A DNA stretch of 61,963 nucleotides, filler included, from Dugesia japonica (Eukaryota), in the NCBI GenBank assembly GCA_001938525.1. It is 6 parts of 6 records of this genome, joined end to end, with 100 filler letters (N's around TTAATTAATTAA, not from the genome) between each part and the next. Parts side by side here need not be neighbours in the genome. Positions count along the whole stretch, not along the records: positions 32,250 to 40,430 come from MQRL01623907.1; 5 more parts are not named here. One strand, given 5' to 3'. The translations under genes and the position numbers were made by a program. The notes under the pieces were generated by a model that searched no databases, was not told the origin of the DNA, and was given only the letters and a program-made list of their open reading frames with translations. Of this stretch, positions 1 through 61,963 are shown in pieces. Numbering within the stretch: the first letter of the stretch is position 1; every line of letters starts with the position of its first letter.

Positions 1-3000
1 TCTTATCGTAATAATAATAGCTATAATATGAATAATAATTATACTTTTGTTTTAATTACTATAATTATACTCTGAATTTTCTTTTAATACTATATAATTA
101 TTCTTATATCTTTACTTTTGTTGGGTCATTAGGCTTTTGATGTTGTTTGATTGTTGTTCGTCTGATTTTTATTATTAAAATTTCTCCTTCTCTTAATGTC
201 GATTTCTGTCTGCGGTTTGATACCTAGTAACCACTGAAATTTGCATTGCTCTCGCTAGCAACACGATCCCCCTTTCCCGGATTCAGCGGAACTATGCTGT
301 ATCCCGTATTGTGCTTTCAATTTATATTTTATTCGANNNNNNNNNNNNNNNNNNNNNNNNNNNNNNNNNNNNNNNNNNNNNNNNNNNNNNNNNNNNNNNN
401 NNNNNNNNNNNNNNNCTGTGACTAATGCCAGATGACTAATGAGTTATACAAAAACAAATACCAATATTTGTAGCAAAAACAACTACATAAAATTGTTCCC
501 CTCTCTTTCTTTCTATTACGATAAGTATTAAATAAATCCTGACATACATTGTTTCCATATTCGGTCACAAACAAACAGATACACAAGTAGCTTTGTGAGT
601 CATTTGGAGTGAGTAACTCGACTAAATGCTGGATAAGTCAGGTGCATTTAATCAATTTAAAAATAATAATAATTTTACAAATTCGTTTGTAAAAACACAT
701 TTTTTTAAAATATCAATATTTACTAAGAAACTGTTGGTGGCCGCACATGAGAACCACTGGTCTAGATTCATCGTCATTCCCTTGTGATTTACTGACCCTT
801 TCTTCGGCTGGTACGCTTTCCAAGGAGTGCGTAGCGTTGCAAAATTGACAGCTTCTCGCTTTGCATATACCTTGATAAAGTCTGCTATGAGACGGTTGGC
901 TTGCTGTAACGCCAACTATCGATTCTTTTGTCTATTGCGCCTCGCCTCTGATTTTGTGATTACTTGTTTTAGCCTCACAATCTCCTACTTGAACTTACGG
1001 TAATTCCCAAACTTGGTTCGTGGCGCTCCTAGTATATCAAAATTTTTCAATGGCATCTCAAATCAAAATATTAGTTTAATATAATGCAAGTTTTAATTTA
1101 TGGGTTAATTATACATTATTATCACTGCTACATGCAAAAATTATATAGTTTGATGTCATTATATAACATAAGTCAATAGATTTTTATTCGTCCTTTGTAT
1201 TTGCTANTTTTATAGAAACTGTCTAATATTGGAAAGTTCTTTTATTTCCACAGATAACCTTGACGCACAAATTTGGGGACCACTGCTCTATATGTCTCTG
1301 TTTCGATATGCTCTACCATACTTTATCAATTATAAGCTGAAATTGATACATTACCGTGCATAATATTTCTCATAGCATATGCAGCTGGACTTGATATTTT
1401 TTTGAATATTATATAAACATACTGTCTGCCATTATTCCCAACTTTATCTAATATTTGCAATGCACTATCAATATAATTAACGTTCTGCACGAGATGCATC
1501 AGCTTTCGTTTTAAGAATTCGATTGGATACGCATTATTTTTCTGAAAATACAATTTTTTTCATCTTCACTTCTTTCATATAATTGTTAGGGTGAAACACC
1601 CGATCATTGGAAAAATAACTCCAAGTACCCCAAATTATGAATTATCCAGAAGTAATAAAGCATGGAAAATCAAACAAATCAATAATCATAGCGATTCATT
1701 AATAAAGGTGAATAAAGGATTAAAGGAAGGTTCAAAAAATTTCAAAATTGTATCAGAGGATGATTATCACCCTGATTAAAGTCAGGATTAAATAATTGAT
1801 TAAAGAAAAATTATGTTATGACGATAAAAACAAGAAAAACACTATAATAATTAAGTAAAAATTATGGAAATTAATTAATTAATTTTCTGCAGAAAAAGAA
1901 AATTAATTTCGAAAAAATCTGTTATTGAAGAATATCTTCGCTCAGAAAAATCTGAAGAAGACCGGGAAAGAAAATCTTGAAAGCTAATATTATGGGGGAA
2001 TTGAATTTCTCATCGAAAAAGCGTTACCATTATGAAGAAGGTCAAGAAAAGGTTTTAAAGATCAGGCTAACGAAAGGCCAGAAAATAAAAAAAACAAAGT
2101 AACTGGAATCACAAGGTGTCCTAAAAATAGGCACCGATCGAGAGGTTGAAAATCATAGCAATTTTAGAAATTTTAGACTTGGTGCCAATAAAAAGCGGCA
2201 GATCAGAAAGTAAAAATAACCGACCAATGTTAACAAAGTTGAGTTGTCATCGAGAAAGTATAAAACCCCCCTGATTTCAGTCAAAGATGACTAAAAAAAC
2301 TCAATCAATAAGTGTGAAATTGCGTATATTAAACCTACATCAAACGGGAACGAAAACCTAGTACTAGTAAGGAAATTGTGAATCTCACTCATTACGAAAA
2401 TTACTTTTTCACGTTACAGTATCAGAGGTAAAAAAGGGAAATTCTCAAGAAGTTAGCAGTTAAAGAATCCGTTAATCATTTGTCCATGTCAGCCGTTGCA
2501 GAAACCAAAAGTAATTTTTATTAAAAGTAATTTATTATTTTTATTCAGTAATATGTTAATCAAATATTTTGGTATAATAAATATTTAACCTGTAATCAAA
2601 TTAGTTGATTCCTTTGATATGAGAAATAATCTAAATAAGCAATAAAAAGTAAACATAAATGCAAAGNNNNNNNNNNNNNNNNNNNNNNNNNNNNNNNNNN
2701 NNNNNNNNNNNNNNNNCTAGTATTATTGAGTATTCATCCGACACAAATAAGGTTATTTATAATTCTTTTCTGGTAGATTATTATCCATAAAGTTTCATGC
2801 GTATCAACCTGGTAGTGTGAGAATCATCAGTGAATTAAATTTACGATCGTTTCGATNTACTTTAACAGTGTTAATTAATTCCAACATGACGAATGCGTTG
2901 TCTATTATTTGTTTTATCCTAGAATAGCGATTAAATTGATGAAGATAATTATAATCATTATAATCATTGTGATAAATTTCTGCTGTCCAAAATAGCATCG

Positions 3001-3394
3001 ATATGACTTAGTTGTTGAATGCTATTGTAAATACTATTAGACTCCGGTAGTTCCACAGGAGAAATAAAAATCCAATTTAGAATACAAACAACTAACTACG
3101 CGGCATCGAATAAGGTGTGCCAAATGTAATTCTCTCTGTAAGCAACAAACTGATGAGTAATCCACTCAGTCTTAATGGCATTAGTTATCAAAGCGACAAA
3201 GTAACTGTTTCCTGTCGTTATAAAAGTAATGCGGAATAATCCGGCAATATAGTATCAGTTTTGTTATTAGCAATACTATAATTTTAATGTGATTAACACT
3301 GTTATTGCCCGAAGTACAGGTTGTGAGAAGATTTGCTTTAGCAATGAAACGGTATTGTTGTTGATTCTCCATTGCCATTGATATCGGAATTACT

Positions 3395-3660
3395 AATACT
3401 ATGATAATTATTATTATTATAAATGTGAATATTATTATCATTGGTATTTTCATCTTCATTTTTATTAATACGCTTATTATTAATATTACTATCACTATTA
3501 TCATTATTACAGTTATCGCTATTATTATTAGTATTAGTGTTATTATTGTTAATATGCTTATCATTATTATAATAATTATTATTATCAATATTATTATTCT
3601 ATTTAACTTTCCGTTTGTTAACGCTAATACCTTTATTATTAAGATAAATAATTAAGTTAA
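3395..3660. repeat. Degenerate (ATT)n trinucleotide low-complexity block
   Basis: ATT/ATC/ACT triplet runs; these generate the spurious poly-Ile ORFs on both strands. Confidence 0.9.
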
Positions 3661-4013
3661 TTCGCTATTATCATTGAAACTTCTCATCATCCATATTAAT
3701 GCTTATCCACAGGATTATTATCCCTGAATTTTATGAATAACCTCCTTGATGAACAATATTCCCGAGTTATATTGATCCATCGATATAATACTTAAATTAA
3801 TACACACATTAATTTTGCCTTTTAAGGGTAAATTGGTCGGATGAAGGGTTCACATAGAGTTAATCACATCATAAGGTTGACACTTCTCTTCCACGGTAAC
3901 TGCAATGTTTATTAAGACGATTAAAATATATAATAGCCATTTAATTGTTAATGATTTCCCTTTTTGTTGTTGTATTTTCCGACATATTATATACAACTCT
4001 CCGGCAGATCTAT

Positions 4014-4160
4014 ATGGAGAGTCGGAAGGTGCGCCGAAGACAACTGCTGGCCCATATTTTGTCATTGCGGAAAATTGAGCACCCTGACGAGACTGACTTG
4101 CAATGTTTTTTAGAAATGTTCCCTCTGGAACATGAGGTAGATTTAGATGCAGGGAGTTGA
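4014..4160 (+). CDS. Small orphan ORF (48 aa, MESRKVRRRQLLAH...) inside the putative LTR
   Basis: ATG at 4014, higher GC than its flanks, TATA-like TATATAA near 3927. No recognisable domain. Confidence 0.2.
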   Translation: MESRKVRRRQLLAHILSLRKIEHPDETDLQCFLEMFPLEHEVDLDAGS

Positions 4161-7100
4161 TTAGAGATACTCGTGTCACGCTGGTGTAATTGTCATTTTT
4201 GTTTCACTTCAAAATAAATTATTGTTTCTATCATTCTGATTTATGTCTTACTCTTAATTTTATTTTAGTGAATATCTATTGGGAAAAAGCTTGGGACCGA
4301 CGGACTCGGTGAGTGGTTTTCAGGCGCCACACTAACTCCTACAATAGGGGAGCCGGCGTGTTAACTGACCGCTCCAACTTACCGGTAATAGAAGCGGTAG
4401 TTGAGAGAATAAGAGATTTTGACGAACGACAGGATTATTATTCGTGACATGTCCCATCGCGAAGTTTATTGACCCAATTTTCGTATGGGAGCCCACCAGC
4501 TCCCCCCTGTGATAAGGGCAGCTATCGATAACTTATTATGGAGTGCCCGGGACCCGGAGAACATAGAAAACTTTGAAAATACCGAAAATGTTCAAACCCA
4601 GGAGAACTGATTTTGCTCGTTGTGTTGTTTTTAATAAATGTCTACTTATGTAATATGATAAAGAGACTTGTTTTGTCTGAATTAGGCGTTCTAACACCTG
4701 TCTTTCGGTATTTTTTCTGGTGGCTTTTCAATTTGGAAATTATTCATCAGGCTTAGTCTTTTTAAGTTTAAATGTCACTAAGGTGACCTTAGTAATTATA
4801 CATAAAAATTATACATTATAGTAATAATTATGAGAACTGATATAAATAATACTATATTTCCTTTTAACAAATATTAATAATTTAAATATTATGTTATTAT
4901 AGTCATTATATTTCTCGTACTCTTATTCCATAATTATTATTCCACGTTTGATACTAAATTCACTGTCTAATGTTTTATTTATTACTTTCTTCATTCATTA
5001 TTTCATATTTCTTTCTTTGCTAGGTTCTCAGTAATTCATTTATCATTTATTTTTGCTTCTTTATATCTCGTACCACTGTTTGTTTCTATTTTAACTATTT
5101 TCTGTTCTTTATTCATTTATAATCTTATTTATTTCACATAGTTAGTTATTTTCTTTCATTTTAATTTCCATTTATTTATTTCCTTTTTAATCCTTGATTG
5201 TTTTTCGAATTTTACTGGTTATCAGCCTTCTTTTTTCTCTTATTTAAGGCCTGTTTCAGCCCAACAATATCTTAAACCGTCGGAATAAAAATAAATATGC
5301 AAAGAATTATTTTTTATATTTACAATTTCAAAGTACCTTGAGAAATCAAATATTCGTTGCGAAAATAAAAATCTAAATTATGTGATGACAACAAATCAAC
5401 CTTTCACAATAAACACACTCTTTTACATGTTACTACTTCTTAAATGAAATTAATTTGTAAGTAGCTAAATAACCAGCTAAATGTGACACGAACATAAATA
5501 CAAGAATTGCCATACACGCATACACAGTGAGAAGAGCGCATTTCCTGCAATTTGATTGGTGCATACTGAGCCACTTTGGCAAAGAATTTTATCATCCCGG
5601 AAGAATGTCACTCAGTGCTGACACATCTACTGATGGGTATCCAGAAAAACTGGTGCTCTTCATATATATCCTCGAAATATGAGGATCTTCAAAAAAATAA
5701 ATTCAGATAAATACATGCTAGTATATGCTTAATAATATATATAAATTTCTAATAGAAAATATTTGTTTTCTAATAAATTTAACAAAAAGTAATGAAACCA
5801 ATTAAACATAAAAGTCCATAAATTGGTGGCACTATTTTATGCTTATTAATGATATTCTCCATAATGATCGTACAAAATCCAATCAAAAGTCGTAACTCGC
5901 AATAAAATCCTAAAGAAAATTGAATATTAAAGAACAATCATTAAATTTGATTCAAAAAGATAACTAACAATTGAATTCGTTATGAATAAAAACCCTATTT
6001 AATTGTCAAAAATTCTCAAAATAAATAGAATACTTTACTTTTGATGGTTTTTTAAAAAAATCAATCAATTTTCAAGAAAAGGATTAATTGATAAAGTAAA
6101 AAACTAAATCATGAAAAAATCATACCATATCAAGATTAATTAAAGCAAATTACAATAAAATTGGAGGGCAATAAATGGTAAAATCCACCAATGATTAATG
6201 TGTTGAGTAAAATTAAAACTTTTCTTAGTTTTAAAATAATAGAAAAATTGTTACATAAATTAACATAAATTGTAATATAAATTAAGTTTCTTTAAAAATG
6301 TAAAGGAAATAACTCATGTTTCCCCATATATTTTTTAAATAATTTTTTTAATATATTTTATGCATAAAATAAATTAATAAATTTTCTGTATACGATAATT
6401 TCTTAAAATTTCTTATTATCTATGTTGGGTTTCTAGGCTTTTGATGTTTGATTTAATTATTTTACAATTTATTTAATAAATCTTTATCCAAATTGTTCTA
6501 GGCGTTATCTGCATGTGTTGTCTTTGTCATCGTGCTACTTTTGCTGCTGATAAAATTTTTGTTTGTCTCTTTGTCTCCTCTAACAATAAATCTTAGCAGT
6601 AATTCTCGCGATCGGCGCACATTTCCATTTGCTAATCATAATTCTACTGCCACATCGCGTTTTAGTCGGATTCGTCTTCATTAAAAGTACCCTTCTGCTC
6701 CAGTTAGTTATTCAATATCACCGGCCGTAAAAACATCCTGCTTTCTCAAATCGGTGCTTTGTAGTCAGTTTTTAGGAATAGTTTTGTACATATCCAATTC
6801 TATCTTACTCTTCCCTGTTATTGTCACTGATAACATCCGTTCGACCCAATGTCATTTTCCTCTGTGATAATATATTTGATCAAATTCTACTTTTATCTCG
6901 TCTAAGTTTTTGTTCTAATCAACTTTTACTTTAAATTTGACTGATATTATCCTGATTCATTTTTGCTTTCATTTCGGCTGTGCTATTATTCTAAATCCGA
7001 CTGATATTATTTTCATCTCGAGTATAATAGTAGCACGATCATAGATATGTCACTCAGATTTAAGGGTTATAACTTGATCGAAACAAAAAATAAAAATTAC

Positions 7101-7692
7101 TTTCCCGATTGATCTTTTCCTCCACTGTAATATTCAAATGTAGATGTATAAGTTTTAAAATTTATCGTCAACTGTGGTGTAAATTTCAGTATTATTAAAA
7201 TAATAATGTGTTTTAAATTTTAAATAAATTGGAGAGTGATAACACGCCGACTGATACCAGATTATATAGTCAGCTCGGCCGTCGATCAGTTTGTCGCTAA
7301 ACCACTGACGCTGGCTGCTATTTACACAACAATTCTAGAGATAGCTNNNNNNNNNNNNNNNNNNNNNNNNNNNNNNNNNNNNNNNNNNNNNNNNNNNNNN
7401 NNNNNNNNTCGTTGAAGCGAATTTACTGCTTGTCAAATTGTCATTAATAATTCAACTAGGTAAATATTTTTCTATTTACAAATATTTCAAAATTTCTTTA
7501 TCAAATAAAAATCAATATATTTCCTTGTGTACTCAAATCAAAATTCTATTAAATATTTCGAAATTTAATATTCCTTAATTAAATTGTATTATCGATAATT
7601 TTAATTAAATTCAGCCATCCCAATAACTAATAATCAGAATAATATAGCAAAATAATGTAATCAAAATAATATCAAAATATAATGTTGTATAT

Positions 7693-8181
7693 TTGAATAA
7701 CATCAAGAATCACATGTTTGATGGATTGAACTGGTTGAATTGGTTTGATGGATCAAATCATAGTCGCTCCCAAAGAATCAGGCGGTTTCAACATGAAAGA
7801 TTAATTCCTATTTGTACTAAGAAGGTTATTCAATATGGCGTACAAATCCATATTTGGGGATGCTTTTCACGATTCGGTGTAGGAATTTTGAAACGAATAC
7901 ATGGTACGTTGAATTCTGCAACCTATCAAAACAAGATTGTCAATGAAATTGACCTAGTTGGCAAGTGCTTAGTCTTCCCTCTGCGTAGGTTCAGATTGCA
8001 GCACGACAATGCTCCTTGCCATCGATCTGCATCAACATTATCTTTTCTCAGTGAACGTCAAATCGATATATTAAATTGCCCTGGAAATTCTTCTGATGCC
8101 AAGCCGATTGAAAATTTGTGGCATTTCATAAAGATCAAAATGAATGCTTATGAAATTTGGGCGGAGTTACAAAAGATATAG
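7693..8181 (+). mobile_element. Tc1-family (DD34E) transposase fragment
   Basis: Motifs IHIWGCFS, LNSATY and QHDNAPCH...PIENLW, with 34 residues between the second D and the E. Confidence 0.9.
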
Positions 8182-9432
8182 TTGCTTCGGCGATGAGTAA
8201 ATTACATGTTTCTAAACTACGTTTTTAAGTTGGTTTTGTACTGGATACAGACTTGAAATTATTTTCTATTTGAATATCGGCTCAGTTTTAATTTCCATAA
8301 TCTAACTCATTCACCATTGATTTTATTGTTGGTATGAGTTCATTGAATCTCTAGCATTGAAAACCTTTTCACCTTTTTCCAGTTCAAAATTAATTTGAGC
8401 TTCTTTCCAGTTGCATCAAATATATTTTTTCTTAATTGTGCTATTTTGGGATGAATTATCTATCGAAATTCATTTCGTTAAAATGTTATTTGGGTAAAAG
8501 TACAAATAGTGATGACAATATTAAATTCCAAATAAGCTGATGGAGGGTTTATAAATCACTATTTCTATTCATTAGTTTTAGTTTCATTATATTAAATTTT
8601 ATATATCTCACTGAATTATAAGCTCCAAACACGCTAATTTTTAGAAAATTTAAAAGTACACTACTGGACAAATTAAGTTTTAGCCTAGGCTGTACTAGCT
8701 TTTGAACAATGTTCATTTATTTTGATATGTTCTTCATATCATTGAAATATTGTTTGTGCATTTTATCAAAGTAAACTTATTGAATAACAGTTTTGTTCCT
8801 TCGCTGAGAATCATGAAAAAATATCTCCATTTTATATGACCAGGAATAGTAAATAAAACATTTGTTTTAATTGTATGTATGTATCTTTCACTAACAATTT
8901 GTTATTAGTTACTCATCTAAAAAATATGACTATTTTGATTTTTAAGATCGGTGTGAAAAGCTTGTTGAAATTTTTGTGTAGTTAAAAATTTTTTTCTTAA
9001 AATCTATTTTAAAATTAAAAAAGTTAGAAATAAAACGAAATGAAATTAATTTTTTGGACACAAATTAAGAATTAGCTTAAGGATTAGTTTAAATATTTTT
9101 ATACATAATTTTTGAAAAGTACTTTTTTTGTAAATACTGAAAATATTTATTAATAAATTAAATAATAAAATGACTATATTTCATATTTAAATTTAAAATT
9201 TCAGAAATATTTTAATTGAAAATTCATTAATAAAATAAAAACTATATTTTAAATTTTAATAAATTTAAAAAAGATTTCCAACTAAACAGAGTTTTTATAT
9301 GTTTGAATGAACAAATAGTGATGATTATAGTTTTGGTTTGTGAATAAATCTTTTATGGAACCAAGTTCTTCGATGAACACCAAAATCATCTAACAATCTG
9401 TACAATAAAAATTTTGCCACGTGAGAAAACAA

Positions 9433-9532
9433 NNNNNNNNNNNNNNNNNNNNNNNNNNNNNNNNNNNNNNNNNNNNTTAATTAATTAANNNNNNNNNNNN
9501 NNNNNNNNNNNNNNNNNNNNNNNNNNNNNNNN
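9433..9532. other. Artificial contig-joining spacer (N44-TTAATTAATTAA-N44)
   Basis: 12-mer with stops in all six frames at 9477-9488, flanked by 44 Ns on each side. Confidence 0.97.
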
Positions 9533-9620
9533 AATAGCAAAATATTTTATAATTTAATGTTTGAGAAATGAATTTGAAGTTATTTCATATAAGCTTAACT
9601 TTATAAATATTTCATTTCAG

Positions 9621-10351
9621 ATACGATTTGGCATACTGATCTCGATTTCATTTTGGATCCAGATAGTTGGCATCGAACTTTTACCAATAACGAAAAGTGG
9701 CGAATTACTTGGTTAATGAAGCCTCAATATTTCAATTTAATATTTTGTTTGATTTGTTTAATATTAAAATATCCATGTGTATTCTGGTCTTGTCATAAAG
9801 GTTTCTCATTTACATTTTCTCTTTTATTAACACTTGTAAGTTTTCATGTCATTATTGACTATAGTGCAACTTGTGTATTAATTCGTATAGCTTCAAATCC
9901 AAATTTTGTTTCAGAAAATTTACAAATTACATTTTTATCACCAATATTTTTTATGTTACTTTCAACATTAGGATCAGTAGTGATACTAATAACATTTTGG
10001 TGTGTATTTGAATTTGGATTTCAACAGTTTCTTGATAATTTGATACGATATCGACATTTAATGATTATGCAATGTGACGGATCTCACGATGGCAGCAATA
10101 TGTCTGATGTAACTTGTTGTAAAAGAAAACATCTGTATTTACGAGGGTATCTTCCACACCTTGGTGCTATTTTCGGATGTGCACTTGGATTTAGTATGAA
10201 AACTCCATTATTTTATGCTGGTATCAGCATTGTATATCAACACACTCGTGATCCATTAATGTTATTGAATTTATTGGTAGCAGTAATTTTCATTTGTGTA
10301 TGGCTCATTACTTGGTTTGGATTCACTCTTAAGCCCAATTGGAGATTTATA
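9621..10351 (+). CDS. Internal exon of a tincar-like multi-pass membrane protein
   Basis: Acceptor ttcatttcag ends at 9620; donor ATA|GTAAGT at 10352. The frame reads TIWHTDLDF...KYPCVFWSCHKGFSFTFSL...YLPH...VWLITWFGFTLKPNWRF, matching recalled Tincar motifs (IWRTDLDF, RYPAVFW.TNK.F, LWLFLT.K..W.F). Confidence 0.75.
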
Positions 10352-10943
10352 GTAAGTTTATGAAAAAGATAATTGAATAAAAATTATATTTTTCTATCCT
10401 TTGGCACAATATTTTTAGTTTAAAAATATCATGTCAATATTAATGGTAACCGACTTATTAGAAATTATAAATAACGAAAAAAATTAATTATTTTTAAAAA
10501 TTAGTTTAAATTATTTTAGGATTATGATATTTAATGTTTTTATTATTTTCANNNNNNNNNNNNNNNNNNNNNNNNNNNNNNNNNNNNNNNNNNNNNNNNN
10601 NNNNNNNNNNNNNNNNNNNNNNNNNNNNNNNNNNNNNNNNNNNNNNNNNNNNNNNNNNNNNNNNNNNNNNNNNNNNNNNNNNNNNNNNNNNNNNNNNNNN
10701 NNNNNNNNNNNNNNNNNNNNNNNNNNNNNNNNNNNNNNNNNNNNNNNNNNNNNNNNNNNNNNNNNNNACTTGTTAGCTTATCTTTCAAAGTATTGAGAGT
10801 TATACTCATATTTTCATCAATTCATTCTTTTATAGCATGAACATGGGCATCATGCAATGCTTTCTTTCTAACTCCACCTTTCAACCGACTTTCAATATGA
10901 CCTTCTTTCAAGTATACCACTATCACTGCGTATACTGTTCAAA

Positions 10944-11540
10944 TTGTTACATAAATTATCGTTGATTTATCTTTGTTCGAATGTCCATTTAAATAAGAAT
11001 CAACTATTCTCTTATAGCATGAAAAAGTTCTACACGCAATATGAGCAGTATAAACCAGGGCTGTCTTGTAAACCAAAAATTCCTCACCAAGACACCGAGT
11101 ACTTGGATTTTGGCCAGCTAAAAGCTGTAAAACGAAAAAAGGAGAAGAACGAGAATGAATGTATGTCCTATCAGAATACTCTTCATTTAGGGGACACTCA
11201 AAAACTAGCTAATCACATTAGTATTCAAACCACTCAACTCACTCTACGTGTTGGTTCACTTATTACCAGGTTTTTTACCTTTGCCCACAATATAATGATG
11301 CAAGCTACCGCGGTTAGCTTTAATGCTAGGTGCGGGATACCAATGGAGCGAACTGAGAAAAGTTTATCTTCCACTTTTGATCATAACTCGCTAATGTTTT
11401 TGGAAAAGGCGAAAAAACCACCTTCTGTCCGAGTACACAAGCATGTTGTTGAGTACATACTAGCATTATTGAAAACTAATTCAAATAATTATACGAACAA
11501 GCATATAAAAACAAAATTGATTTACAAATTTTCAAAATGA
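10944..11540 (+). CDS. Unassigned 198-codon open frame (possible exon or TE remnant)
   Basis: Long open frame in AT-rich DNA with a candidate acceptor (ctcttatag, ending 11017). No motif recognised. Confidence 0.2.
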   Translation: MLHKLSLIYLCSNVHLNKNQLFSYSMKKFYTQYEQYKPGLSCKPKIPHQDTEYLDFGQLKAVKRKKEKNENECMSYQNTLHLGDTQKLANHISIQTTQLTLRVGSLITRFFTFAHNIMMQATAVSFNARCGIPMERTEKSLSSTFDHNSLMFLEKAKKPPSVRVHKHVVEYILALLKTNSNNYTNKHIKTKLIYKFSK

Positions 11541-13349
11541 TGTTACAAGCACTACATTTTCTAAAATAAAGTAGCAATAGTTTCTAAACTACTAAATAAA
11601 ATTAATCATTGATATCATTTTATTAAAAATTATGTTAAGTTAAGTAATTCAATTTGGTTCATTTTTTTCAGTAAATTATTTGGAATTTATTAATTATAAA
11701 ATTTTAATTATGATATTTAATTATTTAGAATGTTAAATTTTGGGTATTTGTTAATTATAAATTTTAAATAATATGAAGTATATAAATATTTAATGAATGA
11801 ATATGATTGAATAAACTAAAATACAAAAGTATTTACATAAACATAAATTTAAAACGTAAATATAAAGTTTTACCTTGATTAAAACATTTTTGTTTGATTA
11901 CTCGAAAATAAATTTAATTGATTAAAATTCATTAAAAAATTTATCAGGATTGTTCAAATATTTTTAATTTTTAAAATCAAACTATGCTTCATTAATCACG
12001 ACATTTTCGTATTGTAATGAAGATAAAAAATGTTTTATATCTTCTAAGTTTAACCATTCCATTTAATACTTATTTATTACTTAATATTTTAAGAAAGTAA
12101 AAAGTAAATTTATTAGTGTAAATTAGAAGATTAACAACCAAGATTTAAAATAATATTATTGATCGATGTTTATTCGTTAATTAGATAAACTTAGTATTTT
12201 TTAAGCTGTGATTAAAAATTTTTGAAAAATATTAATTTATTTCTTACGTAAAATTACATTATTATTGAAGTTTTTAAAATAACTCTTAATATTGATTCGA
12301 AATTAAAGATTCATTATATTTTTAATCGTTGAATTTTTAATAAATTAATCGGTTATTTTCCACAGCTCTAAAAATTTTTCATAAACTTTTTAGCTTTGGA
12401 ATTTGAATAATACTTTTATTATGCATTCAATTAAATGAGTAAAATTTAGATAAAATTGTCTAAAAGAAAACAGGTAAAGAATAATTCAAATTGTTNNNNN
12501 NNNNNNNNNNNNNNNNNNNNNNNNNNNNNNNNNNNNNNNNNNNCAAATAAAAGTAGTTACATAAAATTCAGCAATATTAAAATCATATAAAGAAAAGATA
12601 ACAGAAAATTTTCAAATCTAAATAATAATTTGAATGAAGCAAAGCTAATAATTAATATTTGAAGAAATTAACAATATATTAGGTTTTTAGGAAAAAGTTC
12701 ATGCGTCGCTTGGTGAAATTATAAAATTTTATATATTATATACTATATAATATTTTTTGTTTTATTGATCTAATTTTAAAGCTGTTATAAAAATTTATTT
12801 ATTATGTATGATGATAAAATAACTTATTTTGAACTTGCGTTTTGCTGTGTTATTATTGGAGAAGGAAATTGGACGCAAATGCTGCAACAAGGACGGATTC
12901 AAAGGAGAAGTACGATCGCCTTCCATCATAGCTGGATTTCAGAATTTGCAGTTTTTAATATATTAGTCTCTTTCAAAAAAAGCTGTAACAATGATATGGA
13001 ACGGCCACCCATATAAATATAAGTTATCAACATAATGGTGAAATTTTATTATTAAGGCAATCCATCCAATTTGAAACTTCTTAACTATCCTCAACTTTGG
13101 AAGAAACACTTGACAAAGTTACTTATCCAATAAGATTTTCATTGTTATACATCAATTTTGCCTTCCATGTTAGTGTAGTTTTATGGGAAAAAGATTTCTC
13201 NNNNNNNNNNNNNNNNNNNNNNNNNNNNNNNNNNNNNNNNNNNNNNNNNNNNNNNNNNNNNNNNNNNNNNNNNNNNNNNNNNNNNNNNNNNNNNNNNNNN
13301 NNNNNNNNNNNNNNNNNNNNNNNNNNNNNNNNNNNNNNNNNNAATTAAT

Positions 13350-13900
13350 TTAATTGCCATTGAATTCATGTCTGAACTTCGATTTATAACTTGAAATGGA
13401 CCTGAATGGAAAGCTTGTAGATCATGGAAATTTTTATTACGTAACCATACTTTATCATATGTTTCAAATTTTTTTGGTATAAATATTTATTGCTTTTGAC
13501 ATTGCGGTTTTGGATCGTTGTTGAAGGACCTAATAATTCTACACACTTCTTCATAATTTGCTTCAGCTTGTAATGGTTCGATTGCAAAAAATTCTGGAAT
13601 TGTTATATCACATCCATAAACCATTTGGTTAGGTGAGACTTTAGTGTCAATATTAATACAGTTTCGTAGACCTAGAAATGCTTTGGGAAGAACTTCTATT
13701 CAATTATGTTCCCCATTGCTGGTATAAGCCCGTAAGCATCTTTGACCGTTTGATGTAAGCGTTTAACTTTGCATTGCGAATGATATGATGTGGTCTTCCG
13801 ATAATCAATACAATAACTTTAACAGAAGTTATGGAAAGTTTCTGATATGAATTGACGTTTTTGATTCGGGATAACTATTGGTGGTGCTCAACTATTTGTT
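13350..13900 (-). mobile_element. Decayed Gypsy integrase fragment
   Basis: Minus-strand frames give QFISETF..KTTSYHSQC..VKRLHQTVK..EVLPKAFLGLRN..SPNQMVYG and KVWLR..SGPFQVI (GPY/F module), broken by stops and frameshifts. Confidence 0.8.
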
Positions 13901-14899
13901 TTAAAGTTTCTGCAATGAGATAAAATCTGATCCATAAAACACTAGAAAGTTTAAGCAGCATTCCTTTATTTAAAAGACATAAAATTATAATCATATAGTC
14001 CAAATGATTTTTCATAATTTTGTAATTTACATAAGGTTTTATTCTAATTATTGTACTCAAGCATCCGTGTGTTTCTTTATGTTAATATATTAAAGTATAT
14101 TCATTTAACCTCACAATTACTTTGATAATTTTAAAATTGTTGTACTAAATTTAGATAAAAATTTTATTCAACAATACAAAGTTTTTGTTTTAATTTTATA
14201 ATAAAGCAAGGAAGAAAGAAAATAAGTATAAAACTGAAAACGAATTTAATATGGATTTCTAACATTTTAATAGTTTTCCAAGCTCCACGAATGCTAGATG
14301 TGTCAATATGATAAAGAATTTCACTAATCACAATTGGCACTAAAAATTTTCTGTAAAATTTTATTGATTTTTGTTTACTTTTCAAATAGACAATATATGC
14401 TAAATTCTCTATAGGAAATTAATGAGTTTATAATGAGTTAAATTCAATTTCTTAAGTGGAATTTCGTAATTTTCGAATGTAAAACTAATAAAATTAATTA
14501 ATAATGAAAATATTTTCTGATTATTTAATCTAAAATATTTATCTAATTGCAATTATTCAAATCTAATACTGTATAATAATAATATCTTATTATTTATTAA
14601 TGATTTTTGGAAAGAACTATGATATCAGGTTGTGTGTTACAACAAAATACAAAATAAAGAAATTAGCTCAATATTTTCTCACATTTATTAAAAAATGGTT
14701 AGTAAATGTACAATAATATATTACATTAAGAAAACACTTATGTTAAATTTTTAAAATTATGTTCATTACAATAATTACGCAAATAAGAGAATTTGTAATC
14801 AATTATAAATGTTTTTAAATAATTATTGCGAGAAATGTAATAATCGTGTTGGAAATTTAATGAAAAAAAAATACTAAATGATATATTTCAAGTGTAAAA

Positions 14900-15390
14900 C
14901 AGTGGTTCTCAACTTTCCTTATGCCGTGACCCTTTAATGTAGTTTCTTATGTTGTGGTGACCTCAAACAAAAATATATTTTCTTTGCCACTTTATAACAG
15001 TAATTTTGCTACTTTGATGAGTCGTAACGTAAATATCTGATTTCCAGTATTTTCATTATTCTAAATTGTATATTATGTGAACCAATAATTTTTTTGAGGA
15101 AATTATGATTGGTGACATCCTTACGTGGAAAAGTATTACATTAAACGTATTACGTACTCCTGTTTTTGAAGTGGTATATATGCTGGAAGTAGCGCTAATA
15201 TATCCCCACATTGTGTACTCTTGTGTGAATGTATATACCTGTTAAATGTTCTATCTGGAGNCAGATAGAAAATAGGTATCTCAATTCTTAAGATATTAGG
15301 AATGGCATGTTTTCATATGGTCTTAGGTGACCCCGTGAAAGTGTCATTTGATTCTCAATGGGGTCGAGATTCACAGGTTTAGAACCACTG
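14900..15390 (+). mobile_element. Non-autonomous hAT (Charlie-type) element resembling SPIN/URR1
   Basis: TIRs CAGTGGTTCTCAAC and GTTTAGAACCACTG; 8-bp TSD gtgtaaaa/gtgcaaaa (7/8). Both subterminal regions follow the recalled SPIN/URR1 MITE consensus. Confidence 0.85.
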
Positions 15391-15780
15391 GTGCAAAAAG
15401 ATGGTTTTAAAAAAAATTCCTAAAACTTCCAAATAAATTTTTTGTTTGAAGTAAAATAGTTTTAGATTCTTTTAGATTGTTTTATCCTTTGAATTACAAT
15501 TTGTTTGTTTTATTTTGTTTCTGTATCTCATAACTACACAATTAAGCCTTGTTTTCTTCAAATATTCAGTCGAATAATCTAAAACCAAATACTAAATAAT
15601 GACTGAATTTGTAAATTGAACTTTTAAATTAGGGAGTTTTAAACCAATATTTATTACTACGAATAAAACCCTTTAAATGTTCACCAATAGCGACATTTAA
15701 AATTAGGTTTAACTAATTATTGAAATCAAATCCGTCTTTTAAAGCATAATTTCTATTAATTAAATTAATTTATTAATTNT

Positions 15781-16145
15781 CGGATACTATCGATTAGTAT
15801 GACTCATACTATTAAATAGTATGACAATAAAAAAAATTCTAGGTTATATTAATTTGAAGCTATAACAAAATTTTATATTTTAATAAAACTAAATAAAATA
15901 TTATTATTAAATATTAATAATTCATCAGCTAAATCGAAAACATCCGGCTCGAAAGCAATATTTTTCTTATTGGTGATTGAAATNNNNNNNNNNNNNNNNN
16001 NNNNNNNNNNNNNAAATATAAACATATAATGATACTTTTAGACTAATTTATTAATTTCTATTAGACTAGTTATATTATTTATTAGTATGACTAAAAAATA
16101 GGTAGTCATATTATTCGAGACAAATTCATTATTCGATAGTATCCG
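15781..16145. mobile_element. MITE with 13-bp TIR CGGATACTATCGA
   Basis: Perfect inverted repeat at 15781-15793 and 16133-16145, with internal repeated tagtatgact motifs. Confidence 0.65.
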
Positions 16146-16699
16146 TTATATATAATTCCAACTGGCGTGTACAAATATATAACCTTTATATTATAACCAT
16201 TACATTATATATAACCACTTAGTAAGTAGAACCAGTTTTCTTGAATACATTTAACTATGCGATGAAAAACTTTTTGAAATATTGATTTAACATCAAAATA
16301 GAATTAGTATTTGTTGATTATTATCGACATGTATGTGAGTTTCTATCATTTTCTCCACAAGTAGATGGCTTTTACTCAAAATTATTTTTCTTATCCTTTT
16401 GAAATAAGTAAATAAACCTNNNNNNNNNNNNNNNNNNNNNNNNNNNNNNNNNNNNNNNNNNNNNNNNNNNNNNNNNNNNNNNNNNNNNNNNNNNNNNNNN
16501 NNNNNNNNNNNNNNNTTTTTTTATAACAATATCCAATTTAAAACACATGAATTTATTTAATTGAATAATTTATATATATACTGATGTTTCATCTGTTATA
16601 GTGAAAATACAGCGCAATATACATGATATATAATTTATTTGTATATAACAGTAAAGCGAAAGTTTACGAAAATATTTGATTGCTATTATTTGTTGTCCT

Positions 16700-17770
16700 C
16701 AACTTATTTAAAATCCATTAAAAGTATTGAAAATTTATTAAAGTTTTTGCAAGCAAATGGATATAATAAACAGTTTTTAAGTTAATTGACTTCGCAGACA
16801 ATTGAAAAAATTTTTGTTGGTAATAATATTGATTTTGATAAAAAGACTGAAAATGTGTTGAATAATTTGAACCTGATAACACTTTGTCCAACTGTATTGG
16901 GCCATTTGTTTTATCGATTCCTTATTCTGAAGGTTTTAAAAAGTTTAAGAATTCGATTTTTAAAGCTGCTATGGATCTTCATTCTTTGAAAATTGTTTCT
17001 ACTTCTCATAAGATTGTTGATAGCTTTGTTATTAAATTTCATACAACAATTGGTTTGTGTTCTAACCTTGTTTATCCATTTTAATGTAATGGGTACAATG
17101 CCACATACATTGGAGTGACTGTCCCTTATCTCTGTATAAGGGTTCAAGAACATAATCGTTTTGGTGGAAGTAGAAATATTGCTGAGCATAAAAATAAAAA
17201 TAAAAGTAATTGTAATGCAAATGTTGAAATTTCAAATTTTAAAATTTTATCTATTTAAGAATTACTGGGAGAGAGTGTTGTATGAGATATTTGTGATTAG
17301 ATTTCATAATCCAAGCATTAATGTACAAACAGCTCGTTCGACTAAATTGATTAAAAATTTTTAAATTTTTTAGACAAAAAAGTTTTCAATTTTTGAGATT
17401 TTAATATATTTTCATGTTTTTATAGGTTTTGTATTTAATTTTAAAATAATATAAAATTAAAAATTTCACATATTTTTGAAAAACGTATTGTATTTATAGG
17501 TTTAAATAGTAATTTTAATAAAATATTATTATAGAAAAAAATTTTATTAGATTATGAATTAATTTTACATTTAAAAATTTTTGAAAAAATTTTAAAATTA
17601 TGAATTGGCAAAAATTAAGATTTATAGCCGTCTTATATTCAGTATAATTGCATTAACCTTTGTTTGAATAATGTAGACTGAATAAACTCATTTTTCATTT
17701 TTGTCTGATGATGACGGTTGATCCGTCGAAATATATCATAATAAAGTTTTATTTTAAAATATGAAATTAT
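16700..17770 (+). mobile_element. Penelope-like retroelement 3' remnant (GIY-YIG endonuclease plus 3' region)
   Basis: Degenerate NLVYPF*CNGYNATYIG...RVQEH motif; paralogous to 54320-55245; hammerhead motif at the 3' end. Confidence 0.85.
17701..17741 (+). ncRNA. Minimal type-I hammerhead ribozyme motif
   Basis: TTGT-CTGATGA-T-GACGG(ttgat)CCGTC-GAAA-TATA-TC-ATAA: intact core, stem II, palindromic stem III, AUC cleavage triplet and 4-bp stem I. Confidence 0.8.
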
Positions 17771-19684
17771 TTCATAAAAGTGGCATTTTAATTAGATAAT
17801 ATTTTCACAATTAATTCATCTTAATCAACATACACCAACTTTTTACAATTATTTGTCTTGGGCCTTATTAATGGTCATAGAAAATGCCAATATTACTGGA
17901 AAATTGTGAGTATATAAATTAAGATTTATAAGATTTAGATTTATAAGTTTAAGATTTACAAGCTTCAAATTTAAAACCTTAAAAATTATAAGCTTATTAG
18001 GATTTATAAGCTTAAAATATTTTGTTTAACGGAACTGCGTTCCAAAGTCAGTCAGTGAGTGAATTGGGTAATTATATTAAATATAGAGATACTACATTAT
18101 GATGTCGTATTTCTATTTATTAGTCTTCTTNNNNNNNNNNNNNNNNNNNNNNNNNNNNNNNNNNNNNNNNNNNNNNNTTTTTTTTCTTTAAAATATATTA
18201 ATTAACAAAGAAATAATTAACAAAATGCAAAAACATTTATCTATTACTATATATGAAGTGCAAGATCTACTAGATTTGCGTTAACTAAACATTTTCATAA
18301 AATGAAACATTAGTTTTGCAATATACATATGATACGCGTTATCGGTGGAAAAATAATGCAAAAATTCTTTACAAATTTTTTTTTAATATCTTAACGTTGA
18401 ATATTTTTGTTATTTTTAAATATATGTTAAAATAACCCAAGTATTTTGTTAAAATAAGAAAGATAAAAATATTGTCCAACTAAATCAAGTACCCAAAACA
18501 TCAAATTCTTTATCATCTCTGATACTCAGCAATAACAAAAGGATGATTATTTCTTATTCAATTAGATTGAGTTTTTTAAATTTCAATAAGAATAGATATT
18601 TATCTGCACTTAATTATATTTCATTCTCATTTTAATTAAACAAATTAAATATTATAGATTAAGAAAAATCGTGATTTTTAAAGAAATTTTTTTTGTTCGT
18701 ATATATAAACTACAAATTATAGAAAAAAACTGATTTTCATTCAAAACGAAATAAAACCGATTATTTGAAATTTTATTTATTTGAGTAAAATTATTAATTT
18801 TATTTTTATTATGTTATTTAATATTTTCAAAATGTTATTCCTAATACATGTACACCTTTAGATTCATAATTATCTATATGGATTTATATATTTAAATCAA
18901 TTTATGATTAATTTCTATTTTGATTAATTACAACAGCGGTGGGTAATGGGAAATTTTATTGATATACTTAAATTTATGATTGGAAAATATAATAAATGAA
19001 TCGTTTTGGCCTTTTAGTTCTGTCAATTACTTATAAAGGACAGTTTATATTTTAAGATAAGTAGTAAGATATGTCAGCCTAAATTCAGAACTTTTAAAAT
19101 AATTATTAAAACGAGTATATGTATGCTATGATGACAAACTAGATATTGATGAACTTGCAAAAGCTTCGGGAACATAAATTTTATGAATTTTGTGCCTAAA
19201 TTAATAAAAAATATATATAATTGTAGTTGATGACAATATTTGAGTGCTTACTTAAATAGCCTTGTTTTCAAATTTTAATATATATATATCAATATTTTGG
19301 AAATTTAAATTTAGAAAAAATATCATTTTTACTCTGTGGCCGATGTAAAAATAATTTTTGCTATGCAGTCGTTAATAGCTACAAGGTTGCTCACCTCTGA
19401 ATTAAAACTTTCATTTTTAATCCAATTTCAATTTATTATATCATCCTAAAATTAGATTATAGNNNNNNNNNNNNNNNNNNNNNNNNNNNNNNNNNNNNNN
19501 NNNNNNNNNNNNNNNNNNNNNNNNNNNNNNNNTTTACTAACAATATTAGGAAAACTTGTTGAATTTCGTTTGGCTAATTTCAGCACAAGAAAATTTTACG
19601 TGTTTAGTAATTGTTTTTTATTTTCAATTATGTAATTGAAATATTATCAGACCAGTAACTTTTTAAATTATATAACCGATGACT

Positions 19685-19784
19685 NNNNNNNNNNNNNNNN
19701 NNNNNNNNNNNNNNNNNNNNNNNNNNNNTTAATTAATTAANNNNNNNNNNNNNNNNNNNNNNNNNNNNNNNNNNNNNNNNNNNN
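19685..19784. other. Artificial contig-joining spacer
   Basis: TTAATTAATTAA at 19729-19740 between two 44-N runs. Confidence 0.97.
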
Positions 19785-19789
19785 GGGGC

Positions 19790-20110
19790 AGGTCTTTCTC
19801 TTAATAGATAGCATCGAAAGTATTTCTTGTGGAAAATTGTGACGGGGTGAAAATGGATACAATATTGTTTCTGAAACGATAAAAGTCATGGGGTAAATAC
19901 CGGAGAACCATCAATATCGGTCGCAAAACCCAATCGTTTTGGGAATAAGATATTGCTCTGCATATAATTGGATATTAAGGGCGTGCTATATTATAAGGTA
20001 TTGGAACCCGGTAAAACAGTTATTACAGATCGCTACCAAGACCGACTAATTCGATGGAGTAAACATTTGGAGCTAAAACGTCCGTTTAATGGAAAAGAAA
20101 AACGTTCTGT
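19790..20110 (+). mobile_element. Mariner transposase fragment
   Basis: FLWKIVTG..KWI..AKPNRFGNKILLCI..DIKGVLYY..LEPGKTV..RY..LELKRP, frameshifted. Confidence 0.85.
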
Positions 20111-20133
20111 AAATAAATATTTATATATATATA

Positions 20134-20382
20134 TGGGGTCTACCGATATCAGGGTTTCGGAAATATCGATATTTCATAATAAGTAAATTTTTTAAAATTA
20201 TCATGTTGATTTATAAATATCTCAAGAATTTAATATATCGATACCGATATCAATATTAGGATTAGAAAGCTTTTTAGGATGCTTAGAGTTTGGATGCAAT
20301 ACTGGAAAGTCATCAAATATGACCACTGGTTTTTGTCCTAACAAATACTAATATCGGCAAAAATGCATATCGGTAGACCCTT
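20134..20382. mobile_element. hAT-like MITE inserted in a (TA)n tract
   Basis: Perfect 14-bp TIR GGGTCTACCGATAT (20136-20149) and ATATCGGTAGACCC (20367-20380); TA repeats on both flanks. Confidence 0.75.
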
Positions 20383-21254
20383 AATATATATATAATAGTA
20401 CAAATAATTAAAATATTTGAATAAATTATGCAACATTTTACTAATGCATTCATACCTCACTATACGGCTTTGCGCTTTAACGTCCTATTTGAATTATGGC
20501 AAGTTTTTCGATTTACGACCCAAAATTTTTCGTTATTTGCGCAGGANAAAACAATGTACATATTTTACTGTTTTGTCGCTTTAGTATTAAAATAATTGTT
20601 TCGTTATATGACTATTTGCTTTGACACGTATCTAGAACGTAAAGAGAGGTATGAGTGCACCTAATTATTTTCTTTGAAATATTACATGGTTNNNNNNNNN
20701 NNNNNNNNNNNNNNNNNNNNNNNNNNNNNNNNNNNNNNNNNNNNNNNNNNNNNNNNNNNNNNNNNNNNNNNNNNNNNNNNNNNNNNNNNNNNNNNNNNNN
20801 NNNNNNNNNNNNNNNNNNNNNNNNNNNNNNNNNNNNNNNNNAAGCGCTTTATTAATCTGAATTTATCAATAAAAATATGAACAGCCAAATAAGTCTTTCT
20901 CAATCTTTAACTTTGCAAAAGAATATTTTTCAATAATTGTAGGTCGACCATAAATAGAATATGTAATGTTTAAACTTTAGTAGATTGAAATTATCACAAA
21001 ATAAACAATATAGTTTAGAAAAGTGCTTACTATAATAATGTAAAGCAATTTAAATACATGGTTTGCTTAGTACAATGATTAAGTAGCAAAAATTAAATTT
21101 TGAAGTTTTTATATGCAGAACATTCCTAAAAATTTGTCTTTGTAAATTAATCATGATAGATGTTATTTTGAATCATAAAAAACCTGATAAAATTTAGAAA
21201 AATTTGAAGAACTTCATAAAACAGATAAAAATATGAGTTAAATTAAATAATTTT

Positions 21255-21425
21255 ACAATTGCAATTATTGCGAGAATAATTATTGGACATAACATTGATC
21301 GTTTTTCAGAATTCATTAAAATAAAAGCTTCGATCGAAATTTGTTTTTTACTGTTTTTGATAATAATTTTGAATTATTATAAAAAACAAAAAAAACTAAT
21401 TTTGATCGAAGCTTTTATTATAAAT
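21255..21425. repeat. Back-to-back copies of an abundant short interspersed repeat (GATCGAAGCTTTTATTTTAATGAA...ATTATTCTCGCAATAATTG)
   Basis: Same family at about 22630-22825, 23491-23545, 32262-32575, 41775-41850, 43206-43290, 46480-46510 and 60780-60795. Confidence 0.8.
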
Positions 21426-23170
21426 TTATTTAAAAATAACTTGAAACTGTTTTTAATTTCTAAAAAATTATCCATTGATACATGGAACTAAATTTTTAAA
21501 GATAAATAAACGAAATCTTCCATAAATACAATTTTTAATTTGTATTCCAAAAAGTGATATTCATTGAGGTGGAATTTTTTAATGTTTAACTATGAAAGAG
21601 TGAAAAACTTATCTAATTAGTTGCAAATGAAGTAAATGGTTAAGTAAAGATGTAAACGATTACAAATATAAGAAAACTAATTTTAATTACAATACTTTTG
21701 GCATAGGAATTTATAAAAATTCAAAACCATTTTAAAACAATTTATAAAACTGTTATAAATTATAACAATTAAGTATTTCAAAATTATGGTAAATATAACA
21801 GTTTAGTGCATTATTAACAATGATTGAATTATTATTCCAATGACACAATATAATTGAAAAATAATAAAATATATCAACAGCTTATCGGATCAATGATTTA
21901 TAAATTTCTTAGTAACAATCAAACAATTAAGTTGTGTAATTATTTTAGATGTAAAGTTTTATTAATTACAATCTTAAAAATAAAAGATTTTATCAGAATG
22001 TTAAACAACTTACACTAAAAATACCAACCTCAGAGTCGTGTACTTTATTAATTACACTGCCCGGAGTTTTTTAACTTTAAATTTTATTCCAGATGAAAGG
22101 TATCTACCATATATATTTCGTTTGAGCGGATTCCAAATATAATATCAGTTTTTCTGTATCACGTCTTATTTTGGAGAAAATTCACTTTTTGAAAAACAGG
22201 AAATTTACATAAAAAGCACCTATAAATTTAAGCTGACACGTAACTTCGATACCAAAACTAAGTCAACTGATTTTTTATTTTAAAGTACTATCAAATTTTG
22301 AGCAGCCAGTAAAAATCCGCCATCATGCGCTCACCAGCACGGCTCTGGTATCGCTTTTCGATGGTACTTATCGTCTGGTGAAATATTTCACCATGTTCGT
22401 CATTAATTTTCCCAAAATCTTTAGGGAAAAAGCTCAGGTGGCACTTCAAGTAGTGTTAATAATTATTAAAGACTATCGAAAAATCTTTACAACTTTAATT
22501 ATTACTGGAATAGTTGTTGTACTCAATCATTGATCACATTTTATTAACGTTAAAATAAATTAAAAATTGTAAATCAAAAAGATTTTTCACTAATTTCTTG
22601 TTAGATATACAAAAAATTTACACTTTTCAGGTTTCATTAAAATAAAAGCTGCCATNAAATTATTTTGGTTTTTCATAGTATTTCGAATTTTCTACTTTGT
22701 CTTCGTCGAAAATTCGAAATATTATCAAAAACAAAAATAATATTGATGAAGCTTTTATTTTACTGAAATCTCAAAAACGATCAATGATTACATTTAACAA
22801 TTATTCTCGCAATAATTGTAAAACTACACTTTTTAATTTATTAAAAATAAAAAAATCATTCAAAAAGCATAAATATATATTTGACTAATAAGGAAAATCC
22901 AAAAATAATATTATTACAATTTTTGATATCAATAAATTTTTATTTAACCATTTTCTGTCTTATTATTACTTATTTATTTTCATATTAACCTTAAAAGAAT
23001 CTTTGAGACGTATCTAAATGCCTGTTATTACTTCATAGAATTTTCTATATATTGTAAAAAATACTTTTCCGTGATTAACAAAACTAGTTTCGAATAACAA
23101 CTGACTACTTTATTAATTAAATATAACCAGATAGCCAAGGGTTAATGAAAAAACAAAGTGTTCTCATTAG

Positions 23171-23793
23171 CAGGGCCGTCTTAAGAAATTCTGCGTTCGT
23201 AGGCTACTAAAACTAATGCGCCCCTCTTCGTGAGAAAATTCACAGAATAGCAAACGAGAGCGAAGTGTCCGGCAANNNNNNNNNNNNNNNNNNNNNNNNN
23301 NNNNNNNNNNNNNNNNNNNNNNNNNNNNNNNNNNNNNNNNNNNNNNNNNNNNNNNNNNNNNNNNNNNNNNNNNNNNNNNNNNNNNNNNNNNNNNNNNNNN
23401 NNNNNNNNNNNNNNNNNNNNNNNNNNNNNNNNNNNNNNNNNNNNNNNNNNNNNNNNNNNNNNNNNNNNNNNNNNNNNNNNNNNNNNNNNNATAAAACGAT
23501 CAATGGTTATGTCCAACAATTATTCTCGCAATAATTGCAATTGTCTATCGAAGTTTATGGCATCGTTTGTCATTCCAGCACATTAGAATATAGAAACCAG
23601 TTAAATATTTTAAGAAATTGTTTTAATTTAAAAATACGTGAAAACTAATAATATGAAAAATGAATTTTTATAAAACTAATAACTAAATGACTAATAATAA
23701 CAAAAAATATAAATCGCAAATAAAAATTGCCGCCCAAAAAGGCTTGCACCCTGGGGCTATAGTCCAGTTTGCCCTGTGGTTAGGGCGGCTCTG
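23171..23793. mobile_element. hAT-like non-autonomous element
   Basis: TIRs CAGGGCCGTCTTAA and (rc) CAGAGCCGCCCTAA; 8-bp TSD ctcattag/ctcattaa. Confidence 0.75.
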
Positions 23794-24215
23794 CTCATTA
23801 ATTTAACCACTTACCAGTTGTAATTTGGTACTAAATAGCAAAGAAAAGTACTAACGAGCACCCAGGAGAACTACACATATCTAACATGCCGCGATACACA
23901 GCCATTTTCAAACTAAAAGACCCCATTGCTGCGCATCATAGATAGGATGACGCAAGGAAANCAGTTNCCAGGACTTCAATATGGTCAATACGTGAAGGTG
24001 TTTCACAGACCGAAATAACCAACAATCAAATTTAGAATCTGTTAGCTGATTTTGAATTTCCCTTTGACGATCTAATGATGAAACTCTTCAAGAGCAGATA
24101 TTTCTAAAAGAAGTTGAAAGGACTTAGATATGCAAGAACCCAGACACAAAGTGTGGACTCTTCCTTGCACTAGAAAAGCGTAAAATTTTCTCTAAACAAA
24201 CATGAGCTAAGTTCA

Positions 24216-24313
24216 GTCGACACTGCTCTCGAGTATAGTACTAACTAGGTAGTGCTGCTTAACTTACGAGATCGAACGAAATAGGGTATATCTAAAATAG
24301 TATAAACGTCGAC
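24216..24313 (-). pseudogene. 5S rRNA pseudogene, internally deleted
   Basis: The reverse complement reads GTCGAC...CCCTATTTCGTTCGATCTCGTAAGTTAAGCAG...CCTAGTTAGTACT...GTGTCGAC. It retains the 5S GATCTCG/box A/TTAGTACT motifs and the terminal helix I, but is 98 nt and lacks the box C region. Confidence 0.8.
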
Positions 24314-24862
24314 ATATACTATACAAATATTTTTTCTAATGATTGAAACAAATATTGACAATTTCTTTTAAGTAGATAAAATTTTATCTATAAATTTATT
24401 TTATCAAGAACCTTTATCATAATAAATTCACCAGAAAGCATTGTCATTATAAATATTTAGCCTTTTTAATAGAAATGTCGTTTATTTATTATTAATATAA
24501 CCTAATTGATTCAGCTGGAATAAATATTTAAATAAAATTGGAAGAGCATAAGATACATTATATAAATATATAAAACTAAAAGGTAAATAAAATACAGTAA
24601 ATAGTTTTGTATAATTTGAAAATTTCACATACAAAATACTCTGCATAATAAAAAATTCCGCTTATAGAGAACAAAAACCACCTGTCCCGCATATATTCTT
24701 ATAAAACACGGTTCATTATAATTTAATAAATAATAAAAATTATATATTGCAATTATAAAATTTATTTATGTTTAAAATATAAAATTTATGAAATTTAATT
24801 TCATTACATTATTACAAAAATAATTTGTAAAGCAATTTAAATAAAGTTAATTATAAAATTAC

Positions 24863-24974
24863 TTTTAAAACTTTAATGACGCACTTCTCATTAGTCACCA
24901 CATTAACGCCTTCAAAAACTTCACTATATTTACCTCGACCAAGTTTTTTAACTATTTGATAATCATCCTGATTT
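24863..24974 (-). CDS. CSNK2A1: Casein kinase II alpha, coding exon 2
   Basis: 112-nt exon, (R)[37 protein letters not shown], with acceptor attcag and donor GTAATT. Contains the GRGKYS glycine-rich loop and the VIK lysine. Confidence 0.95.
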
Positions 24975-25017
24975 CTGAATTANAATTTAACGAGTTTTCT
25001 TCATAAATACGACAAAC

Positions 25018-25112
25018 CTCCACTCTACTTGATATGCCTCATAATCCCAATACTCTCTTGGTCGATTAACATTAACGTCAGCATAAATTCTAGATTTGCT
25101 TGTTACCGGCAT
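25018..25112 (-). CDS. CSNK2A1: Casein kinase II alpha, coding exon 1
   Basis: [31 protein letters not shown], followed by a 43-nt GT..AG intron (24975-25017). Later exons were not found in this contig. Confidence 0.95.
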
Positions 25113-26340
25113 TAATAGAGTACTGATTAAACGAAATAAACCAAATTTATTTGTCAATGTCCGTAAATTTAATCTTTGAATAGTAAATAGCAAAAAAATA
25201 AAATGTTTAAAACAGTCTGAAATTTAAGCTATACAATTATTACACTTTCGTATTGATTAATACGATCCAAGAAAACGAAAGAAAAATTTATCATTTTAAA
25301 TATAACGAGTTATTTAAAATAACTTAAACAATTTGATACATATAAACATGGAAGAAATTAAAAATTAAAAAAATCAAAAAAAACTTGAAGGTTATTGCGA
25401 ATAAAGATAAATTATTTCCTTTAAAAACTAAGTAATTTAAAGTTCATTCTTCATTTAACTAAAATTTTGCTATTAATAAAAAAAACTATGTAAAAAAGCT
25501 TTTGTATGAGCTTTAATTCTGATTGCTAAATAATCGTATCTGTCAGTATCAATTCATGAATTTCAAATATCTGAGATTTTTTATTTTCATTTATAATATT
25601 AAAATTGGTTTTTTGAAACTTTTAAAATATAAAACAGGTTTTTTAATGTTGGGTATTTCTACTCAACAAGTAATTTATGGTTCGATTATTTTATAACTAC
25701 TGATAGATAATATGTTTGTGAATTTACGGGTGTTGATTTTTCCCTTTATATGTTCGTACAGTATTATATAAACAATATCTTAATAAAATTTATAAATAAA
25801 GTTATATCGTGTATGCTTCCTATATAAATAACTAATAAATACCTTGAATAATTTATTTTTGATGTATAAGAAATACAAATGCAACCTTAAACCTTATTGG
25901 CAGTATTTTAGAAATAAGCTAGAGATGCCTTACCAGAGAGGTCGGATTCTAGCTGAATCAAAAGTTACTGGAAAATAGCTAAAACTGATCAGTATTTATA
26001 TTGATTTTACATACGTAGGCTATACACACATCAATGAATTGATCAAAATATAATTGTTACTAATAGATATTTTTTATAATAAAATAATCAATATTTACAG
26101 ACCATTAAATAAAATTAATTGTTCAAAATAAAATAGAATTATTATTCACATAAGTATTCAAGAAATAACACAGACAAAGTGAAAACAGAATCACATATTA
26201 TTGACTTTCAAGTTTATCGATCGGATCTTGAATTGGGTTGCATCGAATGTTGAAACAGAATTGATGTCCATTTGAATCTATCAGGTGTTGATTCGAATCT
26301 CATGTCAAGATTGATGTTTATGTCATTGTTTTTGTTGTGT

Positions 26341-27403
26341 TTATTTTGTCTGCATGCTGTGTTGTATTATGTAGATCTCAGATCTCAACAAATGTACCCC
26401 CTTACTAAAAGATGCTCCGTCATCTTTACGGGAATAGAAATCGTGGGCAGGCCATGTCGTGTTATGCTGATAATACTTCATCCATATAGGTTCATTGAAT
26501 ATACAAGCGGGGAATTCATATTCGGGGTTGATACTCGAAGGAGAGGTGGAAGGGTCTCTTGAAAAAATGTTTCTTGGGTTATGCAATCTGGAATATCTTC
26601 TGGTGCGGATCGGAGGAATTCATCTGTCTGCTTATAGTTCAGAAACATTCGTGGATATTTGGCTGTCTGGTAGACCTGTGAACAGTTTCGTATTTCGATG
26701 TTATGGACTAGCAGATTATATCTTTCTCCATTTCTGGTGGCCTCTGTGAATTCTTGGTTAAATTCTAACTTATTTAGGATTTTAATCGTATCAGAGAAAT
26801 GAGATTGTTCCCTTTTAATAACTGAATTAATCTGCTTTTCTGTTTATTAGGAAGGGGTCCATAGCTGATGGTACGGATATCGTCATTGATTTGTTTAACG
26901 GAAATGGAGTCGCGCTGTGTGCATATAGTGAGGAATTCACTAGTGGGATCGCTTTTATCTGGAGTGTCAATTTGGTACATGAAAGGTGTTAAATGAGCAA
27001 ACCTAAGGTTATTATTATGAGGCATTTTTATTAACAAGGTGAGAGGTATAAATTGTCCAATTGTTGGGACTTGTTGATGACAAATTTCGGCACGTACATA
27101 ATTTTGCTGGTGAATTTTGTAAGTCCTACATGAGGGACAAGGGACGATTCTTGATGCTGTGACGTCGAAGTATTGTGTATTGCAGGAAAAACTAAAGTAG
27201 TGCCCACATTGAGCTATTCTTGGCATTATAGGTTTATCATAACATAAAGGGCATATAGGGTTATGATCAACAATCAAGGAGACAAGAGCAATATCGCGCC
27301 AGCTATAGTCAAATGGATTTTTTATGTTTCTGTGTTTCTCATATAATACAATACGGGCATTATTTTGCAGGAATTTCCTTCTGGACTGAATTGTTAGCTC
27401 CAT
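26341..27403 (-). pseudogene. RNF10/Mag2-like RING E3 ubiquitin ligase (retroelement cargo, frameshifted)
   Basis: FLQNN..YSWRDI..CPLC-x11-CGHYFSFSC-x14-CPSC..IGQFIPLTLL parallels RNF10 FLQAN..VNWDFV..CPIC..CGHIFCWAC..CPIC..VGDTITMQLM. After a frameshift near 26800, VYQTAKYPRMFL..DIPDCI parallels the RNF10 FYQAEDGQHMFL..SPEKI block. Confidence 0.75.
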
Positions 27404-27502
27404 ATTCTTAAAGTATATATATTAAATCACATACTCATAACATAACGACGTTAATACTAATAATTTATATATACATATATGTGTATGTGTAATCAGCCTA
27501 GA

Positions 27503-29067
27503 TTATTTTAGTCGATCGATGGACACATTTAATAGATTGTTATCTGTTTTATCTATGGCTAATGTGAGTAGTGCGCCATCTTGTGTCATTGCAACTTTGT
27601 TAAATAGCGTGTTTTCTACTATGAATTTCAACTTCTTGTTGCCATTTTCTTCTATCTTTGTTAAATGGATTCTCTTTTTTCCATACCTTAGGTAAATATC
27701 AGCATTTGGTGTCGTGTGAAATCTAAATTCTCCTCTCTTCTTGTTTCTTTTATTTGATGTTTCTTCCCAACTAACTTCTGGTTCAGTTAAATATATACCC
27801 GGTTCTGGTCCTATTGAATCGTCACTCTCACTATATGGTACATATACACCATCTTCTCTAACTTGGTCTACCGTAAGATCCTTCAATTGTTCGTCGTCGT
27901 TATCAGATTCTGTAAGATCTATACTGCATCTTTGTTCTACCACCCCTTCCATTTCTCCGTCTCCCATATCAGACCAATATTCAGTACTGCTGTTTAGCTC
28001 TCCTTCATCAAAATCACAACTTTCCTCATAGTAGTGAATTGGAACTTTTTTCGACTTCTCGATTACCCACTGTTCATCCTTTTGACCTTGGATCGCAAAC
28101 TGTCTTTCTTCTTCATCCCTTTGTCGTATCACTTCTTCATCTTCAGATTTGGGATCGTATCCAATATTGCCATTTATTTCCCTTTCGTCTAACTTGATAT
28201 CGTCTGAGTCTAATTTGACTTTTATATCTATGTCTTCCTCGGATTCCGAATCCATTATCCATCGAATACTTATTGGCTTAACCACTTCCCTAATTGCAAT
28301 TTCCTGTATAGTGTCCTGATCTCCTTCATCTATTGATATATTACTGGTTAGTATCGGTTGCAAGGAATCTTCCCATTCCTGTTGGCTAGACATCTGTTTG
28401 TAAGTTATCCTGATTAGCGTCGTTTTTTTTGCTGTTGATTCATACTTCGTATTTCTAGCTGTATTCAACACATCCTTTATAATATATTCGTGTCTTAATG
28501 ACTTAAATACTGCTTCCATTAAATTAAGGAATTTAAGCTTCTTGACATTTGGAGTGTATTGTCGTCTCCATTTTTCCTCTGCGAGATCTCTAATGCCAAT
28601 TACGTATGAAGGCTTATCAAATTTTTCCCAATATTATATCCTACTAGTATTTTTCCATAAATTAGTTGCCTTGCTTTCAATATCAATGGGTAAGCATCTT
28701 TGTATTGTCGAATTTTTTCCTGATCACATCCTGTGATATGATAGTCAAAATGTCTAATTTTTTCTCTTGGACTGAGAGTTTCAACCATTAAAATAGTTCC
28801 ACTGCTTGACATAATAGTTATCTCTACTAACTGTGGGTTAGAATACACATCTTTTACTGTTCTCATATCAATACATACCGTAAGTTGATAAATATCTTCT
28901 GCCATCAATATTGCATATTTTATAAATGACGTATAGTTAAGTAGATCTATATAGGAAACAGTGCAGTGTCCCCTAATGCTCGTGAAAGATGGAAAAGGTA
29001 TAGGTATCCGATCATGGTATATGATTTCTACTGCTAAAACCGCTGGATATTTTGTATGGCTATCCTA
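27503..29067 (-). pseudogene. DEDDh (REXO4/ISG20-like) exonuclease-fold protein with acidic tail (cargo, frameshifted)
   Basis: The frame is open from about 29064. VCIDMRTV..LSPREKIRHFDYHITG..LIYGKILVGYNI..(frameshift near 28605)..IRDLA..DVLNTAR runs into the 338-aa acidic ORF. Confidence 0.7.
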
Positions 29068-29128
29068 ATATTATTTATATTTTTATTTATTATCTCTTCA
29101 ATTATTAGTGAGGTGTTGTTAACTACAG

Positions 29129-29686
29129 TTATTTCATTTTTGTTATGCGTGAATTTGATAGGGTTTTTGTAACATGCATTCGAATGGCTTTAATAATTCT
29201 TTTCCCTTTTTTCAATGCATTTTCAGGGTTCTTGGGGATCTTTATATACCCTATTAATTGTTGAAGAGTGTATCGCTTTGCTTCCTGAAATCGTATCATG
29301 ATTAAATCCTTATCAAAGGTGTTATTTTTTAATGCATTAGGGATTTTTGCCACCTCATTAAATGTTTCTATTCTGGACTCGGTTTGTTTCTCTTTAAATG
29401 TAAAGTTNNNAATGGTATCATAAAATTGTGGGATACTTTTTGTGGTAAAGGTAGAAGATGAAGGCATATTTGTTGTGTCACTCTCTGTATGTATGTTTGT
29501 GTCTGTTTGATTATTAATTTTTTGTTTGTTGTTACTTTTGCTTTTATTATTTTGTCTTGCTATATTTTCTTGTGTCTGCATGTTATGTCGTATAATTGAT
29601 TGATTGTTATGTATGAATATTTTTGTTTGTACTTTGTATTGTATTAACTGTTGACTGACTGCTGCAAATGCGGATTGTTCGAGCAT
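29129..29686 (-). CDS. Orphan accessory ORF (185 aa, N/T-rich linker, basic C-terminus)
   Basis: ATG at 29686 (MLEQSAF...); AATAAA about 40 nt after the stop; co-oriented with pol. Confidence 0.45.
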   Translation of the reverse strand: MLEQSAFAAVSQQLIQYKVQTKIFIHNNQSIIRHNMQTQENIARQNNKSKSNNKQKINNQTDTNIHTESDTTNMPSSSTFTTKSIPQFYDTIXNFTFKEKQTESRIETFNEVAKIPNALKNNTFDKDLIMIRFQEAKRYTLQQLIGYIKIPKNPENALKKGKRIIKAIRMHVTKTLSNSRITKMK

Positions 29687-29759
29687 TTCTTCTAAAACAA
29701 ATGAATAATTAATGATTGAATTTAAGGACTGGTTAGTCCTATATACTGCTACAGGTATT

Positions 29760-30702
29760 AGTAGCTTATTATATAAATGAAAATATATATAAATAATAAT
29801 ATGAAACATTACAATTATCATTTTGAAATTTACCGCGAGGTGTTCAGACCAATGTCCATAGGACAAAATTTTGGAATATGCGGGGTATTGCGCGCCAATA
29901 ACGCTGCCTCTTCTACCTGTATCGCTTATGTATTTGTATTAATGTAGTTATGAAAGCGAGGAGGATTCTCAATCATTCTCAATATTGAGAAAGGATGATG
30001 TAATATTTTTATGTGAAATGTTTTTACTGTTGTGGTGGTAATCCATAATTGTAGGATTTTATGTCGCAATTGTTGATGATCGAACTTGATGTTATTATTC
30101 AAAGTTTTTCTATTTCTTTTCGAATTTTTGTTTATACTCATATTTGTTGTCATTTTCACTGTGTAGGTATTATGATGAATAGTTGTTTCTATTTGTGGTT
30201 TGGTTGTACTCGACCTTTCTTGTCTTGTAAGAATAGTCACAGATCTCGTCTTTATTTGTGATTTGGTTGTACTCGACGTTTCCTGTTTTTTTGAAGGATT
30301 CATTAACTGTCTTTGTGGTATAATCAGTTTCTTTGGTAATGTGGTAAATATATACTGTCTCAATAATTTGACTCTGCTCATTCTATACTGTATTCAAATT
30401 CTATATGCTGTGTCAGCTTCTAGTCCTTTTATCTCTATCTGGCCTATCCCTTTGCTCAATTTTATTGATATTGCTGTAAAAACATATCTCTTCTTCGTGG
30501 TGTATTCATTTACTCTGACATATTCGTTTACTTGCTCTTTTATTGTTGCAGCGATTGTTATATTATTCGGTGCCTTCAGTACGATACTATTGGGATATTT
30601 TATCCTTTCTATAATACCAAATCCTTCTTCTTTCTCCAGTTTAGCTGCACCTACTGTTAATAATGTCACTAAAGTTAGTGCAAAGAGTGGTAATGCATTT
30701 TG
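29760..30702 (-). pseudogene. Env-position ORF: signal peptide, FN3-like domain, Thr/Ser-rich stalk and hydrophobic tail
   Basis: In frame with KYNLRSE*: NALPLFALTLVTLLTVGAA, then PNSIVLK...IEIKGLEADTAYRI*I...FTTLP (FN3-like), a 21-aa S/T repeat, and terminal CFILLFIYIFIYIISY. Contains in-frame stops. Confidence 0.55.
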
Positions 30703-32149
30703 TCATTCTGATCGAAGGTTATATTTGTGTTGTTTTTCAGGTTCAATTTCTGNNNNNNNNNNNNNNNNNNNNNNNNNNNNNNNNNNNNNNNNNNNNNNNN
30801 NNNNNNNNNNNNNNNNNNNNNNNNNNNNNNNNNNNNNNNNNNNNNNNNNNNNNNNNNNNNNNNNNNNNNNNNNNNNNNNNNNNNNNNNNNNNNNNNNNNN
30901 NNNNNNNNNNNNNNNNNNNNNNNNNNNNNNNNNNNNNNNNNNNNNNNNNNNNNNNNNNNNNNNNNNNGTTTGAATTTTACTTTTAGATTGGCTTGTTTAT
31001 ATACCTCTTGTAGTCTTTCTTGCATTTTTGTAACGTAATCTAAATTATCCATATATTGTGACACAATTGGCTCAAATGTTATATCTATCGGCATATGATT
31101 TTGTCTGAGGTACACAAGATAAAATGGGGAATATCCCGTGGCTTCGTTCTCAGTTGTATTATGTATGAACAATGTTGACTTAATAAATAGATCCCAATCA
31201 TTTTGATGCTTATTTACGAAAAATGCCAATCTTTTACATAATGTACTGTTAAATCTTTCAACTAACCCATCAGTTTGTGGGTTATGAGCCGTCGTATTTA
31301 TTTTTTTAATATCAAACATATTTGTTACTCGTTGTATGACTTCATTGAGGAAACTCTTTCCCCTATCTGATAGCAGCTTTCTTGGCGCTCTATATTTGTA
31401 TATTATCTTTTCAACTAATAACTTTGCTACTGTATCTGCTGTTTCATCTTTTGAAGGAAATGCCTCTGCCCACTTTGTAAAATAGTCATTTATTGAATGA
31501 ATGAATAAATGAATAAATAGTCATTTATTCATTCATTGAATACTAATATATGTTTGTTGCCTTTTATAGTTGTTGGTAATTTGCACAAAAAATCAATTGC
31601 ACATGTTTCCATTGGTGAGCTAGGTATTGGCATTGGCTGTAATGGGACTTTGGTTTTTGTTCTTGTATTCTTTCTTGTGGCACAGATACTACATGCTTGA
31701 CACCACTTCTTTACATCCTCTTTGATATTAATCCCAATAGTATTTTTGTAGTAATCTTGACGTGGTTTTTCTACTAAACAGGTGCCCTCCGAGCGCTCCA
31801 TCATGATATTGCAATAGTAATAATTGTTTTAGAGAATCTGGTACAACCATCAGATTTTACCCTAAATTATTGTACATAAGTAAATTCTTATACATTTTAT
31901 ATTTAGTATTCTTTTCTTGAATCATCATCTTTTTAATTTCTTGTATTTGTTTATCTTTAGTTTGTTCCTCCAGAAATGTTTTTGGGTTTTTTCCCGCCAT
32001 AACGATTGACATCATTTCTAATATATTTATTTCTGGAATTCTTGGTAATGCATCCGCATTTTTATTTGCTCTACCTAGCTTGTATATAATACGTATGCTC
32101 ATATCTTGAATTTTCATTGCCCACTTCAGTATTCTACTGGATGCATCTT
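30703..32149 (-). pseudogene. Gypsy pol C-terminus (end of RNase H, integrase Zn finger and DD35E core)
   Basis: RILKWAMKIQD..NKNADAL, CQACSICA, CAIDF, LLSDRG, NPQTDGLVERFN, TGYSPFYLVY, and KYNLRS after an N gap. Confidence 0.93.
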
Positions 32150-32249
32150 NNNNNNNNNNNNNNNNNNNNNNNNNNNNNNNNNNNNNNNNNNNNTTAATTA
32201 ATTAANNNNNNNNNNNNNNNNNNNNNNNNNNNNNNNNNNNNNNNNNNNN
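32150..32249. other. Artificial contig-joining spacer
   Basis: TTAATTAATTAA at 32194-32205 between two 44-N runs. Confidence 0.97.
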
Positions 32250-33289
32250 TATATTTAAAAGAAGTTTGATCGAAGCAATTATGAATTAAAAAAGTGCCCT
32301 TCTGTTTGTCTAAAACAGTGATCATCAAATTTTATATACAAAAAAAAATTGCGGAACCTTAATTAACTTTATAAAATATAATACAATTTTGAATAATATA
32401 ATTTATGTTAAAAATATGACCCTCAAAACATACATTAAAAGTTTGAGATTTCATTAAAATAAAGAAGAAGCTTCGATCAAAATATTTTTATCGAAACTTT
32501 TTCTTTATTTTAATGAAATCTCAAATGCGATCAATGGGTAAGTTCAAAAATTATTCTCACAATAATTGTAATTATATTAAAAGTTTGATCCTAAAATAAT
32601 AATAAATTAAAAGTACACTAAAAATACATTTTTAAAATTTTAATGTGTATAATTTGTGTTAAAAAAATGGCCCTAAAATACATATTCAAAAAATGACCCT
32701 AAAAACACATGTTCAAATTCTAGCCCTGGGGTCATTTTTTAAATAAGATCCAGAAGAACTCTCTAGGAGGACAACAAATTTTGGATTACGAGTCGATAGC
32801 CCTCATATTTTTCTAGATTGACTTTGTAAACTGATTCTAAATTTGTTCCGAAGTCATGGCGTTTTTATATCGATAAGATGGACTTCTTTGATTTCAACTT
32901 GAAGATCGACACGGAGTTGAGTGTTAGCCTATCTAGATACTCTGCATATATAGTGTTGTTGCAATAAGATTTAGAGTTTAATTTACTTGAATATTATTGT
33001 TGACCTATTTAGTTTTTTTTATTATTACTTTTTGGAATTATTGTTCGAGCCCCGGAAATTTGTTATTTAAGTTGAATATACTTTACGTGAGTATTTTTCT
33101 AATTTTAATTCCGTTTGCTATATTTGTTTCGTATTGTAATTTTGACAATTAAAGCTAAACATTTTGAATATAATATTAGCTATTTTCTCTTATAATTAAG
33201 AATTCAATTAAACTTAAATTATTCATTAATATTATTTTAACTATTCCTCAACATAATAGTCATTATTTAAACTTATTATTTTAAATATG

Positions 33290-34350
33290 ACCCATGTTCC
33301 GTTATCCTATAACATGGAGAAGTTTCGAAGATACTTTATCCTGAGAAATGGCGTTGGCACATTTTTCGGCTCTGTGAATATGGAAACAGATCAGTTCTTG
33401 TTTTTTGTGTTATCTATTTCTGAATCAATTTGGATATATATCGCCATTTTGTTTGTGTGAGGAAACGAATGTTGATTTTGCATTAGTTATACAGATGTGC
33501 TCAATTTTTTTTACATATTTTTTCTTATTTTGTTCAAGCATTTTTGATAGCATAAAACATTCGGTTATACAACAAATTCATTTTCCTGAAAAACGTCTTC
33601 GATTGAAGCATGACAAGGCGCATTATCAGTTACTAATAAAAGTTTTGATTGACACATATTTTTAGAATTCCAAAGGCAATGGTGTACAAATTCTTTGGCT
33701 TCAAGATTCTTAAAAGATCTATTTCTAATTTTGTGATAATCCAAACTAATATTACGCATACATCCACTAACATGAATATTTGCTCCTTTACAGCCAGGAG
33801 AAATATGTATACTATAACTTCCTATTTTTAGATCAACCCTTTCTTCTTGATATAAATAAATTGAAGTTGGCCTTATCCAGGTAATAAGGATATTTTCTGC
33901 TTGGTATTCTTAAAGTGGTTTAGCACAATTACGTCTTTTAGTTTTATTTTCCTCAGTGTTTGCTTTTTAAGATTCCCTGTGAATAGCTTTTAATGTAAAC
34001 AACATTTAATTTAAGTGTTTCCGTAAACATTCGATAGAAACGTCAATTTGGTGATTTTCATGAAATGTTTGCTTTTAAAAAGCAGTATGTTGAAGAATAA
34101 CTTTGAAAGAATAAAAGCAAAAATTTTTTGAAAATCACTAAATTGAAGTTATGTTAAATTGCAAAATTCCTTCGACCACATTGTTTTTCGTTTTCTTGTT
34201 TTCTGATTCATCGATAATTGGTGGATCTTTTCACTCCTAAAGTATTTGCAAGTGATCTATAATCTCCAGTGTTATTATATAATTCATAAAAGTTGTTTTT
34301 AATATTGTCAGCTTTTGCTTTTGCAATGTACATCATTTTTCATATACAAG
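33290..34350 (-). mobile_element. Decayed pogo/Tigger-like transposase
   Basis: KLLLVTDNAPCH motif within a fragmented DDE-like coding stretch. Confidence 0.55.
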
Positions 34351-34899
34351 GATGTCTTGTATTTATAGTTTAAGAATATACTGTTAAAAGTTTAATAAGT
34401 TTTTTAAACGTATCTATTAAATAAATGTGTGTATCTGTGTGTATTATATTTTCTAACCTTTTTCTATNNNNNNNNNNNNNNNNNNNNNNNNNNNNNNNNN
34501 NNNATGCTTGTAAATCTATTTTAATTATATTATAGGCAGCTAATCAGAATACAATAAATTATTATAAGGTTAGTATTTTTACCTTATTAAACTTTAAACA
34601 GTATAAAATTAATAATATAATATTTAATTGATTTTTTAAAACCATATTATTTGAAAATATAAGAAATCTAACAGTTTTGCAATGCATCAGATATATCGCT
34701 CATATACAATTGCGTTAAATCAGACGGATGTACGATTTTAATGGTATTTCTTTGCTATGAGATGTTTTCTAACTCATTCTCATTCTGTGCATTTGATAAA
34801 AATTATTGAATATTTCATTTTTATTTTATATTTAAATGTTTAGTTGTCAATTTTCAACTTCAAATTCACAATGTAAAGTGGAGAAGTTATAGATATGAA

Positions 34900-35567
34900 A
34901 TATTCGGTATCAGACAATTGCTGATTGAGATGCTGTTGTTTATAATGAAAAGCGATATTTGGTAACAACATTTGGAAGGATTGAACGTCAATCCACTCCA
35001 TGAAGCTCAATATGAAGCTGACTCCACCATTGTTTGAAGAACCTCGTGATTTTCAGCAAGTAATGCAATGTCATCAGCATATGGTAGTATAGAGACACGA
35101 GAATGACTACTCTGAATTCCAGCATGTATGATTACGTTGCATTGTTCAAGAAGAGGGTTTAAACCATTATTGAAAATAAGAATTGAGATAGAACAGATTT
35201 GTCTGACCTTTTTAGAAATCAGAATGAAGGACGTTGAAGTGAATTGGAAAATATTTGTAGAAGAACATTGGTGTTATATTGATTGAATAAGTTTCGTAGT
35301 GTGACTGTCCATATCCATTCGACTGAGTATGCTCGTGATATGGGAAACAGAAATAGAATCCTAGGGATCAGAGATGTCAAGGTAGGCCAGATGAACCTCA
35401 TTTACCGGATTTCTCTTTGAGTTTTCAAAGAGTGCTCTGAAGATGTTATTGTGTTCTATGCATTCTTCAGATTAGATGATGGAGGATCCAAAATAAGCAG
35501 TCCTCTTGGTCGGATTGAGATAGGTGAGATTTCCCATGAAACTACTGTATAAGATATGGGTCGACTA
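34900..35567 (-). mobile_element. Non-LTR retrotransposon reverse transcriptase fragment
   Basis: RPIS..ECIEH..LAYLDISD..KVRQICSISILIFN..PYADDIALLA..SGLTFNPSKC. Confidence 0.88.
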
Positions 35568-36652
35568 GCGGCGTGGAGTTGCTGTAATTCCTTAATTGCT
35601 GAGAGCAGCTCGATCAACTGTTGTTGTTTTTGCTTTATTTCAATTTCCCGGTCGTTACACATGTTTCTTAACATGATGATTTCCTTCTCTAGTGCAGCTT
35701 TATACGGTTCATTGTACTCTAATGATAATTTATCGATTCCGGCTTGCAACCGTTCTCGGTTGGCCAAGCTGGTTAATAATTGATTTTCTAACCGTTTTTT
35801 TTCGAACTGCGAATTAAATAACTCCATTCGTAGAATTTGGGTATTTTCCTGTTTAATTGACACTTGGGTTTCTAATTCCCTTTTCTTTGGTTCGATCTGC
35901 TCGAATTTATTTTTCCAATCGCGAGCCTGTTTTATCGCATTTGTTTTGGCTCGATTTTCATCCAGGTTCCTATTTATTAACTTTTAATGTGCATTGCAGG
36001 ATCGTTTTTTAATTTCAAGTTCTTGTCGAATTTTCTCTACCTGATTTTCCAGTTCGTTATTATAGTTTTGTAATTCTAGGTTTAAGAGGGCATTTATTTT
36101 CGAATCCAATTTCCATTTTAAGACTTCGGGTACAGATGTGAGAGATTGGTTCTGAATTTGGAAGATAATTTTAGATAGTCTGTCTGTTTCAAATTTGAAT
36201 GCCATTTCTATTCTATTTTTTGACATGTTCCATTCCAGTCTGCATGACGTTTCCAGTATGTCTTTTTATTTTAATTATTTTGGTTGATTATTTACATCTA
36301 AGTTCAATAGGAAAGGGCAAGTGAGAAACAATATTTTATGATCCCTTTCTGGGTTATCATTCGTTCTCCATTTATGCAGATTTCTTTGTCAGTAGATACA
36401 TTTCACTCGGTCTGGATGATCTAGAGTTTCAAAGAAATAGAATTATTTTATAGAATAGAATTTTCAGTTCATGGCGGTTGACCTCTCCCTTAATGGGGGG
36501 TACACACCCACAAACCTTGGTATTCGGGTTCAATGCTTTTCCCTTATCTTATATAAATTTATTAGAGCTGATACTACTAGGAACATTTACTACTAAAACA
36601 TTTATAAGTTGCTTAAAACACTCGGAACGAGCCATTGCTCCGGATCGTCCAT
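35568..36652 (-). pseudogene. BIR (IAP repeat) domain plus long coiled-coil protein
   Basis: FYFFETLDHPDRVKCIY*QRNLHKWRTNDNPERDHKILFLTCPFL has exact C-x2-C-x16-H-x6-C spacing (36400-36317, second Cys is TGA). It is in frame with ORFs 36226-35984 and 35863-35456. The start at 36652 is tentative. Confidence 0.8.
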
Positions 36653-36682
36653 TGTAAAGTTAAACGCTGCATAATCATCCTC

Positions 36683-36985
36683 CTAGTTCCACTGAATCCA
36701 AGTTGGGTTACCGATCTGACGGGAAAGATCTGCTATATACTGCTTTAAAAAATCGATCTTCCTCATCAGCAGCTGTTTGTTTTCGTCCTCTAGCGCCTTA
36801 GTTTGGACCGCTAAATCGTTTTGTTTTTTAACGATTAAGTCCAACTTTTTAATAAGTTTGTCACGCTGGCCAAGATGTTTTAAGAGAGCCCTATCTACTT
36901 TGCGCTTCAGATGGCGTTCCAACAACAAGCGGCGCAGGATCCGGTGGCACCTTCGCAAGCTTGTGAGAAAAAAAATGCGTGGCAC
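36683..36985 (-). CDS. Small basic coiled-coil ORF
   Basis: 100-aa open frame with heptad-like L/K/E pattern. No 5' ATG; preceded by a splice-acceptor-like ctctttatttAG. Confidence 0.4.
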   Translation of the reverse strand: MPRIFFLTSLRRCHRILRRLLLERHLKRKVDRALLKHLGQRDKLIKKLDLIVKKQNDLAVQTKALEDENKQLLMRKIDFLKQYIADLSRQIGNPTWIQWN

Positions 36986-37101
36986 TAAATAAAGAGTATA
37001 ATTAAGTCGGCTAAAACCAGTGTTAAAAACAGAGAAGCAAATTAGAGTTGATACAATTAAAACACTTTATTAAAGACAGTCGAAATCATAAACGCGGTGG
37101 T

Positions 37102-37479
37102 TCATGAGCGGTTGGTCTGGGTACCTTTATCTACCAGGAGTGGGGGTAAAGGCATGGCCGTCTTCAACTTCAGGATATTCTCTATTAGCTGATTTTCACG
37201 CTCTTGGTAGGACTTGATGAATTCAGTGAGGGTTTCGACTTGCGCTTTCCATACCCTTTCCTGTTTCTGGGTTGCTTCCATCTCAGATTTGAAAGTCAAG
37301 CACTTCCGTTTATATCGTTTGACTTTAGCCTCGGCGGTCGCGGTTTCTACTTCCCACCGCCGTTTCGCGAGCCTGTATAAATCCCACATAAGCTCAATGT
37401 CTTCGTTGGATTCGCTTAATTTCTTATTTGGCGTTTGGGATCTGTTCAAGGAAGAATGCACTGAAATTACAAACACCAT
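37102..37479 (-). CDS. Small coiled-coil ORF
   Basis: 125-aa open frame with an ATG start and AATAAA about 30 nt downstream of the stop. Confidence 0.45.
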   Translation of the reverse strand: MVFVISVHSSLNRSQTPNKKLSESNEDIELMWDLYRLAKRRWEVETATAEAKVKRYKRKCLTFKSEMEATQKQERVWKAQVETLTEFIKSYQERENQLIENILKLKTAMPLPPLLVDKGTQTNRS

Positions 37480-37591
37480 GAATAAAGTCCGAATCTTAAC
37501 TTATGGATAATTTAGTAAAAGAAGATAGGCGGGCTACTTGATAAAAGAAAAATGAAGAGTTGGTTAACAACGTTTATTCTACGTAACAACA

Positions 37592-38020
37592 TTACAGGGA
37601 AACCTCTGTTATTTCTTCCTCGGTGTTTTCATTGTTGCTATTAGAAGCCTCATTTCGTGCACTCCAAAGGTAGTTTTGAACAAANGAGGATAATTGAGAA
37701 GTGGAAGGTAATCGATTCGTGGTAACACCGATTAAGGAAGGTCCATCATGCCACAGACGCTCTACCTGAGGCACAACGGTATTTCTCTCAAAAGAAAGTG
37801 CAGCTGGAGGAAATGCAACCCAATCTCGTCTAGGGCCACACCAACTGTAATAGGCACTCCTTTCCGTCGCATCCCACTGTCTTTCATCTGCTGCGTGTTC
37901 GGTGGAGATGTTGGAGCGATCGACTAGAACACCGGCGTCACGATTGTGCGGGTTTTGGTACCTTTTAAATACCGTTCGGCCTGAATGAATATCCAGACTC
38001 ACCTCCCACTTGAATTCCAT
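37592..38020 (-). CDS. Orphan ORF (142 aa, MEFKWEV...)
   Basis: TATAAAA at 38094-38100, ATG at 38020, AATAAA at 37573-37578. Confidence 0.5.
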   Translation of the reverse strand: MEFKWEVSLDIHSGRTVFKRYQNPHNRDAGVLVDRSNISTEHAADERQWDATERSAYYSWCGPRRDWVAFPPAALSFERNTVVPQVERLWHDGPSLIGVTTNRLPSTSQLSXFVQNYLWSARNEASNSNNENTEEEITEVSL

Positions 38021-38919
38021 AATGCCGGTTCTAAAGTGACGACTAGTGAGGCTATATCTATTGACCAAATGGTATGAATAGACCTGATGAGTGTTTTATA
38101 ATCAAAATGAGTTCTAAAATTTATTTTATAAGATTAGTATTTAAATTAACACCAAAGAAACAAATATATTTTTTGGATGACATGAATACACAAATGGTTC
38201 AGAGGGATTTATTATTCCTCATCTATATCCACTTTACATTCGAGAGGGAACATCTCAACGAATCACTGGAGATCGGTTTCGTCGGGGTGTTCCACTTTGC
38301 CCTTCGTTAAATAGTGGGCTATTAATTGTTTCAGGCGAACGATTCGAAGCTGTTTCTTTATTTGACGGAGTGTGGCTCACAGTATTGCTGGCATTATCTA
38401 GGAAAGAAAAGAAAAAATCTAAAATTATCACACAAAATCATGGTGTGGATTTCAATTTCCTCTACAAGAAGATTTTTATGTTACTGCGGTACACTATTAA
38501 CGAGATGGTTTGGTCCCGTAACAAGGCATTAATCCATTAAATTTATCGCAAATTAAAGATGCGCCATGTATTATTCGATAACATCCCCTTCTTCATAATA
38601 AGGATTTTTAGGGCTGAGCACATCATTCTTTGGCATTTCTTATCCTAATAATCAGATAATAGGAAAAAATTATAATATTGGCGAAGATTTTACTCATCAT
38701 AATGATGGCATTAATAATACCTGGTCACTAACAGGATTCATAAATTACACTAACATGAAAAAGTGATGATCATCTAATTATATGATGGTGACTATTCCAG
38801 GTGAATGATTTTATTAGTAATAACCATTGATAATACCAGCCAAAACAATAATGATGGTATCGATTTTAATACTATTTATGATGAGGATGGTACTAATAAT
38901 CATAATCCATAGAATACTT

Positions 38920-39030
38920 CCATCATAATATTAATAATAATAATCATGATAATAATATTGATAATAATCATATTGATAATAATATTAATAATAATAATAA
39001 CAATAATAATATTAATAATAATAATATTGA
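38920..39030. repeat. (AAT)n low-complexity block
   Basis: Direct AAT triplet run. Confidence 0.9.
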
Positions 39031-40430
39031 TTGGCTAGTTATAACGATATAAAAGAAAATAACAATAACTCAGATTTCTTATTAATTTGATTTTGTGCGG
39101 TGATAGTTGCTTAGCAGCGAGTGTTAATCCTGTTATTTTTATTTGTGTTGGTGTGTTCAGTCTTTTATGTTGGTGTGTAGTATTGAGTCAATCCAATATC
39201 TACTATGAGGTTGTTTTCTTGTTATATGAGAACTGACTGATGTTATAAATTTACTTATGAAACTTTATTTAGTGTATAATGCCTAATTCATTTACAGCGT
39301 TATGGAATTTATCGTAATTTATAGATGACAGGAAATTTATTTGATATAGTAACCATTCATTTGGGATTTCTGGCTCGTTAGTCAGAGGCGATGACGAAAA
39401 TTTCTCTGTCGATGAAGATCAGTGGATTGTCAAGAAACTCTACTTTGTTGGAAATTATGTACTATTGAACTTTCGGGGTATATTTATTTTACTCAACAAT
39501 GATGGTGAGTTATATTGCGTTGATGTTTTCAATAAAGATTTGGAGTTGATTTTCGTCATTAATTGCTTTACTATGTCACCCGATGCTGATCATAACTCGT
39601 TGTCATAAACTCCACCAATTAGAATTCTACAATCCGAATCTGGTTTTTTATTAATTCCTGTAGCATGCAACATTCTAATGTGATGGTAATTACTCATATT
39701 CGATAACAAAATTAGTTTAAGAGCAAATGCTTTCTGAAAATTCTTAATCCAATTTTAATCAAATGCCAAATGNNNNNNNNNNNNNNNNNNNNNNNNNNNN
39801 NNNNNNNNNNNNNNNNNNNNNNCAATTTTAATCAAATGCCAAATGATTACCAATGTAGCTGTAACATAAAATAATTTTAGTTAAAATAAAAAAAAAATTT
39901 TAATCATTTATGAACTAAGTTTTATTAAAATAAATATTATTCATCATCATCAAAAATGATACATTTATCCAATTAGAATAAAATTTTACTTTTAATTAAA
40001 CTTGTTTCTGCAACGGGGAAATAGTGAAAAGCTGGAATGGATTACTGGATAGGCAAATCTATTCTTTCTTTTATCTTGAGGAATAAGCTGGTTTACCGTT
40101 TAGTGATTACTATAGTTTCTTCTTTCAATAACGTAGAAGCACTGGATTTTCTAAATTGAATTGTTTAAAGGTGAGAAATCTTTCCGTTTTCAACTAACTA
40201 CTTGATTTAATGGTGACTGAGGATAGTGAAAGTTGTATTTTCAATTTTCTAAAACTCGAATCGATATCCTTATATTAATACGGAATTCAAAGTTTGTAGT
40301 TTTATGATTAGAGTGTTTTGCTGAGTTTTTTCATTAAATCTTCTAAATTCGGGGGCTCCTTTTATAGGGTTTGACTTACACCCCAACTTGTTCTTGATTT
40401 GCTGATTATTTTTGGATCAGCCTTTTCCTG

Positions 40431-40530
40431 NNNNNNNNNNNNNNNNNNNNNNNNNNNNNNNNNNNNNNNNNNNNTTAATTAATTAANNNNNNNNNNNNNN
40501 NNNNNNNNNNNNNNNNNNNNNNNNNNNNNN
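40431..40530. other. Artificial contig-joining spacer
   Basis: TTAATTAATTAA at 40475-40486 between two 44-N runs. Confidence 0.97.
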
Positions 40531-43500
40531 ATCACATTTTTCCGTGATTGCAAAAAATTTGTCTTGATGCATGAAGGCTTAGTTCATATTTTTGATTGTA
40601 AAACATCTAATAGTGGGTTCATGCAAACGAAAAGCTTTTGTTTGAATAACTAAACTTCTTAGAGGGACACCTTATTGATGTTCATCACCAATGCCTGATA
40701 ATAACGATCTTTCCATCTAATCAATCACTATATCATGTCTTTTGAATACAGATTTCCATAATTTTGAACATAGTTTTTGATTTTAATCTTTTTTAACATC
40801 GGACATATCGTNNNNNNNNNNNNNNNNNNNNNNNNNNNNNNNNNNNNNNNNNNNNNNNNNNNNNNNNNACTCCTAATTATTTCCGTATTTGTTTCTATTG
40901 TAAGAAGTTTGTGGATTATTAATCTCTTCTTTCCGATATCAACACTATTGCATCTTCGTTTCTAATTCATGTTTATGGATTTATAAAAATGAATTATTTA
41001 TTACATAAACTGACAAGAACACAGCGTGTCATTACAATACTGCCCTGATCTGAGACTAAACATGACTTCGTAATTAAGTGATCGGAGGCAGAAGAAAGAG
41101 ACTCGATTGCACAAAAGAATTTATGAAATGTACGAAACTCGAGGTACACTTGTACTATGAAAGCATGTATGACATTAACAATTTTGTTCTTATTTTTAAC
41201 CTATATCTTATTAATATCTATTGCATTATTGTTGAAAATTACATTACTGATAATAATGTTAGAAGCATCAAAGAATTATAGTTGTCATTGTTATTAACTA
41301 AAAATAATTGAAACAAATCGAAATACGTATTTTCTTCTTTTCAAAAATAAGGAAATTTTAAATTTGATATTAGTTTTTTTATGTTAAAATTATTATTAAG
41401 GAAAGATTTTTTTGAATATAAAACTGACATAATATAATTATTTTTGAATACTGTAAAAATAGATTAATAGAAAAAAAGTACATAATGATCAAAGAAGTGA
41501 AATTCTTCGAATTAAGATAATTTCAAAATAAGATACAACGAACTAAAATTTGGAAACACAATTGATAACTTAATTAAATTATCACAATAAATAATAAATA
41601 TAAGAATAATTAATNNNNNNNNNNNNNNNNNNNNNNNNNNNNNNNNNNNNNNNNNNNNNNTAAATTAGCAATTAGTTAAATAAGAAAATATTAAAAGCGA
41701 CAAATTATTTTTTAAAATTTATTGATTGAAGATGAATTTAATTGCAAAAAATATTTACCAATAAAAATTATTTTACAATTGCAATTATTGCGAGAATAAT
41801 CGTTTTTCGGAATTCATTTAAAATAAAAGCTTAGATCATAATTTGTTTTTTTTTNNNNNNNNNNNNNNNNNNNNNNNNNNNNNNNNNNNNNNNNNNNNNN
41901 NNNNNNNNNNNNNNNNNNNNNNNNNNNNNNNNNNNNNNNNNNNNNNNNNNNNNNNNNNNNNNNNNNNNNNNNNNNNNNNNNNNNNNNNNNNNNNNNNNNN
42001 NNNNTAAATAAATTTTTATAGATATTAAAAATTAGGTTATTTTTAATAATCAAATAGAAAAAATATTATTCATTAACTATGCTACATTGTTAAATTAAAA
42101 TAAAAATATATTTCGTCTTTTTTATTTGTTTAAATAGAAATTTTAGTTCAGTCTAGCCAATTTTAGTTAATATTTTAATGTAAGCAAGGTGTAAATCAGT
42201 TGTCCGGATACGTATAATCCTTACTGTTATGGAAAGGAAAGAGAATGAATATAAATTAAATGACAATGAGATGTTGATTATTTCTACTAATGAAATATGG
42301 CAAATTTTAAAATGAATCCTAATATTATTATAATTGAAACGAAAAATATACAAAAAAATATTTTTTGCTTAAGTAACTGAAGTTTTTTTTTAAATGAAAA
42401 TTAATCTAAATTTATGATTATCAAAATATTTCACGAGTGAACATTCTGAGAATGGTAGTTTTATAGTTATTTTTTCTTGATTATTGTTAATGTTTTCTTC
42501 TGGTTTATTATTGGATGTTGAGCACAGTTTTATTTAGAGTACTATGTATATTATTATAAATCCTTTTTTAGTTATATCTAATAGCTCGAAGACTACTATT
42601 TAATCTGCTAAGACCATCATCCGCAATCTCAAAACTTGATGATATATACCACACTCTATGTACTAAACCTTTTATTAATCTATTTTAAAATCGATCATCA
42701 CAAAAATGTTTAGGAGTGGTAGACAGTCCTGTGTCTGTTGGTTTTTTATATATTGTAATATTATAGTTATGACCTTATCTACAAACAAAAACATCTAAAA
42801 ATGATAGTTTACCCTCTTTTTCAACTTCTATAATAAATTTTATATTTTGATGAAGACTGTTCATATAATCAACAAAATGTAATATATCATGTTGATCTTT
42901 AAAATTAAGGAAGATATCATATAAATATAAATGTAAATATATATTTTCTACATTTCTACACTACATAGAAAAAAACATGAAGAAATACTAATCAAAGAAA
43001 GCAATCCTAAAATAAATANNNNNNNNNNNNNNNNNNNNNNNNNNNNNNNNNNNNNNNNNNNNNNNNNNNNNNNNNNNNNNNNNNNNNNNNNNNNNNNNNN
43101 NNNNNNNNNNNNNNNNNNNNNNNNNNNNNNNNNNNNNNNNNNNNNNNNNNNNNNNNNNNNNNNNNNNNNNNNNNNNNNNNNNNNNNNNNNNNNNNNNNNN
43201 NNNNNTTGATCTAAGCTTTTATATTAAATGAATTCTATAAAACGATCAATGGTTAAGTCCAGCAATTATTCTCGCAATAGTAATTATAATGGTATTGTTT
43301 TAGTAATATATATAGCTTAAAAATATTTTCGTTTAATACAACTGTTTAGTCTTAGAAATTATGAATTTTCTACAATATGTATTAATTTCAGTATATTTAA
43401 ACATTTTATAATTATTATATTTAAAAGTAAAATTCAAATATTAAAAGTATTTCAAAATTTAGGCCTTCCACTCCAATACACGATTTGTTAGCAAATAAAT

Positions 43501-43889
43501 TTCAAAATGATTGGCTGGATCATCTAAGCCAAAAACAAAAGGATTTAATGGAAAAAGAAAGAAGCAGAGTAAATCTTATAATTTAATTTCTAAAAATAAT
43601 CATTAAATAAATTGCAAAATATTCAAAATTTCATTTTAGCTGGAATATTAATGATGTTCCATTTGTTATTTTCTCAAATTTATATTAAAATAAATACAAA
43701 CCGATTGTTAGATTTCCATATAATTTTCTAAGTTTTGAGTTTACAAGAAAGGTTGAGGTTTTTTAGGTTTGTCTTCTAGTGTTTTTAGAAAAAATAATAT
43801 CACTTAATTATTAAATATTGGGTGATGGAATAAGTTCTACCATATTTTTTCATCAAAAATTAAAAGACAAAGTAAATACATGCAAATAT

Positions 43890-44240
43890 TATTCTAATAC
43901 GGATATCGTCCATTTTGGTGGATGACCGGTTGCTAGCGTTGTGATAATATCGTTATGTCAATCTCATAAAAACTTTGTGGCTTCCTTGCGAATAAAGTGA
44001 CCACGCTTTTTTTGAAATCCTGCAAGAAATGAAGTCGTAAAATTGTATATTTTGAAGTGATGTGAACATATGGTAATCCGTAGGTGCCATATCTGGCGAG
44101 TATGGTGGATACTTTTTAATTTAGACTTGGTCATCAAAGTAGTATGTGGTCTGGGTTTGTCTTGGGGAATTAATTTTTTCTAGAACATTGGTCCACAACA
44201 TTTTTTGTAGATGGATCGCATCATCAGTTTAAATCAAATT
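43890..44240 (-). mobile_element. Mariner transposase C-terminal fragment
   Basis: YPPYSPDMAPTDYHMF motif on the minus strand. Confidence 0.85.
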
Positions 44241-44787
44241 CTGGCGGATCACAGGTTGTACATCCCCGATATTATAAATACTATACTAAACTATTTAATT
44301 TCGAACATTTATTATAGCATTGTTAAAGTGTCATTTTACAGCAAACATTTTGAAGGAGATCGTTGTGAATCCGTGAAATATTGGTTGTATTGAATTATAT
44401 TTATTTGATAGTTTTCTTCTTGTTATTTGCAATGTTTTAGCTAGGTCAATTTTAGTCAAAAATATTTACCAATAAGTATAAAAAGCATTAGTCAAAAAAT
44501 GTTTAAAATTTTATTTATATATTTTACTCAGAAAAATTTAATAATTATTTTAAAAATAAAAAATAAATGCCAATTTTTTAATAAAAAGTTTTAAACGCCA
44601 TTTCAAAAAATAGATTTTTGAAAGAAGCTGATATTTGTTTTATGGAAAAATTTTTCTACAAAAATTGTTTCATTTTCAGATATAATTTTTTAATTCATTT
44701 AAAAGTTCTTATGTATTAAAATTCCTGATTATGTGTTGAATTATGTAATCTTTTCAACAAATCAAATTAATTAAAACCATTTATTAA

Positions 44788-45471
44788 TTAGGTTGAGAAA
44801 AAATTTGTGCTCCGTGTTAAAATTATGAATTTTTATATACAACATATTATATAATATGTTTTGTTTTATTAATCTTAATAATAATTCTCAAATAACTTGA
44901 CTTTGTCCACAAAAAGCGACAATAGGATCCACACGAGTTTACTGAAGCGCAAGTCACTAAACGAGTCAAAATTTTCCACCAAGTGCTTTTTGGTTTTATG
45001 AACGCTTTTCGAAGCGAATTGTGACATTGTAGGAGAAGTTGGTGTAATTGGTCAATCACGATCAAAGCAGGTGTTGGATTGGAAAAGGTGAAACTTATCC
45101 AAAGAAAAATCAGTTAAAAAAAATGAAAATCATGTTTTACGTTTTGTGCTACAAGTTTGAAGAACTGAATGGTATCAATATTCTATCGCATCTAGCCTAT
45201 AGTCCAAACTTTGTTTCATTTGACTATGATCTCTTCCGATCAATGCAGCATTTTTTAAAGAAAGTGGATTTGGATAATTCGACGATGTCGAAGAAGCATG
45301 TCAAGAATTTTTCGATTTAAAGCCGAAAGAGTTGTACTTTGACCAAATTTATGTTGGCAGAAGGTCGTGTACAATGATAGTATTTATTTTGAAGAATAAT
45401 TGTTGTTTTCGAATAAACTATTTAAAAAAATTATTATTTTACACGACGCGTGAACTTTTTTCTCAACATAG
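44788..45471 (+). mobile_element. Internally deleted mariner element with both TIRs
   Basis: TIRs taggttgagaaaaaatttgtgctccgtgt and (rc) tatgttgagaaaaaagttcacgcgtcgtgt; residual HLAYSPNFVSFDYDLFRSMQHFL. Confidence 0.8.
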
Positions 45472-46421
45472 TAATTAAAAACGTAATAATTTGAACGTAA
45501 TATTTTGAAATGGCATTTAAAATTTTATAATTGGAAAATAATTGAAATTATCCAAATACTAGTACTTGAACATTTTGACCTCTTAAAGAATAAGAATATA
45601 ACTAACCATACAGATCATCCCTATTCTTATTTTAGATTCCGTGCCGTCCAAATAGTTTTAAGATTTTTCTATTATTCTGTCAAATCTTTATTTTTTAACT
45701 TATAAAAAATTTTACGATATTAAATTTGTTTTCTTCGTTTTAAACTGATTGTTAATAAATTAATTTTTGTGTTTTCTGGATTTTTTTTCAGTTTTAAAAA
45801 CTGACTTACAAAATTAATCTATCCACACACTTATTCGTATACATACTTATTATTTTAATTAATCTTTTAAAATAATTTCATACACCCCAAACAGATTCAT
45901 AAAAGAAATTATGAGGTTTTTTAAAAATAACTTTTTTAAATTGGGATTTTTAAATTTTAAAAAAATTTAATAATCAAATTAAAAGGGAGATTAAATTATA
46001 TCTTTTTGATTATAATAACAATCAAGAAAATAAGTTTTTTCAGGAATTTTCTATCAAGAATAAATTATACCATTTTACTGTTAGAAAAACGATTGAGGCT
46101 GACATTTTGTTCAAGGAAAACAGAAAAGAGATCAAATAAAAAACTATTTATACCTAGAATTAATTTATTTTTCCTAATTTGGATTTTTTATTAAAGGATA
46201 TCCATCACAATTATAAGAAACATAATGACATTATTCCAATAATCTCTTGAGCAATGTCGGGCAACCGATGTGCCAAGAGAAAGTTTTAGTGTGCTGCAAA
46301 ATCTTCTGGAAATGTTTAAAATTGCTATTGTTTTTGAACTTTCGAATGATAAAAAATATAATTATTACCGGCTTCGAAATGTTCAAAAAATTTTAAATAA
46401 ATAAATAATAAATAAAGATTA

Positions 46422-46456
46422 AATTCCTGACGAAGACAAAGTCGAAATATAGAATT
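46422..46456 (+). ncRNA. Minimal hammerhead ribozyme motif
   Basis: AATTC-CTGACGA-A-GAC(aaa)GTC-GAAA-TA-TA-GAATT, with perfect 5-bp stem I and intact core. Confidence 0.75.
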
Positions 46457-48136
46457 ATCAAAAAACCAAGAAAAACAAATTTTTATCGAAGCTTTTATTT
46501 TAAATGAAACAAATATATATCAAAATATTATTTATAAGTTTTAGATAAGGAAATTTAAATAATTAAAAGCGAAATATGCGAATAGATTAAAATTAATAGA
46601 ATAAAATGAATAGGTTTTTTAAAGTTTAAGTTCGGTTTTCTTCACAATAAGTTTAATGCAGCTTTATTGATAATTACAATATAAAAAAATATAGAAATTC
46701 CCAAACTAAATAGAAACATTTCTGATTCAAAAATATGCGAGTGATAAAATGAGAACAATGAAAACAAGAAAACTGTTTCATAATCATCAAAAGGAAAATA
46801 AGTAAAAGTATCAAAACGATTACCTGAACCATGGATTTGTTGTAACAGAAAACGACCCATCACTGCCGTTTGTTTTATATACGTCAAAACTCTAATCAAT
46901 GAAACAATGACACCTTAATCACATGCAAGTCTTTGTTAATAAAATTTCTTTCACGTTTACGAAATTATCAGTTTTTTAATTGGTGTGCGCTACAAAATTT
47001 TATTTTGACTAAGTTCGCCGCGATCTGAAAAAGGTTGTCTGAAACTTATATTGAGCATGAAACAAATAGCCACATTAACGAAATATCATTGTATTTATTT
47101 ATTCTTATCGAAATGATATATTGTGATTTCTTATAGAAATTTCTTATTTTATCTAGAAACTTCATTTAAACAGAATACTAAAATTGTAATTTAAAAAGAA
47201 ATTTACAAATTTGTGATTATCTTTAATTTCTTTTCGTATAATTGGAGATTTTTTTTGACAAATTATTAAGTGTAATTACTTTAACTTAAAATTAAAATAG
47301 CAATCGTGAAAATTCCAATGTAAAAATATTTCCAATTTTTTATTCAAATTTTAATAAATACAAACATTTTTTTAAAATTTTCAATATATATTTTATTTTT
47401 TTTTTATTATATTATTTATTTTTAATGTATATTTTATTTTTTTTAATTATTTAGTTTATTATTATTATATATTTTTAATGTTGAAATTTAAAGTAACGAT
47501 GTGTTTAGAATAGCTAAAGAATTTTTTTAAAATTGTAATCATGCTATTATCGACGGACTGGCTCAATATAAAAGATTTTTAAATTATAGCAAAAAAAAAC
47601 ATTTTGTTTTTAATAAATTTTTATATTTTTTTTCTATTAGAGTATCGCACTATTTTTTCCAATTCTATTGTTTGATTTTTAAAATTTTATTTAGTCTCCA
47701 GATTTTAAAAAAATAAAACAGAGTTTACTTTATTTTAACAAATTATTTCTTCTCATATTTTATTACTTTAAAAATTTTTTAAACTAACTACAATTATTTA
47801 AAAAAGGTCAAATTTCAATTCCAAAGTAATTATGGAATATAAATATCAATCTCATAAATTTTCATTAGAATTTATGGATAGATTAAAATATTCTTTAAAA
47901 AGTATCAAGAATAATTTTTAAAAAATGGATTTTAAAAATCTGATTAAAACAATCATAATCAAAACTGTAGTTGTTCGAATATGTTTGTTGCAGGAAAATC
48001 CGATGCCACAAAAATATGATTTTTTAAAATAACATTAACTTTTTACAACCATTTACAAGATAATGAGGATCAAAGGAAGACAAAGACAGACATTGTATTT
48101 ATGAGTATAAACATTGTATTTACAACATAAAAGAAT

Positions 48137-49187
48137 TTACAACTGTTCAATGTGACCTCCTTCAACTTTCTCACAAAGTTCTACACGATTCAACAGCTCC
48201 TTCTGTCAATTGTTGTTTTTATTGTTTGATTTAAATGTTTCTAACGCTGCAAAAATCCTCTCGACCAATTCCTCTTTATTTTTTGGTTCTCCAATTTCAT
48301 AAGCTTTGGATTTTTTGTGGCACCATATGAAGAAGTCTAATGGATTTAGATCTGGTAATCTTGGCGGCCACTCCACAGGTCCATTTATTCTAATCCAACG
48401 TCTTTGAAAGTGCACATCCAAAAAATTTATCACCACCTTAGCTCGGTGGGATGAACATCCATCTTGCATGAACCACATTTTTCTTCTTATAATAAGTAGA
48501 ACATTTTTGAGTAATAATGGAAGCTCCAATTGCAGAAATTGTTGATAAATATTGGTGTTCAAATGACCACAAGACGCGATACCCGATTTTAAATTGTCCG
48601 ATCAGTCCTGCCCATACGTTTACTGAGAATCTTTTTTGAAAATTAGTTTCTCTTATCGCATGTGGATTTTCTGCTGCCCATACATGTTCATTATGAGAAT
48701 TGTTGATTCCGTCCCTTGTGAATGTAGCCTCATCGCAGAATAGAACAGTTGGAATCAATTGTGAGTGCTGATTTAACCATTTGCCAAATACTACTCTTTT
48801 TTCAAAATCACCTTGGTGAAGCTGTTGAATGTATTTAAAATGATATGGATAAAGGTTTTCCTCACGTAACCTCTGTCAAACGGTTGTTTGCTTAAGTCCA
48901 GTTACAGCTGACATTCTTCGTACGCATGATTTAGCATATTTATTTACTTTTTTCAATATGACCTCAGCTCTGTTTCTTCTTTGTATAACTCTTTCGCTGC
49001 ATTCCTTAGGGAAACATCCTTTTTCTTTAAGTGACGCTAAGACACGGCAAAATGTTCCACAATCAGGTAACCTGTGGTTAGGAAATCTTTCGCCATACTT
49101 CTTTCTAGGTACGGCGAAATTACCGTCACAGTATCCATACAAAAATGTCATATCAACGTACTCCTGATCGGAAAATTGAAATGGCAT
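48137..49187 (-). pseudogene. Near-complete DD41D (rosa/Visitor) Tc1/mariner-superfamily transposase
   Basis: MPFQFSDQEYVDM..VLFCDEATF..VNVWAG..FMQDG-(41 aa)-D in WPPRLPDLNPLDFFIW..GGHIEQL*, with stops and one frameshift. Confidence 0.92.
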
Positions 49188-50313
49188 TATGTCTAATCTA
49201 TAATATTCAAATGATAATAAAATATTCAAATATTAAAATACTTTAATTATTAATAAAATTTATCTAATTTTAAAATGGTGCGACAATAATATATTTTTGT
49301 TTGGAATATTCAAAAAGCACTTTTAATAGTTTGAATATTAATAAATATTAAATAAATACAACGTTTAATAAATATTAAATAAATATAAGTATTAATAAAA
49401 ATTAATTATTCGATCCTCAATATCTTGTAAATGGTTGATAATCGGACCAATGTTTATAAGACATTTTTTGCTATAAATGACTCAAGGAAGCTAACTCCCC
49501 GAATAGTGTATATGATATACATTTCAGTGTTGTTTATATCTTTACCTTACGCAACATACTATTAAAAACATTAAAGAAAATTTAGATTATCAAAAAATAT
49601 TATTGGAAAAATGTTAGATTTAAATAATCTTTTATTACAGAATTAGTTTTGGTATTTCATAGTTACTACTTCCAAACAAATTGCACTGAACTTACGAAAA
49701 TAACATTAACGTGAAGGATGGGTCTTTTTACTTGCGGAAATATTTTTCAAAATTTTAAATGATCATTAAAAGTGATTTCAAATTTTTAAAAAATCATAAA
49801 AATTTTAAATGAATTTTAATTTAATAATTCATAACAATTTTTCTTTTTAAATGAATGTTTATTTGTAACTATTGTTAATCAAAAATATATAANNNNNNNN
49901 NNNNNNNNNNNNNNNNNNGAAAAAGTAATTTAAAATATAAACTTATTCAATATTCTCACGGGCTTATGTTTTTTATTTTATCTTTTCATTGATGTTCCAC
50001 AAAATTATAATTTCAATTTTTGATTTCACAACAACAGCCCATAAAATAGTCAATGCTTGTTTATTTATTAGACAATAAAATGAAATTAACAAATTCTATG
50101 AAAAAAAATAAGCAAAGAAATTCATCGTTAATATTAACTTTTTAAAAATATTATTTAAATTAATTATATAAATATAAGTTATTTTTTATTTGATTAATAA
50201 GAAAATAACATATTTAAATTTTAAATTTGTTAAATTAAGAAATATTATTTTATTTTTGAACTTAAAATTTTCGAAATTTATTTAATTTATTTTTTGTTTG
50301 CGAAGAAATAATA

Positions 50314-50413
50314 NNNNNNNNNNNNNNNNNNNNNNNNNNNNNNNNNNNNNNNNNNNNTTAATTAATTAANNNNNNNNNNNNNNNNNNNNNNNNNNNNNNN
50401 NNNNNNNNNNNNN
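50314..50413. other. Artificial contig-joining spacer
   Basis: TTAATTAATTAA at 50358-50369 between two 44-N runs. Confidence 0.97.
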
Positions 50414-50751
50414 CAATGAAAGTTTTGTGGACTAAAATGTACTTTTTCTGGAATCAAATAATAATTTTTGTATGAAAGTTTTATGGTGTAAGGTGATGCG
50501 CTTTGTTTGCCAAGAAATCTGGAATAATACTATAAGTTTTAGATCATGTGAACTCGCATGAAAGAAGTAAATTAAACAAATTTAAATGGAAGTCGATGAC
50601 ATTATCCATTCTGGATTTTGCATGTATAGTATGTGAACGAAAACTCGTTAATTGCATTATTACATATGTATGTATGTCTATGTATGTATGTTTATGTCTC
50701 AAAAATATAATTAAAAAAACCGCGTAACTCTGAAATCGCACAAAAAAGGTT

Positions 50752-50885
50752 TAAGTGTAATTTCTTGAATCTTTGTTTAAATAATATAGACTGAATAAAC
50801 TCATTTTTTCAATTTTGTCTGAAAATGGCGGTTGATCCGTCGAAATATATAACAATAAAATTTTATTTTAAATGGTGTTATATAT
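50752..50885 (+). repeat. Isolated 3' end of the Penelope-like family with degenerate hammerhead
   Basis: Near-identical to about 17640-17760 and 55110-55245; core mutated to CTGAAAA. Confidence 0.8.
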
Positions 50886-52549
50886 TTTTTATTAAACATT
50901 TTCCATCGTTATTTATGAAATCAATGAAATATAAGAAAAATAAAAATTTATAGACATACAAAATTAATTATGAATAGCAATGATTTCATTTATTTATTAA
51001 CTCATGAACACATATTTTAATGTAATTTACAATTATTGCAATTATGCAGATCATTACGCTACAAAGATTCGAAAATCATTGACTAAAATCTTATAGGTAG
51101 ATATGTCAGCACTAATCACCTTAAATTTATCAAATTGAAAATTACAATTAAAACGAGTAGATACATGCTATGNTGACAAACTTGGTATCGTTGGACTCGT
51201 AAAAGCTTGAAGAACTTTACTGCTATCTCGGAATTCCAATCTGATGTGTTAGTCGCGAGTTATTAAAGATTTAAAATTTTAAAGTTTAAAAATCGAACCT
51301 AGACTACAATTGTTACCTTTTAGACTTGAATTTGATACTATTGAGAAGGTAATTAAAAACTAATGGATTGCCTGATGGATGTATAACGAAAGATGTATGC
51401 TTTTCGAGAAAATCATTGAACAAAAAACAAAATGCACCTAAGTTGTTATCATTAGAATGGTAATGAGATGAAAAATACATTTCAAATCAGCTTGACAAAT
51501 AGGTAGCTAGTTATTCGCCATATAAATTTTAAACTTGAATTAAAAAACGAATAAATTATTTACTTACAAACTGTAAAGTGTAAAGTTTACTTAAAAAAAG
51601 ACTGAAAAATTATAAAAATGCATTTATGTGGCACATGTAATATTTAATCATAATTTATGTAATTGAACACACACATACACAATTTATGTGTCCATATCCA
51701 TGTAATTTGAGACAACTCTGTAATCAGTCTATTTTTTTGCTCGGGAAGTTCGAAATTTGGAATTTTGGTTTTAAATTTGTTATTATTGGACTCATAATTA
51801 AAAACTGTGTATATATTTTACATTACTTTTGTCGGAAAATGTTTGGTTCTCGAGATAAAAGCACGTTAGTACTGGATGAGTTCAACTTTGTTTTATATTT
51901 TTCTCAGTCAATAATGGTTATATGGCTTTGAATTTGGTCTAAACGGCTCAAAATTAAAAGTTACCTATACATTGCTTAAAGAATTTATATCGAAAAATGC
52001 TTCGTTCATGAGTTAATATATAATTGTATAATTAATTATAAATTATAATTATATTTTAAAATAATAATAATTTTTAAAATTCTTTGATACCATTCGAATC
52101 AGAATGAAAAACTGTAGATCAAAATAAAAGTAGATCGGCACTGAAACAGTTCCCTATCTCCAATATAATCTAGACGATTTATAATCAAAATCACAAAGAT
52201 AGTTGAACGATCTAGGAGATTAATCCAATTTTATACGTATAAACGCAATTAATGCGATACTTAAAACTTATTAATGTAAAATAGTAAATTAATGTTAATA
52301 GAAAAACGGAATACAAATTATTTACAGGTGAAAATTTTGAATGATTATGAGTATGTTTTGAAAAGCAGATTAAAATTTTTGTGTTTGGGTTGGAAATCTT
52401 TTTTCTTAAAATCTGTTTTTTAAAAATTATAAAATTTGAAATTGGTAAGAAATTAAGTTGTTAAAAATGTGAATAGAGAATATTAAATTTTTAAGCAAAA
52501 ATTAAGAATCAGTTTAAATAATTTTCTACATAATTTATTGTAGACTTGT

Positions 52550-52975
52550 TAAAAGACTGATAAATTTAAATATTTGGATAATAAAATGAGTATTTTATTT
52601 TAAATTTTCGAAAATGTTTAGTGTTTAAATAACTTTTTAGTGTTTCGTAATAACTGAAAAATTTAATATTTGGATAATTAAAATAAGTATTTTGTTTATA
52701 ATTTTCGAAAAGGATTTATTGTAGATTTTCTATAAATATTTGAAATGACTGAAAAATGTAAATATTTGGATAATAAAATAAGTATTTTATTTTTAANNNN
52801 NNNNNNNNNNNNNNNNNNNNNNNNNNNNNNNNNNNNNNNNNNNNNNATAATTAAAAGTATTTTGTTTATAATTTTCGAAAAGGATTTATTGCAGATTTTC
52901 TATAAATATTTGAAATGACTGAAAAATGTAAATATTTGGATAATAAAATAAGTATTTTATTTTTAAATTTTAATA
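52550..52975. repeat. AT-rich tandem repeat (about 95-120 bp unit, gactgaaaaatgtaaatatttggataataaaataagtatttt)
   Basis: Four copies at about 52555, 52654, 52747 and 52917; the last may be a gap-edge duplication. Confidence 0.7.
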
Positions 52976-54319
52976 AATTNNNNNNNNNNNNNNNNNNNNN
53001 NNNNNNNNNNNNNNNNNNNNTTTTTTTGAATAAACAAATAATGCTGGTCAAAGTTTTTGTATTGCGAATAAATATTTAATGGAATCAATTTGTGAATTTA
53101 ATTCTTAGATGAGTATTTCAAACTCATCTAACAATGATATTTTGCAATATTTCCGCTGATAATCAACGACTTATTAAACGTGTAGAGCAAGCTTGATCAT
53201 ACGAAACACTTTGAAAATGCATTATAATCCAGTAGGGTGCNNNNNNNNNNNNNNNNNNNNNNNNNNNNNNNNNNNNNNNNNNNNNNNNNNNNNNNNNNNN
53301 NNNNNNNNNNNNNNNNNATATATATATATATAACTTTCTGTATTACTTTTGTGTTTGTTTAAATATTTAAAAATTTTCCGTCATTTCAATTGAAGATTTC
53401 AAATATGGTAAAAAACCAAATGTGTGCCGTTTATCTTTATGAGTAGAAATTGGGCCATAACGAGGCAGAAGCAAGTCGAAATATCAATTGCACATTCAGC
53501 CAGAGGACGATGAGCGCTCTATGTTGTAGTTCCAAAATTCTAGAAATGGAAATGAGAGCCTAGAAAATGAATAAAATCGTGGACGTCCAGTTTCCGTGGA
53601 TAATATATTGTGTATGTGTGTATTGGTACAAATGAATTTTAATGTTGTTCCAGTATATAATGTCCAATATTTAGCTGAACTGTATTTAGTCAATGATGGC
53701 AAATAACATTTGTTGAATATTTTGTGATAAGAGAAACCGTTTGTTATATAGTTTAGTCTTAATAATTCTTAACTACAAATGCTTATTAGCAAATTTGAAA
53801 GAGAAGAAATTCCTTATGGCAAAAAAGAAAAATTTTCCAATCGAAATAATTTTTTTTACTTTTTATATTTATTTCTAAAAAGCAATTATTAGATTTCATT
53901 AGATATAAATAGATTATAAATGTTTCTATAAGAAATTCAATTTCTCTATAAAATTTTATTTGAAGAAAAATAGAAAATAAAAAAATTAATATTATCGTTA
54001 AATTAGATTAGATTAGTGAAAAATCTCAAATGTTTTGAAGCTATTTTATTTTATTAAAATAATTATGATAATAAATTGTTTTTAAAAAATGAATTTTTTA
54101 AATAAAATTAACGAAGTGTAATTTTTTGTTAACTCTGACTAAATTTTATTTGTTATCAAATCCAAAACAATAATCTTTTCTTCTATTTTGGTTTTCATTG
54201 TTTTTTTTTAATGTTTTTCAGAATGGAAATCTAATTTGTTTTACAAATTGCATATTAAAAAATTAAAAGTTCCAGATTAGTTTTTTAATTACAACTGTTA
54301 TATTACTTTCAAACTATAT

Positions 54320-55245
54320 TGATCCATTTTTTTATCGATTCATTATTGAGGCTTTTAAAAAGTTTAAGAATTCGATTCTAATAGCTGTTAAGGATCTTCC
54401 TTTATTGAAAATTGTTTCTACTTCACATGAGATTGTTAATAACTTTGTTAATAAATCCCATACACCAATTGGTTTGTGTTATAATCTTGTTTATCAATTT
54501 AAATGTAATGGGTGTGATGCCGCATATATTGGAAAGACTGTCCGTCATTTCTGTACAAGGGTTCAAGAGCATAATCGTTTAGGGGGTGGTAGTAATATTG
54601 TTGAGCATAAAAATAAAAAAAATGTAATTGCAATGCGAATGTTGAAATTTCAAATTTTAAAATGTTGTCTAAACAATTTAAAAATTACTGGGAGTGTTGT
54701 ATGAGGCGTTAATGATTAGATTTCATAATCCAACCATTAAGGTACAAGCAGCTCATTAGGCTAAATTAATTAAAAATTTTTAGATTTTTTAGATATAAAA
54801 ATTTTTCAATTTTTGAAATTTTAATATATTTTCATGTTTTTTTAATAGGTTTGTATTTTATTTTCTAAAATAAATTTCAATTTTTATTATTTCATAGGTT
54901 TTGACAATTTTTAATATAATTTAAAATTAAAAATTTNATATATTTTTGTAAAACGTCTTTGATTTTATAGGTTTAAAACAATAATTTTAATGTAATTTTA
55001 TTAAAGAGAAAAAATATTTTTATTAGAATATAAATGTCATTTTTATTGAAAAATTGTAAAAATTAAGAATTTGCAATATTTAAAAATTAAGAATTATAGC
55101 CGTCTTATATTCAGTATAATTGCTTGAATCTTTGTTTAAATAATATAGACTGAATAAACTTATTTTTTTAAGTTTTGTTTTAAGATGACTGTTGATCCGT
55201 ACAAATATATAACAATAAAGTTTTATTTTAAATGGCGTTATTTAT
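54320..55245 (+). mobile_element. Penelope-like retroelement 3' remnant
   Basis: NLVYQFKCNGCDAAYIGKTVRHFCTRVQEH (GIY-YIG with the CxxC insert typical of PLEs); paralog of 16.9-17.8 kb. Confidence 0.88.
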
Positions 55246-57480
55246 TTTTTATATTAATTAGAATTTTTTAATAGAATTTTTTTGAAAAAAAGATAATGGG
55301 AATTTTAAAATGCACTAAAAAAGTGACCACTGAACAATAAATATTTTTTATCAAATGTAAGATATTTTAACGGTTTAAATTTGTTTTTAATTTAGTACAT
55401 GTTTTGAGAATTTGTATTTTTGGAAAAATAGTCTTAATTTTAAATTGAATATAATTACTATTTAAATTTTGATTTAGTTTACAATAAAAACAATTTAAAA
55501 ATTTGTGAATCAATACGAATTTACGTTTAGATTTGAATAATTTTATTTTTGAAATTATAAAATGTGAAATGGTTAAAATTGATATTAATTTAATTTTTTT
55601 AATTAATCTTTTTTAAATAAAAACTCTTTTACTTGGTATATGTTACAATAAATAATTTTTATACAAATATTTTATAAATATTCAATCAAAAAGAATTTAA
55701 TTTACAATAATTAATTTTCAAGCAATATTACATTAATGAATAAAATTAAATTTGAAAATTTTTTCATTTTCTTAAAATAATTACTTTTAGTTTTTATTTA
55801 AATTTTGTCTAAATAATAAATATTTCCATCTTATTAAAAGTCCAAAATATGGTAAATTAAAAAAGAAAAAAAAGAAAAAAATTTAGAAATTTTGTAAAGA
55901 ACACAAAAAATAGCAAAGAAATACAATGTTGCTAAACAGCCATTTGAAATATATGAGTTGATTAAGATTTGATCAATAAACAATATCAAAATAAGATTAA
56001 AATAAAATCTCAGATTTATAAATATAAAAGGGAGTAGTTGATATGATTGATAGCTAAAAATCTACAACATTCCTATTTCTGCATTCCATACAGTACAAGA
56101 TCCTGGTTTAAAAATTATCCAAAGGGTTTCCATATTGACAATTTAAAGGTTCTTTTAAAAAATTGGTATTAATCAGCATATGTTAATGACGCGGATTCGA
56201 TCACTTTCTGGGTGTACAATTAATGAAATTTATCAATATAATAAATCTAAAGACATTAAATTACAAGAAAACTGCTTTGTTTTATAAAATAACAATACAG
56301 AATAAGTGCACTTTCAAAGAAACCTAAGCGTCAAAATGTAGATGGTTCATTAGAAAGGATAAAAATCTAATTATTGATCCCAAAAACTGGAAAAAAATAA
56401 CTTTTATTGTTTAGAAGTAAAACTAAAAATCTACAAAAGTTTAAAAATTTAAATTGAACCAATTTACACATTTTCCATGTATTAAATAAAACTGTATGAC
56501 TGACAATATAAAATAATCAAAATTTTATTTATTTAATAACAATTGTATTTATTAAAAAAAAATTAATAAAATGTCAGAAAAGAATATAAACATAATTATG
56601 ATGCTTATTAAATGTCCCTCCAATGTGAATACGAATTTAGTTAATAAAAAACTAATATTTTTACTATCTAACGCAATTTTGTCCAAAGTTTGTGAGTCTA
56701 TAGAATCCTAGAAACAATATTCATCGTAGCGGGACCCACCCCTTTCAAAGAGTAAAAACATTATTAAATGCAATCTGTAATATTTATTCAGGTACATTTT
56801 TGAAGACTGACAACTTTTATTATAAAGTTTTTTAGTATAAATAGAAATTTTAATTGAAATTGGCGTCTAAAATATCTTAAGTTGATCTTTTAATAATTTC
56901 TAATAATTAGTAGAATGTTGGTTTAAAAAACTAGCAATTTTGAATATTTCTAAATTCTTTCTGCGGAACTCTTGAGTTCTACGAAACATGTTGATCTAAC
57001 ACAACTAGGATGCTGTAATTATTAAAATCTAAAAAACTACTATAAAAATTTAATGATAGAAAGACTCTTGTTTTCCTAGAACTATAACCTACAATAAATA
57101 TTAAAATCCATCATTATATTAGATGCAATAGTGTAGTCAAAGCTTGCATAATATTAAATAAAATTGAGTGAAAACCTGATGAAAGAACAAATTTCATACG
57201 AAGAAATGATTTTTATGAAATTATTTATAATGTAACATTGCTGAGGAGAGTACTGTCCCAATTAATTGTAAGATATGTATTTATGTATTTAGTTGAATCA
57301 GTCAACAAAGCCATCAAAAGAAAATATATTTAGATATTTAAATAATCGAAGAAAAATGGCAATTTTTTCATAAAAACGTTAAACCGCCAATTCAATGTAT
57401 ATTTTCGTAATATAGGTTTAGACAGAATAACTGTCATCTTCAAATACAACTTAATCCCTTTTTTTTAATGAATTGAATTG

Positions 57481-57525
57481 TTGTATCTGAAGATGACAGA
57501 TATTCTGTCGAAACATGAAGTGCAA
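57481..57525 (+). ncRNA. Hammerhead ribozyme motif (right arm of an inverted repeat)
   Basis: TTGTAT-CTGAAGA-T-GACAGA(tat)TCTGTC-GAAA-CATG-AA-GTGCAA. The cleavage-site U appears mutated. Confidence 0.65.
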
Positions 57526-58455
57526 AAATATATATTGAAATGGCATTTCAGAGTTTTTATTTAGATATTTATTTTGATAAATATTTTAATTTTCATTTTT
57601 GTTTCATTTTTCAAAGACGTTTAATTATTTCCAATAAATTGTAAAAAGTGACTACTTAAGAAAAAGTTATCATGTTTAAAAGTGGTTACTTCATTACCGG
57701 ATTTACCTATAGACTAAATAGGCTTAAGCCTAGGACCTCGAGTTCTATGGGCCTCAATTCAAGGTGTAATGAATTAATAATGAAATTTTACGCTAAAAAT
57801 ATCTATATATTGAAAATTCGAACATTTGAAATGACTTAACTTAATTAAATGCGTTGTTATTTATGCACACTTTATTATTTTTCTTGGAAAAAGTAAGTAT
57901 AGAGACTCGATGTCCACAAGAGTTGTTTATTTACGTACAACCAGACAATGTCATAAACTGCTCTCCGAAACCCAAACCTTTCTAACGAATTGTTGCAAAT
58001 ACGAAACACGTGTTAAATGAAAAGATTAGTATTATTATATTAATTATACTAATAATATATTGAATTTAACATATTGATATTATAATGTTGATGTTTTATT
58101 ATATTTTATCATGTGCTTTAAAATAAATGAAAATGGAATATAGAGGGACAAGGCCTACATCGAACCAACACTGTGGAGGGACCTCCTAAGTAAAATAGCC
58201 ACAAAAATTTTTAAAAATTTTTTAAACAAAACAAAATCGTTTCTAACTAATTTTATACTTACAAATTTAAAAACTAAAAAACATTAAAAATTTTAGATAT
58301 TTCCTTAATTTTTTCTGTGGTAAGTTGACTGACAATGACACAAATGATGAAATTTTAAAAATACTTAGTTAAATTATTGTTTCAAAATATAATTATTACA
58401 TTTATTGTGAAAATAGCAATTTAAATAGTTATTTTGAAAAATTAAAAACATTTAC

Positions 58456-60061
58456 CGGAAGACCTGGAAACTTTAATTTCTGCTTCGCCGCATGATTCAG
58501 CTACAACAATTGACGTATCATCAAAATGAAACATACCAGCATGATCATCGTCTAAAACCATTATGGTAGCTGTAAAGGGTTCAATTAATTCTACACCAGA
58601 CATATTTTGATCCATCAATTGATTTACAGACAGCTTATTTCCATCGCGAGTTATTAATCTTGAGGATTTTAAATTTATAAAGAAATGTTCATCAGCTTCA
58701 AAAATATCATCATCAATAATAGAAATTTCAATATTCTTTCGATCTTCTCCCGGCTCAAATAATAAAATTCCACTGGTCGCTATGTAATCTTCTCCAGCAT
58801 TTGCAGTGCCATCTTCAGTGCAGAATTCAACTTCTATTCTGGTTTTTGCAATTTGCTCTTCTGTTCCAGTTCTTGCAACCACAACGTTAAAGGTTCCTAC
58901 GTTTTCCATTACAGTATAATGGCCTGGGTCGAAGAAAATCTTTTGATTGTTATTTTCTATTTCTTTCAATCCCAATTTGTCAGGATCCTGTGACATTCGT
59001 CTTTCTAATTTTGACTTTTTAATTACATTACCGCTACCAGTAAGAGTCCTTGTAGCTTGCATCCTATAAAACGCTCTTGATTTTGGAACTCTATTTAATA
59101 CTTCAATTTGAGCCTGTTCTTCTAATGCTTTTGTATCGATATTTGGATTTTTTAATCGAATTTCTTTAATTACTTCAATATAGTCTAGCCTGGTCTTTTC
59201 AAATTCTGTCAAATTTTCCCTCTTATCTCCATCTAGATGAGCATCTTCTAAATTATGATTACAATGCAATTCATGATCTGTTTCCAGAGCATATGATTTC
59301 AAATTTTTTCTTAAATACCGCCGCTTTAAAAATTTTTTAATGAATACTTTTGTATCTGCAATATAAGCAGTAATAACAGTCAAAAAGAAAAAGAAAAAAG
59401 TCAACAAAGCTTCCCAAACATCAATGACCTCTGGAGAAATAACAGCAATTATCAAATATAACCATATATATGCAAAGACGCTCCATGTTGCTGTTATAAA
59501 AAACACACTTAAATGCTTAATTTTTCTTACCTCACTGTCGGGTATGACGTAGACACAGTAACCTATAATTATAAATAGATTAAAAGCAGCACTCCCAACA
59601 ATTGTGCCAGGACCTAAATCCCCCGCTTCAAATCTACTGCCACAAATTTCAATAACAGAAAGAAGAATTTCAGGAGCTGAAGATCCTAATGCCATTAGGG
59701 TTAAATTGGAAACTGTTTCATTCCATATTCTGACATTAACTGTTTGAGATTCTCCATTTTTTTTTCGTATGACCACTTTTCTTTCTTTAGACGTTATCAC
59801 TTCAATTGAAGCCATAAACCTATCAGCTATGATTGATACTCCCAAAAATAAATACATCAGTGAAACAAAATAAACAAATGCTCTTGCAATTTTATCACCA
59901 GTACTCAAACCATCTACAGGTTCCCATAGTGGTAAAAGTATTCCTTTTTTGCATTTTGTATCCTGTGACGATTCACAAGTACCATTTTTCAAAGGTGCAC
60001 ATTGAATCAATAAAAGTTCGACTAAGATTACAACACATCCAATCAATAAATTACCTCCCAT
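58456..60061 (-). CDS. SLC8A: Sodium/calcium exchanger (NCX/SLC8A family), large first coding exon
   Basis: Signal peptide, alpha-1 repeat ([35 protein letters not shown]), XIP-like region, RAFYR motif, Calx-beta CBD1 ([24 protein letters not shown]) and the start of CBD2. Donor TCCG|GTAAAT at 58455. Confidence 0.97.
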
Positions 60062-60735
60062 TGAGAAATTTGCAAAGTTAAACTAACATAATAAATTGTT
60101 AAATAATCCTTGTCAATAGTCCAAAAGAATTTTGATTGAACAAGTTCGTAAGAAAATCCTTGACTGCAGGAAATAATTCAAATAATAAATTGGATACTGC
60201 TGAAATTTTTTGTATGCAATGAATCGGAGGAAGTTGACAAACATTCACTATTACACACAAACATGAATTAACTAATATTATCGCAAAGAATTGACTGTAC
60301 ACACCGATTAAATGTTAGCAAAATATAGAGTCATGATTATTTTTCTACCCCTTTATTTTTATAACATTGTACATCACTTTGTATTTAAACCATGTTTCTA
60401 AATTTTGGGATTCTTTATAATTATTTGAAATAATTGGATCAGTGGCGAAAGTTTTTTTAATGTTATGAAATTCTGCAGAATTCTAATATAAATTATTTGA
60501 AATCAATTATTATTTTACACTAAAATAAATTTGCACTTTTAAATATTTTCAACATATATTGTTGCTTGCGTTTGTGTCACTTGATTCCTGATACTATTTA
60601 TGCATTAAACAGAAATTCCAGGGCATTTATTGTTCATAATCCAACTTTTTCTGTTATAATGTACTTGAAAGTTGTAATTATAATGATATATTTAGCTATA
60701 ATGATATATTATAATGATATATTTAGGAGCAAGAG

Positions 60736-60766
60736 TTCCTGAAGAAGGCTAAGCCGAAATATTGAA
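60736..60766 (+). ncRNA. Minimal hammerhead ribozyme motif
   Basis: TTC-CTGAAGA-A-GGC(taa)GCC-GAAA-TA-TT-GAA; stem II covaries with the 46422 copy. Confidence 0.65.
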
Positions 60767-61059
60767 AATAAAAGAACAACTTTGATCTTAGCTTGTTAAA
60801 TAATTTTTTGAAATATAAAATTATTTGTTATTAAAAATGAGTTTATTTATTGACATATCAATGGCTTTTTAAAAAAATAATTTTTTTAAGTTTTAAAACA
60901 ATTTTAAAAACATTTAATATATTTAGGTTCTTTGTAATACACCAAATATCTATTAAAGGTCTTAAACATTAATGTAACACATCGTACGCATATCAACCCA
61001 ATGAATTATTAATGAAGTTCTCACATGCCCGTAATCGTATACATCAACACCTGGGTTAA

Positions 61060-61620
61060 CGTCGTTAATTGGAACCGAGGAAGTGAGATGGCCATCCAAA
61101 CAAGAGTTTTCTTCTAGAATTTCTTTACCTGTTTGAATTTGACTTTACATAGTGTTGCGTTGATATCCGTTGTTTAGAATCCAGCATTTGAATTTTTGTC
61201 ACTATTTTCAAATGGGAAAGAGGATTAATCGTCAATGATAAAATCATAACTATTAAATTTTGATAACAAGTAGCCACAACGCCGATGAGTAGCGGTCGTT
61301 GGCTTTTGTTTCAGTGCTGGAATTGGTATTTTCTTCCGAAATTTGATATTTGTCTTCTTTTTCAAAGTTTTCATAATGCATGATTGGTCATAATTAAATC
61401 ATTTTGACAATTGCCGAATTGAAATTCCAGTTTTTATCATTGACTGCGCATTCTAACTGTTGCATCTTTCTCTTAGTCATTATTTTTGCATTTCTTCTAG
61501 ATCATTCTTTTCGTTTTGATAGCAACCCGGCTTTCCAACGTTTAAAAATACGATAAACACTAGATTTTGGTATTAGTTCATTGATAAATTGATCAGCAAC
61601 GGCTTTTCTTTTATACACTC
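61060..61620 (-). mobile_element. Decayed IS630/Tc1/mariner-superfamily transposase fragment
   Basis: NAGF*TTD..VKFKQVKKF*KKTLVWMAIS on the minus strand, preceded by an HTH-like region. Confidence 0.6.
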
Positions 61621-61963
61621 ATTAAACAATGGTATGCACCTTCATTTTGTTGCTATAGAAAGCAAATGGAGAGAAAAATGTGGCAAACTTAGAAAGTTTC
61701 TTAAGAAGGGAGTTATAAGGGAAAAATTTCAACTGTTGGGGTGAAACACTGGGTACCAAAAATAAAAAAATGGCGACAAGAAGACTCGAAGTTAAAAAAT
61801 TGTCGTCAGAAAAGAAAGCGAAGCATCCAGATCTAAGAAGAACATAGTCAGNNNNNNNNNNNNNNNNNNNNNNNNNNNNNNNNNATTGGTAGTCAAAACC
61901 AACGAAATAATCAACAAAACCCAAAATTTACAACAAGAAACCACACAGAAAAGAACAGACCAA

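Follow-up and report, generated by a model that had tools for sequence, protein, structure and literature searches.

We analysed a window of 61,963 nucleotides (the whole stretch of DNA under study) from Dugesia japonica (GCA_001938525.1), in which positions 19,785 to 32,149 correspond to MQRL01607966.1. This record contains a Ty3/Gypsy element that is repeated in the genome and, in this copy, decayed. Co-oriented frames come after the integrase on the minus strand in the order surface protein, DEDDh-like gene and RNF10-derived RING gene, and we compared them with L001, an element found intact on a contig from a metagenome. The features are as follows.

30703..32149, minus strand: 3' end of Gypsy pol, with the RNase H end, integrase zinc finger, catalytic core and tail (Pfam, L001 match)
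30637..30702, minus strand: hydrophobic signal-peptide-like segment, in frame with the integrase tail (hydropathy 1.85)
30337..30642, minus strand: predicted beta-rich ectodomain with one in-frame stop, FN3-like by analogy with L001 only
29929..30336, minus strand: Thr/Ser/Lys-rich stalk, frame uncertain (translation, frame bias)
29744..29839, minus strand: transmembrane (TM) segment, the start of what the original prediction called an orphan ORF (hydropathy 1.96)
29686..29720, minus strand: splice-acceptor-like site, first exon base 29691 (rank 1 of 382)
27503..29686, minus strand: likely a single gene of ~728 codons, now split over several frames (its L001 counterpart is a single ORF)
27404..27502, minus strand: sole true non-coding spacer, TA/CA-rich, with stops in all frames
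26344..27403, minus strand: compact RNF10-derived RING gene, 3' end approximate (Pfam, profiles, tree)
25396..26343, minus strand: multicopy non-coding 3' region, candidate 3' UTR/LTR (depth)

The Gypsy identity proposed originally was borne out by the integrase, which matched Pfam Integrase_H2C2 (E 3.6e-4) and rve (E 1.7e-6) on the minus strand, both below the Pfam cut-off because the copy is broken, and shared 49.6% identity over 127 aa with the L001 integrase (E 5e-36). The RNase H end is assigned from what we take to be its motif. The 3' end of pol is interrupted by a stop and frameshifts, contains an N gap (30753-30967) and is truncated by a contig gap at 32150; the GPY motif was seen in L001, and the corresponding window position falls in the N gap.

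Repetition in the genome extends over the whole stretch. In each of the 19 bins spanning 26150 to 30899, summed depth reached 413 (X1) and 160 (X5) or more, sums that are not readable as copy number, compared with flank depths of 11.6 (X1) and 10.4 (X5), and below ~25400 depth drops to the single-copy level. Depth over pol was many-fold above that over the cassette, which indicates that in many relatives the cassette is missing or has diverged too far. One contig in both DNA runs connects 25600 with 31293, a weak join with a short side of 25 letters; none of the contigs of these runs covers the full stretch, and LTRs were not found there. Within 25396..26343 LTR ends and a polypurine tract were not identified, with no clear purine tract on the 3' side. 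Several stops and frameshifts mark the copy as decayed, as had been predicted, and cassette RNA in two oligo-dT runs reached a mean depth of 0-2.9 per direction, against 52.7 at a neighbouring host exon; the window copy is nearly silent in these two RNA runs. A reading in which host genes merely lie beside the element was rejected.

L001 carries the same three gene kinds as the window, with the order of the DEDD-like and RNF10-like genes swapped: integrase, signal segment, FN3-like domain and TM in one frame, then the RNF10-like gene (445 aa), then the DEDD-like gene. The two RING proteins share ~25% identity. The ORFs thus proved neither single-copy nor unlinked from this kind of pol, with L001 being the one other element in which cargo and integrase were seen linked in context. 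Scans of viral contigs with the integrase, the compact RNF10 protein P0006 and the DEDD gene of L001 were negative, an alignment scan of viral contigs returned 19 loci whose RING-region matches were short and weak, a prokaryote scan gave a single 24-residue chance match, and our literature search found no description of a retroelement with this cargo.

A surface protein, as originally proposed, is supported, with a signal-like segment, a predicted ectodomain and a TM segment, and it is a continuation of the integrase frame. In L001 the junction between integrase and signal segment is open; in the window a stop interrupts it at 30703-30705, which is private to this copy because all the depth contributed by 42 (X1) and 29 (X5) contigs differs within the codon. 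The TM of the L001 surface protein lies at a position matching the window TM, by analogy with which the segment at 29744..29839 likely anchors the window protein. As for the FN3 character originally claimed, the window ectodomain had no Pfam or PDB match, FN3 included, whereas support came from L001: its ectodomain scored 0.94 for FN3 in the Atlas, with recognition under threshold, matched Pfam fn3 at E 0.068, and yielded an all-beta model (pLDDT 57) with FN3 matches, the best Foldseek match having an E of 9.7e-4. These results tentatively support an FN3 identity, in L001 only, and a comparison of the window and L001 surface proteins detected no similarity in sequence (171 of 300 shuffles scored equally high). 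Ectodomain length is ~200-260 aa, and no viral structural match was found at E<=0.001. A fusogenic env was rejected, given the short, all-beta, FN3-like ectodomain of the L001 model and the lack of a viral match.

By analogy with L001, whose counterpart is a 717-codon frame with one 691 aa ORF from its ATG and a DEDD-like domain, 27503..29686 is likely one gene, composed of an N-terminal domain, a DEDDh-like pseudo-exonuclease (~28893-28340), an acidic region and a C-terminal domain. The stand-alone orphan of the original prediction most likely consists of the membrane anchor of the surface protein together with the start of the DEDDh gene. The DEDD halves of window and L001 align, with 0 of 500 shuffles scoring as high, and among 40 pairwise comparisons of L001 with window pieces this pair alone was clear; for the N-domains 9 of 500 shuffles scored as high, and for the L001 N-domain against the window 269-codon frame 7 of 300, a match lost under multiple testing. 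The DEDDh-like segment scored 0.91 for RNase_T in the Atlas, with RNase_T in 24 of 30 matches, and PDB profile matches were ISG20L2 (E 0.24) and SDN1 (E 0.85). There was no Pfam match for this segment, single-sequence PDB searches yielded no relevant match for either the DEDD or the surface segments, and the predicted fold of the L001 N-domain plus DEDD region reached only pLDDT 35. The DEDD assignment, in line with the predicted cargo, draws on weak but concordant matches. The Exo II Asp of ISG20L2 aligned with non-acidic residues in both elements. Both elements have Arg at what we take to be the site of the Exo I Glu, and the placement of Exo III is tentative. These substitutions agree with the predicted dead nuclease and suggest that the DEDDh-type exonuclease is likely inactive; a role in RNA binding is about evenly balanced.

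The RNF10-like RING of the predicted cargo was confirmed, with a zf-C3HC4 match over the Pfam cut-off (E 2.1e-6) in a frame that starts at 27403 on the minus strand, is open for 209 codons and is frameshifted thereafter. The window RING has seven of eight zinc ligands, with one position substituted, and the intact compact proteins P0001, P0003 and P0006 have eight of eight each. Among the looked-up clusters of relatives, 4 of 10 carry the name RNF10 and another 10 are without an informative name; P0002, the second-best relative match, was dropped as a bacterial repeat protein. Among proteins of near or longer length, a word-index search turned up nothing related to the RING ORF, and an alignment search with it gave one match, a 2743-aa fish protein. 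Against an RNF10 profile built from 87 host-type hits (628 positions), the window matched positions 121-274, P0001 positions 124-472, P0006 positions 158-478 and P0003 positions 150-408. The second conserved RNF10 domain is kept in P0001 and P0006, where the basic helix that follows it is also retained, and in part in P0003; a profile search did not detect it in the window (E 0.7, 1.3), and the region below 26777 matched P0001 weakly (E 0.27).

The RING begins at residue 49-54 in the compact proteins, compared with a median start at residue 180 among the 94 hits that reach 500 aa or more, although 26 of 158 proteins also begin within 60 residues, so an early RING is not unique to the compact group. 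The four compact RNF10 proteins clustered together on long branches, separate from host RNF10 (SH-aLRT 87 with 44 rows, 98 with 41 rows), in a tree that carries a long-branch warning, and the residue right after the last Cys is K/R in all four compact proteins versus 3 of 80 host-type proteins. As far as the available descriptions of host RNF10 and yeast Mag2 extend, the compact proteins resemble them in the C3HC4 RING, the RNF10-type flanks and, for P0001, P0006 and in part P0003, the second conserved domain, and differ in being small (319-445 aa), element-borne in the window and L001, intronless, long-branched and without the N- and C-terminal extensions of host RNF10. Compact RNF10 is quite probably an active E3, and the chance that the ribosome is its target is about even.

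The gene layout had been pictured as four monocistronic, intronless ORFs, with spacers of 60-100 nt supplying every one of them with a TATA promoter and a poly(A) signal. The gaps between frames are indeed short (104, 64 and 99 nt) and the motifs sit where stated (AATAAA at 29091/29087, TATAAATA at 29079 and TATATAAA at 27471, the last within the real spacer 27502-27404). This layout is nevertheless largely refuted, and we hold it to be very improbable: such motifs are frequent in the AT-rich minus strand of the 5.7 kb stretch (AATAAA 16 times, TATAAA 10 times), the first spacer (29925-29822) has neither, those at 29071-29090 fall within a frame open from 29189 to 29037 with the locally best coding bias, other copies vary in length near 29.9 kb and most lack the ATG at 29821 (the putative orphan start), and the arrangement is absent from L001. 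Of the three spacers, two resemble coding sequence at points of frameshift, and only 27502-27404 is truly non-coding. The individual frames are intronless as claimed, but acceptor-like sites stand ahead of two starts: the spacer 27404..27502 ends in one (first exon base 27406) 3 nt upstream of the RING ATG, and the site at 29691 lies 5 nt upstream of the ATG at 29686. They rank 4 and 1 among 382 AG sites, and the L001 sites 3 and 4 among 313, on an ad hoc score defined after the sites had been seen. We infer that the two downstream genes follow these sites rather than promoters of their own, and we think an arrangement of three units with splicing probable. No spliced read was found at 29691 in the two oligo-dT runs, and among the 15 of 31 RNA joints listed none lies in the cassette. 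Pol through the DEDDh gene might alternatively form one protease-cut giant polyprotein, Burro-like, with only the RING gene separate, a view favoured by the frame 29938-29132, whose 269 codons without a stop take in the TM, the acceptor-like site and the N-terminal domain, and by a coding bias unbroken from 30.8 to 27.5 kb; since L001 has a stop behind the TM tail followed by separate genes, and the top acceptor-like site with its in-frame ATG sits in the middle of that same frame, we consider this improbable. The polyprotein and spliced-gene readings could coexist.

Taken together, we favour, with somewhat better than even confidence, a multicopy Gypsy element with an RNF10-derived RING, a dead DEDDh gene and a surface protein, in which the RING likely ubiquitylates host 40S subunits. 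The surface protein, consisting of the signal segment, FN3-like domain(s), Thr-rich stalk and TM, would be made in frame with Pol, released by cleavage at the internal signal segment, and act in attachment without a recognisable fusogen. Retroviral accessory genes are translated from spliced subgenomic RNAs, and the RING and DEDDh-like genes would be translated in this style. Compact RNF10, keeping the RING and second conserved domain and dropping both terminal extensions, would, when expressed from the element, escape the uORF control of the host gene and tag 40S subunits that are stalled or scanning, so that translation is shifted or stalls are cleared to the benefit of element RNA. The pseudo-exonuclease would attach to the 3' ends of RNA and leave them uncut, shielding element RNA or titrating small-RNA/decay factors. 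Host manipulation by the cassette may be proposed. The cassette might instead be conserved with its RING retargeted or serving as a decoy, so that a silencing or antiviral factor is ubiquitylated or host RNF10 is blocked; the long branches, the loss of both termini, the basic residue after the last Cys that is rare in hosts, and the other ubiquitin and apoptosis domains described in Burro elements (PMC6431247) would suit this, yet the second domain and basic helix kept in P0001 and P0006 fit the original substrate contact and intact zinc ligands count against a pure decoy, and we judge it rather unlikely. That the cargo consists of host gene fragments captured by chance and without function fits a window copy that is broken and nearly silent in two RNA runs, but we give this almost no credence, as L001 has long open frames and all zinc ligands despite ~25% RING identity and an altered gene order, a conservation hard to obtain without long selection. 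We are highly confident in a conserved element-borne cassette, and the presence of the same gene kinds in a distant intact relative makes the set likely an old toolkit, one likely for acting on host translation.

Several known systems resemble the element in part. Juno and Vesta, LTR retrotransposons of bdelloid rotifers, are Gypsy-like and carry extra genes after pol, as in the window, including a DEDD-family nuclease and TM proteins, and their ORF3s are, as a rule, expressed through spliced transcripts (Rodriguez et al. 2017, PMC5408684). As described there, each family has one ORF3, compared with three gene kinds together in the window element, and the accessible portion of that source names neither RNF10 nor FN3; its ORF3 nuclease is DEDDy (RNase D-like) with catalytic residues intact, unlike the window nuclease, which is RNase T/ISG20-like (ISG20L2/SDN1 best) with acidic residues substituted. 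Maelstrom and EXD1 are given as inactive DEDD derivatives that retain RNA binding (PMC5408684). The planarian giant Gypsy elements Burro/GYPSM1 encode a polyprotein of ~5000 aa in which pol is joined in one frame to many captured domains, among them the ubiquitin-pathway domains MATH/TRAF, SUMO-like and an AIR1-type Zn/RING motif (PMC6431247); in contrast to the window cargo 3' of the integrase, Burro cargo and its fusion-type env lie between gag and pol, and the domains listed in the part of PMC6431247 available do not include RNF10, DEDDh or FN3. Env-carrying Ty3/gypsy errantiviruses have a membrane-anchored protein after pol, as in the window, but their env is described as an F-type or gB-type fusogen (PMC13524379), in contrast to the short window ectodomain, FN3-like by analogy with L001; 'RING', 'exonuclease' and 'fibronectin' have 0 occurrences in the main text of PMC13524379. 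In C. elegans, Cer1 CERV is a Gypsy accessory protein made from spliced RNA that acts on element RNA, is stated to have no obvious homology outside nematodes, and has acceptors preceding its ATG, like the window sites by description only (PMC10309623). An FN3 protein in env position, as modelled in L001, would be a possible new Gypsy route to a cell-surface role. Tentatively, and with considerable doubt, the element may represent an undescribed 'complex' Gypsy lineage, virus-like in its use of accessory genes, with its own unregulated RNF10 made from spliced RNA and rewiring the 40S quality control of the host, an RNA-shielding dead exonuclease and an FN3 adhesion protein replacing the fusogen.

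To our knowledge, genes captured from a host are retained by selfish elements only if they are of use to them, so a conserved element-borne RNF10 would mark 40S quality control as a site of conflict between hosts and retroelements. If the reading is true, we are aware of no earlier mobile element that encodes a ligase of ribosome quality control. Host RNF10 is described as uORF-regulated and as acting on uS3/uS5 of the 40S subunit (PMC11604940, PMC12008924), and its recognition of stalled 40S is named as an open question (PMC11604940). The compact natural proteins mark a minimal RNF10 core, which offers a test of this recognition.

The element is read from the minus strand of a draft assembly that is rich in A and T and probably from an invertebrate, with its pol end (RNase H end and integrase) split among several frames; the RNase H end was recognised by its motif. 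Artificial linkers (N run, TTAATTAATTAA, N run) join contigs at 9433, 19685, 32150, 40431 and 50314. Because of the linker at 32150, the 5′ part of the element is missing and the order across this point is not assured.

Features of the element region, in order along the minus strand
from contig gap 32150, minus: RNase H end, preceding integrase
minus: integrase zinc finger (Integrase_H2C2, E 3.6e-4)
minus: integrase core (rve, E 1.7e-6)
30702-30397, minus: open frame after integrase
30393-29929, minus: open frame
29938-29132, minus: open frame
29064-28603, minus: open frame
28633-27506, minus: open frame
27421-26777, minus: open frame, with smaller pieces continuing to ~26344

An intact distant relative was found on L001, a 6071-nt metagenome contig (one locus among 51 pattern matches) encoding the RNF10-like protein P0006. 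In L001, the integrase core and tail continue without a stop into a segment resembling a signal peptide, then an ectodomain rich in beta structure, a short stalk rich in Thr and a transmembrane segment (TM); the RNF10-like gene comes next, and after it a 717-codon frame. The integrases share 49.6% identity over 127 aa, the RING regions match at E 2.6e-12, and the middle of the last L001 gene aligns with the DEDD-like piece in the window (none of 500 shuffles scored as high); by these alignments, the same three gene kinds follow a related integrase in this one element seen in context, with the last two swapped. The cargo is linked to this kind of pol in another element.

The RING gene, predicted to be RNF10-like, was borne out. 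A full HMMER search with the window protein returned 170 proteins at E ≤ 0.001; RNF10 or RNF10-like names were carried by 4 of 10 clusters looked up among the longer hits, and 10 others had no informative name. The best match, P0001 (386 aa, 36%, E 4.4e-30), aligned over residues 4-208 from its own start, and P0003 (319 aa) and P0006 (445 aa) shared that start point. Another hit, P0002, was dropped as a bacterial repeat protein. A host-type profile was built from 87 of the 158 proteins fetched (length 500-830 aa, leaving out the compact ones), a set itself gathered using the window protein as query. In P0001 and P0006 it spanned both the RING and the second conserved domain of RNF10; it took in most of this stretch in P0003, and in the window it matched the RING region. 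Window frames downstream of the RING did not score with this profile, and matched P0001 weakly (E 0.27). The window protein and these three intact proteins formed one side of a tree branch (SH-aLRT 87, 44 rows; 98 on 41 rows with three long rows removed, where a long-branch warning applies). All eight zinc ligands are kept in the three intact proteins, and all but one in the window copy. K or R follows the last Cys in 4 of 4 compact proteins versus 3 of 80 host-type proteins, which is the RING "linchpin" position that favours ubiquitin transfer. Judged by sequence, the window RING gene is RNF10-derived, with compact relatives.

PMC11604940 and PMC12008924 describe host RNF10 as monoubiquitylating uS3 (and uS5) on stalled 40S and promoting 40S dissociation and decay, with an action requiring scanning and a gene held down by uORFs. 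An element-made compact RNF10, with intact RING and second domain, would on the simplest view act likewise, free of uORF control. By this analogy, we see about an even chance that it clears stalls on element RNA or tilts translation toward it; the main rival is a retargeted ligase or decoy in place of 40S marking.

For the predicted dead DEDDh-fold exonuclease, the fold is likely and the loss of catalytic residues held up. In Atlas, a 154-aa stretch of the window fell among exonucleases of the RNase T type (0.91, 24 of 30 hits). Of four PDB hits to a two-row profile, the best two were ISG20L2 (E 0.24) and SDN1 (E 0.85), but a Pfam search of the stretch gave no match. The Exo II Asp position holds non-acidic residues and the Exo I Glu position, placed by its motif, holds Arg in both the window and L001, so the loss is common to both elements and goes beyond decay of the window copy. 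The pseudo-nuclease may bind RNA ends, like Maelstrom and EXD1, which bind RNA (PMC5408684). The presumed spacer at 29071-29090 instead falls within a frame open at 29189-29037, with the best coding bias there, and other copies vary in length close by. The TATA-like and AATAAA motifs noted in the spacers lie at the places given but are unremarkable (AATAAA 16 times, TATAAA 10 times on the same strand in 5.7 kb). We read the pieces from ATG 29686 to stop 27503 as one gene (~728 codons versus 691 in L001), whose N-terminal part aligns weakly, and at an equivalent distance, with that of L001 (9 of 500 shuffles, in one among 40 comparisons). Both genes end in an unrecognised domain of ~100-150 aa (L001 5400-5876; window 27800-27506), preceded by a low-complexity stretch that is rich in Pro in L001 and acidic in the window; the two domains resembled neither one another nor any Pfam family.

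The FN3-like surface protein found support in L001, but the window segment gave no direct Pfam or PDB hit. The L001 ectodomain was FN3-like in Atlas (0.94, 172 shared features; recognition under threshold) and matched Pfam fn3 at E 0.068; its predicted fold was all-beta (pLDDT 57), with FN3 domains as best PDB matches (top E 9.7e-4) and no viral match at E ≤ 0.001. Since the window and L001 segments have no detectable similarity, FN3 in the window protein is inferred from position and layout. The predicted stand-alone orphan begins with a hydrophobic stretch (29839-29744) at the place of the L001 TM, which we read as the membrane anchor of the surface protein; ATG 29821 is missing in most other copies. 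At stop 30703-30705, between integrase tail and signal segment, all depth from 42 (X1) and 29 (X5) contigs differs in the codon, and L001 is open at the matching place; other copies do not share this stop. The protein would be freed at the internal signal segment and would serve attachment or signalling, not fusion. 

Gypsy-like elements with extra genes include bdelloid elements whose ORF3s carry active DEDDy nucleases (PMC5408684), errantiviruses, which carry F or gB env (PMC13524379), and Burro (PMC6431247), which PMC10175614 names only as one of the giant elements. Our literature search found no report of RNF10, FN3 surface protein or dead DEDDh as LTR-element cargo, although Repbase/Dfam, subscription journals and supplements may list such families.

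The cassette is repeated in the genome. Contigs of two DNA-type runs, X1 and X5, were aligned at 85% likeness, giving a summed depth that does not equal copy number: 11.6 (X1) and 10.4 (X5) over flank 24900-25149, versus at least 413 (X1) and 160 (X5) in 19 of 19 cassette bins (26150-30899), and 19,000-56,000 over pol in X1. The multicopy region has an edge at ~25396; LTR ends and a polypurine tract were sought around it, and none were found. No single aligned X1 or X5 contig spans the entire stretch. In both runs contigs join distant parts, among them 28281 to 29273 (short side 34 letters) and 25600 to 31293 (short side 25 letters), as expected of copies with internal deletions; joints with a shorter short side are weak evidence. 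At 25400-25650 and 29650-29899, X5 depth exceeds X1, the reverse of the remaining cassette, which suggests sequence common to another repeat or solo LTRs.

Acceptor-like AG sites precede the two downstream genes in the window (ranks 1 and 4 of 382, lying 5 and 3 nt upstream of the ATG) and in L001 (ranks 3 and 4 of 313, lying 0 and 44 nt upstream); because score weights were chosen after the sites were seen, these are only suggestive of spliced downstream genes. They agree with the spliced ORF3 messages of LTR elements (PMC5408684) and with Cer1 CERV (PMC10309623). In two oligo-dT RNA runs (~1/4 of each used), 337 and 56 reads fell over 7.5 kb, with peak depth at the neighbouring host gene; cassette depth was 0-2.9 per direction, and among the 15 joints listed, of 31 in all, none lay in the cassette. 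The family is nearly silent in these samples. At 25112-24863 (minus) lie 5′ exons of a host casein kinase II alpha gene (PDB E 1e-14); both RNA runs show splicing of its 43-nt intron (24975-25017). Position 25268, ~130 nt from the multicopy edge, is where many X10 molecules end, so the casein kinase promoter region may contain the element or be supplied by it.

Elsewhere in the window, 35400-38100 (minus) is GC-richer and holds several interrupted frames that resemble coiled coils; Pfam gave nothing significant for it, and it is possibly another decayed element. Fragments at 7648-8181 (plus) and 48206-49232 (minus) match DDE_3 and HTH and are Tc1/mariner transposase-like, and 58442-60082 (minus) is a sodium/calcium exchanger exon of 546 codons (Na_Ca_ex, Calx-beta).

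Follow-up and report, generated by a model that had tools for sequence, protein, structure and literature searches.

A decayed RNF10/Mag2-like RING gene of a Gypsy element in Dugesia japonica and its intact compact relatives

Features of the Locus

The window analyzed here is a 61,963-nucleotide stretch of Dugesia japonica DNA (GCA_001938525.1) made of six parts joined by filler letters, and all positions count along it. It is AT-rich, with a GC content of 19–40% in 2-kb bins and a drop from 0.39 to 0.25 near 26300, and the part taken from MQRL01607966.1 holds an RNF10/Mag2-like reading frame (Table 1). On one strand, a Gypsy integrase, its tail, a broken ORF of about 750 codons and the RNF10-like gene follow one another in that order. 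The integrase shares 38.5% identity with the integrase of a metagenome locus, L023 (tblastn E = 4.5e-65). Pfam rve matched the window at E = 4.5e-6, under the curated cut-off, while in L023 both H2C2 and rve scored above the Pfam cut-off. No LTR pair, repeat pair or clear purine tract was found around the element, whose 5′ half is absent from the window. With its frameshifted ORF and broken integrase, the window copy is decayed, and so is its element.

Table 1. Features of the Gypsy element and its RNF10-like gene in the window.
Feature	Position	Strand	Description
Filler gap	32150..32249	.	Cuts off the 5′ half of the element (gag, protease, RT, 5′ LTR)
Gypsy pol 3′ end	30972..32149	minus	Integrase core preceded by an H2C2 zinc finger and a putative RNase H end motif; broken by frameshifts and stops
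Post-integrase tail	29929..30750	minus	YNLR, signal-like hydrophobic stretch, repeat resembling FN3, region rich in Thr; broken up by stops
Broken accessory ORF	28603..29938	minus	Possible DEDD (ISG20/REXO-like) exonuclease fold after a weak PAZ-like stretch; homologue of the ~700-aa ORF of L020–L024
376-aa acidic ORF	27506..28633	minus	Its stop precedes the start of the RNF10-like gene by 99 nt
RNF10/Mag2-like ORF, first part (ORF1)	26777..27403	minus	Met at 27403, open for 209 aa; N-flank, C3HC4 RING, post-RING strands, start of helical hairpin
RNF10-like continuation, other frame	26481..26843	minus	Overlaps the end of ORF1, the frame shifting within this overlap at 26.8 kb; similarity detected over 26819–26628; VYQ at 26675, MFL at 26648

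The layout of the window tail is that of the in-frame tail behind the integrase in loci L020 and L023, with the FN3 likeness judged by eye; a tail profile found no significant match in the window tail. This integrase tail is unusual and envelope-like in appearance, with YNLR, a signal-like stretch and FN3-looking repeats, plus a late hydrophobic segment in L020 and L023 (L023:3-2441), and a literature search for such a tail found none with all its features.

The accessory ORF (window 29938–27506, minus strand) has counterparts at L020:3723-5873, L021:2020-4143 and L023:4325-6445. Searched with tblastn against the metagenome ORFs, it matched at E = 5e-4 to 0.04 over 28836–28606 and at E = 0.11 over 29551–29246, and an accessory-ORF profile matched the window at E = 7e-4. 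The acidic ORF is probably its frameshifted C-terminal part, a continuity judged by eye. A model of the exonuclease-like ORF, of low confidence (pLDDT 36.6), had ISG20L2, REXO2 and ISG20 as its top Foldseek matches (E = 1.6e-4 to 1e-3); sequence matches reached E ~ 0.2 at best, with PAZ at E = 0.22, and at E = 0.097 in one of four members. The first catalytic motif of the DEDD set seems degenerate by eye, and viral contigs searched with this ORF gave no match. We regard the PAZ-like and exonuclease-like ORF as a candidate small-RNA-binding factor.

Other features of the window were also recorded. A host gene for casein kinase II alpha, with a very short first intron, begins on the same strand (25112–24860, minus), some 1.2 kb past the downstream end of the element. 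Past the filler gap, a higher-GC, coiled-coil-rich ORF run (38095–35215, minus) with no Pfam match above cut-off is probably another mobile element. Decayed transposases of Tc1/mariner-like type, together with a fragment of a GIY-YIG domain, lie at 49232–48206 (minus), 7648–8181 (plus) and 54267–54704 (plus); an ArgoMid Pfam match at 48438–48875 looks spurious. A pair of hydrophobic, multi-pass-looking ORFs without a Pfam match and a 546-aa Na/Ca exchanger ORF were found at 9599–11540 (plus) and 58442–60082 (minus), respectively.

The RNF10-like Reading Frame

It had been claimed from the sequence that the match in ORF1 extends beyond the RING to flanks specific to RNF10, and this was borne out. 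The three flank motifs are present at FLQNN (27373–27359), W-x2-I (27301–27290) and IGQFIPLTLL (27061–27032), and a profile built from 154 RNF10/Mag2-type proteins of hosts matched ORF1 at E = 3.4e-27 over residues 13–184, far past the RING. Pfam detected the RING alone (zf-C3HC4, E = 2e-6), and a word-index search for ORF1 among longer proteins gave no match. The zinc ligands are C27253, C27244, C27208, H27202, S27193, C27184, C27139 and C27130, so that seven of the eight are intact in the window copy and the fifth is Ser, as had been read. The residue after the eighth ligand is R. The earlier note had proposed looking for Cys in the consensus, and all eight ligands are present in each of the nine compact relatives described below, leaving the Ser private to the decayed window copy.

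A second conserved block had been placed after a frameshift. Aligned with residues 204–267 of the best relative, P0001, this block scored 67, a score reached by none of 300 shuffles (34.3 ± 5.8), and a profile of the compact family built without the window found it at E = 0.044, the best after ORF1 of 1,867 window segments. No significant score was obtained against seven other proteins (four compact, three host), the host RNF10/Mag2 profile missed the block when run over the window, and among the phmmer-hit proteins with tblastn matches in the window, 0 of 153 found it. The HLP block was not detected in the window. The second block is genuine but weak: the VYQ/MFL part of the claim holds, while its ‘P..I’ part and the end at 26341 are unsupported because detectable homology stops near 26628.

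The region between the RING and this block had been described as shorter than in host RNF10. It spans about 151 codons in the window and 142–159 in the compact forms; the median for hosts is 195. The description holds to a modest degree, and 35 of 147 hosts also have a spacer of at most 160. The real compaction lies in the loss of both termini.

Relatives and Phylogeny

A phmmer search with the window protein over 1.84 billion representatives returned 170 matches at E ≤ 0.001. The best relative of ORF1 is P0001, a compact protein of 386 aa that is 36% identical over residues 4–208 (E = 4.4e-30) and begins at the same Met position; the next RNF10-type match was at E = 1.9e-9. Two further compact proteins, P0003 (319 aa) and P0006 (445 aa), were among the matches, most others being full-length RNF10/Mag2 with names that include Clunio RNF10, a Pelomyxa RNF10-like protein and a MAG2 homologue. 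The match ranked second, a repetitive Chitinophaga protein (P0002), was discarded as spurious. Two profile searches contributed P0156 and P0246–P0251. P0001 and P0003 are sequences without genomic context, and element context was seen for the window and for six metagenome loci (L020–L025). In the ESM Atlas P0001 was matched best (score 0.95) by a eukaryotic RING cluster of 399 aa whose 186 members are mostly from arthropods, which we note as a lead.

Aligned by hhalign, the compact and host profiles matched with a probability of 99.95% over 330 colinear columns, and the locus is more than the generic RING that profile searches might have returned. Searches of viral contigs gave RING-centred matches only (19 loci in one, 1 locus in the other); fold searches with the P0001 model gave matches limited to the RING plus a helical hairpin of generic type; and a PDB sequence search found no RNF10/Mag2 chain.

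The compact proteins are reciprocal best matches of one another, and an IQ-TREE analysis of 48 rows placed the compact forms in one clade with support of 96/97, although with long-branch warnings. The clade had support of 99, 73 and 95 in three subset trees and 99 in a fourth, the value of 73 being that of the tree whose compact rows were reduced to the window and the metagenome clade. These trees took in 23–48 of 164 rows, and the host/compact label changes once in all five. An animal donor of the compact clade was neither rejected (p-AU 0.168) nor shown. The closest relative of the window gene falls in this compact RNF10-like clade, and the nearest relatives that carry a name are RNF10/Mag2. 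The RNF10/Mag2 origin that the earlier note had put forward is supported. A pre-RING motif, I-x-[VL]-Y-[EK]-[KR], is an independent character in agreement with one compact clade: 8 of 10 compact rows have it, against 0 of 154 hosts.

Metagenome Loci, Selection and Possible Cassette Exchange

One metagenome scan yielded 385 pattern matches and, from these, the six confirmed loci. Each has an intact RNF10-like ORF, five of which are distinct, one being common to L023 and L024. The contigs begin inside pol. Upstream of the RNF10-like ORF an integrase core was found in two loci (L020 and L023), where it continues in frame into a tail with YNLR, a signal-like stretch and a late hydrophobic segment, and in the other four there is pol-tail sequence, recognized by translation or by 83–97% DNA identity. 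An exonuclease-like ORF, about 700 aa where complete, lies downstream of the RING gene in five of the six. Since the window and the metagenome contigs have all three, the integrase, RNF10-like and exonuclease-like modules travel together, though their order differs, the exonuclease ORF standing before the RING gene in the window and after it in L020–L024. Carriage by a transposable element, as had been supposed, is seen both in the window, behind the Gypsy integrase, and in the matching elements of the intact relatives.

The five intact ORFs are 44–59% identical, and dN/dS was 0.12–0.15 in 3 of 10 pairs, showing purifying selection; in the other seven, silent sites are saturated and dS is not estimable. 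In a control of neutral decay to 36% identity, 209 codons acquired 11 stops on average and none of the 200 runs was free of stops, which argues that ORF1 diverged as a working gene. On the same contigs, the pol ends are 83–97% identical at the DNA level and the RNF10-like genes behind them are saturated at silent sites. Breakpoints lie just before the RING gene in L020, L021, L022, L023 and L025, and a second switch point is located near its 3′ end between L022 and L023/L024. The near-identical pol ends next to divergent RING genes suggest cassette swapping as in conflict genes, though the swapped cassettes could in part be chimeras of metagenome assembly. Overall, we are very confident in regarding the gene as an RNF10 derivative that is under selection and carried by an element.

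Comparison with Host RNF10

Nine compact proteins were compared with a host set of 154 RING-bearing matches of 450–900 aa, of which 147 have four anchor columns and 139 have tails of at least 100 aa. The counts that follow are not independent, because the nine proteins represent about three lineages, with seven of the nine coming from one clade. Of the regions that derive from RNF10, the RING is the most conserved among the intact relatives (72% mean identity, against 28–58% elsewhere), and the FYQ and H-x-P blocks are mostly conserved. The fold of P0001 was predicted confidently, with a pLDDT of 82.9 and a pTM of 0.77. The residue after ligand 8, the linchpin position, is K or R in all nine compact forms but in just 3 of 147 hosts.

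Both termini are lost, and to this extent the compaction described in the earlier note stands. Eight of the nine compact proteins have about 50 aa before the RING where the host median is 152, so that their N-terminus is about 100 aa shorter, and their C-terminal tail is 33–139 aa against a host median of 200. The missing ends are disordered in the host. With them went the RIM/RIH RACK1 motifs (FPx[LF] and S-aromatic-A-x-hydrophobic; 0/9 compact versus 88/139 hosts), the basic C-end (0/9 versus 110/139), the basic patch before HLP (0/9 versus 127/147) and an N-terminal HLL.F-type motif (0/9 versus 73/154). FPx[LF] was likewise not found in the window's minus frames of 26200–26850. Its absence from the compact forms is not decisive, because just 34 of 139 host tails have the strict motif. 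The C-terminal helix is still fairly basic, with 7–13 K/R in eight of the nine and a host median of 13.

There is also a gain. A near-invariant C-x5-C-x12-C-x3-H motif with an acidic loop occupies the last ~45 codons of the L020–L025 ORFs (7/9 compact, 0/154 hosts), and this tail has an identity of 87%, above the 72% of the RING. It may represent a novel zinc finger or an adaptor for substrates.

Proposed Function and Alternative Readings

The host ligase RNF10 is described as monoubiquitylating uS3 and releasing stalled 40S (PMC11604940), and its overexpression is reported to lead to 40S decay (PMC12008924). According to a preprint, human RNF10 lacking the RACK1-binding RIM is impaired in uS3/uS5 ubiquitylation (bioRxiv 10.64898/2026.08.26.747346). 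As for the RING itself, a cationic linchpin is described as promoting ubiquitin transfer, and a Tyr-to-Arg change as enhancing XIAP (PMC12326332).

We lean, with modest confidence, toward intact members being active ligases that have been turned from normal surveillance of the 40S to a new target, probably a restriction factor of the host, the window copy having decayed. An active, retargeted ligase is favoured over a mimic or a decoy because the RING is intact, the linchpin is cationic and the docking features are lost, and because the docking motifs are absent we do not file the compact form as a functional RNF10. A Gypsy lineage captured a host RNF10/Mag2 gene, which became compact by losing both ends, and the ligase may be expressed from a subgenomic message of its own. 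Its intact RING would then catalyze ubiquitin transfer, with the folded RNF10 core serving as a substrate scaffold and lineage-specific tails supplying new specificity. The substrate would thereby shift from the 40S to a host restriction factor, to the benefit of the element.

An extension of this proposal, which we think rather unlikely, is a swappable counter-defence cassette in which the RNF10-derived ligase, the PAZ-like/pseudo-exonuclease protein and, in one clade, the Cys/His finger would together recognise complexes of small-RNA silencing or of translation surveillance on the RNA of the element and ubiquitylate them.

The earlier note had suggested that the protein acts as a mimic or dominant negative on uS3, protecting translation of the element, an idea that is now less supported, as the eight ligands and linchpin look active and the RACK1-docking motif is absent. 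Its active version, a deregulated ligase on the 40S that clears stalled ribosomes from element RNA or lowers host 40S, is somewhat unlikely but stays plausible because the whole 330-column core persists in colinear order, FYQ and H-x-P included, together with a C-terminal helix basic enough to fit continued ribosome binding; the dissociation of stalled 40S by host RNF10 and the 40S decay on its overexpression are also in line with it. Against this, none of the nine compact forms has the RIM/RIH motifs, the basic patch or the basic C-end, the RIM being reported critical for uS3/uS5 ubiquitylation in the preprint cited above. The dominant-negative version, a decoy that occupies the ribosome site of RNF10 or its E2 and shields element translation from initiation quality control, would suit a truncated architecture and the Ser at ligand 5. 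We consider it improbable, given that this Ser is private to a frameshifted copy in an element with a broken integrase, that intact relatives keep the RING as their best-conserved region with a cationic linchpin, and that the docking motifs such a decoy would need are gone.

Two further alternatives concern the origin of the gene. The compact forms could be independent captures, or P0001 a fast-evolving host orthologue and the window gene a separate capture, the two being grouped by long-branch attraction. The long-branch warnings, the differing gene order and the lack of genomic context for P0001 and P0003 speak for this, but the start position, pre-RING motif and linchpin are common to both, the integrase, tail and exonuclease-like neighbours are shared, and the label changes a single time in every tree, which makes it quite improbable. 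Lastly, a lone processed pseudogene of host RNF10 beside a Gypsy remnant, to which the intronless, broken ORF might point, is highly improbable and largely refuted, as no A-run of at least 8 was found downstream of the ORF, neutral decay was never stop-free and intact homologues sit in matching Gypsy elements.

To our knowledge, few counter-defence proteins have been characterized in animal retrotransposons. An element family that took a ligase from ribosome quality control, maintained it by purifying selection and seems to exchange it between near-identical pol backbones suggests that host and transposon are in conflict over translation surveillance or silencing. The compact forms are likewise minimal RNF10 cores of natural origin, and comparison with the host shows the surfaces that go with 40S recognition.

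Comparison with Known Systems

The compact proteins resemble RNF10/Mag2 in having the same flanks round a C3HC4 RING, the helical hairpin, and the FYQ and HLP blocks, and differ in that the gene is intronless and inside a retroelement. Viral RING E3 ligases such as herpesvirus ICP0 degrade host restriction factors, and the proposed mode, a parasite RING ligase aimed at host defences, is alike; in the viral contig and fold searches, however, homology was limited to the RING.

Among retrotransposons, the bdelloid Vesta and Juno are Gypsy-like LTR elements with a DEDDy 3′ exonuclease ORF3 downstream of pol (PMC5408684), and are similar in this respect. The exonuclease-like fold in the window instead resembles the ISG20/REXO type, with the degenerate-looking first motif noted above, and RING and PAZ each have 0 occurrences in the available text of PMC5408684. 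Burro elements are planarian giant Gypsy elements with BIR, MATH/TRAF, SUMO-like and BCL2-like domains and an AIR1 zinc-finger motif, according to the available text of PMC6431247. They share with the present element host-derived, ubiquitin- and apoptosis-related cargo and accessory ORFs, but the cargo described in that text includes no RNF10-like gene. The cargo and env of Burro lie mostly between gag and pol (same text), whereas the cargo in the window comes after the integrase, in an element whose 5′ half is absent.

We found no transposon- or virus-borne RNF10/Mag2 in the literature searched, though the element may already be described in Repbase, in a subscription journal or in the supplements to the Burro work; a mention of RNF10 in PMC4778049 concerns a Helitron-driven host transcript and is unrelated. 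Gypsy elements with host-derived cargo are already known, and cargo derived from RNF10 is new to the searched literature.

Follow-up and report, generated by a model that had tools for sequence, protein, structure and literature searches.

A putative Pol-extended FN3-fold membrane cassette in a Ty3/Gypsy retroelement clade with a decayed member in Dugesia japonica

Closest described systems

Errantiviruses and other env-carrying Ty3/Gypsy elements contain a Ty3/Gypsy pol followed by a glycoprotein with a signal, an ectodomain and a transmembrane (TM) segment. The available text of a recent errantivirus survey reports only F-type and gB-type Env, which were found with F and gB baits, and the word "fibronectin" does not occur in its available main text (PMC13524379). 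Single Gag-Pol-Env open reading frames (ORFs) are known from Atlas (PMC9094657) and Burro (PMC6431247). As described in the accessible portions of these papers, Atlas and related nematode belpaoviruses carry a single Pol-to-glycoprotein ORF with release by a host protease, and Atlas is a BEL/Pao element whose phlebovirus-like GN-GC glycoprotein is a class II fusogen. The giant Burro Gypsy elements of planarians encode a multi-domain polyprotein (an ORF of 4,873 aa) that contains an in-frame F-type env before the protease as well as captured ankyrin and RING-type domains; "fibronectin" has no occurrence in the available Burro text (PMC6431247). The bdelloid elements Juno and Vesta carry non-env ORFs after pol, one separate ORF3 per element, encoding DEDD-family (DEDDy) exonucleases and small TM proteins (PMC5408684, available text). 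In SIRE1, a plant Copia element, a single stop codon lies between pol and an env-like ORF, and read-through of this codon was reportedly tested (cited in PMC2829016). The signal-FN3-stalk-TM layout and the FN3 fold are also found in animal type I receptors such as Dscam, RPTPs and cytokine receptors. No report of an FN3 env-like cassette in retroelements was found in the open-licence PMC and bioRxiv literature.

The element described here, from Dugesia japonica, appears to work like an env-position, Atlas-style Pol extension in a Ty3/Gypsy element, and the errantivirus env features tested were absent. Its clade has a small FN3 ectodomain instead of the F or gB protein of errantiviruses (PMC13524379); the cassette is fused to Pol rather than encoded by a separate ORF in all five relatives that have one, and the D. 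japonica copy has neither a furin site nor a Cys-bridged ectodomain. In contrast to Atlas (PMC9094657), its pol is of the Gypsy type and no fusogen was seen. The size of the Burro ORF (PMC6431247) may be set against the range of 323-2000 aa covered by the search for relatives reported below. Where Juno and Vesta have a single ORF3 (PMC5408684), the D. japonica element appears to have several ORFs, including an RNase T (DEDDh)-like exonuclease, a RING protein and the FN3 cassette. SIRE1 (PMC2829016) differs from it in being a Copia element. It differs from animal FN3 receptors in its low identity to them (6-16%), in the absence of a Pfam fn3 match in the cassette and in the location of the cassette inside a retroelement polyprotein. 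Fused Gag-Pol-Env ORFs are already known, and the FN3 ectodomain is a new form of env-like capture.

The window and its setting

The window is the whole stretch of 61,963 nucleotides that was analysed. It is AT-rich (about 20-30% GC outside elements) and derives from a gappy draft, with 37 runs of N. Its parts are joined artificially:

9433, 19685, 32150, 40431 and 50314: 100-nt artificial joins, each with a 12-nt all-frame stop linker that is flanked by 44 N on both sides

The element block (about 26500-32000) is A-rich on the minus strand, with a GC content of 0.30-0.39 versus 0.21-0.25 to its left, and its upstream edge is the artificial 100-nt linker gap at 32150-32249. The window contains one element copy; repeat comparison within the window found no second. 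No long direct repeat or LTR pair was found in the window, the 5' half of the element lying beyond the artificial linker. The contig of the element contains no gag gene, and the reverse transcriptase of the element is absent from the window. A possible polypurine tract and 3' LTR were seen by eye at 25860-26405 (minus strand), where a purine run near 26400 is followed by about 530 nt bounded by TG...CA; no partner for it was found in the window. A 27-nt pair within the block (26347-26373 and 29573-29599, 78% alike) may be due to chance. An Rfam scan of 25000-39000 gave no match, and a tRNA scan found none.

The host genes in the window are of animal type. A Na/Ca exchanger gene is present at 58442-60082 (minus strand) as a single ORF of 546 codons (Pfam Calx-beta, E 1.3e-32), and exons resembling CK2-alpha, with an intron of about 43 nt, were recognized by eye at about 24900-25110 (minus strand). 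Beyond the linker gap from the element, four short consecutive ORFs, partly coiled-coil and some followed by AATAAA, occupy 34950-38100 (minus strand; GC 0.37-0.40), after which comes a decayed non-LTR reverse transcriptase fragment (YADD near 35080). Other repeats include a family at 16887-17758, 54309-55232 and 50751-50892 (79% alike over 937 nt), MITE-like short palindromic repeats (21240-21425, 22624-22840, 23473-23544, 32442-32576 and 43208-43279) and Tc1/mariner-like transposase fragments, found by eye in the ORF list, at 7648-8181 and 48206-48875 (both plus strand).

Integrase and element identity

Two features define the pol end of the element:

30968-32147, minus strand: remnant of a Ty3/Gypsy pol that comprises the RNase H end and an integrase with H2C2 zinc finger and DDE core, from Pfam, PDB and tblastn
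30753-30967, no strand: 215-N gap at the expected site of the integrase C-terminal GPY/F-type domain, from anchor-to-motif spacing

Pfam matches in 30968-32147 are rve (E 1.7e-6) and Integrase_H2C2 (E 6e-4), and the best PDB match of the integrase is Ty3-G Gag-Pol (E 1.2e-10). The order of the RNase H end and integrase in the window agrees with the full PR-RT-RH-IN order in the relatives P0003, P0004 and P0008, and tblastn with the relatives finds the window integrase, split into as many as three pieces, at E 1e-47 to 1e-82. One stop and two frame changes interrupt the integrase, so this copy is dead. The window contains the 3' half of this dead LTR retroelement of the Ty3/Gypsy type (Metaviridae).

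The preliminary description had placed the cassette in frame with the integrase, which holds for the linker after the gap; the core itself is one base out of frame with the linker at the nominal 215 N (134.67 codons). Runs of 215 or 216 N occur three times in the window, so this length is a stock size and the frame across the gap is unreadable from it. Core anchor and linker motif are separated by 134.7 codons in the window (nominal gap), by 138-141 in five relatives and by 155 and 167 in the other two. For this spacing the motif was taken as (R/K)YPLR in P0005, P0006 and P0008 and as ITRA/ITRS at the same place in P0003 and P0004. Since the spacing is like that of the five relatives, the gap has the size of the missing integrase end, which supports the contiguity of pol across it. 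GPY or GPF motifs were seen by eye in the integrase ends of the relatives, at the region that is the N gap in the window.

A clade of relatives with Pol-fused cassettes

The integrase search among proteins of 323-2000 aa gave 405 matches from 819 candidates, of which 120 were listed. In an integrase-core tree of 121 rows, the window and seven relatives (P0003, P0004, P0005, P0006, P0008, P0009 and P0019) form one clade with support of 94/93. The same eight members were recovered with support of 99/96 in a tree of 56 rows, built after removal of 16 rows that were long or outlying and of roughly half of those remaining. Both trees were built without BEL/Pao references. The window is the earliest branch within the clade, and its integrase branch is long (0.79-0.87).

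A long TM-bearing tail after the integrase is present in six of the 120 matches listed, and five of these six fall within the window's clade. Five relatives (P0003, P0004, P0005, P0008 and P0019) share a layout of integrase, linker, internal signal, ectodomain, linker, TM and tail, all in frame with Pol, and four of these five cassette-bearing relatives lie on contigs of 14-22 kb. P0003, P0004, P0005 and P0008 contain two, two, three and one related FN3-like tail domains, respectively, in which Cys pairs and N-glycosylation sequons are kept. P0019 has kept the signal and TM with an unrelated ectodomain (-0.6 bits against the domain profile). The short contigs P0006 and P0009 continue for 90-134 residues past the motif with no signal and no cassette, and none of the seven relatives ends at the linker motif. 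The four FN3-tailed relatives alone are not monophyletic; P0006 nests inside them. An in-frame TM anchor is present in five of the seven relatives (KD19 2.75-3.04), and an RxK/RR site in only one of five.

P0004 carries a second signal-FN3-like-TM cassette at residues of about 45-235, before the protease, so that its enzymes lie between two membrane segments. This upstream cassette was found by a tail-domain profile built without it (19.1 bits; 0 of 3000 shuffles). P0008 has two retropepsin domains before the reverse transcriptase, and P0005 has an extra retropepsin and ankyrin repeats after the integrase, before its three domains. The Pol-linked, apparently non-fusogenic FN3 membrane cassette is thus a trait of the family and not a one-off.

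P0053, named a Dendronephthya protein by its source, was rejected as a member of the clade, outside which it falls in the integrase tree. It is a separate Pol fusion in which a chromodomain-type Gypsy Pol is joined in frame, via an internal signal, to a rhabdovirus-G-like glycoprotein (Pfam E 2.9e-8).

The cassette of the window

The cassette follows the gap on the minus strand:

30703-30752, minus strand: post-integrase linker with the YNLR motif and the junction TGA (30705-30703), from the frame reading and (R/K)YPLR in relatives
30643-30702, minus strand: internal signal-peptide-like stretch without a Met of its own, from hydropathy only
30331-30642, minus strand: FN3-fold domain, broken by an in-frame TGA (30396-30394), from AF2, structure search and a relatives-only profile
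29926-30330, minus strand: low-complexity stalk that contains a tandem duplication of 63 nt and stops at TAA 29928-29926

The minus-strand frame reads EIEPEKQHKYNLRSE, followed by TGA 30705-30703; the next 258 codons, which include the single internal TGA, extend to TAA 29928-29926. A frame of this length was seen in none of 1000 dinucleotide shuffles and in none of 1000 block shuffles with either of two block sizes. Its codons show a coding-like bias, with 75% purine at position 1. The continuous frame from KYNLRSE through the junction TGA into a signal-like stretch, as first described, is present. At the position of YNLR, P0005, P0006 and P0008 have (R/K)YPLR. By hydropathy the signal-like stretch lies at 30693-30652 (KD19 1.85; KD10 2.64, compared with 2.74-3.47 in six signals of the relatives). 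In the window and in these six segments, small residues precede the signal boundary, a putative cleavage site placed by hydropathy.

The S/T-rich repeat described earlier was also found, as a 42-nt pair (30185-30226 and 30248-30289) that is 86% alike and 63 nt apart. The name mucin stalk is a generous one: S+T reach 40% in residues 136-190 and 24% over the whole post-domain stretch, and the relatives' linkers contain 11-24% S+T, which does not support such a stalk as a family trait. The window ectodomain contains no furin-type RxK/RR site and no Cys, as had been proposed for the furin motif, and the idea of an env-position membrane protein without a recognisable fusogen gains support.

The FN3-fold domain

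The domain of the window (104 residues) was modelled with X at the internal stop. A single-sequence model is all-beta (pLDDT 51, best Z 6.3), and AF2 with a 5-row alignment gave the FN3-like beta-sandwich expected of the stop-repaired domain (pLDDT 65, pTM 0.58). With the AF2 model, the best match of a VIA structure search is sDscam FNIII1 (Z 9.8, rmsd 2.2, 82 aligned), and rank 50 still has Z 8.3, compared with 4-5 typical at this rank for models with no clear match according to the structure-search tool. Z reached at least 8 for 71 of 48,161 chains, and the best 50 rows are all FN3 domains or FN3-repeat proteins by title. Among the neighbours are ROS1, Sevenless, IFNAR, IFNGR, gp130, PTPmu and irisin, which we take to be FN3-type. 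All FN3 neighbours lie within about 1.5 Z of each other at 6-16% identity; therefore, no donor or ligand can be named. The best Foldseek match (IFNAR2 D2, E 1.1e-3) is below the threshold of the tool and agrees with FN3. Neither model has a match at E<=0.001 in the viral structure library, and no fusogen is among the matches listed; this search covered the 104-residue domain of the window only.

Sequence evidence for the relationship is more distant. A profile of the relatives only gave the window domain 8.2 bits in a first test (rank 2 of 2244), P0008 being similarly weak (8.0 bits), and 11.8 bits against 0 of 3000 shuffles; in the six-frame translation of the 62 kb, the window domain is the top match (i-E 0.14). 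Identity to the relatives is 16-23%, and pairwise comparison is significant only for P0003 domain 2 (5-8 of 1000 shuffles) and marginal for P0004 domain 2 and P0008. A 5-row domain profile matched four PDB sequences, all FN3-containing chains, at E 0.26-1.2. For the second tail domain of P0004, the ESM Atlas gave fn3 clusters (0.91, 160 shared features), a level that the tool grades as distant or chance.

The FN3 hallmarks are a Leu and a Tyr of the E-F loop (tyrosine corner) and a conserved Trp in strand B. L74 and Y80 are invariant in all five rows, which were picked on the same motif, as domain rows and limits were chosen by the analyst on an FN3-like motif. The window domain has no Trp, so the strand B hallmark is absent, and it lacks the Cys pair of the relatives' domains. 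Pfam fn3 (PF00041) has no match above the curated cut-off in the window or in any relative. The window ORF gave no match in PHROG, among PDB sequences or among 496 candidates of 141-452 aa, and the domain profile returned only its four input proteins from 7641 candidates of 187-2000 aa. P0002, the sole match in 1.84 billion representatives, was rejected as a bacterial-type NHL-repeat protein whose score is summed over repeats. Taken jointly, the assignment of the element to its type and clade, the in-frame cassette of the relatives and the FN3 fold are very probably correct.

The junction stop codon

None of the seven relatives stops at the motif, the window copy contains at least four other lesions, and the 143 nt after the TGA show no unusual RNA structure (z -0.84; 43 of 200 shuffles fold equally well). 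Because of these observations, decay is somewhat favoured as the origin of the junction TGA. Less probable, though a serious contender, is a genuine leaky Pol stop, as reported for SIRE1 (cited in PMC2829016), which few ribosomes would read through to produce the membrane protein. The TGA is placed two residues past YNLR and immediately before the signal, and TAA, not TGA, ends five of the six downstream ORFs. It is followed by C, and a C after a stop codon is a leaky context. A decay stop within the approximately 19 visible junction codons is itself improbable, at an estimated 6-9% from two other in-frame stops in about 650 codons, and within the clade the window branches off first.

A separately started cassette gene is improbable. 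The first in-frame Met of the window cassette is at residue 108 or later, and ATGs at 30706 and 30698 are out of frame. Pol-linked expression with an internal signal, as proposed at the outset, is supported because five of the seven clade relatives are fused in frame and no in-frame Met precedes residue 108. Whether the TGA reflects decay or read-through, the window cassette would be made only as an extension of Pol.

The missing anchor and the ORFs downstream

The following ORFs succeed the cassette:

29129-29938, minus strand: ORF of 269 codons, read in another frame than the stalk with an overlap of 4 codons, which contains the only anchor-like segment (29839-29760)
28600-29064, minus strand: DEDDh (RNase T family) exonuclease-like ORF, from ESM Atlas RNase_T clusters (0.92 and 0.91, with 191 and 168 shared features)
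27503-28633, minus strand: 376-codon ORF with a long acidic region, without a meaningful Pfam or PHROG match
26774-27421, minus strand: intronless RING-HC (C3HC4) ORF (Pfam zf-C3HC4, E 2.1e-6, above cut-off; TRIM31 RING, E 6.3e-5)
26478-26843, minus strand: 121-codon ORF, the last of the A-rich block

The preliminary description had assigned a hydrophobic tail to the cassette frame and had this frame split by two TGAs only. Neither assignment holds, as five further stops (29928, 29832, 29820, 29817 and 29811) intervene before the tail, and no TM-like segment occurs between the domain and TAA 29928 (maximum KD19 0.92). The hydrophobic DNA (29839-29760) is open in the frame of the 269-codon ORF, where T is 0.60 at codon position 2 compared with 0.27 at position 1. 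This ORF has 176 codons before NNN (0 of 1000 block shuffles) and no match in Pfam. The T peak at position 2 and the start of the ORF at the end of the stalk frame therefore suggest a frameshift lesion, with the 269-codon ORF as the frameshifted rest of the cassette; a separate gene is also possible. With a TM profile built from six anchors of the relatives, no frame of 30330-29411 scored above 0 bits. A signal and an anchor are present together in five of the seven relatives, as conservation in homologs would have it, but in the window copy the anchor is out of frame.

The exonuclease-like ORF had no Pfam match and no relevant PDB match, and by eye it seems to continue in another frame into the ORF at 27503-28633. 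Within 26774-29064 (minus strand), inspection by eye suggests that the first motif of the exonuclease and one of the RING ligands are degenerate. From their strand, composition and absence of introns, we infer that the downstream ORFs belong to the element.

Proposed function and alternatives

The best overall explanation, with a probability of roughly 0.55, is a Ty3/Gypsy clade with a Pol-extended type I FN3 cassette that serves an attachment-like function. The Pol polyprotein of the clade would continue into a cassette of internal signal, one to three FN3-fold domains, linker, TM anchor and short cytoplasmic tail. The ribosome would read on from integrase into the cassette, the internal signal would thread the FN3 ectodomain into the ER, and the TM would stop transfer. 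Signal peptidase would free the cassette, which would reach the cell surface or a budding particle, and the signal remaining on Pol would be a transient membrane tether. Internal signals, release by signal peptidase and stop-transfer by TM segments are known behaviours of viral polyproteins. By this analogy, read-on, ER threading, release, delivery to surface or particle and the transient tether are, as a joint account, quite probable. The weakest inferred step, rated a little under even odds, is attachment, in which the FN3 domain would bind a host surface protein so that particles or donor cells attach to targets without fusing membranes itself. No more than one cassette would be made for each Pol, a yield better suited to a protein for targeting or signalling than to a coat of fusogens. 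In the window copy the anchor presumably fell out of frame.

The FN3 protein could instead be a host-manipulation accessory, a receptor decoy or signalling mimic that acts in the host membrane and not in particle attachment. We consider this unlikely but the strongest of the functional alternatives. Cytokine receptors and receptors of the Dscam/RPTP type are among the fold neighbours, although ties within about 1.5 Z at such low identity name no donor or ligand. The RING and exonuclease-like ORFs in the same block, the ankyrin repeats added in P0005 and the few copies expected from 1:1 synthesis with Pol all fit an accessory, whereas the position of the cassette is env-like. Divergence is very fast, which equally fits attachment proteins.

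It is less likely still that the signal and TM mainly tether Pol to membranes for assembly, with FN3 as a stable spacer. The enzymes of P0004, enclosed between the upstream TM and downstream signal, and the unrelated ectodomain between the signal and TM of P0019 would suit a tether. Domains that are duplicated up to three times, with Cys pairs and sequons kept, exceed the needs of a spacer, and two of the seven relatives have no cassette.

That a host FN3 gene decayed beside an unrelated integrase, or that the two were brought together by a scaffolding error, is very improbable, since in spite of the N gap between the parts, the 37 gaps of the assembly and the weak sequence link between the window domain and the relatives, the cassette is intronless, lies on the same strand in the shared A-rich, GC-raised block (about 26500-32000), shows a gap spacing like that of the relatives and has the same architecture as theirs.

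Meaning for retroelement biology

The attachment-like Pol extension may also have a wider meaning, which we put forward tentatively. A lineage of large invertebrate retroelements may have replaced the fusogenic env with a third kind of surface protein, a receptor-like FN3 cassette that can change its place in the Pol polyprotein and is made 1:1 with Pol, in the window's branch perhaps via read-through. Along with RING, exonuclease and ankyrin accessories, the cassette may serve such elements to target host cells or to manipulate them in the style of large DNA viruses. In catalogues, Ty3/Gypsy env-like genes appear as F and gB fusogens, and surveys that use the same F or gB proteins as baits would overlook an FN3 cassette. 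With receptor-type domains built into a retroelement polyprotein, a duplicated and movable FN3 cassette fused to Pol would offer a concrete protein, open to expression, with which to ask how elements that lack a fusogen reach other cells or manipulate them.

Follow-up and report, generated by a model that had tools for sequence, protein, structure and literature searches.

Structure of the BIR-coiled coil locus

The window analysed here, a stretch of 61,963 nucleotides (filler included) joined from six records of the Dugesia japonica genome assembly GCA_001938525.1, carries on its minus strand the remains of a gene in which a BIR (inhibitor-of-apoptosis) domain is followed by a long predicted coiled coil, next to an array of small open reading frames (ORFs), a second and diverged copy of which lies elsewhere in the window. 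The features of both are collected in Table 1.

Table 1. Features of the BIR-bearing stretch and of the second ORF-array copy, in window positions.
Feature	Position	Strand	Basis
Non-LTR (LINE) reverse transcriptase fragment	34965..35566	-	RVT_1 Pfam match, 49.1 bits, 34965-35426
Predicted alpha-helix of ~230 aa, in frame with the BIR and likely a coiled coil; internal stop at 35986	35567..36262	-	AlphaFold, heptad and charge scan
BIR domain, C-terminal two-thirds	36308..36448	-	Pfam PF00653, PDB BIR matches
In-frame stretch upstream of the BIR core, six stops	36449..36652	-	Translation, lobe search
Open frame of 127 aa in the BIR frame, short coiled-coil-like segment	36683..37066	-	ORF; weak coiled-coil Pfam matches below cut-off
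Small helical ORF, 132 aa, followed by AATAAA at 37071	37102..37500	-	ORF, Pfam scan
ORF of 167 aa without a known family, AATAAA behind it at 37578; homologue at 4265-4462	37592..38095	-	ORF, Pfam, tblastx
Decayed ORF where summed contig depth is highest within the array; 64% aa identity to second copy	38206..38385	-	Contig depth, tblastx
AT-rich tandem repeat within the element; second-copy counterpart at 3389-3598	38925..39031		Repeat scan
Decayed coding-like sequence reaching the scaffold gap at 40431; 40285-40428 matches 2197-2340	39030..40428	-	Translation, tblastx
Second ORF-array copy, diverged and decayed, gene order kept	2197..4462	+	tblastx E 3e-23; blastn 72% at 4071-4149

An earlier note on this DNA, made from the sequence alone, had described a hidden BIR domain fused to a coiled coil and had proposed a Pfam search on the repaired frame. 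When the minus frame starting at 36652 was translated with an X for each stop codon and searched, PF00653 was matched with 31.7 bits and an E-value of 2.3e-07 (cut-off 22.9) at residues 69-115 of that frame, corresponding to 36448-36308, with an alignment spanning positions 26-69 of the 70 in the profile. A custom profile of 346 cellular BIR domains gave 31.5 bits at the BIR, its runner-up site in the window gave 2.1 bits, and its top score on 20 block-shuffled windows was 4.1 bits. Since the Pfam score is above its cut-off and the custom profile is far above the shuffles, the BIR domain on the minus strand is genuine. The DRVKC, W..NDNP and CPFL motifs singled out in the note are all found in this frame. 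The exact C-x2-C-x16-H-x6-C pattern that it also claimed, however, does not occur in any of the six frames of the whole window: three of the four zinc ligands are kept (Cys 36400, His 36340 and Cys 36319), and the codon at the position of the second Cys (36391-36389) is a stop. Compared with 359 cellular BIR cores, the conserved columns retained are D81, V83, C85, L92, W95, D99, P101, H105, F109, C112 and F114, among which L92, W95 and D99 are those that we take to line the BIR peptide groove. The N-terminal lobe of the domain, with its conserved Arg, was found in no minus frame, where the best score was -0.7 bits against a median of 46 for real BIRs; in run X7 the match of three contigs ends at 36463, where they continue with a different sequence, so that relatives differ around the N-terminal lobe.

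The predicted coiled coil of about 230 residues reported in the same frame held up, as AlphaFold, run on the single sequence with X at the stops, predicted helices at residues 131-168, 176-221 and 225-362 with a pLDDT of about 70-87 over most of their length; the same model left the BIR unfolded, with a pLDDT below 50. The four stops that the note had counted are indeed those from the BIR core downstream (36391, then 36277 and 36268 in the linker between BIR and helix, then 35986), but the stretch for which they had been given, 35568-36652, holds 11 stops in the BIR frame, where the two remaining frames have 32 and 25. Farther upstream, 4305 of 4332 units of contig depth in run X1 disagree with the window at the stop codon 36685. 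The stop between the open frame at 36683-37066 and the BIR frame is thus probably peculiar to this copy, and the open frame is likely the N-terminal part of the BIR gene. At its other end the gene abuts, as had been noticed, a LINE reverse transcriptase fragment, which truncates it at a junction that we place at about 35570. A genomic contig of run X5 covers 35411-36419 and crosses this junction, which is thus not an assembly artefact. No RING domain was found in the preserved part of the gene, but its true C-terminus, lost to the LINE truncation, may have carried one. At 35716-35718, contigs of three runs from the same locus carry a 36-base insertion, so that this dead copy is polymorphic.

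Two ways of reading through the stops were considered and rejected. An alternative genetic code is at odds with the use of all three stop codons and with a host exon that stays open for 546 codons in the standard code, and introns that skip the stops are at odds with the position of one stop within the zinc motif and with the few splice-like signals found there. With a zinc ligand, the open frame and the 3' end all lost, the copy cannot function: it is a pseudogene, unable to make the ancestral protein.

Homologues of the BIR protein

No full-length homologue of the protein was found. In a word-indexed search, one of 3150 candidates matched, an abalone IAP aligned over 11% of the query, and none of 4498 longer proteins of 729-2080 aa did so, a size range that leaves a polyprotein of 4,900 aa outside. 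A HMMER search of 1.84 billion representative proteins gave 212 matches; the best stretch was centred on the BIR in the 150 listed, and in no protein among the 1.84 billion did the match take in the BIR together with the coiled coil over their full length. Of the ten clusters examined, three carry a gene or species name, namely two bryozoan XIAP-like proteins and an unnamed bivalve protein. Most of the IAP-like proteins fetched (138 of 151) have at least two BIRs, bearing in mind that whole-sequence scores favour multi-BIR proteins, and in none of the 151 did a crude scan find a comparably long helix, the best reaching 72 residues against 118 for the query. Related loci were found neither among viral contigs (IMG/VR) nor among metagenome contigs, and the protein collections searched with the BIR frame returned no Burro sequence. 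Our literature search likewise retrieved nothing on a planarian transposon with a BIR-domain inhibitor of apoptosis or on captured IAPs in Ty3 elements, the name GYPSM1 appeared in a single paper, and the available excerpts of PMC11410931, PMC9241645, PMC8905726 and PMC8532177 contain nothing on a BIR of Burro.

The earlier note had called the protein survivin-like. Survivin binds H3pT3 and INCENP/borealin, and on that model the cargo would be a survivin mimic, its BIR reading the N-terminus of mitotic histone H3 while its coiled coil tethers particles of the element, or subunits of the chromosomal passenger complex, in stem cells undergoing division. The succession of one BIR and a long helix, the lack of a RING in the preserved part and the survivin chains matched in the PDB (E 0.003-0.01) are all in keeping with such a mimic, as is a helix unparalleled among the fetched IAP-like proteins. 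We nonetheless regard it as quite improbable. In single-domain comparisons with solved structures, in which scores are weak and their differences small, survivin comes last with 20-21 bits, behind the cIAP BIRs (23-25 bits) and ML-IAP (26-27 bits); the relatives mostly have several BIRs and the top matches that carry a gene name are XIAP-like; and survivin measures 142 aa in total, far less than the helix of our protein. The survivin-like reading is therefore one that we do not favour. A broader version, in which an undescribed planarian element or virus other than Burro carried a stand-alone coiled coil-BIR-coiled coil protein that acted as a survivin mimic, tethering the element to the mitotic chromosomes of neoblasts or hijacking the chromosomal passenger complex, seems to us highly improbable.

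Copy number and expression

When contigs of four public runs were aligned to 35250-40430 at 80% likeness, 4233, 3159, 2951 and 580 of them matched, the fourth run carrying a second organism label. Few of the 4233 contigs of run X1 are close to this copy: 298 are at least 99% alike, 671 fall between 95 and 99%, 1479 between 90 and 95%, and 1785 below 90%. Over 35769-36979 the summed depth in this run ranges from 544 to 7445, whereas the contig that represents this locus itself has a depth of 12.2. The sum amounts to 2850-4972 over most of the coiled coil and to about 7100-7400 upstream, and falls to only 53 in the final 170 bases of the helix. The lowest value of the range, 544, lies over the BIR core and is 5-14 times below the neighbouring bins, and this dip weighs in part against the mobile-element reading given below, since the BIR may be missing or strongly altered in many members of the family. 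Although a sum of contig depths is no direct measure of copy number, these values suggest that the BIR core is present in tens of copies and the sequence on either side of it in hundreds.

The same data bear on whether a host gene for an IAP or survivin left a processed pseudogene here, among repeats by chance; the earlier note had named a single-copy pseudogene of a host gene as the case that would undo its proposal. In favour of such an origin, the BIR is of cellular type, the database matches listed are all cellular-looking IAPs, and the depth over the BIR core is well below that of the flanks. Yet the coiled coil and the upstream part in the BIR frame are themselves highly repeated (depth 2850-7445), none of the 1.84 billion proteins searched matches BIR and coiled coil together at full length, and the neighbours form a conserved multi-gene array; with thousands of contigs, mostly less than 95% identical, and a second copy of the array in the window, a single-copy host pseudogene is not what was found, and we hold this origin to be extremely unlikely.

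Expression was assessed in raw RNA reads of three runs labelled as the same species, sampled at about 25, 25 and 6 in 100. At 85% likeness, 42, 4 and 8 reads fell on 34510-39400, none of them at least 99% alike, and the depth over 35494-36641 did not exceed 0.46. Given that no positive-control gene was run alongside, this near-absence is weak evidence of silence. Segments upstream of the BIR are also covered by contigs of a fourth run, one that we merely guess to consist of RNA. In Schmidtea mediterranea, BURRO1 is silenced by a PIWI protein, according to an excerpt of PMC8532177. An effect of this particular copy on host stem cells, as had been imagined, is contradicted by its broken state and by the next to no RNA reads that it attracts.

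The ORF array and its second copy

The ORFs upstream of the BIR gene are intronless and run head-to-tail on its strand, and two of them end just before an AATAAA, which suggests that they are separate small genes. The segments shared with the second copy differ in how they have diverged. At 38206-38385, the best conserved ORF, the differences at codon positions 1/2/3 number 17/9/34 and are thus mostly at the third; the second ORF gave 35/23/40, and a third segment gave 25/24/25, that is, no coding bias. The profile of 346 BIR domains, run over the window, revealed no BIR gene in the second copy. No ESM Atlas relative was found for 37688-38095 (best 0.77), and PHROGs yielded nothing meaningful for 16 ORFs and frames. 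The summed contig depth of run X1 peaks at 28046 over 38191-38363, where many contigs stop matching at 38295; neither Pfam nor PHROGs matched this interval, and its depth profile suggests a short coding motif common to several related families.

A gene array of this kind, made of small intronless head-to-tail ORFs, two with an AATAAA behind them, resembles that of a DNA virus, and one could think of a decayed Maverick/Polinton (adintovirus-like) or other endogenous DNA virus with the BIR gene as an accessory IAP, all the more so as homologues of IAP and Bcl2 have been reported in adintoviruses, according to excerpts of PMC8502044. We consider this origin unlikely. The frames scanned, in an element that is incomplete here, gave no match to PolB, ATPase, capsid or protease; the array showed no terminal inverted repeat in the window; IMG/VR holds no relative; and the planarian BIR cargo that has been published belongs to Burro (excerpts of PMC6431247), the excerpts of PMC8502044 making no mention of flatworms or planarians.

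Other features of the window

The minus strand at 26344-32150 holds the 3' end of a Gypsy pol, with an integrase zinc finger and rve core below the Pfam cut-offs, and then a series of accessory ORFs. One of these (29132-30702) has a hydrophobic start and a stretch rich in Thr and Ser; another (28603-29064) is likely a DEDDh exonuclease, a lead only, as its Atlas score of 0.91 to RNase_T clusters is accompanied by no Pfam match; a third (27506-28633) is acidic; and a fourth (26777-27421) contains a C3HC4 RING with 27.9 bits. This region may represent another cargo-rich Gypsy family, exonuclease and C3HC4 RING ORFs not being listed for Burro in the excerpts of PMC6431247. Decayed fragments of a Tc1/mariner-like transposase were found at 33300-34460 (from translation), 7648-8181 and 48206-49232 (DDE_3 and HTH matches, both below the cut-off), and two repeats about 85% alike, at 16928-17394 and 54267-54813, match GIY-YIG weakly and are possibly Penelope-like. 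Short exons at about 24650-25100 on the minus strand appear, from their translation, to resemble casein kinase II alpha. Two ORFs of the plus strand separated by a gap (9599-10363 and 10872-11540), the first of them hydrophobic, matched neither Pfam nor PHROGs and are possibly exons of a host membrane protein. A large exon of the host Na/Ca exchanger at 58445-60082 (minus strand) is 85% identical to Slc8a-1 of S. mediterranea, the next flatworm being at 62%, in keeping with a planarian host other than S. mediterranea.

Discussion

Taken as a whole, the locus is probably a pseudogenised accessory gene in a decayed, high-copy planarian mobile element, likely a giant Ty3/Gypsy LTR retrotransposon of the Burro type. 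That the gene is cargo of a mobile element had been proposed in the earlier note and is supported by the high-copy repeat in which it lies, by the second, diverged copy of the array and by a host gene that is closest to S. mediterranea. The link to Burro, which had also been put forward there, stands in part. According to excerpts of a review (PMC6431247, through which Jurka 2007 and Grohme et al. 2018 are cited), Burro/GYPSM1 is a Gypsy-like element of more than 30 kb, known from three dugesiid species at copy numbers in the thousands; it carries AIR1, Smc, MATH, BIR, ankyrin and BCL2-like motifs, env homology and tandem repeats, and the same excerpts describe an accessory ORF lying upstream in D. 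tigrina and fragments in decay, with stops, in D. japonica. BIR and Smc are therefore published for this element, but we found no Burro pol gene physically linked to our locus. In the BIR-bearing stretch between the scaffold gaps, no LTR pair, gag, reverse transcriptase of its own or integrase was found, nor did the gapped window as a whole yield an LTR pair, and the ORFs and frames scanned, which cover the mere 5 kb or so of the element that are present, gave no ankyrin, MATH, BCL2-like or env match. A Gypsy integrase does lie at 30970-32150, on the same strand and 3.3 kb downstream of the BIR array beyond a scaffold gap; with the LINE fragment, the Tc1-like fragment and the gap in between, a physical link between the two is not shown.

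A groove on the surface of BIR domains accepts the exposed N-termini of caspases and of IAP antagonists, and IAPs carried by viruses serve to keep infected cells alive. By analogy, the ancestral protein of the planarian element would have been a short coiled coil-BIR-long coiled coil, encoded by a small gene of its own within the head-to-tail array and resembling a viral IAP without a RING. Its coiled coil might have oligomerised the protein while the BIR groove bound the exposed N-termini of caspases or IAP antagonists, so that it would have acted as an oligomeric decoy that delays death; a cell expressing the element could then have survived long enough for the element to replicate. Burro elements have been proposed to interfere with apoptosis and ubiquitination in their hosts, an idea that the review considers to deserve experimental confirmation (excerpts of PMC6431247). 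Our analysis adds a layout of the cargo, in which a BIR sits between two predicted coiled coils in what is apparently its own small gene, within a family that is abundant and diverged. The BIR-coiled coil gene may already be present in the figures of the primary Burro paper, and one reading of the review would perhaps place the BIR within the Burro polyprotein of 4,873 aa (excerpts of PMC6431247).

The protein can be set against several known systems. With survivin (BIRC5) it shares one BIR followed by a helix, but here the helix is several times longer and a coiled-coil-like segment also precedes the BIR. With XIAP, cIAP, ML-IAP and the baculovirus IAPs it shares the CCHC spacing and the D-V-C, L-x-x-W, D-x-P-x-x-x-H and C-P-F columns; it differs from them in its single BIR, in having no RING in the preserved part and in the helix of some 230 aa behind the domain, and in this copy a stop takes the place of one zinc ligand and no N-terminal lobe can be detected. 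The IAPs of adintoviruses and Mavericks (excerpts of PMC8502044) are alike in being intronless IAP-like cargo of a multi-gene mobile element, and unlike in that PolB, capsid and inverted repeats were not found here. Burro/GYPSM1, finally, differs in that our BIR stands among small ORFs, to which we found neither gag-pol nor an LTR linked, and in that ankyrin, MATH and BCL2 were not seen here; by description it agrees with our element in its planarian host, its high copy number, its cargo of BIR and Smc-like proteins (the latter likeness judged from the predicted helix), its tandem repeats, its accessory ORFs and its decayed copies.
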